Positions 1 to 64,000 of a stretch of 64,000 nt of DNA are shown piece by piece (the first letter of the stretch is position 1; every line of letters starts with the position of its first letter). This DNA comes from Stegostoma tigrinum. Its lineage: Eukaryota. The notes under the pieces are model-generated. The model saw only the letters and a program-made list of their open reading frames with translations, had not been told where the DNA came from and made no database searches. The stretch covers positions 25,538,647 through 25,602,646 of the forward strand of contig NC_081387.1 in assembly GCF_030684315.1 (NCBI RefSeq), given 5' to 3'. Both the position numbers and the translations under genes were made by a program.

Positions 1-410
1 TTACTGGAGCATAGGAGGTTGAGAGGCAACCTTATCAAAGTTATACAAAACAATGAGAGGTATACATAGAATTAGTGGTCTTTTACATAGAATCCTTTCC
101 CTAGGATGCGGGATTTCAAGACAAGGGGACAAATTTTTAAAGTGAGAGGAGAGAGATTTAAAAAAAGACATGAAAAGCAAATTTTTTTACACTGAAGGTG
201 GTTTGCATGTGGAATAAACTTCCTGAGGAAGTGGTGGATGTGGGTACAATTACAACATTTTAAACACCTTTGGATAAGGACATGAATAGGAAAGGTTTGG
301 AGGGATATGAGCCAGGAGCAGGCAGGTGGGACTAGTTTTGTTTGGAATTATGGTCAGCATGAACTGGTTGGACTGAAGGATCTGTTTCTGTGCGGTATGG
401 CTTGATTGAC
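1..410 (+). mobile_element. CR1-type LINE 3' end fragment
   Basis: Decayed [21 protein letters not shown]-terminus plus 3' UTR; same family as 8590-8960 and 20880-21280. Confidence 0.8.
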
Positions 411-642
411 TTTGAATGTTGGCCAGGAGACCAAGACAATCCCATTTACAGGTAGAAGGGGCTTAAGGACAAGTCTGCAGCAACAGGATAGCAAGGCTCA
501 ACTCATAAACGTTTGAAGGCTGGCGCCCTTGATCAGGCAGTGTCACTTTCCACTCCCACCTTGACATTGTCCCAGTGAATCACGTGATGAAGTTCTGTCA
601 GACAGCAAGGCATAAGAAGAGACAGGGTCAAAAATGACCTAC

Positions 643-2935
643 CTGCTTTAACAGTGAGTGTGACTCCACATCCACTCCAGTCTGTGCTGAATGGGAAGTA
701 AGTGTTAGAGCTGCCACAGTAATATCTGGCTGAATCTTCTTGTCGGAGACCTTTTATTGTCAGTGAGAACTTCTTGCTGGTCCAGTCCTTTGAGCCAATA
801 AAACGATCGCTTACCACGGATGGGTAAAGAGCAGCACTCGATCCCGGCATCCAGTAAAGAATCCACGAGATCATGAGATCTCCCGGCTTGGCGGATCCCC
901 AGATGAGGTAATAATTATCCATGGTCCTGGAGGTGAAACAATTCAACGTCACCGTTTCATTTTCCCAGCGACTCAGAGATATGGGCGAGATATAGAGAGT
1001 GTCATCAGCTATCAAAGGGCCTGCAAGGAAAAAGACCACATTCATGAGTCAGCTCACCGTCAACCAGACTTAAAGTCATTGGCAAAGACGCCAAAGAAAT
1101 GCCAAATTGTTTGTTTTGACACGGCGAGTTATAGAATTAAGAAGGTGTTGCATTGAAATAAAGTGCATTTCACAAACATCAGACTTCTCCAAATACTTGA
1201 TAGCAATGGGCTTCTATCCACACTGAACTGAAACCCTACTCTGTAAAAAAATTCTCCTGAACATATTTCAGGAACACATGGCTCTGTCTGCTCTTCATGC
1301 TGGTACTATCCCTGTCTATATTTGGATAGTTCCGTTTCAGCTGCTTTAAAATTCTGTCATTTCCTTGCAGATTTGTCCGTCCGTACCTTTCCCATTGCCA
1401 GTTCCCTGTAGAATACACCACGCAATGTAATGATTCTTCTGTCATCCCCTAACTCTAACCAAACATATTCTCTCCTTGATGCTTCTGTCCACACTGTCAT
1501 GTTCAGATTTGCCTCCCTTTCTGCTTTCATTCCTTCCCATTTTTCTTAGAACAGCTTGTATCCAGGAGTATTCAACACCCAGTCCTGCCCTTCCCGGATT
1601 CAGGTCCTCACTGTTGTCCCACCATCAGGTTTCAAAGGGACTAACTGTCCCAGTAATCTGGGAATCATATTTATCACACACTATTCATGCACAATAAACT
1701 GAATTTGGTTTATTCCACTCCCGTTTACTGTGATCTCAATCCTGTTTATTATCATTTCCTCCTTTAATATTACCTGTCTTTGCCAAATCTCTGTGTATCT
1801 TTCATCTCCAGTATGACCTCCTTGTTCGCCCAACGCTGCCATGTTTGCTTAACATCTACTTGATATGCAAGCTGCCTCACAAGGATCTCAATGCTGTTTT
1901 TCTCAGAAGCAAACTGTCAGGCCTGAGCACACCCTAACAACCAATGAATCCAAAACCTCCCTCCTGCACCAACCCTCCACCTGTGCTCTGAGTTGTTCCA
2001 ATCTCCTATTTCTGCACCCACTGGCACCTTGGGGATGCCCTACGGATTACTGTGTTTGAAATCTGGATTGTTGATATCTTCCTCAGCTCCCTAGGTTCTG
2101 CCCTTATCCTGCTTTCAGGGGAAAATACGAAACGTATAGAGGGACAAATCTGAAAGAAAATGAGAATCAGAATGACAGAATAAGCAGCGGGAATGAGGGA
2201 CTTGAACTATCTGAATCAAAGCTGGGATAGTGCCAGCAGAAAGGGCTATGGGTTCCTGATGTGTGTTCAGGAGAGTTTTCTACAGAGTATGAGACCCAGG
2301 GTCTGCTGCATCTGGTTTTGAAGAACAAATTGAAGATGTGGAATTGGACTGCAGAATGCGTACAGCGCTGAATGTGCTATTTGGCACAACTTTTCCATGT
2401 GGGCCTTCCGCAACAGGAATTCAGTTTGGCCCATTTCTCCACAATTACCCTCCGCCTTACCCCAAAATACTGCAATTTTATTTTCTCTTTGGTTAATTGT
2501 CCAATTCTCTTTCAAAAGCTGCAAAGTACAATAAATCAGTGTTTACTCTGTGCTTGAGCAAGGATTTAGAATCTAGAGTCTAAACCGGAACCATACGCAG
2601 AAATTGGAAGCTCTCCACTCCCCACTCCCCTCCTCCCCAAAGTCCGTTTCTGCTCCCCGCTCGGTGAGCCCAACTTTCGTGAGGAGGGGTGAGGGTGTGG
2701 AGACAAGACCAGGTGAAGACAGACAGGATCACGCTCCCCTCTGTCTCCCATCGCTTTCTAGGCCCACACCCACCTTTGGTGAGGACCAACATTGACCCGT
2801 TGTCCCATTAAGACTCACGTGGCTCCAAGAGTGCCAAAGAGAAGGGGAAAGGGAGGACAAAAGTCAAAGAGGCCAACGACACCCACCAGGCAACCTACCT
2901 GCAAGGGCAGCGAGCAAGAACAGAACTGGCCACAT
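643..2935 (-). CDS. Non-rearranging VJ-type Ig-superfamily gene (leader exon plus germline-joined V-J exon); partial, 3' exons lie beyond the left edge
   Basis: Leader exon 2935-2899 reads ATG TGG CCA GTT CTG TTC TTG CTC GCT GCC CTT GCA G|gtaggt (MWPVLFLLAALA-G, A at -3). V exon 1020-643 (378 nt) has acceptor tttttccttgcag and donor gtaggt, both phase 1. The spliced protein is MWPVLFLLAALAGPLIA-DDTLYISPISL..VTLNC..YLIW..RFIGSKD..FSLTIKGLRQEDSARYYC..WSGCGVTLTVKA: canonical V-set Cys/Trp/Cys plus a J-like GxG-x-TLTV strand in the same exon. Confidence 0.88.
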
Positions 2936-3979
2936 TCTTTGAGCTCTGCAGCAAATTCTTCACAAATGGCAATCTGTGATTAGCTTTGGATCTTAGGCCT
3001 GTTTGAGATGACTGAGAGGCATTTGGTTGCCTCCGAGTGGTTCAGTGGCTCAACTGAAAGTAAGATAGAGTTGGTTGCTGAATATTGATCTGCCATGGAC
3101 CCCTTCCCAGTCTGATTCACCTATTGCAACAGACTGTTGTACAGGTTAATCGTTCACTCGTGAAGTCTGGCATAAATAACTCCAATGGTACCTTGTACTG
3201 AACAGGAAAACTTTCCTCTAAAACTGAGCAATTCATTGAATTATATTCATTGTACTGGGTTTGGAACAAGTGCGTTGTTGCTCTTGTTACATTTCCTGCT
3301 CGTTCTGAAAGATAAACATATGGGCAATGTGGAAAATTACTGCACGTATTTTTGGAACATTGTTTTGATGCTGAACAAATGTAAATGGGTAAAATTTCAC
3401 TGAGACTGAAACAAGCTTAGACCCTCTGGACCGAACTGTTCATTACCGGGATAAGAAGAGGGGCATGATTTTAAAGCAGGAAATTTAGAGGGGATTTGAG
3501 AAATTTTTTTTCACAGGGATGGTGGCAGGAATCCAGAACGCAGTGTCTGAGAGGGTAGTAGAGGTGGGAAGACTCAGAACCATTAAAGGGTTACATACAT
3601 GAGCACTTGAAATGTCATAACATTCCAGATTAGGGGTAAAGGCTGAATGGGCTGAAGGGCCGCTTCAGCGTTATATGACTTAGAGGGCCATAACTCACTG
3701 GCCCCATGAGCTGTAGCTTTCTAGCCACACATTGTTGCCTGCTCAGAGTCACATCTAGCCAACACTGGGTATGAACAGCAGATTTCTTTTCCAAAAGGGC
3801 ATTATCAGATGAGTTTTTACAATCATTGATGACAAGCTTCATCTCCAGTATCTAGCTTCATGTCCCAAATTTATTAATTTACATTGTCTCCTCCACACTG
3901 CCAAGGCAGGAATTGAACTCCTGTTCCCACAGCATGCGCCTTTGGCAAAGTGACATTATCTCTCTATCACCATTACTCC

Positions 3980-4680
3980 CACTTCTTTGGAATGCCTAAA
4001 CTTTCAGTGGCATTACCATCGCTCAATCCCTCATTATCAACATCCTGAGGCTTACCATTGCCCAGGAATGGAACTGGACATGCCACATAAACATTGTGAT
4101 TACAACAGCAGGTCAGAGGATGGGAATTCTGTTGTGGTAACTCATCTCCTGACTTCCCAAAGCCTGTCCACCATCTACAAGGTACAAGTGAGGAGTGTGA
4201 TGGAATACTCTCTACTTGCCTGGATGAGTGCAGTCCCAACAACACTCAAGAAGCTTGACACCATTCAGGACAGAACAGCCCGCTTGATTGGCACCACATC
4301 CACAAACACCCACTCCCTCCAGCACCGATGCTTAGTAGCAGCAGTGTGTACTGTCAACAAGATGCAATGCAGTAATTAATCAAAGCTCCTTACAAACATA
4401 CATCCTCTACCATCTAGAAGGGGAAGGGTAGTCGACCCAGGGGAACACCAGCCACTGCAAGTTCTCTCCAAACCACTCTCCGTCCTGACTTGGAAATATA
4501 TTGCTGTTCCTTCACTGTCTCTGGGTCAAAGTCCTGAAACCCCTTCTGAGCCCTTGCAGTCCCTACAATCCAAGGCCTCCAGTAGTGCAAGGAAACAGCT
4601 CACTGCTGCCTTCTCAGTGAGCAACTGGGAATGGGCAATAAATGTTCACCAATGATGTCAGCATCCCACAAATGAGGGAA
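3980..4680 (+). mobile_element. CR1/L2-clade LINE 3' fragment (shark family)
   Basis: ORF 3987-4379 has the RT C-terminus STIYKVQVRSVMEYSLLAWMSA..LDTIQ, followed by the family 3' UTR. Confidence 0.75.
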
Positions 4681-5699
4681 AAAAACCTGACCTTGGTCTC
4701 TTGTTAGAAGATCTCTTTGTCTAATCTGTGAATGTTAAATTGTGTTTAGTAACATTCTTATGAAGCATTTTCGGACACTTATTGTAATATGTAAAGGTAG
4801 GTTAGGAAGCGCCACAGAGAGTGGTGGAAATCGGAAATTCTCTTGCTCCAGAAGGAGCTGATCACTGGAGGTTAATTGAAATGTTTGAGAGTAACAACAA
4901 TAGATTTTGTTTTGCAATGGGCAGCAATAAGTATGCAGCAAATGCAGGTAACAGGACAGAGAAACAGTTCAACCGTGATCCCAGAGGCTGACAGATTGTG
5001 CTTGATGGGCCAAATGGCCACATTCTGTAACCCTTCAGCTGATACAGCAAGATTATTTGTCTCTTTTCAGCTTGGCATACATTGGAATCAATATCACTGG
5101 CTCTGTGAGTGATCACCCCAGTTAATAGTTAATGGGATCGGGTCATTAGTTGCACGAATATCATTCCAAATATTCAGTTTTCAATCAAACTGTTAACAAA
5201 TTTATCATTTCAATCACACGTTTGAGGCCAGTATTGTTCACAAACTAAAGTACGGTTCCAAAAACAAAATTATACTTTGGAACTTTTAATAAAATATTCA
5301 ATTTACTGACATAAACAAGTCAGAGCAAATGAATAGTTGAATGTTTAAGGTCCAACGAAAGATTACAAAAGTTTATCGACTTCTGAACTTAGTCAGATAG
5401 CGTCCGGGCTGCAGAATGAACACAGTGAAATGTGTAGCAGAGGTTTACGGGCTCTCTCTACTATTAACAGTTTCCCTATGTAAGCTCATATATTAGAGGG
5501 GCATGTACTGGAGTTCACCCAAGTCATTGTGAAATGGAGCTGAAGGTATTTGCTGATGCTGACATATTTACTACAGTCTGTAGTCTTCTTCAAAACTCAG
5601 GAGTCTAATGTGTGTCTCCTTAATACAATACATGCTTATTTGTTAATGCAGCTGTCTAGAGAATGGTTACAACACAGAAGGACACTCAGCCCATAACGT

Positions 5700-6465
5700 T
5701 GATACTGGCTCACTGTAAGAGGAATTCACCGAGTGGCACACTTTTGTGATTTGGTCATAGTCCTGCAAATATTTCCTGTTCAATGATGATTGGTCGATTG
5801 AATTATTGTCACATGTACTGCAGTACAGTGAAAAGTTTTGTTTATGAACGGTCAAGGCAGATCATAGTAAGCAAGGTTGGACAGATCAAAATGATTTAGA
5901 CAGAAGCATTCAAATTATATAGCACAAGGCGTGCATTAGGCAATATCAATGTCGGCAAGATCAATCATTATATGAGGCTAAACAGTCCATTCATCAGTCT
6001 AATAGCAGCTGGGAAGAAGCTGTTCCTGAGCCTGCTGGTGCATATGTTCAGGCTTCTGTATCTTCTGCCTGATGTAAGAAGTTATAGGTCATTACCAGGC
6101 TGTGATGAGACTTTTATAATGATGGCCACCTTTCCGTAGCAGCGAGCTGTGTAAATGGAGGTAATGGATGGAAGCTTGGCTTCCGTGATGGTCTGCACTG
6201 CAGTTTCTTACGGTCCTGGGCAGATCAGTTGCCATACCAGGCCGTTATACATCTGAACAGTATGCTTTCAGTGGTGCATCGGTCAAATTTGGTGATGTTC
6301 CTCATGGACATGCCAAATTTCCTGAGCCACCTGATGAAGGAGAGGTGCTGTTGTGCCTTCTTGACTGTCACATCTACACAGGCAGTCCAGGACTGGTTGT
6401 TGTTTATAGTCACTGTGAGTAACTTGACGTTCTCCACTCCCTCAACCTCAGTTCCATTAATGATG
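5700..6465 (-). mobile_element. Rex1/L2-type LINE 3' fragment
   Basis: ORF 6225-6572 contains VKKAQQHLSFIRWLRKFGM..RCTTESIL..CITAWYGN, an RT C-terminal region. Confidence 0.75.
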
Positions 6466-7215
6466 AAAGCCTTGGTTGAATCAGCTTCCACCACTCTCCC
6501 AAGCAAGGCCAGCCAATCACTCAGTGTGTGTGCTAAAGCTTGTCCTCGTTTCACTCTAGTTCCTTTTGCCAATCACGAAAGTTGGTGTCCTCTGGTTTTC
6601 AATCCTTTCCACCAGTGGGAACTGTTCTTACCGAAATATTCCATCCAGACCTCTTGTAATTTTGAAGATCTCGAGCAAATTTCCTCTCAACCTTCCCAAA
6701 GGAAGACCTGTCCAATAAAATCTAATGGATATTTGTGTTAACTTTGGAATCTGATTTTGTTAAGATCGCTTTGCAGATGTGAGAGAATAAAAGTCACTTT
6801 TTGTAACTTACAATGGTTTGTCAAACTCTGATACCAGTTTGGGAGAAATGGTGGTACCAAGCTGTCATAGTGTGATCAAGACTGATCTGTGTGTGTTGTC
6901 CAAGGTTAAGTTTTGTCACAGATCTCAGTATCGGCTGTGAGAGAGATTCCTGCACTCTCTAACTCTAACTAAGACAGCATCCTATTTGCTGCCTTTAACT
7001 GTGTCCACATTGCTCCAAGCAAACAGGGATCCTTTAAAGGAAGATTTCATTTCCATTGCAATTTACATACGGACAGTCGTCTCTTAGTTTTCCATCTCTT
7101 TCTTATCGAAGTTTAAATTATCTCGTTACCCTCCTGTAAAATTTTGCAATCTGCATTTCTCATGTACGATTCAAGTGTATGTGCACACAGCTCATTGAAA
7201 TTGGGATATAAATCA

Positions 7216-7575
7216 CAGAATCATAGATCATAGAAGCTCTGCAGTGTGGAAGCAGGCCATTGAGTCCATCAAGTCCACACCAACAATCTGAATAGCATCC
7301 CACCCATAACCGACCCCCACCCCCTCCATCCTATCTCTGTAACCCTTTATTTCCCGAGACTAATCAACTTGATCTACACATTCCTGGAAATTTAGCATGG
7401 CTGAGCCACCTATTCTGCACATATTCGGACTGTGGGAGGAAACCTGAGCACCTGGAGGAAACCCACGCAGACACAGGGAGAATATGCAAACTCTACAGTC
7501 ACCCAAGGGTGGGAACAAACCTGCGTCCCTGGTGCTATGAGACATTAGTGCAAAACCCTCAGCCACTGTACTGCC
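7216..7575 (-). mobile_element. tRNA-derived SINE (HE1/V-SINE-like)
   Basis: On the minus strand: tRNA-like head, the core gagtttgcatattctccctgtgtctgcgtgggtttcctcc..ctcccacagtcc, and a LINE-like tail. A second copy lies at 32424-32745. Confidence 0.8.
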
Positions 7576-7789
7576 AAAATATACTTTTACATTTTTTATG
7601 TTTAACTGAGTATGTTTTCATCTAATACATTACTTTTTAACTAAAAAAAAACTAATAGTTAGACCGCGGACCATTAGATATAGGTGCAGAATTAAGCCAT
7701 TCAGCCCATCATCACTGCTCCACCATTTGATCATGGCTGGTATGTTTCTCAACCCCATTCTCCTGCCTTCTTCCTCTACCCTTCATCCT

Positions 7790-8962
7790 CTTACTGATGA
7801 GGGCAGAATGGTCAATTTTGTTTATTTGGAGGTTAGTAAAGCATTTGATAAGGTTCCATATGGTAGACTAATCAGTAAAGTTAGATCACATGGGATTCTG
7901 GGTGAGCTTGCCAATTGGATACAAAATTGCTTTAATGACAAGAGACAGAGGGTTGTGATGGAGAGCTGTTGTTTGGAATGGAGGCCTCTGAAAAGCACTG
8001 TTCCATACGGACTTTTGTGTGTCATTTATAGGAATAATTTTGATGAAAATCGAGGAGGCAAAGTTAGTAGGTTTGCAGATGACACCAAAATTGGTGGTGT
8101 AGTAGACAGTGAAGAAGGTTATCTACAAGTACAAAGAGATCTTGATCAATTGGGTCAATGCGCTGTGGCTCAGATGGAGCTTAATTTGGACAAATGCAAG
8201 GTATTGCATTTTGGTACAACAAACAAGGGCAGAAGTTATACAATTAATGGTAGACCCCTGGATAGTGTTGTAGAACAGAGAGGCCTAGAGGTTCAGAGAC
8301 ATAATTCTTTGAAATTCCTGTCACAGATAGACAGGGTGGGTGAGAAGGCATTTAGCACACTTGCCTTCTTTGCTCAGACATTTGAGTACAGGAGATGGGA
8401 CGTCATATTGAAGTTGTACAGCATGTTGATAAGACTTCTTCTGGAATACAGTGTACAGTTCTGGTCGCCCTGTTATAGGAAGGATATTATTAATCTGGAA
8501 AAGGTTCAAAACAGATTCACAAGGATGTTTCCAGGAATGGAGGGTTTGATTTATGAAAATAGGCTAATAGGCTCAGACTTTTTCACTGAAGCTTAGGAGG
8601 TTGAGGGGTGACCTTTCAGAAGTTTATGAAATTATAAGGGCACAGATAAGATGAACAGTATGGGTCTTTTCCCTAAGGTGGGAGAGTTCAAAACTAGGGG
8701 GCATATTTTTAAGGAGAAAGATTTGAAAAGGACTTGGGGAGCGCCTTATTTTGCAGAGAGTGGTTAGAGTGTGGAATGAACTGCCAGAGGAAACGGTGAA
8801 TGCAGGTACAGTTACAGCATGTAAAAGGCATTTGGATAAGTGCATAAATAAGAAAGGTTTGGAGGGATATGGTCCAAACACAGTCAGGTGGGAGTAACTT
8901 AGTTTGGGGACATTGTGAGCTTGAACTAATTTGACTCGGGTCTGTTTCATGCTGTATGACTC
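7790..8962 (+). mobile_element. CR1 LINE, 5'-truncated, decayed RT
   Basis: ORF 7727-8596 contains KAFDKVP, FADDTKIGG and LEYSVQFWSP, followed by the 3' UTR. Confidence 0.9.
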
Positions 8963-8964
8963 GA

Positions 8965-10330
8965 TAATTAAGAACCTATCTACCTTTGTCTTAGAGACAC
9001 TCAATGACTTGGTCTCCACAGATTTCTGTGATAATGAATTCCACAGATTCATCACCCTCTGGAAGAAGGAATTCTTCCTCATTCCAGTTCTAAAGGGTCA
9101 TCTCTTCACCCTGAGGCTGTGGTTCCAGATCCTAGTATCTTCTATTAGTGAAAAAAATCTTCTCCATGTTCACTCTATCCAGACCTTTTAGTATTCTGTA
9201 AGTTTCAGTCAGATGCCCCCATCCTTCTAAACTGAATTGAGTACAGACCCAGAGTCCTCAACTGCTTCTCAAATGATAAGCTCTTCATCATCGGGATCAT
9301 TCTTGTAAACTTTGTACAACCCCTCCAATGCCTGCACATATTTCCCTAAATATGGCGTCCAAAACTGCTCACAATATTCCAAATGATGTATGACCATAGC
9401 CTTACATAGTCTCAGTAGTACATCTCTACTTTTGTTTGTGAGCCCTCTCAAAATGAATGCCACCATTGTGTTTGACTTCCTAACTATCAACTGACCCTGC
9501 AAGTAAACATTAAGGAATCATAACCTAGGAATCCCAAGTCCCCTTGTGCTTTAGATTTCTGAAGCATTTCCCTATTTTGAATGTAGTCTTTGCATCTATT
9601 GTTCATACCAAAGTGCATAAGCTCACATTTTGCCACAATGTATTGCGTCTGCCACTTCGCTGTCCACTTGCCAAGCATGTCCTAAGTCCTTCTGCAGCCT
9701 CCCTGCTTCCCCAGCACTACCTCTACCTCCAAGTATCTTTGTGTCATCTGCAAACAATGTCCTCAGTTCCTTCATCCAGATTGGAAAATGATATTTGTGA
9801 TATTTGTGATATATGTGATATTTGTGGTTGCAACATTGACCTCTGCAGAACTCAAATAGTTACCTGCTGCCAGTGTGAAAAAGGGCTCTTAATCCCTACT
9901 CTCTCCCTTCTGCCAGTCAGCCATCCTCAATCTGTGCCAGTGCCTTTCCCTTAACAAACACCATGGACTCTTACCTCATTCAGCAGCCCCCTGTGTGGCA
10001 GCTTGACAAAGGCCTTCTGGAAATCCAGACAGATTACGTCCACTGATTCTCCTTTGTCTAATTTGCTCGTTACCTTCTCAGACAATTCTAACAGATTTGT
10101 CAGGCATGGCCTGCCCTCAACAAAGCCAAGTTCTAGACAATTCTTTAGAAAATGGATGTAAACAGATAAGTGCACATTGAGTTCAGAGGTAGAGGTAGGG
10201 ACTGAAGGGATTAAAGGGCATGGGGAGAGTGAGGGAACAGGGGCTTGAGTTGAATGATCAGCCATGATCATATTGAAAAGTAGAGTAGGCTTCATGGCCA
10301 AATGGCGTACTATTGCTCCAACATTCTACT
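8965..10330 (-). mobile_element. CR1 LINE fragments, decayed
   Basis: Minus-strand ORF pieces CLTNLLE..VDVICLDFQKAF, HLEYCEQFW and NSFFQRVMNLWNSL. Confidence 0.85.
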
Positions 10331-12231
10331 TTCCAATATTTCTACGAATTGGCCAATACCGTGTTTTTAAATTCAAACCCCTGCTGCATTCCAATGAGGA
10401 AAAGCAGGGAGCCATTTCCTCTCACCTGTTGTAATAACATACAAGAATGGCTCTTTTTAAATGCAATGAAGGTTTCTGCCTCTTCCACCTCCTCAGTAGC
10501 AAATTCAGGATAAAGTAAAATATTTCTCAATCCCACTAACCACTACTAGTTACTGTGTATGTATTCCCCCATGGTATTCATAGAAAAACAATAACTGTCC
10601 ACTCTATCTAGGCCCCTCGCAATTTATAAACCTCAAATGTAAGTTTCCCTTCTCTCCTGTCTCTTCCAAAGAATAGAACCCTGATCTATTCCTCATTGCT
10701 AGAGTACTTCATTGTGAAAATATCCTCTGTCAGTGACTTCTGAACTGCCTCTAGTCCTGCAATGCAGGGACCAGAACACCATACAGTGGTTCAGCTATGT
10801 TCTACCTGCAGTTGTAGCATGACTTCCTGGCTTTTAAGTTCTGTTTCTCAGATAAAGAAAATATCTGATGAAAATAAAAGCAGGAAAGTGACACATATTC
10901 CTTCTAAACTATTTTATGTACCTGTCCTGTCATCTCCAGTGATCAGTGAATATGCATTCCAAGGTCCCTCTGTTCTTTGACACTTTTCTCCCGTGCTGCC
11001 ATTTATTATGTATTTCTCATTTATTGTGTATTTCTCTGCCTTACTACCCTGACTTACGATGCATTATCCAATATTCCACTTGCTGCTTATTCTCCTACCT
11101 GGCCATTCCATTGATAGCTGTCTGCTGTTCCTAACTTTCTTCCACATTTTCAACCTGGTGACCAATTCTGTATATCAGGAACCTTTACATTTCCAACCAG
11201 TCACTTACCTCAATGTGTGCATGACCCTGTTTCTGTTGGTGAGATGCGTCATTGACTATTCGTAAATAATTTTGCAGATCCATCAGTTACTAATAATATC
11301 TTAGAAAAACAGCACAATTGTAAAACTACTGATGCAATCTTGCTACATTTATTCAGTTCTCTGTCACAGAATATCGATGATTCTCACATTCCTGCATAAT
11401 GTAGACTCTATGTCTGTGATGCTGCCTTTTAATGATGTGGGAGTCTAATTCCAATGCTGGCAGCAAGACAAAAGCAACAAAGTGTGAAAGTTGGAAATCA
11501 GAAATAAAAACAGAAGTTGCTGGTAGCACATGGCCGATCTGAAGCAGCATAATGTTTCGACCTTTCGTCAGAACTTGAGAAAAGAAGATGGACAAGTTAG
11601 AGAAGCTCTGTGTTGGAATTTTTAAAAAAAATTCATCATGCAATAGCCAAAATGGTTAAGTTAAAAAAAGACAAAGGTTGTATACAAATGATCTGTGAAT
11701 GACTTAATCAGATTCACAATCCAACTAATGAGCAATATCTCCTTTTTAGGCCTGATGAGCACAAGATGAAAAATTGCAATGCATGTCCCACCAGCAACTA
11801 TGTAAAACCATGTGTGCAATATGCAGCACTCCTTTGGTACTGCACCAACATTTCAGCCAGGATTCTAGTGTTCAAATTTTGGAGTGGCACTTGGACCCAC
11901 AACCTGCCGAATTCACCCATCAGATCTTGCTCAGGCTGGTGATAGGTGTGGTGTAGATGTTGGGGAGTTGTGACAGGAGAGATAGTAGATTTTGCAGTTT
12001 CATTGTGGTGTTCTGCAGGGGACAGGGGCATCTTATATCTCTTCCAAATCGTTGTTCCATTCTATTCAAGTCAATGAAGTGTAAACCAGGATCAGACATT
12101 AAACCAGCTTTCCATTTACTACCAATTGTTCAAAACCTCTGTGGTAAGTCAGAATCTACACCCTGGATTCTTACAGAAGGTATTCAAACTCCACAGCAGT
12201 ATCCAATAAACAAAATAACAATTAAAAGCTA

Positions 12232-13025
12232 CAAAGGTTATAGGGAGAAGGCAGGAGAATGGGGTTGAGAAACTTATCAGCCATGATTGAATGGCAGAGT
12301 AGACCCGATATGTCGAATTGTCAAGTTTCTGCTCCTCTGTCTTATGGTCTTATAGACACCCACATTCCTAATGTCATGAGATAACAAGGTTTCGAGCTGG
12401 ATGACACAGCAGGCCAAGCAGTATCAGAGGAGCATGAAAGCTAATGTTTCAGGCTGAGAAAATCCCAATACTGCTGATGGATAAATTGAGGTGTAATTTA
12501 CACAAAGCATTGATTTAAATAGTTTTGATGTAAAAGAATCCTATAAACTCACTTTCAATATACCCCTGCAGGATATATTGTCCAACCAGACCATTGAGGA
12601 ATCAGTCATTGATTCCTTTATTTAGTCCAATATTTAAGGTGGCAGGGTAAAAGTTTTAATGGGTGAGATAGAAAACAGATTTCACATGAGGAACACCTTT
12701 CCATTTATTTGTGGTCATTGTATCTTTCTCTGAAAATTAATATGCTGGCCACATTACAAACACACCTTCTTCAAAGATCTGGTCCAGGCAATGGTTTTCA
12801 ACCTGGAGCTCTGGTTCAGGAACAGTCAGCATTGTGTTACAAGGCCCCCAAACTCTGGAGCTCACAAGTCATTTTTGTTCATTTTTGTGGAATGTGGGTG
12901 TCCATAAGACCATAAGGCAGAGGAGCAGAAATTAGACCATTCGACATATCGGGTCTACTCTGCCATTCAATCATGGCTGATAAGTTTCTCAACCCCATTC
13001 TCCTGCCTTCTCCCTATAACCTTTG
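12232..13025. repeat. Inverted pair of ~122-bp CR1-tail fragments (12232-12353 and 12904-13025) with a 550-bp spacer
   Basis: The reverse complement of the right arm is identical to the left arm over the first ~87 nt. Confidence 0.9.
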
Positions 13026-13199
13026 ATTCCCTACACAAACCTTTTGCTGTCTTAAATATACTGACTGGCTAGGCTAGCGTTTATTCCCCAGCTTGAATTG
13101 CTCAGAGCACAATTAAGAGCCAACGTGATCGGTGTGGGTCTGGAGTCATATGTGGACTAGGTAAGAATGGCATATTTCCTTCCCTAAAGCATATTAGAG

Positions 13200-14545
13200 A
13201 ACCAGAAATAGCACGAACTGCTGATGCTGGAGTCAGAGAAAACACATTGTGGAGCTGGAGGAATACAGCATGCTAAGCAGCATCAGAAGAACAGGAAAGC
13301 TGATGTTTTGGGTTGGTAGCCTTGCGAGTTTTGAGAAGATTTGTAGCTCAGGTTGAGGTTCTGGATGTGAGTTTGCTCGTTGAGCTGGAAGATTAGTTTT
13401 CAGACGTTTCATCACCATTCTCGGCAACATCATCAGTGAGCCTCCGATGAAGCGCTGGTGTTATGTCCCGCTTTCTATTTATCTGTTTAGGTTTCCTTGG
13501 GTTAGTGATGTCATTTACTGTGTTGGTGATGTCATTTGGGAGCCTTCTTCAGAAATGGAGGAGGGAGATGGGAGCTCTGAAATAAATAGAGAGGAGGGGT
13601 GGGTCTGGGGAAGGTGGGTGGGATAGTGATTGGTGAGTGCAGTCGGATAATGGTGGGGATTGGTCCGTGAGGTGGTAGGAGCAGATAGGTGGAAGAGAAG
13701 ATGGAGAGGTTGTGTTAGGTCAAGGAGGCGGGGATGAGAGGGAGGTTGGTCATGAGATGAGACAATGGTTGTGGTCAGTGCTGGGGTGGGGGGTGGATTT
13801 TGGAACTAGTAAAGTCCACATTGAGACCATTGGGCTGTAGGCTCCCAAGGTGGAATATGAGGTGCTGCTCCTCCAGTTTCCCGGTGGCGTTGTTGTAAAA
13901 CTGGAGGAGGCCCAGGATGGACATGTCATCCAGGGAGTCGGAGGGGGAGTTGCGTGACTGGAAGGTGTTGTTGCTTATCATGCAATTGTAAGGTGTTCCA
14001 CCCCTGACTTCATCCCATGACCACCCTCCCACTCATCCCAACCTCCTTGACCTGACACAACCTGTCCATTTTCTCTTCCACCTATCCGCTCCTCCCACCT
14101 GACAAATCCCCACCACTGCCTACCTACACTCACCTATCACCATCCCACCTACCTTCCCAGCCCAACCTGTCCTCTCTCTCTATTTATTTCAGGACATCCT
14201 TTGGCCTCCCCAATTTCTGAAGAAGGTTCTCGCCCTGAAAAAAGGACTAACAAGGCAGAGAGTTGGATGAAGAACAGCAGGCCAAGCAGCGTCAGAGGAG
14301 AAGGAAAGCTGATGTTTTGGGCCTAGACCCTTCTTTTGAAGAAGGGTCTAAGCCCGAAACATTAGCTTTCCTTCTCTTCTGATGCTGCTTGGCTTGCGGT
14401 GTTCATCCAGCTCCCCACCTTGTTATCTCAGATTCTCCAGTGCCTGTAGTTGCTATTATCTCCCGATCTGAAAAGGGAGCTTTCCTGCTCCTCTGATGCT
14501 GCCTGGCCTGCCTTATTCCTCCAACTCCACACTGTGTTATCTCTT
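13200..14545. mobile_element. Composite of nested Penelope-like element fragments and inverted pseudo-LTRs
   Basis: Minus ORF 13775-14032 has the GIY-YIG C-terminal motif KLEEQHLIFHLGSLQPNGLNVDF. pLTR sequences occur in both orientations. An intact hammerhead core lies on minus at 13400-13439 (CUGAUGA..GAAACGUC). Confidence 0.8.
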
Positions 14546-15009
14546 ATTTGTGAACCAGATGGGTTTTTGCAACAATCAACAGCCATTGTTAAATTCTATT
14601 TTTCACTATTTGCATTAAACATTTAACCCTAACCCAAACACTGGAGTTTGGAATCGCTGTGCGATGATATACCACTGCCTTACTATTGGGCATGGGTTTG
14701 GAAAGTGCTGTTTAAAGACCCTTCGTGAATTTCTGCAATGTATTTTGTAGATGGTCCACACTGTGGCTGAGCATTGGTGATGCAGGGAGTGGATACTTGT
14801 GGATATATGCCAAACAAGCAGGCTGCTTTGTCCTGCATGGTGTCACGCTTCTTGAGAGTTATTGGAACTGTAATTCCAGTGGGAGGAGTTTGGAGGGAGG
14901 GACAATGAGAGACCGGAAGAAATATGTTCAGCCAGAATTGGCAACTTTCTCCCCAGTTGATTTGTGTTGTTTCAGACAGTTTGTGTTGATCTTACACAGC
15001 AAATTCTGC

Positions 15010-15335
15010 AAAAAGAAGAGAGGAGATACAGCCGAGAGGCGGAGAGGTGGGAAAGAGGGAGAGAAAGCAAACCCGAGAAGAGGAGAGGTGGGAAAGAGGG
15101 AGAGTGGTGTCGAGAAGGGGAGAGGGGGTAAAGGCTGGGAGGGGGCAGTGGTGGTAGGGAAGAGGAGAGGTGGGGTATAGGGGAGAGGGGAAGGAAGGGA
15201 ATAGAGAGGAGGAGAGATAGTGGGGATAAAGCCTAAAAAGGAAGAGGGGGTAAAGCCTGACGGGGAGAGGTGGGGGAGAGGGGAATAGAGGGAGAGGGCG
15301 GGAGAAGAGGTGGCGAAGAGGAGCGGAGCTGGGGG
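15010..15335 (+). repeat. Purine-rich (GA/GGA) low-complexity tract directly upstream of the TRIM-A ATG
   Basis: About 320 nt that is mostly G/A, with many G3-G5 runs. Confidence 0.85.
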
Positions 15336-15386
15336 TGCTCACTCAGAGAGAGCTGTTTGCGGGCAGGGAACCCCTGAGGCCGGGAG

Positions 15387-18300
15387 ATGGCATCAAAAGA
15401 GCAGGCGGAGGGCCTGAGCAAGTACCTGCGGTGTGGCCTGTGCCAGGAGCTGTTCCAGCAGCCGGTCATCCTGGAGTGCGGACACAACTTCTGCCGGGGC
15501 TGCATCCAGAGCGAGTGGCAGAAAGGAGAAGGGGGCGGTTGCTGCCCTGAGTGTCTAACCCTGTCCCGGGGCAGCAGCGTCAAACTGAACAGGGCCCTGG
15601 CCAACCTGGCCGACAAGCTGAGGAACCTGAAGCCGTCCCTGGAGCTCGCTCCGTGGGCGGAGAGTCCGGCAGGAGAGGGTGGGCTCGGGCTGTATTGCAG
15701 CGAGCACCGAGAGGAACTCAAACTGTTCTGTGAGACTGACCGACAGCTGATCTGTGTGATGTGCCTGGATGGCAGAGGGGGTCACAGTCACAAGTACCAC
15801 GACTTCATGCTCATCCATGAAGCTGTCGTCAAATACAAGGTAAAGGAAAGTTAAATAAAAGCGGCTTCTAAACACAGTGAGCGCGATTTTAACTCCGGGC
15901 GCAGTCGGATTTCTCGCCGAATTGATGTCTTTCTGAGGGAGAGGGCCATTCAATCTCGCCCACATTTACCTTACTCTAATTGGTGTATTCGGATCGCCCC
16001 CACCCCCCACCACCAACTCCGCCATTACCTTGAATTGAAGTGCAGAGGGTAGTGTCCCCTGCCCCTGTGCCAGGAGCTCCTGGTTCGAGTCCGGCTCCTG
16101 GACTTGATGCCCAAGGAAGCTGTTATCACCACACCGTTCCCAGCGGGTTGTTTATGTTTTACTATATCGTGTGGCACCGTGGTAGTGTCCACAATTTTAG
16201 GCCAGGAGGCCGAGTTTACATCCCACCTGCTCCAAAGGTGCATCATAACGTCCCTTGGTGATGGTCACTTTGTAAATCGTTCTACCACTGTGTCAGCCTT
16301 GGGGAGGTGCAAGGAAGTGAGATTCCTGGTGGACCAGGGTGGACAGGATGGGAAGAATCCAGCACTGTCTCCCCCTATCCCCTGATCTTTACCCAGAGCC
16401 AGTCTGTATAGTGCCTGTGAAAGTGTAAATCACTCTGACCACTGAGAATTGCCATTACATTGAGCTTGGGTCAAGAGTTCGATGCTTTGAGCCTAATCCA
16501 CTGTTCAGTAAGATCATGGCTAATCTGATTTTAACCTTAATTCCATGCTCCTCCCTACTCCTCCACACCCACTCCCCACCAAAATAATCTTTCGTCCCCA
16601 CCACCCTGCCCATGATATCAGCTTGCTTCTCCCCTCTGACCCCATCCCACACAAATAAACATTTCTTCAAACGAGACTGTTTTCACCTTCTTTTGAGAGA
16701 AGGGTGAGCCGGGATCTGTTTGAAGTGTGTAGGATTATGAGACAACGGACAGGGTGGATAGAAGGCATCTGCTCCTCTTAGCAGGACGTTAAATAGCTTT
16801 ATAAGGTGAAAGGTGGGAGATTTATAGGTGATTTGAAGGAAAATGCTTTCAGCCAGAGGGTTGGGGTTGGGGTGGGGGGGTATTTGGTCTGGAATGCACT
16901 GCCATGGCAGTGAGAAACCTAACCATCTTTAAAAACTATTTGGATGTACTTTTTTAATGACATGACATTGAAGACTACAGGCCTGGAAGATGGGAATATT
17001 TTGCCTAGGTTGGTACATGTTCGATAGGTCGTTTCTGTACTTTGTGACATTATGTCTCTATCACCCTAGGAAAGACTGAAGACATCCCTGGACAAGCTGA
17101 GACAGAAGATCATGGTCCTTGAAGCAAAGTTGAAAGAGAAGCAGAGTATTTCAGAAATCGGAGTAAGTTACTTGTTGCTGCACCCTCTGTCTGACCTCCC
17201 ACTCTATAACCTAGTGTCCCGCAGCTGCACTCCAACTGCCTTGTTGTGTTGCTCTGTTCCCGCAGGAGAAATCAGTCAGTCTGCAGAACCTTATCTCATC
17301 CGAATTTGCTAAAATGCACCAGTTCCTCAACAGAAAAGAAGACAGTTTGATTCGAGAGCTGAAGGACCATGAAGACAACCTTTCAGGAGCAATGGAAAAG
17401 AACCTTCAAGAGATAAAAGGGCATTTAGATTCTGTTCGGCGGAAACTATCACGATTACACACAAAAATGGACCAGCAAGCATCAATCAACTTCTTGGAGG
17501 TACCAGGGTATCATATGGAGTGGGGAAACATTTGTTTTTATCTGTAAGGTTTAAAAATTATAACAGCTTCAAAAATACTCAATGGAATGAATATTTGTGA
17601 TTTTGCTTGTGTAGCAGACAGAAACAAGTTCTTTGTTTGTTAAATGCACTGCCTGAGAGTGGTGGAGACAGCAGCTTCAGGTGAGGCATTCAGAATGGAA
17701 TTAGACTGAAAAGGAAGATTGCGCAGGCTTACAGGAGAAGGCAGGGGGATGTTTGCTTAGACAGCCGGCTGAAAGGCCTCTTTCTGCCCCTTCACAATTC
17801 AGTGGTGAATACAATTCATGATAAAAACACAACAAGTTGCCAAAAAAAGGTGTGAAACAGGAACCTGTTAAAGTAGAATTCCTCAAACTGTTTTATAATT
17901 TCCCCAATGGGTTTTGAGTCTATCTGGCTCTCAAACATCAGTCATCAATAGACAATAGACAATAGGTGCTGGAGTAGGCCATTCGGCCCTTCGAGCCAGC
18001 ACCACCATTCATTATGATCATGGCTGATCATCCACAATCAGTATCCTCTTCCTGCCTTATCTCCATAACCCTTGATTCCACTATCTTTAAGAGCTCTATC
18101 TATCTCTTTCTTGAAAGTATCCAGAGAGTTGGCCTCCACTGCCTTCTGGGGCAGAGCATTCCATATATCCACCACTCTCTGGGTGAAAAAGTTTTTCCTC
18201 AACTCTGTTCTAAGTGGCCTACCCCTTATTTTTAAACTGTGTCCGCTGGTTCAATTGCTAGTCAATACAATTCTCTCTAAACATCTCTCTGCAGTGCCCA

Positions 18301-21300
18301 GTTTGTTATAGTTGTAACTTGCAGTGCCAAACTCATTATTTCAACAATCTGTTTAGGGATTTTGGGTCACTCCTCTGGAGCAAGTGGGACTTGAATGCTG
18401 GTCTCCCTGACAAGGGGTATGGACACTTCCACTGTGCCCCAAGAACCCTCAGGGTCTTTATATAATCCTGTGCTACCTCCCACCTGAGCCTCGCTGAGAT
18501 TATGAATAGTGGGTTGGAGCTAATTTCCCAGCTGAGAAAAGGCTGATAGAGGATGGACAGGAATATGGAGTGAAGATTGCAGTTAGATTAGCTGTGATTT
18601 TACTGAACAGTGCAGTAGCCTTGAAAGGCTGAATGTAATACAGGAGAATGGGTGGGAGACTGGCTTCATACCCTGTACAACTTTAGAATTCTCTGAGTAG
18701 AATGAGAAACAAGTCTTGCACACTGTTGTCTGATTGATGGGCAAGTATAAGATTGCTCCCATGGTCAGGAGGCGATGGCCTCATGGTATTATCATGGGAC
18801 TGTTAATCCAGAGACCCAGGTGATGTTTTGGGGACCTGCTTTTGGATCCCACCACAGTAGATGGTTGAATTTGAATACACTAAAAAATGTCTAGAGTTTA
18901 GAATCTAATGATGACCATGAATCCAATGTCAATTGTTGGAAAAATCCATCTGGTTCAGTAACGTCATTTAGGGAAGGAAACTGCCATCCTTACCTTGCCC
19001 GGTCTACATGTGACTCCAGACCCTCAGCAATGTCGTTGACTGGTAACTGTCCCCGGGGCAAATAGGGACAGGCAATAAATGCTGACCTAGCCAGCATGAC
19101 CCGTATCCCATGAATCAATAAAAAAAAGTTGCGTGACCACTGCAAACTTCTGTCTATGCACAGCACTGATCTGATGACAAAATGACAGTGTTGAGATAGA
19201 GTTGAGGCGTGGGGTTGGGTTGGGGTGGGGGTTGGGGGTGGGGGAGCGGGGAGAGGTGGAAGGGAGAGGGGAGAGTGGAATTGCTGGATCTAAAACTAAG
19301 CATTTGTGTGCCATTTCAGAGACCCAGTAATGAACCCATGCGCACATACTGTCAGGATGTGCTAGCACTAACTGACCCTGGAAAGATGTTAATCAGGATA
19401 AAATAAAGAGGCCAGAAAAATGGTTGGAGCAGATTAATGAATGAAAAAGTCACGCATTCTTGTGCCAAAGGAAGTTCTGAGATCCACGTCACTTCCTCAG
19501 TGAGGTTATCCTTGTGCCATAGGAACAGGAGAAAGCTACTCATCCTGATACCTGCTGTGCCACTCAAATAGAATGTGTTAATTGGTATCTTAACTCTGGC
19601 TACTCAACATAGCTCCATGCTGCCTGGTACTCTCTCCAACAAAATTCTGTCATCTCATCTTGAAAGATCCAATTGGATCTGTAGCATGTTGGTAGAGAGA
19701 ATTTCTGAATCTGATATAAATTATACGTGGGAAGTATTTGTATCGTTCACGTTTAGATCTCTTTTAATGATGTAATTGCATCTCAGCTGCTTTGATGTTG
19801 TGTTGTGGGATTCTACTTCCTACTGTCTCTATTTGGTTCTGTCCTGACACTCTCATGAGTACTGTACAATGCCCAGCTGAGATACCTCTTCTGTTTTATA
19901 TTTAGGAAGAAGCTTGGGGACAAAAGAGGTATGGGAAATTCCTCACATAACCTTTCTTTATCAAGCAAAAATAAGACGAATAGTGTTTAAGGTCACTCTG
20001 TAATGCCAATTATTACATTTCTATTGTTAGTGAAGACAGTCACCGTATATTAACCAGTGAAAATCAGCATCTGGGACTGTTCAAAGGACCATTACAGTAC
20101 ACAGTTTGGAGAGAAATGATTAATGTTATCTGCCCGGGTAAGAGGATCTTCTTGAACTTGAGAAGGAAAGAGACTTAAAATATTAACTGTTATTATGATG
20201 CACATGTTGTTATGCAAAGATCAGACATTGTTGCTTCTTCAGTGTTGGACAACTTCCTCATATATGTTCATCAGATTTATTTTAGACTGTCATCCTAATT
20301 CCACTCTTTGTTGAAACTGCTGGACACAGCAACTAGTGTTGTAGAACAGAGAGACCTAGTGGTTCAAGTACACAACTTTTAAAAGTTTGCATCACACATA
20401 AATAGGGTGGTTGAGAAGGCATTTAGCATGCTTGCCTTCATTTCTCAGTCCTTTGAATACTGGAGTTGGGATGTTGCATTGAGGTTGTATTGGGCTTTGG
20501 TGAGGCCTCTTCTAGAATACTGTGGTGGGCTTGTGGAATTCATTGCCACGGAGTGCAGTGGAGGTCGGGACGTTGGTTGCCTTCAAGGCAGAGATCGACA
20601 AATTCTTGATCTCACAAGGAATCAAGGCCTACGGGGAGAGTGCAGGGAAGTGGAGTTGAAATGCCCATCAGCCATGATTAAAATGGCGGAGTGCACTTGA
20701 TTGGCCAAATGGCCTTACTTCCACTCCTATGCCTTATGGTCTTATGGTCCAGTTCTGGTGTCCCTGTTATAGGAAGGATATTATTAAGCTGGACAGGGTT
20801 CAGAAGACATTTACCAGGATGTTGCTGGGAATGGAGGCTTTGAGTTAGAAGGAGAGGCTGGATAGTTTGGGACTATTTTCACTGAAGCTTAGGAGGTTGA
20901 GAGGTGACCTTATAGAAGTTTATAAAATAATGAGGGGTATAGGTAAGGTGAATAGTAGGTGTCTTTTCCATAGGGTAGAGTATTTCAAAATTTGGGGGCA
21001 CATTTTTAAGGTGAGAGGAGAAAGATTTTAGAAAGGCCTGGGGGCAGTTGTTTTATAGAAAGAATAGTTTGTATGTGGAATGTACTTCCAGAGGAAGTGG
21101 TGGATGCAGGTACAGCTACAATGTTTAAAAGGCATTTGGATAAGTACATGAATATGAAAAGTTTGGAGGAATATGGGTCAAGTGCAGGCAGGTGGGACTA
21201 GTTTAGTTTGGGATTATGGTCGGCATGGACTGGTAGGACTGAAGGGCCTGTTTCCTTGCTGCATGACCCTATGTCTCAATAACTAAGAATCAGTTGATTC

Positions 21301-24300
21301 TGTAACATGCCACTGGACCGCAAGTTATAAATCTCCATCTTGTTTTGATGACAATGGAATGCTACTGACGGTCTGTTTCTTTCTCATATCATTGTGCTCA
21401 CCCTCAAGGTTATACAATAGTTCATTTGTTGAATAGAAAGAACGTGTTTTTTTTTGTCTTCATTGTAGCAGATACACCGAGTTTGAGAATTACAGTTCTT
21501 CAATAACAGCCTGTCCTCCAAACTGAATAACCGATAAAAATGATTAAAAATAAACATTGTAGTCTCGCTGAACGCAATGTGCTTAAGATGTAGCAGTAAC
21601 CAAGATGAGTGTCCATGAAGCACTTTTTTAGCTCATTCCGTCTCACGATAAACATTGATTTGCTGCTCCTTCCAGTTACATAGATGCACTAACAGTTTGT
21701 CCTTGCATTAATCAAGTTGATAACATTTGCTCAATGTTTTCTCGCTATGTTCTCAAGGTAATATTAACATTGCCTGGGTTCTCAGAGTGTGAGCTGGGCC
21801 TCTGTGTTGTACTGGGTGGAGAAAAATTTACAAGCAGAAACTCCTCCAAAACACTTGGAGGAGAAATCAGTTAATGCCCTGTTAGGTTGAGGACTTGTGG
21901 AGAATTGGGAGTCTGTTTTATGTCATGTTCAATGTTATTTTCCAAGGCAGATGAAATTGGACTTTAAGGAAGAGTAAAATCATGTCAGTTGTCATTTTCG
22001 GACACATGCCTGATATTTAAATCTGCTGAATTTAGCAAGGCGAAATATCAGGTGGTGACCATAATAGATGATGGAGTGTGTGTAATTCTGGAGCTCTTAT
22101 AGTTTCACTGGTAGCATCCTAAACAGTTTTATTAACAATATCCAGAATAAAATAGGCTTGGAATATGGCAGCAGCCAGTTTTTTACCCCTTCCTCCCCAT
22201 TTGTACTTTCCATGAAAGACAGTGGCATAATGGATAAAATGGGCTGGCAGGTCCCTGTCCCTATAGCCTGGCTGTAAAACTTATCCCAGTCCCTCTTAAT
22301 CTTCACATCAGAGTTTACTCTTATTAGCGACTCCCAATCAGTGGAAATGTTTCCCCATTGACCCAATGAAAACCTTCCCAAATCTTTAATAGAAACAGTC
22401 TCCCATAACATTCCTTGATACATCTCTGAGAATTAGGAAACATAGAAAATGGGATCAGGTTGAGGCAATTTGGCCCTTTGAGCCTGCTCTGCCACTTACT
22501 ATGTTCGTGGCTGATCATGCAACTTAACAGCCTGTTCCTGCTTCCCCCCCCCGCCCCATATCGTTTGATCCTCATGTGCTTGAAACGACTCCACAGCAGC
22601 CGGTATCCCATCACAAAATCCTCCTTTATTTGCACATGGAGCATTTTTGACACTGATTCAGATCCCTTAGAATCAGCTGTCAGAGTGACCAGGATGACTG
22701 ACACCCCTGTTTATATCTGTCAGCCAGTGCTCCCGATTGGACCAAGTTAACAGCCCTAATTAGGGAAATCATATTTTAAGAGGTTCACCTGGCTGACCTT
22801 ATTCTAATCATTGCATGCTATTCCCAACTGCTTCTTGAAATCATACAATGTTTTGACCTTGACTGCTTTCTGTGGTAGTGAATTCAATAAGCTCACCACT
22901 CTCGTGAAGACGTTTCTCATCTCAGTCATAAAGTCTGAATCCTTAGATTGTGACCCCTGGTACTAAATTTATCTGCCATCATTCACTGATCTACCATTGT
23001 CTGGCCCAGTTAACATTTTATATGTTTCCATGAGATCTCCCTTCATTTTTCTGAACTCCAATAAATATAATCCTAAATGAGTTAACCTCTCTTCCTATGT
23101 CACTCCCAGGAACCTGATAAACCTTTGCTTCATTTCCTGCATTGCCAGAACATCCTTCCCCAAATAAGGTGACAAAAATGCACGTCATATTCCAAGTGTG
23201 AACAAAAACAAAGTTGCTGGAAAAGCTCAGCAGGTCAGGCAGCATCTGTGGAAGAGAAAATAGAGTTAACGTTTTGGGTCCGGTGACCCTTCCTCAGAAC
23301 TCCTGATTTACAGCATCCGCAGTTCTTTTGGTTTTTATATTCCAAGTGTGGTCTCACCAAGGCTCTGTATGACTGCAGCATGATATCCTAGCTACTGAAA
23401 GACATCTCTGCTCTCCTTAAAGAATTTCCAATCTGTGAAGCCACTATACATTCCCTTTAGGGATAATTTCCAGTCTTGACGATTGGAGAGATATTTAGAC
23501 CAAAGTTTTTTTTTTCAAAGAATTATCGTATGGTACAAAAGAGGCCCTTTTGGCCTCTTGGCTCTACATCAACAGAAAACTGCTCTAGATATGCACCCAC
23601 TTTCTGACTCTTGGCCTATAGCTTTGAATTTTGTGATGTTTCAAGAGCTCATTCAAGAATTTTTGAGAAATTTTTGATAATGTTTTGACATCTCTACTAC
23701 ATTTCCAGTGCATCCCAGGCCCCTATCCCTCTCTGTGTGAAAGTTTCTTAAGCTATCAGTCACTAAGGACTATTGATAGGTGATAGCTGTTCTGTGAATA
23801 AATAATTAAGATGTTCTTCCCTTTATGCCTCTCTGTCTTGCAGTTCCAACCTGTTTGACTTTGGATCCTAACACAGCACATTCCTGGCTCATCCTGTCTG
23901 ATGACCTGACCAGCGTAAGATATGGAGACAAGGGGCAGTCTCTCCCTGAGACACCCGAGAGGTTTTACCCCTGTGTGTGTGTTCTGGCGTCAGAGGGATT
24001 CACATCTGGCAAACACTACTGGGAGGTTGAGGTGGGAAACAGTGCTGAGTGGGATCTCGGAGTGGTGACGGAATCCATCAACAGGAAAGGAGATATCACG
24101 GCCATGCCAGAGGCTGGTTACTGGATCGTGTGGCTGAGAAGGAGTGAGTATAAAGCTGGCACATTGCCACGTACCCTCCTGACCGTGGGCATCAAGCCCC
24201 GGAAGATCGGGGTCTACCTGGACTACGAGGAGGGGCAAGTGTCATTTTACAATGCTGACAACATGTTGCACCTCCACACCTTCAGCGATATCTTCACAGA

Positions 24301-24394
24301 GAAACTTTACCCTTTCTTCAGTCCTTGCTTGAGTGGTCATGGGGAGAACACAGAACCACTCAAAATCTGCTCCATGAAAGGTCATTGTCTGTGA
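15387..24394 (+). CDS. TRIM E3 ligase with RING, B-box2, coiled-coil and PRY-SPRY/B30.2 (TRIM39/TRIM69/nuclear factor 7/A33-like), 486 aa, 'TRIM-A'
   Basis: Exons 15387-15839, 17070-17162, 17266-17499, 19906-19928, 20031-20137 and 23844-24394 are all GT-AG, with phases 0,0,0,2,1 typical of class IV TRIMs. They sum to 1461 nt in an open frame. Motifs: RING CGLC..CGHNFC..C..CPEC; B-box CSEH..FCETD..ICVMC..H..H; B30.2 [32 protein letters not shown]. Confidence 0.93.
18770..19125 (+). mobile_element. Shark SINE (SacSINE1/DeuSINE-like)
   Basis: tRNA-like head, the conserved ggaaactgccatccttacc..tacatgtgactccagaccc core and an A-tail. A related decayed copy lies at ~29850-30250. Confidence 0.6.
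20330..21280 (+). mobile_element. CR1 LINE 3' part with a second CR1 tail nested at ~20525-20746
   Basis: The RT reading LVRPLLEYC | VQFW is split by a different CR1 3' end that terminates in cttatggtcttatg. Confidence 0.85.
23201..23336. mobile_element. 136-bp PLE pseudo-LTR-derived insertion with a 14-bp TSD and a mutated hammerhead
   Basis: TSD atattccaagtgtg at 23187-23200 and 23337-23350; hammerhead on minus at 23263-23302. Confidence 0.85.
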
Positions 24395-24756
24395 ACTTTC
24401 CTTGCAATTCTTTTCTTTCTGTAAATAGACGGTCACTGTTTCTAATACTGGCTTTTTTGTCTTTCTTAATTTCAGATTTATTTCATTAACTGAATTTAAG
24501 TTTCTCCCAACTGCCTGTGGTGAGATTTGAACAGATCTCTCTGGGTTATTGGTCCGGAACCTCTTAGTTACTAATCCGGTATCAGAGCCGCTACCATGCC
24601 CTTTGCTGAGCCAGATGTGAATCCCAGAACACTTTGAAGAACATGTTTACCTTCCTTGCTGATTTCTGGCTCGGTGTCCTTTCCCTTTTTTGCCTGTCAC
24701 TGGGGACTTGTTAAAATCAAACTTTGAAGTTGGAAGTTAAAAGCTTGAGGAACCAA

Positions 24757-27170
24757 CTGGACACAGGGCAATATTGCTGTGCTGAACACAATGGACAGAG
24801 TCTGACTACACACAGGGCTGGATTATTGTGCTGAAAATAATGTCAGAAATAACACAACACCAGGTTATAGACCAACAGGTTTATTTGAAGCACAAGCTTT
24901 CGGAGCCTTAGTCCTTCTTCAGGTTTCAGAGAGAGAGGTAGTATCAGACACAGAATTTACAAGTGAAAGATTACCTTTGACAACGAGTTCTTCGTCCAGA
25001 CACAGGGAACAGCCATTGGGACCAGATTTGCTCGCCAAAATGTCAACATTTTCATGCACAGGTTTGAGCAAGACTTTGCTGTACAGAACCTCTGACCAAC
25101 GCTATACACCAGATACATTGACATTGGCATTTTTTTTCCTTTGGACTCATGGTGAGGAATCACTGAAACAACTTCATAGCAATATCAGACTTACCATGGA
25201 CTACTCTTTAGAATCAGTCTCATTCTTGGACACATGCATCTCCATCAAAGATAGTCACCTCAGCACATCACTACCGCAAGCCTACAGATAACCTCATGAT
25301 GCTGTACTTCTCTAGCTTCTACCTGAAACATATTAAAACAGCCATCACCTATAAAGAAGCCCTACACACACAGAGAATCTGTTCGGATGAGGAGGAACGA
25401 GACCAACACCTGAAGGTATTGAAAGATGCCCTGATAGGAACAGGATATGATCTTAACTCATCGATCGCCAGTTCCAACGTGCCACAGCAAGAAATCATAA
25501 TGACGCCCTCAGAAGACAGACACGGTATACATCCGATAGGGTACCCTTCGTCATCCAGTGCTGCGTGGGAGAGGAGAGACTATGCCATGTTCTTCACAGC
25601 CTTTAACAAATTATCAATGACAATGAGCACCTCAGCAAGATCCTCCCCAAACCTCCACTTCACACCTTCAAACAACTGCCAAACCTTAAACAGACCATTG
25701 TTCACTACCCAGCAAACTACCTGGCTTCAGGACAACATCGATCATAGTACTATACAACCCTGCTTTGGTAACCTCTGCAAGACATGTCAGATCTTCAACA
25801 TAGACACTGCTATCACATATGGGAACACCACCCACCCACATGCATGGCAGTTACTCATGTGACTTGGCCAACGTTGTCTGTCTCGTAGATTGCTGGCCAG
25901 AATGGCCCGAGGCATGGTACATTGGCAAAATTGTGCAGATGCCACAAAACAGATGAATGGACAATGTGCAATAATCGCCAGACAAGAGTTCCCTCCCAGT
26001 GAGGGCATATGTCAGCAATCAAGGGCATTTGGTCTCAGACCTTTGGATAAACATCCTCTAAGGCAGACTTCAAGATACACAGTAACACAAGAGTCACTGA
26101 GCAGAGGCTGTTAGCCAAGTCCCGTATCCACAAGGATGGCCTCAACCAGGATCTTGGGCTCATGTCATGCTATAGGTGACCCCACCACATGATACACTCT
26201 CAAACAGATCCTCTCTCATACACACACTCTCTCTGTCTCTCTCTACACTCCCCCAACACACAGACACTCACACACATACATACTGCCTAACCCCCAATCT
26301 CTCTCTTAGACATGGACACACACACACACACACACATCTATGTGGTGAATTTGTATTTACAGATACATTTTATTTTGTTCATAAAACACACAATTTATAG
26401 ACAGTCAATCAATAAAGTGTTTTATAAACTCCTGCTTTAGAAATAAAACCAGTCTGACTCCAAACTAAAACGCAGACAGATTCTAAACAAGGTCTCACAC
26501 CGAATATATATTGTCTGACCTAAAATGTCACCTCTTCTTTACGTTGATTAAACCTTTAGTCCTCTCAGGACTGTGATTTGAAAGGAATTCACAGATTTAC
26601 ATATTAATTATAATCATTTAAAGCCTTCTAATTGATTAAAGAGTTAAGAGCATCTTAGGTTTGTTTAGTGCATCCTCATCAATGGTGTGTGAACCTTTGA
26701 TCTTTTACTTATAAATTCTGTGGGTGATACTAAATCTCTCACTGACACCTGAAGAAGGACAGAGGCTCCGAAAGTTTGTGTTTTCAAATAAACCTGTTGG
26801 ACTATAACCTGGTGTTGTGTGATTTATGACTTGGCCCACCCCAGTCCTACACAGACACCTCCACATCCTGAAAACGATAGACAGAGTCTGACTGTACTTT
26901 GCTATGTTACTGTGGTGAAAACAATGGACAGAGTCTCACTGGACACAGGATGATATTTCTGTGCTGAACACAATGGACTGAGTGTGACTCTACACTGGGC
27001 TATATTACTGTACTGAACAGAATGGACACAGCCCTATTACTGTGCTGAAACAATAGACAGAGTGTGACTAGGTAGGGCTGTATTACCGCTCTGAACACAA
27101 TGGACAGAGTGTGACTGTACGTGGGGCTATATTACTGCGCTGAACACAATAGACTGAATGTGACTCACTA
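24757..27170 (+). repeat. ~44-bp degenerate minisatellite (..ctgtgctgaacacaatggacagagtgtgact..) split by the Penelope insertion
   Basis: About 2 units at 24757-24841 and about 7 units at 26868-27170. Confidence 0.8.
24842..26867 (+). mobile_element. Penelope-like retroelement, 5'-truncated, with an inverted pseudo-LTR at its 5' end
   Basis: Decayed RT (YQRYT-DI, SVSFLDTCISIKD), thumb (TAITY..RICSDEEERDQHL), Cys/His linker and GIY-YIG remnant. The pLTR at ~26697-26825 is inverted at 24842-24975, and both copies carry hammerhead cores. Confidence 0.88.
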
Positions 27171-28729
27171 GAAAGGTAGAATCTTCCACAGCCAAAAATA
27201 AAATCAACCAGCCAGAAACCCTTCCACAGAACATGGTATATGTTAAATAATTTGGGTAGCACTTTATTTGTACTAAAATGTTAAATATCCTGACATTTAC
27301 AGCTAATGACATACTTCTGTGCAGTCCCTGCTGTAATATAGGAAATATGGCAGTCAATTTGAACACAACAAAGGCCAACATTCAATGACAAAATAGTGAA
27401 TTTTTTTAAGAGGGTTTGACTGCAGACTAAATATTGTCCAGGGTAGCTGGTGATAACTCCAGCTAATATTCCAACATATTCTGCAATATATTCCACATAT
27501 TCCTATATGTGACCTTCCAAAGCTTTGTGTTTGACATGAGGCCTGAAACCAATGTTGTTGTCAATGTCAGAACTGTACTGCTGTCCAGCTTAGATTCTAA
27601 CTTGACAACGTACAGTAGAAAAACACATGGAAACTGCATTACAGACTCCCATAACATTACCAAATTCAGTAGCATAAGGAACCATTAGAGTACCAGTACA
27701 AAGGAGATCTCAAACAAGTGACAGTGCTCACTCAACATCACATTGGCAGGAGCATCAACTTCACTTGTATCGTCAATCTCTGGAATTCACCTACTAAGGC
27801 TTCAGAGATGAGGAGATGTCAAAATTCCATGAAGAGAAGCATCCAGGAAGAAGGATACAAAATGCCTAGATTTGCAGGAGCTATAACTTAGAGAGTATGG
27901 ATCTGTTCTGTCCAGAATCATTGATTTGAATGAAAAGCATCCAGTCCACTCCAAACTTCTCATATTCTGGCCTTTTTGTCCAATTTGAGCATCTCTGATT
28001 CTGCCAATGATGATACATCGGAATGTCAATAGCATCTAAGGATATTCAAAGCAGTCATTCCTTCAAGAGTTTGTGGAATGAGTGATTTTCAGAGTGAAAT
28101 ATTGATTGGAACAGAAGAGAGGTTTTAAAGTGTTGGCACAGGAATAATGAGCTGGAAGGCTTGTTTCTGCACTGTCAAATTCTCCCAATTGGAGTGATAG
28201 TGAGAAACAGTCCATCTGATGATTTAAAAAAAGCCTTGGTTCCTATTTTCCTCATTTCCTATTCCGTCAAAATTGACCCAAACAGAAACTGTAACACCAA
28301 TGTCAAGATTTCCTTAAACCCCGACCAGATGCCAATGTTTGCTCAGAGGACCATGTCTGTTTTGTATTTTACTTTCAATCATTTCCTTCTCTGTTTATCT
28401 TTTCCTTAATAAAAGCTACAAATAAACATTTTGCTGAACTCCCTGAAAAATATGAAGCATTGCATGTTTTCTTGTATTATCTTCTCCAGAAGACATTAAT
28501 TATAATGCTGAGCTCATGTGGCCCTTGAAATGTTTGAAAGCCATACTTGCAGAAGCAAAATACAGTGGTTCACATGGATCTACATTTATGACACTGGGGG
28601 AGTTCTGAAGTTGTAGAATTTCAATGAACAAAATTAATAAATTTACTTCCATGATAATGGGCAGAGAGAAAGTGCGATACTTAATATAGTTTGTATACAG
28701 TGATGTCAACATTGATTTTCTCCATTAAC

Positions 28730-29400
28730 ACAATAACCTACTCTCTATGGATATACTCTGATCTACCTCACCCTGTTCCTGCTGAGACCCTCCTCAATGC
28801 TTGCCTAACCTCCAGAACATGCCATACGTATACCCTCAAGCTTAGCCTCTCATCTTGCACCCTCCAAAGTTTGAGATGATCCAAAACTCTGCTGCCTGTA
28901 CCCTAATTTGCACCAACTCATATTCACTCATCAGTCCCAGCATTAGCTGCTCCACTATCCACTCTGCAGGTAATATCTCAGTCTTAAAGCTTGCAAGCTT
29001 ATGACCAAATCTATACGTGGTTTTGCAACTCCATTCCACCATCTTGAAACCATCCAAGCAGTACATTTCTGTAGAACAGGAGATTTCAAGAAAAGTTTAT
29101 GTTGTGCAATGTCTAATCCCTTTGTAATACTTTCATGAACCCAATATCTCAATGTCTTTATGCTCCTTCAGTTGTGGCCTACTTTATGCTTCCCAATCAT
29201 TTCACATCATTGTAGTGTCTTCAACCACCGGAGATTTAGTCTCTGGAATCTCACCTGCCTGCTTTGCCCTACTGTCTTAAGATTTTCTTTAAAATCAGTC
29301 AAATTGAAGAAGATTTCAGTCAAGTCCTTGGCTCTGTGTAAACCTTTGTGTGTTTACAGTCCTACAAAATATATTTTACTGGATTAATGGCACTATACAA
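28730..29400 (+). mobile_element. Old L2-type LINE 3' remnant
   Basis: Decayed similarity to the L2 IQNSAAR..HITP..LHWL region. Confidence 0.5.
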
Positions 29401-29599
29401 ATATAAATTAATGTTCTTTTCTTAATCTGCCGCAACATTTTTAGTTTGTAATAAATTTGTCATTCCCTCGGATCGTATGTTCAAAATTATGAAGCTGACT
29501 GAATATTGATAACAATTATGATTTTATTTGAATATAAATGAGCCTCAATGTATAACAGTATTTGGAGTACAACTTCCAAAGGACATTTTATTTCTTTGC

Positions 29600-31000
29600 T
29601 CATGATATGTGGGCACTGCTGACTGGGCCAGTATTTATCAACTGTCCATACTTGCCCTTGAGAAGGTGGTGGTGAGCTGCCTCCTTCAACTGCTGCAGTC
29701 CACCTGCTGTGATTTGACCCACAATGTCATTAGGAAGAGAATTCCAGGATTTTGACCCAGCGGCATTAAAGGAATGGTGATACGTTTCTGAGTCAGGATG
29801 GTGAGTGGCTTTAAGGGAACTTGCCAGTGGTGGTGCTGGCTTGGCTTTAATACAAAACTCAGGGGTAGATAGTGATAGTAAGGAATAATCCCTCTTGGGC
29901 TGGTAATCCAGATTCCCAGGCAAACATTCTGCAGACGCAAGTTGAAATCCTACCATGGCAGCTGATAGCATTTCATTTTAATGAATTATGTCTTGAATTT
30001 TAGTTATGTCCCAAAATTAAAATAAACTGAATAAATAAAAATAAACTGAAGGCTACTCTCTGCCAACTGGCTTCATTTGTAAAAACCTACCTGGTGTCCG
30101 TAAGGGAGGGAACGCTACCATCCTGAACTGGTCTGGCCCCAAAGTGACTTCAGACCCACATCAATGTGGTTATGAAACAGCCGAGCAAACCACTCAGTTC
30201 AAGGGTAATTCGAGATGGGCAACAGATGCCATTGATACCACGTCCCATATCAGATTTGACAAATATCTCCATCACTAGCAGAACATATTTCTCTATATCT
30301 ACACCATTGAAATCCTCAGCATAGTCACTCCTTAACCTTCACCATACCACAGAATAGAAGACCATTTTGTAAAAACATTGGAAAATACTGGAGAAACTCA
30401 GCAGGTTTGGCAGCATGTTAATTTGTATTCATTTGAGTGAATGTGGGGGCTGGGTGTCAGTGTTGCATTTATTGCCTATCCCTAGTTGCCCCAAGAAGGT
30501 CACAATGAGCTGCCTTTTAATTTCCTTGTGGGATGTGGGCATTGTTGGCTATACCAACATTTAATGCCCATGCCTAGTTGCCCCTTGAAAAGGTGGGGGT
30601 GAGCTGCCTTCTTGAACCTCTGCGGTCCATGTGCTGTAAGTAGACCCACAATATCATTAGGGTGGGAATTCCAGGATTTTGACCCAGCAACAGTGAACAA
30701 ATCGTGATATATTTCCAAGTCAAGATGGTAAGTGGCTTGGAGGGGAACTTGAAGGCGGTGGTGTTCTCATGTACCTGCTGCCCTTGCCCTTTTAGATAGA
30801 AGTTGTTGAGAGTTTGGAAGGTGCTGCCTGAGGATCTTTGGTGAATTTCTGTAGTCTATCTTGGAGATGGCATACACTGCTGCTACTGAGCATCACAGTT
30901 GAGGAAGTGAATGTTGAAGGTGGTGGATGGGGTGCCAATCAAGCTTGGTCCTTGATGACTTTGAGCTTTTCTGAATGTTGTTAAAACTGTAACCATCAGG
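29600..31000 (-). mobile_element. Shark LINE 3'-UTR fragments (several copies)
   Basis: Repeated GSKSWNSLPN..QRFKKAAHHHL motif on the minus strand. Confidence 0.7.
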
Positions 31001-32423
31001 CACATGGGAACTGAGAATCACTAACCCTATTGGTGTCTGAGTAGACAGTTCCCAATGCTTGTTCCTGTACTCACACAGACACCTGCAGCAGCCTTGTGTC
31101 CCTGCTGACCTGAACAAGTCATGCTCAAAAGTGGAAGCATTGTTTTGACATTGAAGTTGCAATAAAGCGCATTAATTCCCTAAAAATAAAATGATCCAAA
31201 CCTCCTGTTTGTTGGTCCACCCCAACAAAATAGGGCATGTGGAGAAATACATCCAGTGAATGGAAACAGTAGGCTTGTCATCAAACCCTGACCTTAGGCT
31301 CCACTTCCCTGCCTTGTGGCCTCCTGCGCTGTGTCATCCTCTGGTTCTATATCATGTTGATATGTTTGCGACATTCATAACAAGATGAAATGAAGTCACT
31401 GCACATTGCAAACTTAAGAAGTCTTGTTTTTGGCAAAGCATACAGTTCAGGGATGAGAATGGATGAAGAAAAGCTGAGCATGGCATGATCACTGGCTGAT
31501 GGTGGCAATTACAGGCTAGATGCTTGAAAAAACCCAGCCTGGATTTTAAAGACAGAGGGGGCACAGAGACAGTGGAGAGATGGCTCTGTGTTTGCTGTTT
31601 TCACCCCTTTGACATTGACCATCACTTCAGGATGTTAGGTTCATGCAGTTTAGTGGGGAAGTCCAGAGATTGAACTCTGACTCAGGCCTCCACCACAGGC
31701 AACATCACGTAACCAGCAACTAGGGAGAATTTCAGTTTCCTTGCTCCCACTTCATGGTTTATTCCATCATACATAATGACTTGGTCATAACTCATAATTA
31801 GCCCAGCAATGGTGTAAATTTCTTATGATAGGATAGAGGCCATCTCCAGTGAAATCAGAAAAGCTCACTAAATTGTACAAGGTAGGTTGAGCAATTCAAA
31901 ATCGCTTTTAAAAAGTGGAAACCCTGGTAATGAGTCAGTACCTTGTCTTAATGAAGTAAGTGAATGGCTGAATCTAGGGTGTGAGAAACAACACAACAGG
32001 GGATTTTTCCTTGAATCACAGCTAACAGTGTCAGCATCGAAACACCAGCTGGCTTGCTAACACTCAGCAATGTTATTCTTGACAAAATTAAGCAGACAAA
32101 ACAAACTTTCAGACCTTTCAGCCCATCACACATACTATTCCAGCAGGCCGGGGTGTGCTGAATCTCACTGATTTTAAGAGGAAACATGAAGAACGAAAAG
32201 TGACAGCACAATCGTGGGCTAAAGGGCCCAATCCTGTGCTGTACTATTCTAATCTTTTCCATGAGGAAACCCCGAGATGTACAAAATGGAAAAAAAAAGA
32301 TTGAAAGTGGGGCCATCAAGCTTCGGAATGCAAGGCAGTTGGGACTAACATAAACTGGTCTGTTACTTGTAGTCACAAGTCAAGCCTGTTCATGGTTCGC
32401 TGACAGACTTTTCTTTTTAAAAA

Positions 32424-32745
32424 GTGTGGAAGCAGGCCATTTGATCCATCAAGTCCACACCAGCCCTCTGAAGAGCATCCCACCCCTCTATCCAATAGCC
32501 TTGCATTTCCTATGGCTAATCCACCTCACCTGCACATCCTGAGACACTGCAGGCAATTTAGCATAGCCAATCCACCTAACCTACGCACCTTTGGACTGTG
32601 GGAGAAAACCAGAGCACTCAACAGAAACCCACGCAGGCTCAGGGAGAATATGAAGACTTCACATGGACAATCGCACAAGGATGGAATTGAGCCCAGGGTC
32701 ACTGGTGCTGAGGCAGCAATGATAAATACTGAGCTACTGTGCCAC
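32424..32745 (-). mobile_element. tRNA-derived SINE (HE1-like)
   Basis: Same family as 7216-7575. Confidence 0.78.
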
Positions 32746-35700
32746 GATGAAATGTGACAAAAAGGGAAATAATATTACTTGTATGTGTAATAAGTTGTTG
32801 TAAAGTGTTTGTGATGTAATTCGTTGCATTTTCATAATTTTGTAAAAAAAAAAATTACAACATCTTTATTCCAATGTTCAGAGGAGGAAGGAGTGGGATG
32901 AATGTAAGATTTTACAAGTGGCTACGTTTTAAGATGTTCCCTTTAATTGAAGGTAAAACAATGTCTTCAATGATGTCTTGGTGATCACCCTAAACTCATT
33001 GTCACACAGAAAGACACACAGGCCAAAACCTATGGGAAGTTGAGAACGAGTTTATAAACTTTGACAGAAAGAAATGGAAGAGATTACTTTTTCTGAACAC
33101 CAGCTGTCAGATTCAGAGTTCTGAGGAGAACGGTTGAGAGAGTTCTTGGGTGAAGAGAAGCCACTGCTATTACAGTAGAATGCTGGGAAGAGCTGGCTTT
33201 CTGAACGGTTAGACAGGGATTTTAGAGAATTAGAATCAAAGAGTCGCCAGAGTGGGCCTTGTGTGTTGTATCAGTTGGAGAATATTCCGTGGATTAAGTG
33301 AGGGGACTTCTGAAGGAGACTGGAATACTGTGAGAGGGGGAAAGGTGGAGGAGTGTGGGGCATACCCTACAGGGGGACATATTAAATGGCCCATAAAGTA
33401 TGCTTGATTGGGTAAATTGAATAATGAGGTTTACTACGTTACATGCCTATATTAACTTAGCTGCAGTAAAATCTCACAAATTCACTGGGAAATTCACATC
33501 TCATTTTCCAAAAATTTAAATCAGCCTCTAATATTCTATTCCCTTTTATGTCATTAGAACTGACAGTGGGGCATTGTGTCAATATTTTCCAATCAACATG
33601 TCCAATGACATTGCATGACTCACCTCTGGAGCAAGTGGGGCTTCAACACAGGCCTCTTGTCTGAGAGGTATGAGCACTACCATCTGCAAAATCATCAATG
33701 AGGCATCACCTTTTTGTTGGCATGCATGCCGAATTTCATCTTGTCCCTTTCATCACCAATATGAATACAGACAGATCTCCTGAATAAACAGATGAAAAAC
33801 AGCAGTAGCTGTTCTGATGTTACTGGGATGGGGTTGGTTAACTAAGCCAGTTGGACAGCTGGATTGTGCTGCATAGTGATGGGAACAGAGTGGGTTCAAA
33901 TCCTGTACTGACCAATGTCACCATAAAGGCTTTGACCCTCACAAAAGGGCTCTTGTGGTGCAGGGGTAATGTTTCTGCCTCACATCCTTCCTGCTCCAGA
34001 GGAGTGTTGTACTATCTCTTACTAGGTTGATGAGGACAATCAAGAGGCAAAAAAGGCAACAGGGAACAGTCCACCTGTCCCCTTCAAGGGGAAACGCCTG
34101 AGAAGACAGATGGGTCTCAGTTTGCCAAATTTGGCAACAGACATCATAATAAAACATGACTGGAGCAGTTGGTTAGCTCAGATAGTTACAGTATGATGCT
34201 AATAGCACAAAAGATGTGGGTTCAATTCCCTATAATGCGCATGGTTTCTAGCTTCCACGCCAAACTTCAATTCAAAGGTTAAAGAAACTGCAGATGCCAA
34301 AATGCAGGAATTTCTAGCAAAACTCAGCAGATCTGGCAGCGTCTGTACGCAGAAAGCAGAGTTAATATTTCAGTGGGTCATTGGACCCTACACATTGACT
34401 ATACTTTCTGTCCACAGATGCTGCCAGACTTGCTGAGCTCCTCCAGCAATTTCTGTTTGTATTTTTAATTCTAAGGTCTTGTGGTGCAGTGGCAGTGTCT
34501 CTCAGGCAGGAGGCCCGGTTTCAAGTCCTAGTTGCCCCAGGTAGGCATTGTATATATGTCTAAACAAAGAAAAATGTGCTTGGAGCAATCCTGAGGACTA
34601 CCAGGTTAAAGTTGTCACATAGAAGTAAAGGCCGTGAGCAATTCAAATAAAGTGGTGGCTCAGAACCTTGCAGATGTGTGAAATTTGATGACAACATTTT
34701 TTGGAAAGATGTTTGATTTGGTATAAACTGATTTTGTAAGAGCATCTGGAAAAAATGAAGTCACACAGAGAGGATTTGAACTCTGTGAGGTCCCTTTGTG
34801 CTGGTGATGTGTGACCTGAGCAATGTTTGAGATTTAATTTCAATTGGAATTGCATCAGCCTTTGAGATACCTCTGTAATTACTGCAATACACTTTGAAAT
34901 AGAAAGCATGCAAATTAACTGAGGTTAACATGTTTGAGCCTATTTTTTAAAAACGCTAATTTTTTATGATTTTAGTGGCATCGTGTGAATTGTAATGATT
35001 TTTTTATGGCACTAGGAGATTGTCAGATCTGCAGAAAATAATCACAATGTTCAACACTGATTCTGCACTTATGATGGCCTTGAGATACACAATTCAATTG
35101 TTATCCCTATTCATGTGATACAATAAATTGTTGCAAATGTAGCTTATACTGAAGACAATTTTGAACAGAAACTATCAGAGCAGGAGATGGCCATTCAGCC
35201 CCATGTGCCTGCTTTCCATCACAAATTGACCATTTCATTTCAACTTCACTTTCCTGCTTATACCCACATGCCTTGATGCTTTTCAAAATAAACTGTTGTG
35301 GCCTCAAGGCTTGTTCTTTTGTCATTGTTAAGGTCAGCATTGTCTACCCATCTCTCTTTGCCTTCAGAAAGCCAGTCATTCAACTGCACCTTTCTATCCA
35401 ATGGGCTCGCTTGGTTGATGTACTGAGCATCCATCACAAGCTATTGCTTCCTTGGGTCTCTTAAAGAATGTGGAAGCTTCCTCCAGATGCTGTGCCTCCA
35501 CTTCTCACAGCAACAACACTTCCACTGACTCTTCCACTCATTCCTCCATTTCCACTTCTAGCCTGACATATCTCACCCTGCGTATGGTTGCACAGTTGCA
35601 GTTGGGTGGAAGTGGCTAATGATCAGTGCTGCATTGATGGTATCTCAGTCTATTGTCTGCAATACTGCTTTTCTCCCAGAAGTTGGCTGGCTGTTGATGG

Positions 35701-36059
35701 ATAGGAAGTGCTGGGGACCACACTCAGTTATAACGTGAGTGAATGATGCAAGCTGGACAGCACAGCTATTCTCTCTCTGTATCCACAGCTTATGTGTGCA
35801 CATGAGCAGAAAGGCATCTGTTTGCTGCCCATTCATCAGCATTGGTATTAGATCCAACAAAGTCCAAGTCCCAGGAGTCACAATTCGTCTGGTGGCAGGT
35901 GACCAAGCAAGACAAACCTGGGCCCCCAGCTCTTTAGGCAGAGAGAACAGGAGTCACTTAGAGGAAGCGGTTTCTGAAGTCTTGCAAGAGTGCCCTTAAA
36001 ATATCACACTTGACCTCTTTGAGAGTGTGAACTATTCTTCAAATGGGAGGAGAGAGGAT

Positions 36060-37570
36060 CTGCTGCAAAAGCCAATAATTTTATGTGAGGATGGAGTATC
36101 CAAACAATTGGAACTGGAGAAATAATAACAGGGAAGCAGGGCATGGCAGAGGAGTTGAATAAACACTTAACACCTTTACAGTAAAAGACACCATTAGCTA
36201 ATGACTAAATATTCAGGGAGCAAAAAGAGGTGAGGGAATAAATGCAATTACTAGCACTAGACAAAAAAAACCCAAGGGAAACTAAAGGAAGCAAGGCCTG
36301 ACAAGTGCCCTGCACCTGACTGCATGCATCGGAGGTTGGGATGGGAAATAGCCACAAAGATAATTGATACATTGATAGCAATCTTCTAGGAATTCTTAGA
36401 TTTTGATAAAGTTCCAGAGGATTGGAAAACTGCCAATGTAACACCTTTATTTTAAAAGGGAAAGGAAAAAAAATACCAGTTAGCTAAATGTCGATCGTTC
36501 AATTCTGTTAGAAAGGAGTCAATAACAGGCCTTTTAGAAATACGTGATATGATCAAGCTGAGTCAGTGCAGTCTTGCAAAGGGGAAACATACCTTACAAT
36601 TCGATTAGAATTCATTGAGGAGGTAGCAAACAATCAAGATAAAGGGGAAGTAGCAGATGGAATATGTTTGGATTTTCAGCAAACATTTGTAAAGCTGTTA
36701 CACTTTAGGCTACTTCATAAAATAAGAGCCCACAGTACTGGGGTGCTATATTAGCATCGATAGAGGATTGGCTTACTCACTAAAGAGAGAAGTTAGGATA
36801 AAGGGGCATTTTCAGGATGGCAACCTGCTATTCCACAGGGATTAATGCTAGTGCCATGATTATTGATATATATTGACTTGAGTGATGAAAGTGAATGCAC
36901 CATTGCCAAATTTGCAGATGACACAAACATGGCTGGGGTGGGGGGAGGTGGTTTCAAAGGCAAGTGGGTGAGAATGACAAGGAGTCTACAGAGGGATGTA
37001 GACAGGTTAAGTAAGTGGGCAAAACTTGGCATACGGAATATAATGTGAGAAAATATGAGGTTATGCATTTTGGCAGGAAGAGCAGAGGAGCTGAATTTTA
37101 TTTAAGTGGAGAAAGACTGAGGAAGGCTACAGCACACAAGAATTTGAGAGTCCTGTTCCCTGAATCACAAAAAGATAACATCCAGGTTCTGGAGATATTA
37201 GGGAAGGCCTGGTGGAATGCTTAACTTTATTGCTAAAGCTAAGGAGGTCTTGCTAACACTATATAAGGCACTAGTCAGACCACAGCTGGAATACTATGAC
37301 AACTTTGGGTGTCTTATTTAAGTAAAGATATCATTGTATTGGAGGCAGTCCAGAGAAAGTTCACAAGGCTTATACCAGACATATATGGATTGCCTTGTGT
37401 GGCAAGATTGAGAAGGTTGGGTCTTATACACATTGGAGTTTCCAAGAATAAGAAGTGAAATTTTGAAACACGAAAAATTCTTAGAGGACTTGACAAGCTC
37501 GATGCAGAAAAGTAGTTTCCCATTGTGGGAATGTCTAGGACCACAGGGTATCGTCTCAGATTAAGGGTCA
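36060..37570 (+). mobile_element. CR1 LINE, decayed RT
   Basis: Motifs ICLDFQQTF, IAKFADDT and KYEVMHFGRK are spread across frames. Confidence 0.85.
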
Positions 37571-38362
37571 GATATTGCAAAGCAATGATATTTATATTCA
37601 TTCGCAGGATGTGGGCATTTACCACCTACCCCTAACGACACTCGAGAAGGAAGGTGGTGGTGAGCAACCTTTTTGAACCACTGTGGTCCACTTGGGTTTA
37701 TATATACACCCACAGTGCTGATGGGAAGGGATGGCCAGGATTTTGACCCAATGAGTGCAGAAACAGTAATATATACCTGTGCCTGGATAGTATGTGGCTT
37801 AGAGGGGAACATGCTGGTGGTGTTGCATGTGTCTGCTGCCTTTGCCACTCGAGAGGCTGAAATGTGCTCACAAAGGAGCTCTGGTGAATTAATGCCAATA
37901 ACACATGCTAAAGGGTCTAAGTTCAGTGTATGGATCTGTAAAGTGGCTCAGACTGGGATGACTTTGACTGCAATCCATGTTACACCATATGCCCCTGGAA
38001 AAGGGAGTGAGGAAAGTAGCTTTAGAAAAGCATCATGGAAGCACATGAAGAGAGTGAATGATGAAAAATAGACAAGAACATCATGAGCAGCACAGCTGAA
38101 GGAAATGGGCAATAACACGGCACCAATAACTGAGCACCCACTGCCTGATATGGGTGCCAGCCCCACAAACCTAGCAAAACTGAACACTGGGCATGTGGTA
38201 CTACAAATGGAAAGACCACCTTCTTCTCTCTCTATGCCCAACTTCACCCAAAAAGGGATCATGTCTGGGCTACAATGAAAGGAGGATTGAATAAGATGAA
38301 CACTAAGTGGACAGGGGAGGTCAGTAATCAATTGGAAATGACTGGAATTGAGTGTTTCAGCC

Positions 38363-41300
38363 CTAATGAAATCTGGACTGGCAGATTTTCAGTGGCTCTG
38401 AGCTCTCCCCATGCCCACTCAAGCAGGGACTGAAGAAGGGATAAAGTTTCTCGGTGAAGAGGTCAGTGAAAGTGTGGAGGTGGGACATGTCATCTGCATT
38501 GTAGAAGGAAACCTGGCCACCCTCATAGTCCAGATAGACCCCAATTTTGCGGGGTCTGGTGTGGAGCTTGAGGGGGGTGCGAGGCACTGAGCCTGCCTTG
38601 TAATCATGGCCGTTCCTCAGCCAGACGATCCAATAGCCAGCTTGTGGAACGGCTGTGATGTCCCCTTTCCTGTTGATGGATTCCTTCACCACTCCCACGT
38701 CCCACTCGGAGCTCTCTCCCACCACCACCTCCCAGTAGTGTCTCCCTGACATGAATCCTTGGGAGCCCAGCACGCAGAGTGAAGGGTTGAACCTCTCCGG
38801 GGTGTCAGGGAGCTCTTGCTGTTTGTTTGCGTATCTGACAGTGGTCAGGTCTTCTGATATGAGGAGCCATGAGTGAGCTGTCTCAGGGTTCAGTGTCACT
38901 GATGCCGGAACTGGTAGAGAGAGCAAGAGAGAAAGAGAGTGAAAGATAACATGAGAAACCAAGCAGATTGCAATACTTCAGCTTCGATTTATCCAAAATC
39001 TAAAAGATTTTATTCGACAGGCATTACGTTATACGTTATACTTTACTAAGAAATTACACACTGCACAAGCTTGAAATTTGAAATTTAACAACACAATTGT
39101 CATTAGTGCTCAGCGGCCTGTGGAGAGGAAGAAACAGAGTTAATGTTTTCGGTCTGATCACTGATCATTTTTCAGAACAGGAAACCGTTCGAGGTGAAAC
39201 TAATTGAACACAGATTTTAAAAAATGCAGAGGCAGAGAAGTGGGGTTGGGTAAATACAACAGGAAAAGTGTTGGCAAGGGTGGAAGGCAGGAGAGATTAA
39301 AAGAGGAAAGTGATGATAGTGAAAGACAAAAGGAGATAGTAATGGGATGAGAACAGAAAGGGAAGATCTGGAGGAAGGCAACAGGACCATTACTCGCACC
39401 AGCTGTTGGCTATAACTAGCTGGTGTGTCTCAGATAGAACTTTGAGCCATTCAGCTGTACAGCATGGAAACAGGCCCTTTGGTCCAATTCTTCCATGCTG
39501 ACCTGCTTTCCAAAATCAATCTAATCCCATTTGCCGGCATTTGGCCCGAATCCATCTAAACTTTTTCTATCCATGTACCTATCCAGATATCATTTAAATA
39601 TTGTAATTGTACCAGCCTCTGTGCTTCCTCTAGTAGCTCATTCCATACACACACTAACCTCTGCATGAAAAAGCTTCTCCTTAGGTACTTTTTATACCTT
39701 TCCCCTCTGATATTAAACCTTTTGCTTCTAGTTTTGATCTTCCCTACCCTGGGAAAATGGGAACCCTTGGCTAATCACTCTATCCATGTTCTCATGATAT
39801 TGCAGACCTCTGTAAGACTTGTTTGTGAAAGGCCTGCCAAATTATACAACAAAAATTTGACTGTAAGAGCTGGTATGACCTGTCAAAATTGGGCAATTCC
39901 CTTTCCACTTTTACTTACCAAAATATGTAAATTTATTATTTTTCTGCTGCAAATATTCTCCCAGGCGATTTTGTTTTTGTAGCATATAATGGTGGTTTTA
40001 TTCCCGTCAAAGCCATCACACACCCATTCAAAACTCCACATGTGAGAGTCAAGACAAGTTATAAAATGGATTAGAATATATTAGCGATAGGGTAGAGTTG
40101 AAGTGTAACCCAATGGAGACGCGTGAGGTTGAAAATTTATTATCAGAGATGTTGAAGGAGTACGTACTCAAATTATGAATTACAGAGGACACTGGACATG
40201 AATTAGGCAGGCAAAAACACCTTAAGGAGCGAGCTTCCACACCAATGCCCCACCCACTGCTTCCCATGACCACCTTCTGCCCTAGGTCTGCAGAAGTCAT
40301 ATTGGACTTTAAGACATCTACAAACTCACACTAAGAGCGGAAGAGAATCATCGACATCTGTGAGGGATTACTAATGATGACAATGTTCAAATCCAACAGG
40401 ATCTGGACAACATCAAGGCTTAGGTTGACAAGCGGCAAGTAAATTTTGAGCCATGCAAATGCCAGGCAATAACCACGCCTAATAAGTGACAATCTGACCA
40501 CTGCCCCTTGGCATTCAGTGGTGTTACCATCTCTGAATCCTCGACTATCGACAGCATTATCAATGAGCAGAAACTCAACTGGGCTCACCACATAAACATC
40601 ATCGCTACATGAGCAGAGAGTGAACCTGCACTATCGGAGAGTGAACCTACATCAGCAGAGGGTGAACCTACATCAGCAGAGGGCGACCCCACACTGCGAA
40701 TCAGGAAATCTACACCATCAGCCAGGGAACATATACAGAAAAGCAAACAGACAAAGAGAAACAGAGTTAATACTTCAAGTCCAATGGTTCTTCATCAGAA
40801 CTCAGATTTCCAGTATCCACTGTTTGGTTTTATTTCAGTGTCACCCTTCGCAGAAATGTTTTTAAGTGAAGGGTTCTTCCTTACAAGCACAAGGCTAAAT
40901 GATGCTTAAACAAATAAAGGGACCACAAATAGCATGGGTTCAATCAGATAAGCGTTTGCTGAATCTCAAACAGACCCCCTGCCCTAGGCTATTCCCAGAC
41001 ATGTGTAAAATCCCAACTTTTGGGATGAGCTGGCCAAGGTAAGACCTTAAGAAGGAGCACACAAGACAGTCCATATCCGGAATTACATTTTCAAAAGGGC
41101 TCTGTTTCAAAATGACACAGTAATGCTTTCTCCCCATTCTGTCTTCCAAATAGGAAACATAAAAAATTGTTGACATGTCAACGTTCGCCTGGTAGCCACA
41201 CTTAGTTACAGTACATGTACAGCTGGTTCAGTCAGTGTGTAACAATGTTTTACATTTGTTCTCCAACACTGTATATTGGTCAAGAGCCTTGCAGTTCCTG

Positions 41301-44300
41301 CTCATTGAGCGGGGTCATAACTTAGCCTTGAGGACAGGAACATGGTAAATTTTGGTGGACGCTCATTTATTCTGACAGCTCGTGACATACATTTAAGCAG
41401 AAAAAATGTTGTCAACATGTAGGACAAGGTTCCTCAGTTTGTCAGACAACCTCCCAAATGAATGAAAGTTGGAATGGTTCAAGGGGGAAGGACCTCTCAC
41501 CTGGGCTGATGCTCTCTGCCATTTCCTTCCAGGCAGTATACTGCAAAGGTCCTCGGAATATTCCCATTGGCAAGCGGTCAGCAGCCAGGAGAAGCTGGCC
41601 TGAATCCTCGCTGATGACAGAGAACAGCAACATTACACGATGGAAGTGACGGCGAGCGGATGTGTCAGGTTGCAGTAAGTTCACAGGAGCACATACCTCA
41701 TCTGTTGTTCAGCTTGATCCTAAAATACAACAAACAGGAGGGACCTGAGTTCCAGTGGATGATGGTGCCAGGTGAAGCAGAAGGGGGAAAGATTCATACA
41801 CCAAAACCAAGCACTGAATCACATCACCAGAACTATGAGGAGGCAGAAATGGAAGATGGCCACTCAGCCGTCTCTCTCCAACCTGTTCTGCATTGAACTA
41901 TGATGGTTGTTCTCTGATCTTACCTCCAGCCATCCTGCCCCTCCCAACCCTGACTTGGTTCCACAGCTTTTCCTCAAACAAGAATCAGTCTTGGATGTGA
42001 TTCAATTGTTTTTTTTCTCATGTGTGTGGAGAGATTTCCATTCTCATTTGAGTGAAGAAATGCTTCCTGAACTCATTGTTGAATGATTGAGCTCCACATG
42101 TAAGGGTTTGCATCTTGTGTCACACTATAGATACCGTCAGGATTTGTCATTGAGTTATACAGCACAGAATAGGCCATTTGGCCTATCAAATCTGTGCAGC
42201 TGATTTACATTAATCCCACTGAGTGTGTGCAGTATCTCTAAAGCTTAAATAGATGCATCGAGTCCTGCCTTTTAAATATTGTTACTGGGTCCTGCTTCAC
42301 ACAGAGAGAGACTGTGTAAAAACTAAATGCTCAGGTAAACACATCAAGGATCTCGCAACATCTCCAGCCAGAAATCTGGGTTTCACTAACTCTTCACAGA
42401 TCAGGCAAGAAAAGATTGAGGGCCTTGTGACTGCCTTCTCTATATGTTCAAAGAATGAAAGCTGATTTCATTGAAGCTAACAGAACTCTCATGGGCGAAA
42501 CAGGGTGGATCTGGAAAAACAGGCTCCCCTCACAAAGGGATTGAGAACTGGGGGACCACAGACTCAGGATAAAGATTTAGGGCTAAGATAAGGAGGGATT
42601 TCTTCTGAATCTTTAGAATTCATTACCCTGAGGCCCGTGGACGTTCTGCCAGTATGTTTCATCAAGACAGGGATCATTAGGTATTCAAGACCTGAAGGGA
42701 TAAAGGACTACTGCAGGAAAATAGCTTTGAAATGGAAGATCAGCCACAATCTAACTGAATAACAGAGAACATAGAACATAACAGAACAGTACAGGCCCTT
42801 CGGCCCTCGATGTTGTGCCGACCTGTCATACCAAACTGAAGCCCATCTAACTTATACTATTCCATGTACGTCCATATGCTTATCGAATGATGACTTAAAT
42901 GTACTTAAAGTTAGTGAATCTACTACCGTTGCAGGCAAAGCGTTCCATACCCTTACTACTCTCTGAGTAAAGAAACGACCTCTGACATCTGTCCTATATC
43001 TTTCACCCCTCAGTTTAAAGCTATGCCCCCTCGTGCTCGCCGTCACCATCCTAGGAAAATGGCTCTCCCTGTCCACCCTATCTAACCTTCTTATTATTTT
43101 ATATGTCTCAATTAAGTCACCTCTCAACCTTCTTCTCTCAAACGAAAACGCCCTCAAGTCCCTCAGCATTTCCCCATAAGACCTTCCCTCCATACCAGGC
43201 AACATCCTAGTAAATCCCCTCTGCACCCTTTCCAAAGCTTCCACATCCTTCTTATAATGTGGTGACCAGAAGGTTCAAGGGGCTTAATGACCTCCTCATA
43301 TTCCTGCCTCCCACCATCTGTAGCCTTGCCCTTGCCAAGCATTTCTGGAATTCTGTCCTGCAAGGGCTTCTTACAGCCATATGACTGAGTTTCTGTAAGA
43401 GTACATGCTGTCTTTTGGATATGATGTTAAATTCAGGCCCATCTGCCCATGTACTTAGGCCAAAAACATCCTGACATGATGGAGGAGACCAGCAGTTATC
43501 TCTCAGTGGGAGGTTTAAGAGTTTTCCATCGACCACAATGATGCCAAAAGGATAATATGGTCAATGCCTTATCTTCATGGGATCTTGCTTTGTAAAATCA
43601 GTTGCTGCATTCACTACACAATGATAGTGACTACTCTTCAGAATAATACTTCAATGGCTGACATATCTTGTGGTCAGTGCTACATTCCAGACAAAACCCA
43701 TCCGTTCAAGCATTAATCACCTGCCCCAACTTTCTCCATTGGTTGTGAGTCAATGATTTATGGTAAAGCTGATGCTGGGCATGACACAAAGCTAAATTGC
43801 TGTTGCAGTCTTTTGGATAAGAACCCGTGTAGGATGGGTCTGTAACAGAGCTTGTGGGTTCCCTTGCTCCCAGGTGTGTGAGAATTTCAGTGGAGAGAAG
43901 GAATGGTGGAAGTGGGGAGAAGGAGAAAGGTTTTCTTTCCCGTGTTGCTCTCTTGCTGTTTGAAGAGGGTTTGGGGGGGTGGGGGCAGGGTGGAGGCATG
44001 GATTTACTGCTCTGGGTGACGGCGACAATTACCTTTAGGAAGGCGATGGTGTCTTCCTTGTCCAGCTGGGTCTGCGATCTCGACAGCTTTTCCTGGATGT
44101 TATTCAGGTTCTGCTGGATGTCCAGCAGGTTTCTCTCCAGCTTGTCCGAGATAATCTCCACGTTCTCCTTCAGCTCCAAAACCAACCGCTTCTCCGTTCG
44201 CATGAGGATCTGGTGCATCTTCGCAAACTCGGACGTAATGAATTCCTGCAGCTGGCTCGTCTGATCCTATAGGAATGACAACTTTATCATCAGAGCCCAG

Positions 44301-46257
44301 ATAAAAGGAGGAGAGGGCGGCAGACAAGAAACAGGGGGGTACAGGAGGGGAAATGCATGAGAGGAGGGCAGATTGAAAACTTACCCCAACCTCTAAAACG
44401 TGCTTCTGCGCTAGTTTAGCTTCCAGGAGCGTGGACTTGGCCCAGAGAATGTCGGACAGGGATTTTAGCTTTTCCTGAAATTCAGATGCGGAGGGTGAAT
44501 GAGTTTGTTCACAAATTGAAATGTGGGGGAAATGCCACTTTAGGAGGTGGCTGGATCTGCCGTCACACCCATCGAACCCCACCCTCACATAAGCCACCAG
44601 GAGAGGGTCATTGTTACAGATGCACCAAATTGTCACAGTCAAATTGTTAAAGTAGGACAGTCAGCCCTTCTTGTTGGTACTAGCTCTCTGAATGAGCAAT
44701 GTGCTCAGTACCTACTCCCTGCCACATTCTTCCTTTTCAGATGACAGTCTAATTCCCTTCTGAATGCCTCAACTGAACCTGCGTCAACCATTCTCCCAGG
44801 TAGTGCATTCCTGATCCATTCGTTCTGTAAGAAATTTATTCCCATTTCCTGTTGTTTTGGCTTCCTTGACTAATTATGTTAAAATTCAGTCCCCTCATTT
44901 TTAATTTTTTTGCAAGTTTGAACATTTTCTCTCTTTCTCCCCCTGTCTCTGTAACTGACACTCCTTAACTTTGGAATTGTTCTCTTGAATTGAGAATCAT
45001 ATGGTGGATATGTCCACGAATGCTCGTCGACAGTTGATTGGTGTGAAGTTAACTTTGCTCCCTCACCCGTTGGGAAAATGGGGCGCACGCCAAAATTACA
45101 CCAGAGCAGACTCAATGGGCCAAATGGCCCACCTTCTCCTCCTACATAGTCTTATGGTTTTACAGCCACGTCCTGTTAAATAGAATGGACATGTGTTCCC
45201 GCAATACTAGGCAGGGTAGATATAGGAAGGATGTTCCCAATGACCAGGGAGTCAGAACCATGAGCCACAGTACAAGGATATGGGGTGAACCATTTAGGAC
45301 TGAAGTGAGGAGAAATGTCTTCACCCAGAGAGTGGTGAGCCTGCGCAATTTGAAACCACCGGAAGCAGTCAAGGCCAAGATACTGTATGATTTCAAGATA
45401 GAGTAGGATATAGCACTTGGGCCTAAAGAAATCCAAGGCTGTGGGGGGAAAGCAGGGACAGGCTATTGAGCTGGATAATCAGCCATGGTCAGAACGAATA
45501 GCAGAATAGGCTCACAGAGCCGAATGACCTGCTCCTACTTCAATGTTCCCATATTTTCTGGAAGAGTCACTTTGGATTCCTTGCCTCACAGATGTTACTA
45601 GAGTTGAGCTGTGTTTTTATTTTGGTTCATGGTCCCAACACTTACTGCTTTTCTTTCAGATGTTCCAGCATTTTTGATTCTACAGGAAAACGTTTTGATT
45701 TTTTTTCTTTTATTATTTTCTACCTTGTACATCTCCACTGCTTCACTGATGAGCATGAAGTTGTGGGAGCGGTGATTCTGACCCTCTCTGCTGTCCAGGC
45801 ACATCACACAGATCAGCTCCTTATCTGTCTCACAGAACAGTTTCAGCTCCTCTCGGTGTTGCCCGCAGTAGAAGGGGAGCTGCCTCTGCTCTGTCCCGGG
45901 GCACGGATCTGCAGCCCCGGGCTCCTGGGGACGTGGCCTGGGGCTGGCTTCAGCTTCCTGTTCGCTCCGCTGCCGGCTTGCTAGATGGGCTCCGGTTCTA
46001 CCCTCCTGCTGCTGGAAGAGGCTGCGAGCCCGCTCCGCCAAGTTCCCCAGCGCCCGGTTCGGGCGCAGCCTCCTCTCCTGGAAAACCTCCCTGCACTCGG
46101 GGCAGGAGCTGGCCTCGCTGTCCTCCCAGTAGCGCTGGATGCATCCCTGGCAGAAGTTGTGGCCGCAATCCAAGATTACCGGTTCGGCGAACAGATCCAG
46201 GCAGATCGGGCAGTTCAGGTACTCGGCCAGACCCTCCTCCTGCTGCCTGGAAGCCAT
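38363..46257 (-). CDS. TRIM E3 ligase with RING, B-box2, coiled-coil and PRY-SPRY, paralog of TRIM-A, 512 aa, 'TRIM-B'
   Basis: Exons (minus) 46257-45724, 44474-44385, 44266-44033, 41719-41697, 41610-41501 and 38910-38363 are GT-AG with the same phases as TRIM-A. They sum to 1539 nt in an open frame. The protein starts [23 protein letters not shown] and its B30.2 ends [10 protein letters not shown]. Confidence 0.93.
40612..40735 (+). repeat. 21-bp tandem repeat (gtgaacctacatcagcagagg), about 4-6 degenerate copies
   Basis: Direct inspection; lies in the last intron of TRIM-B. Confidence 0.75.
42765..43270 (-). mobile_element. Young CR1 LINE 3' end
   Basis: ORF 42852-43244 [29 protein letters not shown] is intact to its stop, followed by an (agaacat)n tail. 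Confidence 0.9.
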
Positions 46258-47356
46258 CGGCCGCGGCTCCGACGCAAATTCCGCCGTTAGTTTCCCTCTG
46301 CGCCTGAAATCATGTTTGTTCCTGACGCCGGCCGTGCGGATGAATCCGAGAATGACCCTGAAGCACAGCAACAAACTGTTAGTGCTTGGGATGTGCGATT
46401 CTATTGGCTGCCTATGTGGTGCTGATTTTATTTTGCTTTTGTTTTTTTAAAAAAAGCAAGTTCTGGATTATTATTCTAATCCGATATTTTCACAATTGAG
46501 TTTTGTTTTGTCGTTGTTATAGAGTTGTACAGCACGGAAACGACTTGTTCATGCCGACCAGATATCCTCAATTAATCTCAAAACATTTGGCAGCATTTGG
46601 CCCATATCCCACTAAACCCTTCCTATTCGTATATATTCATTCATCCAGAAGCCTTTTAAATGCTGTAACTGTACCAGCCCCCACCACTTCCTCTGGCAGC
46701 TCATTCCATACACACACCACCTCTGCGTGAAAAAGTTGCCCCTTTTAAATCTTTCCTCTCTCGCCTTAAACCTAGCTCTCTAGTTTTGGGCTCCCCTACC
46801 CTAGGAAAAGACATTGACTGCTCACACTATCCATGCCCCTTATGATTTTATAAACGTCTATAAGGTCACCCCTCAGCCTTTGGTACTCCAGGGAAAACAT
46901 CCCCAGACTGTTCAGCCTCTCCCTCTAGCTGAAACCCTCTGTACTTGTGAACACCTTTGCAAATCTTTTCCGAATCCTTTTGAGTTTAACAACATCTTTT
47001 CTACAGCAGGGAGACCAGAATTGCATGCAATATTTTACTCATTCCTGGGATGAGGCCTTCATTTAAATATAGCTTATCCCTATTTGCTGTTGAGCGGAGC
47101 GGCTCGTTTTCAGTGGGCATGCAACAGCCAGTGCCATTGTTGTTGGTCTGGGGGGTCCAGGTTGGGTCAGGCTAACAGATTACCTTCCCTCGGTAATGTT
47201 TGTAGACCCAATAGTTTCTTTTTAAACAACATTCAATGATAGTTTTCTTACTGAGTTAAGATTTGTAATTCTAGAGTTTATGAATTTAGTTTCAATTTCA
47301 CTAGCTGCCCTGGTGGGATTGGAATCCACCTTCCTCAGAAATCATTTTAGAAAAAG

Positions 47357-48955
47357 CCAGGAAGGTCTGAAGCAAGGCACACAGATCAGCCAGCATCTGG
47401 CCAGAGAGAAGAAGAGTGAGTGTTTCAAGGCATGTAGGACTGTTCTTCAGAATTGAAGGGCCAGCAAAATCCATAGGTTTTATGCTGTTGATACGGAGGG
47501 TGGAGGAACAAGTGGAACTGATGGTGTGGATGCTCCAGAGAACAAAGGAGCAAAGGAAAGTTGATAATAGTAGAGAAATGTTATGGTTAAAATGTGGGTG
47601 TTAATGGCAGAGAGTAGCTGCAAGGAGGTGGAGGGGGGTGGAACGGAAAGGACCTCTGGAGCTCTGGGTTATGTGTGCACTGATTTTGTTGATATAGTAA
47701 TTTCTGCACACAGAGGGGCCTCAGAACTATCTCGCTTTTTCCTCAACCGAGGATTATCCATCACAATGATTGACAAGACCATTGTCCGACCCATCTCCCA
47801 CACTTCTGCCCACACCCTTTGTCTTCCCTCCCACAACAGTAGAGTCCTCCAGTCCTCATTTTCTCCCTCACCCGCACATTCAAAGGATTATAAGATGCCA
47901 TTCCTGCCGCCTCCAGTGGGATGTCACCACCGGCCACATTTTTCCCTTACCGCCCTTGTCAGTCTTCTGCAGGATCCGTTCTCTCTGGCACTCCCTGGTT
48001 CACTCCTCCCTCTCTCCCCATACCTCTATGGCACCTTCCCATGCAATTGCAGAAGATGTAACACTTGGCTGTTAACCTTCTCCCTCCTCACTCTCCGAGG
48101 TTCCAAGCAGCAATTCACCTGGAATTTCTCTGCACTTTTTCTGTAAATGTAACACTACATTCTGCATTCTGTTCTGTTACCCTGAGGTACTTATGTAAGG
48201 TACAATTGCCTGGTTAGCACGCAAAACAACACTTTTCACTGTATCTCAGCACGTGACAATAACAAATCAAATCAAATCACAATGTGGTCTCCTGTACATT
48301 GGGAAGATGAAATGCAGACTGGGCAACTGCTTCACAGAATGCTTACATTCTATCCGTAGAAATGACACCAAGCTTCCAGTTACCTGCCACTTCAACACTA
48401 CCCTCATCCCCATCCCCTCCGTGTTCCCTGGCCAATACCTCTGTCTCGGGCCTGTTGCAGTGCTCCAGTGAGGATCAGCACAAGCTGGAGGAGCAGCCTC
48501 CCATTTTCAATTTGGGACCCTGCCACCTTCAGAACTCAAATTGAGTTCATCAACTTTAGAATCTGAACATCATCTTTCATGTCCTATACCTATCACATCC
48601 CAGGTCCTGTCATCCCATGGACTGCTTTCAGCACAGCCATTTTCACCCACTCATATGTCCCCATTATCAGCTTTACTTTATCCTGAACTGACTATTATCC
48701 ATTTCGTTTGTCACTCTAACTATAATTTTCTCTCTGTTCAGGCTCCCTCTCCTTTTCCTCTCACTCCATCCCCCCTACCCCCTGTGATCAGCATAAATAG
48801 CACCTTTTCTTGGTTACTGTCAGTTCTGAAGAAGTGTCACTGGGCCTGAAACAATAACTCTATTCTCTCTCTGCAGATATTGCTAGACATGCTGAGTTTC
48901 TTCAGCAATTTCTGTTTTTGTTTCAGATCTCCATATCCGCAATTCTTTGTTTCAT
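47357..48955 (+). mobile_element. Penelope-like element remnant with an inverted pLTR and a nested LINE tail
   Basis: GIY-YIG GLLYIGKMKCRLGNCF-E-L and HKLEEQ..F-LG motifs. The pLTR at ~48820-48955 has a degenerate hammerhead, with an inverted copy at ~47357-47455. Confidence 0.8.
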
Positions 48956-49940
48956 TAAAGGAGAGACCATTTCTCCTTTGGCTGATTTAATTGTCTTAGC
49001 ATCTCAGATTAATACCTGTATATTCTATTATCATTTATAAGGATACTGAGGGCACTAAGATGATTGGAATATGGATGAGGTAGGGATTGAGAGGAATTTG
49101 TAAAGAGACACTGTATCACTCTGAAATGGAATGCACTGTCCAATAGATGTATAGATTCAGTCGGAACTTTCAAAAGGCAATTTGTGGTCGACACAATGAG
49201 GGAAGTCTAACAGGGCTATGGAAAAGAGCAAGGAAGGTGGGAATACTGCATATCAGAGTGCCATCCAGGGGCATGATAAGTCAAATGGCCTCCTCCTTGC
49301 TGTATGATTTCAGTGATAAGTCCACAAATGGATTTGTGTTAATGCTGGCACTCACCCATACAAGGAGCAGCCCATAAAATAGGATAAGGTTTTGATGGAG
49401 ACTTGGACAGACGTTGTCTGATAGCCCACCTCTGAGGGTCTGTCTGATGTCTGGAAGGAACTGATCTGAGGGCTACAAATTGTAATATCAAATACAAAGT
49501 GGCTGGACCTAAATGATAATATGGGAGATGTGTAAATCTGGCAAAGTCCATTGGTGACGTTTATATTAGTTTGGATTGATAGAATGGTTACAGCACCGAA
49601 GGAGGCCATTTGACCCATTGTATTGGAGTGGGCATTCTGCAGGAAGAACTCACCTTGCCCCACTGCCGATTGGAGGCGTTCCTCGTTACCCTGCAAATTT
49701 TTCTCTTCTGATAATGATTCAATTCTCTTTTGAAAGGCTTCAGTCAATCTTCTACCACACACTCTTAACTCAAAATTTTCAGATCCTAACCAGGTTATCC
49801 ACTAAATTCTTTTGTTTCCTTGCATTGCCCTCGATTCCTTTGCCAATCTTCTCAAATCAATGTTCTTTGGTTCTTGATCCCTCGAATAATGGGAACAGTC
49901 TCCCCTTATTTACTCTGTTCAGACCCCTCTCGGTTTTTAA

Positions 49941-50250
49941 CACAACCTGGAGCTGGATGAACACAGCAGGCAGTAGAGAGCTGATGAAGGGTCTGGGCCC
50001 GAAACGTCAGCTTTTGTGCTCCTGAGATGCTGCTTGGCCTGCTGTGTTCATCCAGCTCCACACTTTGTTATCTTGGATTCTCCAGCATCTGCAGTTCCCA
50101 TTATCACAGGAAAGATGACGTTCCGGGTGAAGAAGGGTCCCGACCCGAAACATCAGCTTTCCTGCTCCTCTTATGCTGCCGGGCCTGTTCCTCCAGCTCC
50201 ACACTGTGTTATCTCAAGACTCCAGCATCGGCAATGCTTGCTATCCCTTT
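49941..50250. mobile_element. Short PLE pseudo-LTR composite with an intact hammerhead core at 49981-50010 (+)
   Basis: The sequence ctgatgaagggtctgggcccgaaacgtcag, flanked by an imperfect tc(g/a)gtttttaa duplication. Confidence 0.75.
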
Positions 50251-51129
50251 CAGTTTTTAATGCCTCATCAAATCTCACAACCTTCCCTCCTTCATGGAGA
50301 ATGTCACCGTCTCTCCAATCTCCCTGTGTAACACGTTCATTCTTCTGAATCTCTTCTGAATTCTCTCCAATGCCTACACATTCGCCCTCAAGTGTGGTGC
50401 CCAGGACTGGACACAGTACCCCACTTGAGGCTGAGCCAGTGTTTTAGTGAGCTTCATTACAATTTACTTGCTATTGTACATGATGTTCCTTACATCCCAC
50501 ACACTGCCATTCACTCTCTCAACGTCTGCTCCTTCCGTTCCTGCACCTCCTTTCGGGCGGTACTCCTTAGATTACAATGCCCCTCCTTGTTCTTCCACCA
50601 TCTCACATTCATTTTGCATTGAATTTCATCTGTCTTTCGTGTGCCTATTGTTTAACCTACGCCTATACTCTTGAAGTTTATCCCTATTCCCGTTTGCAGT
50701 TCACAGTGTTTGCGTCACTGTAATTATGTCCTGTACAGTCAAGATACAAACATTCACTACTATTCCTTTTCGGCCGCTGTCAATTTCTTTTTCTATCCTT
50801 ATCGCTCTTGCCTGTTGATCCCACGAGCTCTAACTTTGTCCATGAGCCTGCTGTGTGGCACTTCAGCGAACACCTTTTGAAAGTCCACATCGATTGCGTA
50901 ACGCTCTTCACAAAACTGAAACGTGTTCGTTGTTGTGAGTTCTGAGGAAGGGTCGCCGGACCCAAAACGTTAACTCTGTTTTCTCCTTCACAGATGCTGC
51001 CAGACCTGCTGAGCTTTTCCAGCAACTTTTTTTTTCCTGATTTACAGCCTCCGCAGTTCTTTTGGTTTTCTGCTTCGTTATCGTGTTGATCTGGGGTGCT
51101 GCTGGCGAGAATAACTCAGTGGAACCATT

Positions 51130-51144
51130 CTGCCATCTGCTGGT
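51130..51144 (-). promoter_or_regulatory. Candidate CTCF-binding site
   Basis: Minus strand ACCAGCAGATGGCAG fits the CTCF core CCASYAGRKGGCRS. It lies in non-repeat sequence between the TRIM-C 3' end and the TRIM-B promoter. Confidence 0.6.
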
Positions 51145-52736
51145 AGCATTGAGAATAGCTCATTGAGAGTTTACCGATGAGGCTCACTAATTTCTTACGG
51201 AGTCAGCCCCTTGGATCAGGACAGCATTGCTGAAGAGTGATCAAATCTCGAAAAAACAAGGGAAGATCGATAAATGTTGTTGTGTGCAGACACATCTGAC
51301 AAGAATGAACGAATTTAAAAGCAGAAGGGAATCTGGGTGAGGCTTGAAAATGCAAGTGCGAGACGGAAACCAGGAAGCCAACGTCCACATAGAGAATGAT
51401 TAATACTTAAAAGGATTTCTTGGAGGAACAGGATCGTCTACCAGTGCACCTTAAAAGCCCAAAAACAGTCACTGTGAAAGTGAACCAATGGAATGGGTGC
51501 GGATGGTCGTCATTTTCCATGTCATGAATCCCCGATGCAGAGAGTGTACGTGTTCGTATCAATAGGGCAGTTCAAAGAGCCTGCTAAGGAAATCTGGTAT
51601 TGGTAGGGTGAAACTCTGAGACTGACAATTACTGTGAGTCTCACATATCATGTCTCTGAAAATGAATGTCTTATACGTTAAGTTCACCTATACACCATGA
51701 CTGATGGTAGCAGAAAATAGAATGGACCAATGATGGAGATAGCAGTGTAGGCTTCCCAAATTGATTGAGGAAGATGGGTTAAATGTCCAAATTAAATCTT
51801 CTGTGAAGCGACATAAGATTTTGAGGAAACTAGGTCATAATTATGATCGCTGCTGATGGTATTACTGAACAAGTATGATCCTACAGTGTAAACCAGCTTG
51901 ATAGACCATCAGTCTTATTTTTGCAGTTGTTACTGTTGTCAGTCATCGAACTTATTCACAAAAGACCACCAAAATTCTTTTAATTAAAGAGCACAAACAT
52001 ATTCAGCTGAAGCACACACAGAAGAAAGATTCAGACATTTTCCCAGCACTATCCTTTACAGTTACCCAATCCCAGCAAGCTTTACTTTAACCTTCACTTT
52101 AAGATTTCTTATTCAACAGACTTTTCTAGCCCTTAGCTATGGGCCTTGAAAAGGCCTGAAGATTTCTTTCCAGCTCTGATGGCCTGGACACCTTTGAAAC
52201 TTGACCTATCAATTCTCAACCTAGTGCTTGTATAAACTAAATTCTCAAATTCTGGAGAGTTATGCAAATTAAAATCTGCACTTCTGCTGATTTGACTTCT
52301 CTTCTTCTGAACTCATCCCACCAGTAGTCCCTGAGCACATGGCCTTCTGTGTACTATAAAAATTGGACTTTATAAATGCTGTATTAAGTGGAAGTTTGCT
52401 CATCATTTAACTGAAAGTCAGCCACTTCCTTGGAATAGTACCCTTTTCCTTCACTGTTAAAAATGATTTTCAGACCCTTTATTTATAAAAGGTCTTCTTC
52501 AAAGAATGAAAAACTGAGATTTATTTACCTCTACTTCATAATCCAAACTATTGCATCAAATTGCAAATTATTATAATAACCCCCATCCCACAAAAAGAGA
52601 TGTCCTGAGGAGGCATCTTCATTTTCTCTTAAAATTTCTCTTATCTACTTTGATAGTTATCATATATTTACATTAAACATGCAAATCTTTTTTATAACAA
52701 CCATGTTCTACATAAGCCTATTTTGATCATGACATT

Positions 52737-52980
52737 ACAAGGTGTAGAGCTGGAGGAACACAGCAGGCCAGGCAGCATCAGAGTAGCAGGAAAGCTGATG
52801 TTTCAGGTCTGGACCCTTCTCCGGACCCAAAACGTCAGCTTTCCTGCTCCTCTGGACCATTCTCCAGACCCAAAACGTCAGCTTTCCTGCTCCTCTGATG
52901 CTGCCTGGCCTGCTGTGTTCTTCCAGCTCCACACCTTGTTATCTCAGAATCCAGCATTGGCAGTTCCTACTACCTCTCAG
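52737..52980. mobile_element. 244-bp inverted PLE pLTR insertion with a 14-bp TSD
   Basis: TSD ttgatcatgacatt at 52723-52736 and 52981-52994. Confidence 0.85.
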
Positions 52981-52994
52981 TTGATCATGACATT

Positions 52995-53600
52995 GTTGGC
53001 TTCCACATTTTCCCTTGTCAGAGCAATCACTACCAAGTTGTGTTTTCTTGTTACACAAGTATTGTTTAAGTTGTCTGGCTGTAGCATAGAAGTCAAATAA
53101 AGCAGTCTCAGATTTGTATTGTGGAAATGTATGCAGGAAGGTTAGCAGATGGTAAAGTTCCACATGAATACCAGTCAGTACAGATTTAAAGAACATGTAG
53201 CATTCGAACAGCCAATGTCAGGCTCAGTGCCTCTTTCTTCATTGAAAAATATTTCCATCACCATGTATTTAATCTGCATGATAAATAACTAATTGGCTGT
53301 TTAAGACTCATGTCATCCTATTGTAAAACACTGCACCAACACTGACATCATTGACAAAACAGCCAGTTTAAATGGCTTCTCATGTTATGGTGTTGCTAAA
53401 ACTGGTGCAACAGCTATAATAATGTTTATGTTGGCAATGGCATTTTGGCATTCAAAATTCTTGCTTTGTTTCAACAGTCTTGGCAAAGGAACCACAACAG
53501 CGGTGACATTTGGAACAAACTTGATAAAACCTGCTGATGCCAATTTATTGCACAGTTTCACATTTGGTCTTAGGTACAAGTTGGGGAACTGTCAGAACAG
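52995..53600 (-). mobile_element. Ty3/Gypsy pol remnant (RT-RNase H junction)
   Basis: Minus translation AGFIKFVPNVTAVVVPLPRLLK..CQNA..APVLATP..FKLAV..GAV resembles the Gypsy GFYRKFVPNFS..PLT-LLK..PVL..P..DAS region. Confidence 0.7.
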
Positions 53601-54514
53601 CAGGGAACATTTCACCAGAGAAAGGAAGAACACAAACAGTGCAGATACTGGAAACCTGAGGTAAAGGCAGAAAAAAACTGGAAGCTCTCAACAAGTCAGG
53701 AAGTAGTATAGAGACAACTGACAAATTAATGATTCAGGAAAGACAAAGTCACAATGGGTGCAGACCACCTCAAAAATACATGTTCATCCCAAGTTCCACT
53801 CCCTGCCATGTCTCCAGAATTACTGCAATGTCCATCAATTTAACCCCATCTGTAATTTTTTAATCAGTCATAGATTGTCCAAAATGCTTGAAGATTGCTC
53901 TTTTTCCTTGATAGAATATATCTGGTCCATTCTAGGACCTCAACTTTTCACAATACTTACTAATGACTTGAATGAACAAATAGAGAACAATATAGCTGGG
54001 TTTGGAGATGGCATTAAATTGGCAGCCACAGTAAGTCATGACGAAGGATGCAAGAAGCTTCTAAAGCAATTTGGAAAGATAAATTCTGAGGATTAAATTA
54101 GGCTGTGGAACATAAAGTAGGCAAGTATGAGATCATTCATGAGAAAGGATAAAACCAAAAGCATGTGAAACTAGGAACCGCAGAGGAAGAAAGAGATTTG
54201 AAAATCCATGTGCACAAAAAAGTTATAAAAACAAAAATTGTTGGAAACACTTGGCATTCCAGCTGTGTCTAGGAATTAATATTTATGTTTGGTGACCACT
54301 AATAAATAATTGATTCAGTCCTGATGGCTCAGAGGAATCTATTGTTTATTTTGTGTGCACAATACACAAAGCTTAATTTGTGACAAAATTGGAGTATGAC
54401 AGTAAAGTAGCAATGTGTCACATTTTCCCCTTACCACCCCGAGCTTAATTGCAAATCTTTTCAGACTCTGGTTTGTCTGTCACTGACAGACACTCTTTCT
54501 TCATTCTCATGCAG

Positions 54515-55660
54515 CTGGCAAAGGTGGCAGACGAAGGTCAGTCAATGGATGTCATTGATATGGACTCCCTGAAGGCCTTTTATAAAGTCCCACATGACAG
54601 GCTGTTAGCTAAGATGGAAGCCCATGGAATTGAGGGTACGTTACTGACATGGAGAGGAAATTGGTTGTGTGGCAGGAAACAGAGAGTTGGAATATTGGGT
54701 AAGAACACAAACTGGCAAGATGTGATGTCCCACAGGGATCTGTGGAGGGGGCTCAATTATTTACATTATTCATTAACAACTTAGATAATGGAATAAAAAA
54801 GTCAAATATCCAAATATGCTGACAAATTAGGTGGTATTGTAGTCAGTGTTGATGACAGGATATTGATAGATTCAATGATTGGGCAAAGCTGTGGTAGATG
54901 GATCCTAATAGAAGCAAGTGTGAGGTAATCCATGCCAGACTGAAAAGAAAGAATAGATCAGGGTGTATTTTATAAGGCTCAAATTTAAATACAATAGATG
55001 TCCAACATAGCTTTTTAAAATGTAATGAACAGATGCCGAAAATAATCAAGAAAGCTAATAGAATGCTGGCCTTCATCTCTAAAGGGCTCGAGTATAGGGG
55101 TGCTGACATTAAGCTGCAGTTAGGCAAAACCCTGGTTAGACCGCACTTGGAGTACTGTGAGCAGATCTGGAGCACCATACAGTAGGAAGGATGTTTTAAC
55201 TCTGAAAAGAGTTCAACACAAGTTTACATGGATGACGCCCGGTTTTCAGGGGTTAAGTTATTAGAAGAGATTATGCAGATCATGCCTTTATTTTCTAGAA
55301 TTTAGACATTTAGGAGTAATCTAATCGAGCTGTTCAGGATATTAACAGGGAGAGACAGGGTAGATAAGATAGATTATTTCCACTGGTCGATGATTCTGGA
55401 ATTAGGGGACATAGTCTCAGAATTAGGACCAGACCATTCAGGAGAGATGTTAAAAAGCACTTTTACACACAAAGAATGGTTGAGGTCAAAGACGAATCAA
55501 TATGACCAATTGTTCAGTTTAAATCTGAGATAGACAATGGGTATCAAGGTTTATGAGCCCAAGGCAAGCACATGGAGTTAGGCCACATATCAGCCATGAC
55601 CATATTGAATAGTAGAGCAGGCTCAAGGGGCCGAATGGCCGACTCCTATTCCTGTGCATC
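54515..55660 (+). mobile_element. CR1 LINE, decayed
   Basis: DVIDMDSLKAFYKVPHDRLL..HGIEG and HLEYCEQIW motifs, plus the 3' UTR. Confidence 0.85.
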
Positions 55661-55962
55661 CCTGCATCAATTAATGGCAATTGTACCCCATCAACACTGA
55701 ATCCAAGAACTGATTGTTTGTTCTAAGATAAAATGAGGTTAAATTATCACGTGATGGATAAAACAGAATTGATATTATTCATTGACATTCATGGAATCAT
55801 GTTGTGTAGGAGGCCATTTGGCCCATCAAATCGCTTTGAAAGATCTATCCAATTGGCCCTACTTCCTTTCTCTTATTGCCCTGGGAATAGTTCACCTTCA
55901 AGCACTTATCCAATTCCTCTATGGAAGTTACAAAAAAATTTCCTAGACTTTCTGGGTATTCA

Positions 55963-58900
55963 TCAGTGGTGTTTTGCTATTTCTAGGACTTCTTTGCAAC
56001 TGTTTTGTTTCAAAATAGGGACAAAACCCTCATCTTCCTGGATTGCGACTGTCCGGGGGCAAATCTTCAAGGGGTCTGCGTTTTTACCCCCATCAGCGAG
56101 TGAAGAACTGAAGAAGGGATAGACTTTCTCAGTGAATGTGCCAGTGAAAGTATAAATGTGGTTCTTGTTCTCTGAGTTATAAAAGGAGACCTTTCCTCTC
56201 TCATAATCCAGACAGACTCGAATCTTTTTCACATTAACACCAGGCTTTGAGCATTTTGATGATGTGTCACCAGCCCTGTTCCTATTCCCATCTTTCAGCT
56301 TAACCGACCAGCATCCATTTCCTGGAATTAAGCTGAACATCTCGTTCCTGTTGATGGACCCATTGACTACACCGACTGTCCACTCGGTCTGGTTCCCCAC
56401 CTCCACCTCCCAGGAATGTTTGCCTGATGTGAATCCCTCCGACGCCAGGACATGGACACAACGAACAAATCGCTCTGGATTTCTGGGAAGCTGCTGCTGT
56501 TTCCCATTACAACTCACGGTGCTTAGGTCCTCAGACAGGAGAAGGTCAGGATGGGCTGTATTAGGGTCCAAGGTGATTGGAGCTGGAAACAGAGAGACGT
56601 TGATAAAATGTTAATCATACTCACTGTAACTTTCACAGCGGTTTGGAAAATCAATAATGAGCCACAATTTCCTGGGGAAGAAATTGAGAAAGAACAGTGG
56701 GAAACGGGAAGCCCCAGCCGGGGGAAAGTTTTAACTGATGGGCACCCTCTGCAGTGAGGATGGGAAAGTCCCATTGCAGGGGGTTAGAGAGATGAGTCCC
56801 CTGATTAATTTGTGTTATTCTGTACCAGAACTCCCCGGGATCCTGGGAGAGACAGAGTATAAAGTGAATGAGACAAAGAGTGAGAGATGAGTGTGCATGC
56901 ATGAGACAGTGTATGTAAAATTGAGACACAGAATGATGGAAAGCGTGTGAAAAAAGTGGTGTTTTAGAGAGAATACATGCATACCTGTGAGACACTGTGT
57001 GACAAAGAGAGAGAATTACACACTGTGTATGCAATTAAAAGCGAGACATGGAGTAGACTGTGGAGTGAATTTATCCGCCATCTCAGATCCCATGGAACCA
57101 GAGTGGAAGCAAGTCACAAGAACAGAATAAGAAGCCTTTCCTGATCCTGGTGAGGCTGGGGACTAAACAGAGGAAGAATGTACAGTCAGAACAAGTCAGT
57201 GTGTGTGTGTGTGTGTGTGTGTTTGTACGTGTGTCTGCTTGTGAGGGTGAGTTCGCGTGTGCATGTATGCGCGCGTGCGTGTGTGTTGCTTGATAACGCT
57301 CTTGCCCTAATCTACTTTGCTCAATAACTTCAAAAGACAGTGTCGTTCATTGGCATTAGAGTACGTTACGTACAACTATGAAATGTATCAGCGTGATATT
57401 TCCATACTTACACAGCTTTGAGGATTGGATCTTACCACTTGGGCTCCTTACTCCAAAATATTCTTGGCAAAACAATTCAGCAGCATAAATCTGCAGCTCG
57501 CACGGTTCGAAATCAGAACGAAAGTGGGGGAAGTATTCAGCAAGCCTGGCTTCCTGAATGCTCCTAGTCATTTCTGGCGATTTGTGTATCGCATTGTATT
57601 TGATCGAGAACAACATGAGCCGAGAAAAGGGCTCTGACTATTATCGAAGCACTATCCTTACACAGTTGACCAAACACAATTATTATCTTTACAGAAATTC
57701 ATCATTGCCGAACAGATATTTGTGCAGACTTCAACACCATGTCACTCTGGTTTTGGACATGACTAAATCTTGATATTTTGAACCAATGGGCTTCTCTCCA
57801 TCAAAAGGTCAGAAGTGGGAATGTTCACTGATGATTGCACAATGTCCATTCCTAACTCCTCAGATACTAAAGAAGTCCATGTTCAAACGCAACAAGTTCT
57901 GTATAATATAATAAAATGTGAGGCTGGATGAACACAGCAGGCCAAGCAGCATCTCACGAGCACAAAAGCTGACGTTTCGGGCCTAGACCCTTCATCAGAG
58001 AGGGGGATGGGGGGAGGGAACTGGAATAAATAGGGAGAGAGGGGGAGGCGGACCGAAGATGGAGAGTCAATGGGAGAGAGATTCCCTGAGGTTGGTCCGG
58101 AGGGAGGAGGGTAACTTCTTCAGGTTAGGCATCCCTGGAAGAGGCTTCGCAGTGAGGTTAAAATAGTATCAGAGATAATGGGAACTGCAGATGCTGGAGA
58201 TTCCAAGATAATAAAATGTGAGGCTGGATGAACACAGCAGGCCAAGCAGCATCTCAGGAGCACAAAAGCTGACGTTTCGGGCCTAGACCCTTCATCAGAG
58301 AGGGGGATGGGGGGAGGGAACTGGAATAAATAGGGAGAGAGGGGGAGGCGGACCGAAGATGGAGAGTCAATGGGAGAGAGATTCCCTGAGGTTGGTCCGG
58401 AGGGAGGAGGGTAACTTCTTCAGGTTAGGCATCCCTGGAAGAGGCTTCGCAGTGAGGTTAAAATAGTATCAGAGATAATGGGAACTGCAGATGCTGGAGA
58501 TTCCAAGATAATAAAATGTGAGGCTGGATGAACACAGCAGGCCAAGCAATACGGACCAACCTCAGGGAATCTCTCTCCCATTGACTCTCCATCTTCGGTC
58601 CGCCTCCCCCTCTCTCCCTATTTATTCCAGTTCCCTCCCCCCATCCCCCTCTCTGATGAAGGGTCTAGGCCCGAAACGTCAGCTTTTGTGCTCCTGAGAT
58701 GCTGCTTGGCCTGCTGTGTTCATCCAGCCTCACATTTTATTATCTTGGAATCTCCAGCATCTGCAGTTCCCATTATCTCTGATACTATTTTAACCTCACT
58801 GCGAAGCCTCTTCCAGGGATGCCTAACCTGAAGAAGTTACCCTCCTCCCTCCGGACCAACCTCAGGGAATCTCTCTCCCATTGACTCTCCATCTTCGGTC

Positions 58901-61900
58901 CGCCTCCCCCTCTCTCCCTATTTATTCCAGTTCCCTCCCCCCATCCCCCTCTCTGATGAAGGGTCTAGGCCCGAAACGTCAGCTTTTGTGCTCCTGAGAT
59001 GCTGCTTGGCCTGCTGTGTTCATCCAGCCTCACATTTTATTATCTTGGAATCTCCAGCATCTGCAGTTCCCATTATCTCTAAGTTCTGTATAATATCCAG
59101 GCTTGGGCTGAAAAGTGGCAAATAGCATATGTGCCAAACAAATGTCAGGCAACAACCGTCTCTAGGAACACACAATCTGACCACTGTCCCTTTACCTCCA
59201 GCCAGAACATCAACTGGATCAGCCATTTAAATACAGTGGTCACTAGGGCAGATCAGAGGCTAGGAATCCCACAGAAGTTAAAGTCCCTGGATGCTCAATG
59301 ACATTATCATCACTGAATCCCCTGCTATAAATATCAATTGATGAAAAACGAAATTGGGCCAGCTATATAAATACAGCGATCACAAGGACAGGTTAGGGAT
59401 TCTGTGATGAGTAATTTATTTCCTTTTTTCTCAAAACTTGTCCACCATGCACAAGGCACAAGTCAACAGTGTGATGGAATATTTCACACGTATCTGAATG
59501 AGTGCAGCTCCAACAACACTCAAGAAGCTTGATGCCAATCAGGACAATGCATTTCAGTTGACTGGCACTATTTTCAACATTCACTCCCTTTGACACCAAT
59601 GCTCAATGAGAGCAGTGTATACTATCTAATAAGATGCACTGCAGAAATTCACCAACTCTGCTTAGGCAGTACCGTCCAAACTCATCCAGGGGAGAATAAG
59701 GGTGGCAGATATATAGGAACACCACTATCTCTAAGTTCCCCTCCAAACCACTCACTATCTTGGCTGGAAATATATCGTTTTTCCTTCACTGTCACCAAAG
59801 CCTTTTAAGAAGTGTTCTTGAATTTTTCAGCCAAAATTTGAAATTATTTGTCTCATCTGTTATGGTTCTTTCCTGAATCTAGTAGTAGCTTAAAGTGATT
59901 GTTCATATTTAGACAACTAGGTAAATTTTTAAGCATTCAGATGAAGATAAATTATGGACAGAAACATTGAGTTTTGATTGACTTAAGGATCTTTTAGGTG
60001 CAAAGAACAAACAAAGAACAAATAAAATTACAGTACAAGAACAGACCCTTCAGCCCTCCAAGCCTGCTCCAATCCAGATCCTCTATCTAAACTTGTTGCC
60101 TATTTTCCAAGGATCTGTATTCCTCTGCTCCCCGTCCATTCATGCATCTGCCTAGATACATCTTAAATGCCGCTATTGTGCTCACCTCCACCACCTCCGC
60201 TGGCAACGCGTTCCAGGTACCCACCACCCTCTGCATAAAGAACTTTTCACGCATATCTCCCTTAAACTTTTCCCCTCTCACCTTGAAATCGTGACCCCTA
60301 GTAACTGAGTTCCTCACTCTGGGAAAAATCTTCTTGCTAGTCACCCTGTCTATACCTCTCATGATTTTGTCAACCTCAATCAGGTCCCCCCTCAACCCCC
60401 ATCTTTCTAATGTAAATAATCCTAATCTTCTCAACCTCTCTTCATAGCTAGCACCCTCCATACCAGGCAACATCTTGGTGAACCTCATCAGCACCCTCTC
60501 CAATGCATCCACATCCTGTTGGTAATGTGGTGACCAGAACTGTACACAGTATTCCAAATGTGGTCGAAACAAAGTCCTATACAACTGTAACACGACCTGC
60601 CAACTCTTGTACTCAATACCCTGTCCGATGAATGAAAGTATGTCATATGCCTCCTTCACCATTCTATCGATTTGTGTTACCACCTTCAGGGTACAATGGA
60701 TGTGAATACGCAGCTCTCTCTGTCCATCAATTTTCCCCAGGGCTTTTCCATTTACCGTATAGTTCGCTCTTGAATTGGATCTTACAAAATGCATCACCTC
60801 ACATTTGCCTGGATTGAGCTCTGTTTGCCATTCCTCCACCCAACTCTCCGGTCTATCTATATTCTGCTGCATTCTCCGACAGTCCCCTTCACTATCTGCT
60901 ACTCCACCAATCTTAGTGTCATCTGCAAACTTGCTAATCAGACCATCTATAACTTCCTCCAGATCATTTATGTATATCACAAACAAGAGTGGTCCCAACA
61001 CAGATCCCTGTGGAACACCACTGGTCACAGTTCTCCATTTTGAGAAACTCCCTTCCACTACAACTCTCCGTCTCCTGTTGGCCAGACAGTTCTCTATCCA
61101 TCTAGTGAGTACACCCTGGACCCCATGTGACTGCAAGTGTCATATTCAGTATTGTGGGTCAACCTACAGAACATGGACTGCAGTGCTTCAAGAAGGCAGC
61201 TCACCACCACTTTCTCAATGGCAACTTGGAACGTTCATGTCCCACAAGTAAATTTTAAAAAAAAGTTTTGTAATCCCTTCCAGTCACTGTCTGAATAATC
61301 CAATGGTCAAGCTGTAATTAAATAAACAAATTTGGATTTAAGATTCAGGAAGTGTGGAAAGCAACTGCCCCTTCAGATAACAAGAGACAACATTAATGCA
61401 GATATCATGTTAGATAAGAAAAGGGAAATAGAGTTTACCACGTATGAGGATTGGAGATGTGGTCAAGAAAAATTTGATTTCACTGAATGTGCTTTTCTTT
61501 GATGAAGCATGGATTTGGTAAAATTTAAATGTTTCTGTGAAACATATGGTCTAACATTAGAATGACACTCAATCACATCTGCGTTGATATCCTTGACAAT
61601 GTTAAACTAAGATTTTAATGTACATGAGCACAGTTGAGGTATCATTGTTTATCACTCAGTTAATTTAGTTCAGTGCCCACAGTGGAAGGTAAATCATGGG
61701 TCAATTTGGTCACAGCAAATATTACCATCCTTAACATTTAATGAGTCTATTTTCAAGAAATTAACTCATTGCTTTAGAAAATAGCTTTCCATTTCTACTT
61801 CCTATGTCCCTGGTCTCAAGTATTACTGAACATGTGGGGCATTGGACATATAAAAGGTTTGATTTCCAAATTTTACCAGTCACTGTTTGATCATGAACTT

Positions 61901-62631
61901 TCAGAAAACCAGCCTCCTGTAAAAGTAGCACCTTGTTGCAGTTTTCAAACGTACCTCCATCCTGGCCCTTATATTTTTGACCCACCCGCTGTCACCTAAA
62001 GCTGATTCCCTAATTGGTTGGGAAATAGAATCGGCTATGACTCCTAATATGGAAATCCATAAGATTTCTGAATTTAGGAAGGGGTCAGGGACATATCCAT
62101 GGGATAGGTAGAAGTTCATAAGATCCCTCATTCCAAAAATAACTGCTTTGGAAATTCCAGGCCTGGCTCATTATTTGGAAAAATAGCTGTGGCAAAAGGA
62201 AATGCCTAATGTATTTTCATGGAAAATTGATGGTGGCTGTGAATGTTTGATCAACTCACAAGGCCTATTCATCGATGGCTGAAATGAAATCTCACCAGTT
62301 ACAAAGACAATTAAATATTTACTGTAAAGAGACAGCTCCCTTCTCCTCATTATCGTGAGAATTGTTGAATAGCTGGTGTCAGGAAGCTCACACCCACCTG
62401 TATTAATCACTGTCAGCATCTTTTTCCACACTCTGTACTGCAGGGAGCCAATGTACTTGCCAACATTTATTAAAGGATAAGCCTTCTGTGGTTCTGGGAG
62501 AGCTTGCTTCACTCTGAAACAGGAGATAAAGATCAGCGTTGGATCATTCCAGGGTGAGACGGGAATAATGAGAGAAAAAAAACTCAAATCAAAAGTGTAA
62601 AATTATACCTTTCCTTTGATTCCAGAATTTT
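55963..62631 (-). CDS. TRIM35-like PRY-SPRY TRIM, last three coding exons ('TRIM-C'); 5' exons lie beyond the right edge
   Basis: Exons (minus): 62631-62609 (23 nt), 62513-62398 (116 nt; LINVGKYIGSLQYRVWKKML resembles the TRIM35-type linker) and 56582-55963 (B30.2: APITLDPNTAHP..HSWEVEVG..IRVCLDYE..VYPFFS). Splice sites are canonical and phases 2/1 are consistent. Confidence 0.85.
57199..57285. repeat. (GT)n microsatellite and alternating purine-pyrimidine tract
   Basis: (gt)12 at 57199-57222, followed by gcgcgcgtgcgtgtgtg. Confidence 0.85.
57910..59080. mobile_element. Young non-autonomous PLE-derived element: 300-nt tandem units in inverted arrangement, four hammerhead motifs, 16-bp TSD
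   Basis: TSD aagttctgtataatat at 57894-57909 and 59081-59096; the insertion splits an older LINE RT. Left arm 57910-58548 (~2.1 units), right arm 58552-59080 (~1.8 units, reverse orientation). Units differ by about one substitution (57957). Confidence 0.92.
58651..58682 (+). ncRNA. Minimal type I hammerhead ribozyme motif (other copies: 58951-58982 +; 57969-58000 - and 58269-58300 -)
   Basis: ct-CUGAUGA-A-GGGUC-UA-GGCCC-GAAA-CGUC^ag: invariant core, helix II, palindromic ACGU helix III and a GUC cleavage triplet. Helix I is only 2 bp, so activity is unproven. Confidence 0.75.
60001..61133 (-). mobile_element. Young 5'-truncated CR1 LINE with an open 349-aa RT C-terminal ORF
   Basis: SGVPQGSVLGPLLFVIYINDL, KFADDTK and HLEYCVQFWSP with no stops; (aagaacaa)n-type tail. 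Confidence 0.93.
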
Positions 62632-64000
62632 CTGTGGAACAAGAAGAGAATTTTTTTGTGATTAGAAGACGTTTTATTATACAGATGTAACAGAATGGGT
62701 TCCATAAAAACAGTACATTTTAATTAATTTGCTTGGTTTCCACATACACATTTTATTCCCTCGAGGGACCAGTAGGAAGTATTTGCAGATGGATCATTAA
62801 CTTAATGAGTTGCATCTCGAATCTTCCTTCGATGTCCAAAAAATGCTGTTGTGGAATTGACTCCAGAGCTTTCAACTTAAAGACAGAAGGTGGAATTGCA
62901 CAGGGACCTGAAAGCTGTCGGTATCATCTGGATTTGTGGATGATAAAAGCGATAAGTCCGGTCAGGCCCATTCTGATATTAGCAGCAATGTGCACCATTG
63001 TTTTGCTTTGCAAGATGCTGATTGACAGGGATTAATGGTTTCTAAACACATTTCTTTATGGCACAACTCATTCATATTCAGACTCTTATGTGACCAAGCA
63101 AGCTCAATGTCAGAAGCGAAAGACAATGAAACCTGAGCAAGCACTTGGTGGATTTGCCTCACCATTAGTTCTGGATGAACTCCATGTTGGACATGTGGCA
63201 CCAACCTTGCTTGGCACTCTTCATAGGCACGGGCTACACATACCATACATCCATGGACATTGGCATCTGACATATGGCAGTCCCTAAGAACCCGCCCGGC
63301 ATATCTCCGATCCACTTGTATGACGGTTCAGCATTCAATGATACACCTCAGGCTACACTGGTAACTCTCATCATAATGCTGGAGCAAGGGCACTGCGTAT
63401 TCAGTGACACACACCCAACTGGACCAGGCTATATTTCCAGGCTTTTTGCTCACTGCCACAGTTCTTACTCATTCTTCGCCTACGCTGGACACTCACAACA
63501 TCCCTCCCTTGTATTCCCTCACCTTGCCCCTTGGTGCAACACCCCTCAGCCAGAGATATCACGTTCATATTACTGCTGTCTTCCCATGCTGCTTAGCATG
63601 GGCATGAATCCCAGAAGCTTGTCACAGTTGCCAGCAGGCCTCAGCCAGGTCATGGGACAATAGCCTTTAGTCAGGTGATCCTGTCACAGAAGGTCAAGTC
63701 TGCAATATCAGGCCACACCCTGTCCAGGGACGGTTACCATAAGAATCCTGTCCTCATTACGAGTGAGGAGCTGAATGACGGGCAGCCTACCACCCGTTTT
63801 AATTCTTTGTCCCCCATTGTGAGCTGTTTTAATTCTTCGAATAAGAGAGAGGCAAGTAGGACAGGAGATGACAGGTATTACTATTGCTCCAGGTAGGTGG
63901 TGTCCCAAGCAAGTGAGTAGGCAGCACTGTTGGCTTACAGACTTAGTGGCATCAGGGTCTGGGTTGGATAAGGGTGAGTAGGGAAGATGTTGCAGGCAAT

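Follow-up and report, generated by a model that had tools for sequence, protein, structure and literature searches.

A 300-nt derivative of a Penelope-like element, carrying putative hammerhead motifs, inserted as inverted multimers at one locus of Stegostoma tigrinum

Retrozymes and Penelope-like elements as points of comparison

Non-LTR retrozymes have been described in animals (Cervera & de la Pena 2020, PMC7229834), and retrozymes averaging 363 bp in consensus length have been described in one cartilaginous fish (Li, Clavereau & Pollet 2026, preprint 10.64898/2026.07.22.740005). Insertions of Penelope-like elements (PLEs) are partial tandems that an inverted copy often adjoins, and a 30-40-bp tail stands at one end only (PMC8557442); PLE minimal hammerheads cleave poorly in vitro (PMC4209133). 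The Poseidon element PAc of Anolis carolinensis cuts and extends both target strands (Frangieh et al. 2024, PMC11167929). Its reverse transcription starts at two internal sites, the interval between which is the tail, and it needs the RNA from +20 to +172 of its ORF; its hammerhead was assisted by protein, ribozyme cleavage is dispensable for its insertion in vitro, and a linear concatemer is the published model (PMC11167929).

One insertion in a 64-kb window of the Stegostoma tigrinum genome, the window being the whole stretch of DNA that was analysed (64,000 nt), was compared with these systems. Like the non-LTR retrozymes, it is built of non-coding tandem units of a few hundred bp with one hammerhead each and at least two units in a row, and it shares with them type I hammerheads that would be expected to act in pairs, a TSD of more than 4 bp and an origin in a PLE pLTR. 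Unlike retrozymes as defined in 2020, it has a minimal PLE hammerhead without loop-loop contacts instead of a canonical type I hammerhead, its GC content is 52% whereas that of retrozymes lies below 45-50%, and it forms two short inverted multimers within one TSD instead of a long array; the comparison concerns an element known here from DNA at one locus.

The likeness to PAc extends to a hammerhead at the meeting point of pLTR and body with an AUG within or beside its core, a predicted cut 25 nt after that AUG (26 nt in PAc), two RT start sites ~100 nt downstream with a 30-40-nt tail between them, the apparent use of both target strands, and a long-tail-side RT start without homology to the target. 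The unit keeps the whole of the region equivalent to PAc +20 to +172, with the AUG inside CUGAUGA as the starting point of the count. PAc is autonomous, whereas here the whole ORF is gone and a frame opened at that AUG meets a stop after 13 codons; the target site, unlike that of PAc, is AT-rich in part only. Drosophila virilis Penelope and other PLEs likewise show partial tandems, a neighbouring inverted copy truncated at its 5′ end and a one-end tail (PMC4209133, PMC8557442), and D. virilis Penelope also has a minimal hammerhead in which a base is bulged after A9, its variant sharing even the 2-bp helix I. Penelope, however, is represented by autonomous full-length or 5′-truncated copies, whereas the present locus holds a 300-nt deletion derivative in arms of 1.76 and 2.13 units. 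Chlamys MRC1 of Chlamydomonas resembles it as a short non-autonomous PLE derivative with pLTRs and multicopy head-to-tail insertions (PMC8557442), but belongs to a different PLE clade (N-terminal EN) of a green alga and has no canonical hammerhead.

Anatomy of the insertion and composition of its unit

The element at 57910-59080 (1171 nt) is young and almost unmutated, and is probably one retrotransposition event. It is a single insertion bounded by a perfect 16-bp TSD, of which the left copy, AAGTTCTGTATAATAT (57894-57909), agrees at 16 of 16 nt with the right copy (59081-59096). Its two arms are head-to-tail multimers of one 300-nt unit with a period of exactly 300 nt, and they are mutually inverted, not parts of one tandem array. 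The left arm (57910-58548, minus strand, 639 nt, 2.13 units) runs from an inner end at unit position 152 across two unit boundaries to an outer end at position 190, or at 192-195 if AT microhomology with the target is counted, whereas the right arm (58552-59080, plus strand, 529 nt, 1.76 units) starts at unit position 1 and ends in its second unit, at position 229; a 3-nt filler, ATA (58549-58551), lies between the inner ends. A single mismatch was found in 1168 nt, at 57957, a unit position at which the three remaining copies are in agreement. Because no ORF in the element exceeds 59 aa, it is non-autonomous; the RT and GIY-YIG ORF is absent. The public-run contigs cover the right end, the central and left junctions being known from the assembly alone, and 86-89% of the sampled words of 57500-59500 are present in runs from two samples. 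An earlier note on this DNA had described near-identical units of exactly 300 nt, a perfect 16-bp TSD and the lack of an RT or endonuclease, all of which were borne out, and its wording of tandem units holds within each arm but not for the element as a single array. That note made no use of the inverted arrangement and the unequal arm ends, which are the most telling features on mechanism. It had also placed the element in a TRIM35-like intron, an assignment that stays putative: what lies nearby is a PRY/SPRY exon (55963-56586, minus strand), and no RING or coiled-coil exon of the same gene was found within the 64-kb window.

The outer ends of the element are the family's two usual 3′ ends, at unit position 229 (long-tail) and at ~190-192 (short-tail). 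Hundreds of family contigs terminate at 58783-58785, the equivalent of the unit 229 end. The window holds ~18 further tail copies, several of which form inverted pairs that couple a long-tail arm with a short-tail one, and this asymmetry was seen in four other inverted pairs, or five of five in the window when the element is counted. One inverted pair (52726-52975) has a 14-bp TSD. The short-tail (left) end of the element shows 2-5 nt of similarity to the target, and microhomology priming is therefore possible for the short-tail arm.

Sequence comparisons support the derivation of the 300-nt unit, by deletion, from a very abundant PLE. The unit keeps ~70 nt of 3′UTR, a PLE-type minimal hammerhead, the tail and ~100 nt of the body that follows. 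Segment A begins with the last ~70 nt of the PLE 3′UTR (pLTR), located 5′ of the hammerhead (58884-58952, plus strand); this part matches 13540-13599 and 14171-14240 by blastn, adjoining a PLE endonuclease C-terminus, and it also shows loose contig ends among the public-run contigs. The tail (59042-59080, plus strand, 37-39 nt) spans the interval between the two RT start sites and stands at the right end of the insertion only. Segment B (58781-58883, plus strand) comprises ~100 nt of the PLE body and comes directly after the tail in the parental copies, as read from contig contiguity: contigs of two organisms, A and B, pass from the tail into segment B and then diverge after 58880/58883. Every part of the unit is very high in copy number in organism A and is also found in organism B. 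The comparison drew on four runs, each made up of contigs, and covered 58741-59500, a stretch that avoids the long internal repeats. By analogy, segment B would be the equivalent of the RNA downstream of the RT start that PAc needs in vitro, and its contiguity in other copies, together with that analogy, suggests a 5′ body or ORF region; the ATG CCT AAC.. that the earlier note took for the start of the ORF is a putative start.

In one PLE copy within the window the C-terminal end of an ORF is present (13775-14032, minus strand), and after it comes a 3′UTR resembling unit positions 56-125. Pfam gave no match to the window's PLE-like ORF fragments, and the relatives of the 13775-14032 ORF retrieved by phmmer (P0035; P0042 at 54% identity, E 1e-15) showed RVT_1 and weak, sub-cutoff GIY-YIG matches when they were in turn searched with Pfam. 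The internal deletion junction, in which CCCATTG is joined to ACTCTCC (58877-58890, plus strand), has CTCTC microhomology, and identical junctions at 58577 (plus), 58061 (minus) and 58361 (minus) bring the number in the element to four. Parental high-copy contigs diverge at 58880-58885, the position of the deletion breakpoint. Other short derivatives with different junctions are present at raised depth, for example one in which a joint from 58859 to 58947 would give a 213-nt unit. No contig bridging the deletion junction is listed among the public-run contigs over 58741-59500, and exact junction and hammerhead patterns were blank in metagenome and viral contigs, collections not expected to hold shark DNA. 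The proposal of an internally deleted PLE derivative inserted as a multimer is supported, its ends, tail, layout and TSD being PLE signatures, and the breakpoint named with it is real when set against the high-copy parental copies.

Hammerhead motifs of the minimal PLE type

Four CUGAUGA..GAAACGUC cores are present in the element, one per 300-nt unit. The plus-strand motifs, at 58653-58680 (CUGAUGA-A-GGGU(CUAG)GCCC-GAAA-CG-UC) and 58953-58980, have predicted cuts after 58680 and 58980, and the minus-strand motifs, at 57971-57998 and 58271-58298, have predicted cuts at 57971 and 58271. Since a strict minimal-hammerhead descriptor found eight matches in the window against 0.03 expected from 200 shuffles, the motif does not reflect chance. 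In the four identical motifs the CUGANGA and GAAA boxes stand in order with helix II between them, an unpaired nucleotide is present between A9 and 10.1 together with a G10.1-C11.1 pair, and the helix III loop is absent, positions 15.1-16.1 being palindromic (ACGU), which allows one copy to pair with another; a different PLE family of the window shows AGCU in this place. Of the five sequence hallmarks described for minimal hammerheads of PLEs, four were found (PMC4209133). Helix I comprises 2 bp (A-U, G-C), below the 4-5 bp of the min-HHR definition (PMC4209133); in a sister subfamily in the window it comprises 5 bp (GAGUU/AACUC). The hammerhead is therefore assigned to the minimal PLE type, with self-cleavage putative and read from the motif. 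The two plus-strand and two minus-strand cores with their cut sites lie where the earlier note had placed them, and its remark on a helix I of only 2 bp was correct. Scoring with Infernal, which it had proposed as a check, came out blank: the Rfam hammerhead models gave zero matches at the gathering threshold or even at E<=10, as expected for a motif without the helix III loop. The Rfam matches to MIR408, BTnc201 and H19 were rejected as artefacts, due either to the inverted repeat or to base composition. RNA folding of the monomer, dimer and circle recovered no hammerhead fold, and the predicted minimum-energy fold of the dimer was a plain duplex, not a double hammerhead; neither result is decisive.

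Priming, template form and alternative explanations

The insertion is best read, with a probability of roughly 0.7, as a non-autonomous mini PLE that was inserted as inverted multimers by a PLE protein acting in trans, with both target strands primed. The anatomy of the element and its PLE parentage are observed, as is the agreement of its two ends with those usual in the family; the enzyme, the two-strand priming and the form of the template are inferred. Everything else of the PLE, including the RT and GIY-YIG ORF, would have been lost by deletion at the CTCTC microhomology. The PLE protein, supplied in trans, would cut the two target strands 16 bp apart, and reverse transcription would be primed on each 3′ end, starting at unit position 229 on one strand and at ~190 on the other. 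The two cDNAs would then extend inward over 1.8 and 2.1 units, and host repair would join them with 3 filler bases, giving inverted multimer arms within a 16-bp TSD. Hammerhead cleavage would be unnecessary to this course of events. Several other origins were rejected. A DNA transposon or foldback element does not fit termini that are not mutual inverted copies, one arm being without the tail; a 16-bp TSD fits no cut-and-paste superfamily; and separate duplication within both arms after insertion is unparsimonious.

The template ran on for at least 640 nt (at least 2.1 units) without a break at either the hammerhead cut site or the deletion junction, and was therefore either concatemeric or circular. 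A linear concatemer, transcribed from a putative tandem master of which no example was found, is favoured, being judged about twice as probable as a circle. The rolling reverse transcription of a 300-nt circle put forward in the earlier note agrees with an unbroken template of this length, but a circle is not required, and a concatemer fits equally well.

The strongest competitor, though an unlikely one, is a full retrozyme cycle, in which paired hammerheads would release 300-nt monomers that form a circle, to be copied by a PLE RT for more than two rounds per DNA strand. The units are identical but for one base, and the cDNA shows no seam at any of the four cut sites or the four deletion junctions, as would be expected of copying from one circular template. 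The four hallmarks of minimal PLE hammerheads noted above speak for it, as does a weak joint from 58782 to 58981 that sets the tail end beside the first base past a predicted cut; the idea was put forward for PLEs in 2014 (PMC4209133), and retrozyme circles are known from other animals (PMC7229834). Against it weigh the 2-bp helix I and the plain duplex predicted for the dimer, the poor performance in vitro of minimal PLE hammerheads, the lack of cleavage in eight of nine Xenopus retrozyme dimers (preprint 10.64898/2026.07.22.740005), the insertion of uncleaved RNA by PAc (PMC11167929) and the fact that a concatemer accounts for the same observations. That the locus preserves, as a genomic fossil, the rolling-circle reverse transcription of a 300-nt hammerhead-processed circle, copied for more than two rounds per strand by a dimeric PLE enzyme, is held to be unlikely.

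A one-off product is improbable. On this account a normal PLE RNA would have acquired both the deletion and the multimeric form through repeated template switching at CTCTC, leaving no heritable family, which suits the microhomology at the junction and a deletion junction seen nowhere else, whether among the listed contigs or in the metagenome scans. Yet four identical switches on two independent cDNAs would be needed, other short derivatives with different junctions and raised depth do exist, and the metagenome scans could not have revealed shark DNA. Least credible of all is the view that a LINE enzyme acted on a transcript of PLE origin by L1-style twin priming, or that the palindrome was made by a later DNA rearrangement or by an assembly artefact: inverted arms, filler and 2-5 nt of left-end similarity would look alike, LINE RT ORFs occur in the window and assemblies are known to have difficulty with PLEs in tandem and inverted arrangement (PMC8557442), but a poly(A) or LINE tail is absent, the inverted arm begins at the family's usual short-tail site and not at a random internal one, both outer ends are the two 3′ ends of the PLE family with the same asymmetry in four other pairs, the TSD encloses the whole structure, and runs from two samples hold most of the sampled words around it.

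Vertebrate retrozymes, their PLE origin and their occurrence in one cartilaginous fish are already published, and the locus opens no new category. PLE transposition is poorly understood, with PAc (2024) as the only biochemical model, and the insertion displays in a genome the pattern that PAc predicts, with one arm per start site and the tail at one end; the RNA segment that was kept corresponds to the minimal template established in vitro. The perfect inverted repeat of ~0.5 kb would give double-stranded RNA if the neighbouring TRIM-like gene is transcribed through it. If the rolling-circle reading were true, the locus would provide in vivo evidence from a cartilaginous fish that retrozyme circles are a real transposition template, and would support the two-strand priming at two RT start sites seen in vitro. 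Concatemer or circle, the template is a well-defined substrate on which the question of hammerhead cleavage and circularisation in a shark can be posed.

Two inverted multimers of one 300-nt unit

The 1171-nt insertion at 57910-59080 is flanked by a 16-bp direct repeat, AAGTTCTGTATAATAT, at 57894-57909 and 59081-59096, which is perfect, as the earlier note had said of this target site duplication (TSD). It consists of a left arm of 639 nt on the minus strand (57910-58548) and a right arm of 529 nt on the plus strand (58552-59080), joined by three filler bases, ATA. Both arms are head-to-tail multimers of one common 300-nt unit; read in the RNA sense, the left arm starts at unit position 152 and, two unit boundaries later, ends at position 190, and the right arm spans one whole unit and the next as far as its position 229. 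The exact 300-nt, near-identical units reported previously were borne out, with one differing base in 1168 (57957), and none of the six CpGs per unit has been lost; therefore, the insertion is young. The four CUGAUGA..GAAACGUC cores, two per strand, were also present as described, and the claimed tandem organization holds inside each arm, while the element as a whole is not one tandem array, its arms being oppositely oriented. An ORF search of the element returned none longer than 59 aa, and the window contains zero N bases. Complementarity between the arms extends over 378-495 nt at 100% with a loop of ~152 nt (57905-59080), and a transcript across the locus would contain a long perfect double-stranded RNA hairpin.

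Unit positions 101-229, comprising the hammerhead and about 100 nt, are part of a very abundant dispersed family, of which nhmmer detected about 18 further copies in the 64-kb window. In a comparison made with Logan contigs only and covering the right part of the element only, the summed contig depth of this segment was several orders of magnitude above that of the flank in two samples of the same organism, and the segment was also found in the contigs of another organism. One window copy, at 13447-14546, retains, upstream of its hammerhead, the C-terminal end of an ORF (minus strand, 13775-14032), and the 3′UTR behind this ORF is similar to unit positions 56-125. The phmmer relatives of the ORF include two proteins, P0035, which carries an RVT_1 domain and then a weak GIY-YIG match below the Pfam cut-off, and P0042 (54% identity, E 1e-15), which carries the motif ..YIGETRRRLG... 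An RT with a GIY-YIG nuclease behind it is the architecture of Penelope-like elements (PLEs). The fragment itself has inverted arms, the minus arm holding the GIY-YIG endonuclease C-terminus and the 3′UTR, and in the adjacent pair at 14248-14462 both inner arm ends lie ≤2 nt from the hammerhead core start.

Contigs of two organisms (A and B) pass from the tail, the 37-39 nt between the two 3′-ends used by the family, directly into 58781-58880 (segment B), so that segment B is contiguous with the tail in parental copies. These copies diverge in sequence after 58880/58883, and those spanning 58885 onward are preceded by other, well-agreeing sequence, ..CTCCTCTCCACCTATCTTC.., which matches the 3′UTR of the PLE fragment in the window. 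Because the parental contigs thus differ on both of its sides, the deletion breakpoint named in the earlier note is real. The rest of the PLE was deleted at a CTCTC microhomology, and the resulting junction occurs four times identically in the element. The unit comprises some 70 nt of 3′UTR together with the hammerhead, the tail and some 100 nt of the body that follows, and the element is functionally a non-autonomous PLE derivative.

The hammerhead motif

The motif of the unit corresponds to the minimal hammerhead (min-HHR) of PLE pseudo-LTRs (pLTRs) defined by Cervera and de la Pena (PMC4209133). The CUGANGA and GAAA boxes are both present, as are one unpaired base after A9, here A, a 4-bp helix II (GGGU/GCCC, loop CUAG) with the G10.1-C11.1 pair at its base, and a palindromic ACGU that replaces helix III and permits pairing of two copies. 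Four of the five min-HHR sequence hallmarks were found; the fifth, a helix I of 4-5 bp, is missing, since helix I is indeed of 2 bp, as cautioned beforehand, a weakness shared with a D. virilis Penelope variant. Scoring with the Rfam hammerhead models, the check proposed in the earlier note, gave no match even at E≤10, as expected for a motif without a helix III loop. The predicted two-copy minimum-energy fold is a plain duplex. Published minimal hammerheads show poor cleavage in vitro (PMC4209133), of nine Xenopus retrozyme dimers eight showed none (preprint 10.64898/2026.07.22.740005), and the Anolis PAc hammerhead is cleaved only with its protein present (PMC11167929).

A strict descriptor identified eight motifs in the window versus 0.03 expected in shuffles. 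Four lie outside the element, namely one close relative at 49981 and three of two further types, at 24894-24922 (minus), 26749-26777 (plus) and 13403-13436 (minus); one type is a min-HHR with GAAAGCUU (palindrome AGCU, not ACGU) and the other has a 7-bp helix II. The min-HHR motif is thus conserved across several PLE lineages of this genome. The AGCU-type motif is found inverted on either side of a decayed PLE-like body at 24977-26114.

Insertion ends, priming and template

The outer ends are unequal, the right arm ending at unit position 229 and the left arm at 190 (up to 192-195 when similarity to the target is included). These are the usual long-tail and short-tail 3′-ends of the family; copies of both kinds occur in the window, and hundreds of contigs end their match at the long-tail position. 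Each of the other four inverted pairs of the window likewise combines a long-tailed with a short-tailed arm. The PLE tail insertion at 52723-52994 contains one of these pairs (52726-52975), with a short-tail arm (52726-52824, minus) and a long-tail arm (52863-52975, plus) and a 14-bp TSD, TTGATCATGACATT; an additional partial copy lies between its arms.

This end pattern matches published PLE behaviour. PLE insertions have the form of partial tandems, frequently with an inverted copy next to them and a tail of 30-40 bp at a single end (PMC8557442). The protein of PAc cleaves both target strands and extends them, and the tail corresponds to the stretch that separates the two sites where its RT starts (PMC11167929). 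Two-strand priming is the simplest account of the insertion: staggered cuts 16 bp apart would generate two 3′-ends, each would prime a cDNA, one per RT start site, and the cDNAs would extend inward until repair joins both with ATA as filler. At the long-tail end, the RT start shares no homology with the target, like that of PAc. Opposite-strand joints of the long-tail end to a short-tail position recur in 13-30 contigs per run (58781/58785, 59044, 59080), and suggest that breaks in, or insertions into, existing copies also favour the two RT start sites. In the contigs, family copies genome-wide mostly begin at the hammerhead core start (58949-58952), not at the predicted cut site, and a rarer joint has the tail end adjoining the first base after the predicted cut (58981); such ends could be transcription starts, RT stops or ribozyme-cut ends.

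In Poseidon PAc, the hammerhead lies at the ORF start and cuts 26 nt after the AUG, the internal RT start is about 111-118 nt into the ORF, and the RNA required in vitro spans +20 to +172 (PMC11167929). In the unit, an AUG lies within CUGAUGA and the predicted cut follows 25 nt later, versus 26 nt in PAc; counted from this AUG, the long-tail end is at +125 and segment B reaches about +225. Since this exceeds the +172 of PAc, the mini element would, by analogy, keep the equivalent of the entire PAc minimal template, even of the portion that lies downstream of the RT start. Unlike the PAc ORF, the frame from the unit AUG stops after 13 codons in the subfamily of the element.

The cDNA runs without a seam through four deletion junctions and through the four sites where the ribozyme is predicted to cut. 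The template was continuous for at least 2.1 units (639 nt), being either a linear concatemer or a circle. We lean, at about 2:1, towards a linear concatemer, as transcription of a tandem master would produce, given the weak helix I and the use of uncleaved multi-copy RNA by PAc (PMC11167929). A circle copied round and round, as the earlier note proposed and as was suggested for PLEs in 2014 (PMC4209133), would yield the same seamless cDNA but is less favoured on those two grounds. Since the cDNA is seamless at all cut sites and junctions and the units are identical but for one base, it is unlikely that RT jumped repeatedly from end to end of cleaved monomers or switched template four times in the same way. 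The contigs compared gave no further locus with the deletion junction. Other short derivatives exist; one, with a joint 58859->58947 in two runs, would give a 213-nt unit.

Genomic setting and relation to retrozymes

TRIM-like genes form a cluster in the window. In two of them (15387-24394, plus; 38363-46374, minus) a RING/B-box exon is accompanied by a PRY/SPRY exon, and the second contains a coiled-coil exon as well (43706-44218, minus). A third PRY/SPRY exon (55963-56586, minus) is the exon nearest to the element, at a distance of 1.3 kb; for its gene, no RING, B-box or coiled-coil exon was found within the window, and the upstream exons lie outside. It is plausible that the element is inside an intron of a TRIM-like gene. 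Elsewhere, an ORF at 533-1045 (minus) has a signature resembling immunoglobulin V, ..LTIKGLRQEDSARYYC... At 49981-50106 lies the nearest relative of the unit's tail, which is 95% identical and has a short inverted arm (within 49938-50245); another inverted-pair insertion, of a different subfamily, lies ≤20 nt beyond, and such elements adjoin one another.

By the working definition of 2026, which asks for two or more consecutive tandem units carrying a canonical or minimal hammerhead (preprint 10.64898/2026.07.22.740005), the element qualifies as a non-LTR retrozyme. Measured against the 2020 description (PMC7229834), its hammerhead is not of the canonical type I and its GC is not low; circular RNA and a multi-locus family are further parts of that description. 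Such elements have already been reported in one cartilaginous fish and traced to PLE pLTRs (preprint 10.64898/2026.07.22.740005). The present one is valuable mainly as a young and clean case in which the anatomy of the two ends conforms to the in vitro PLE model.
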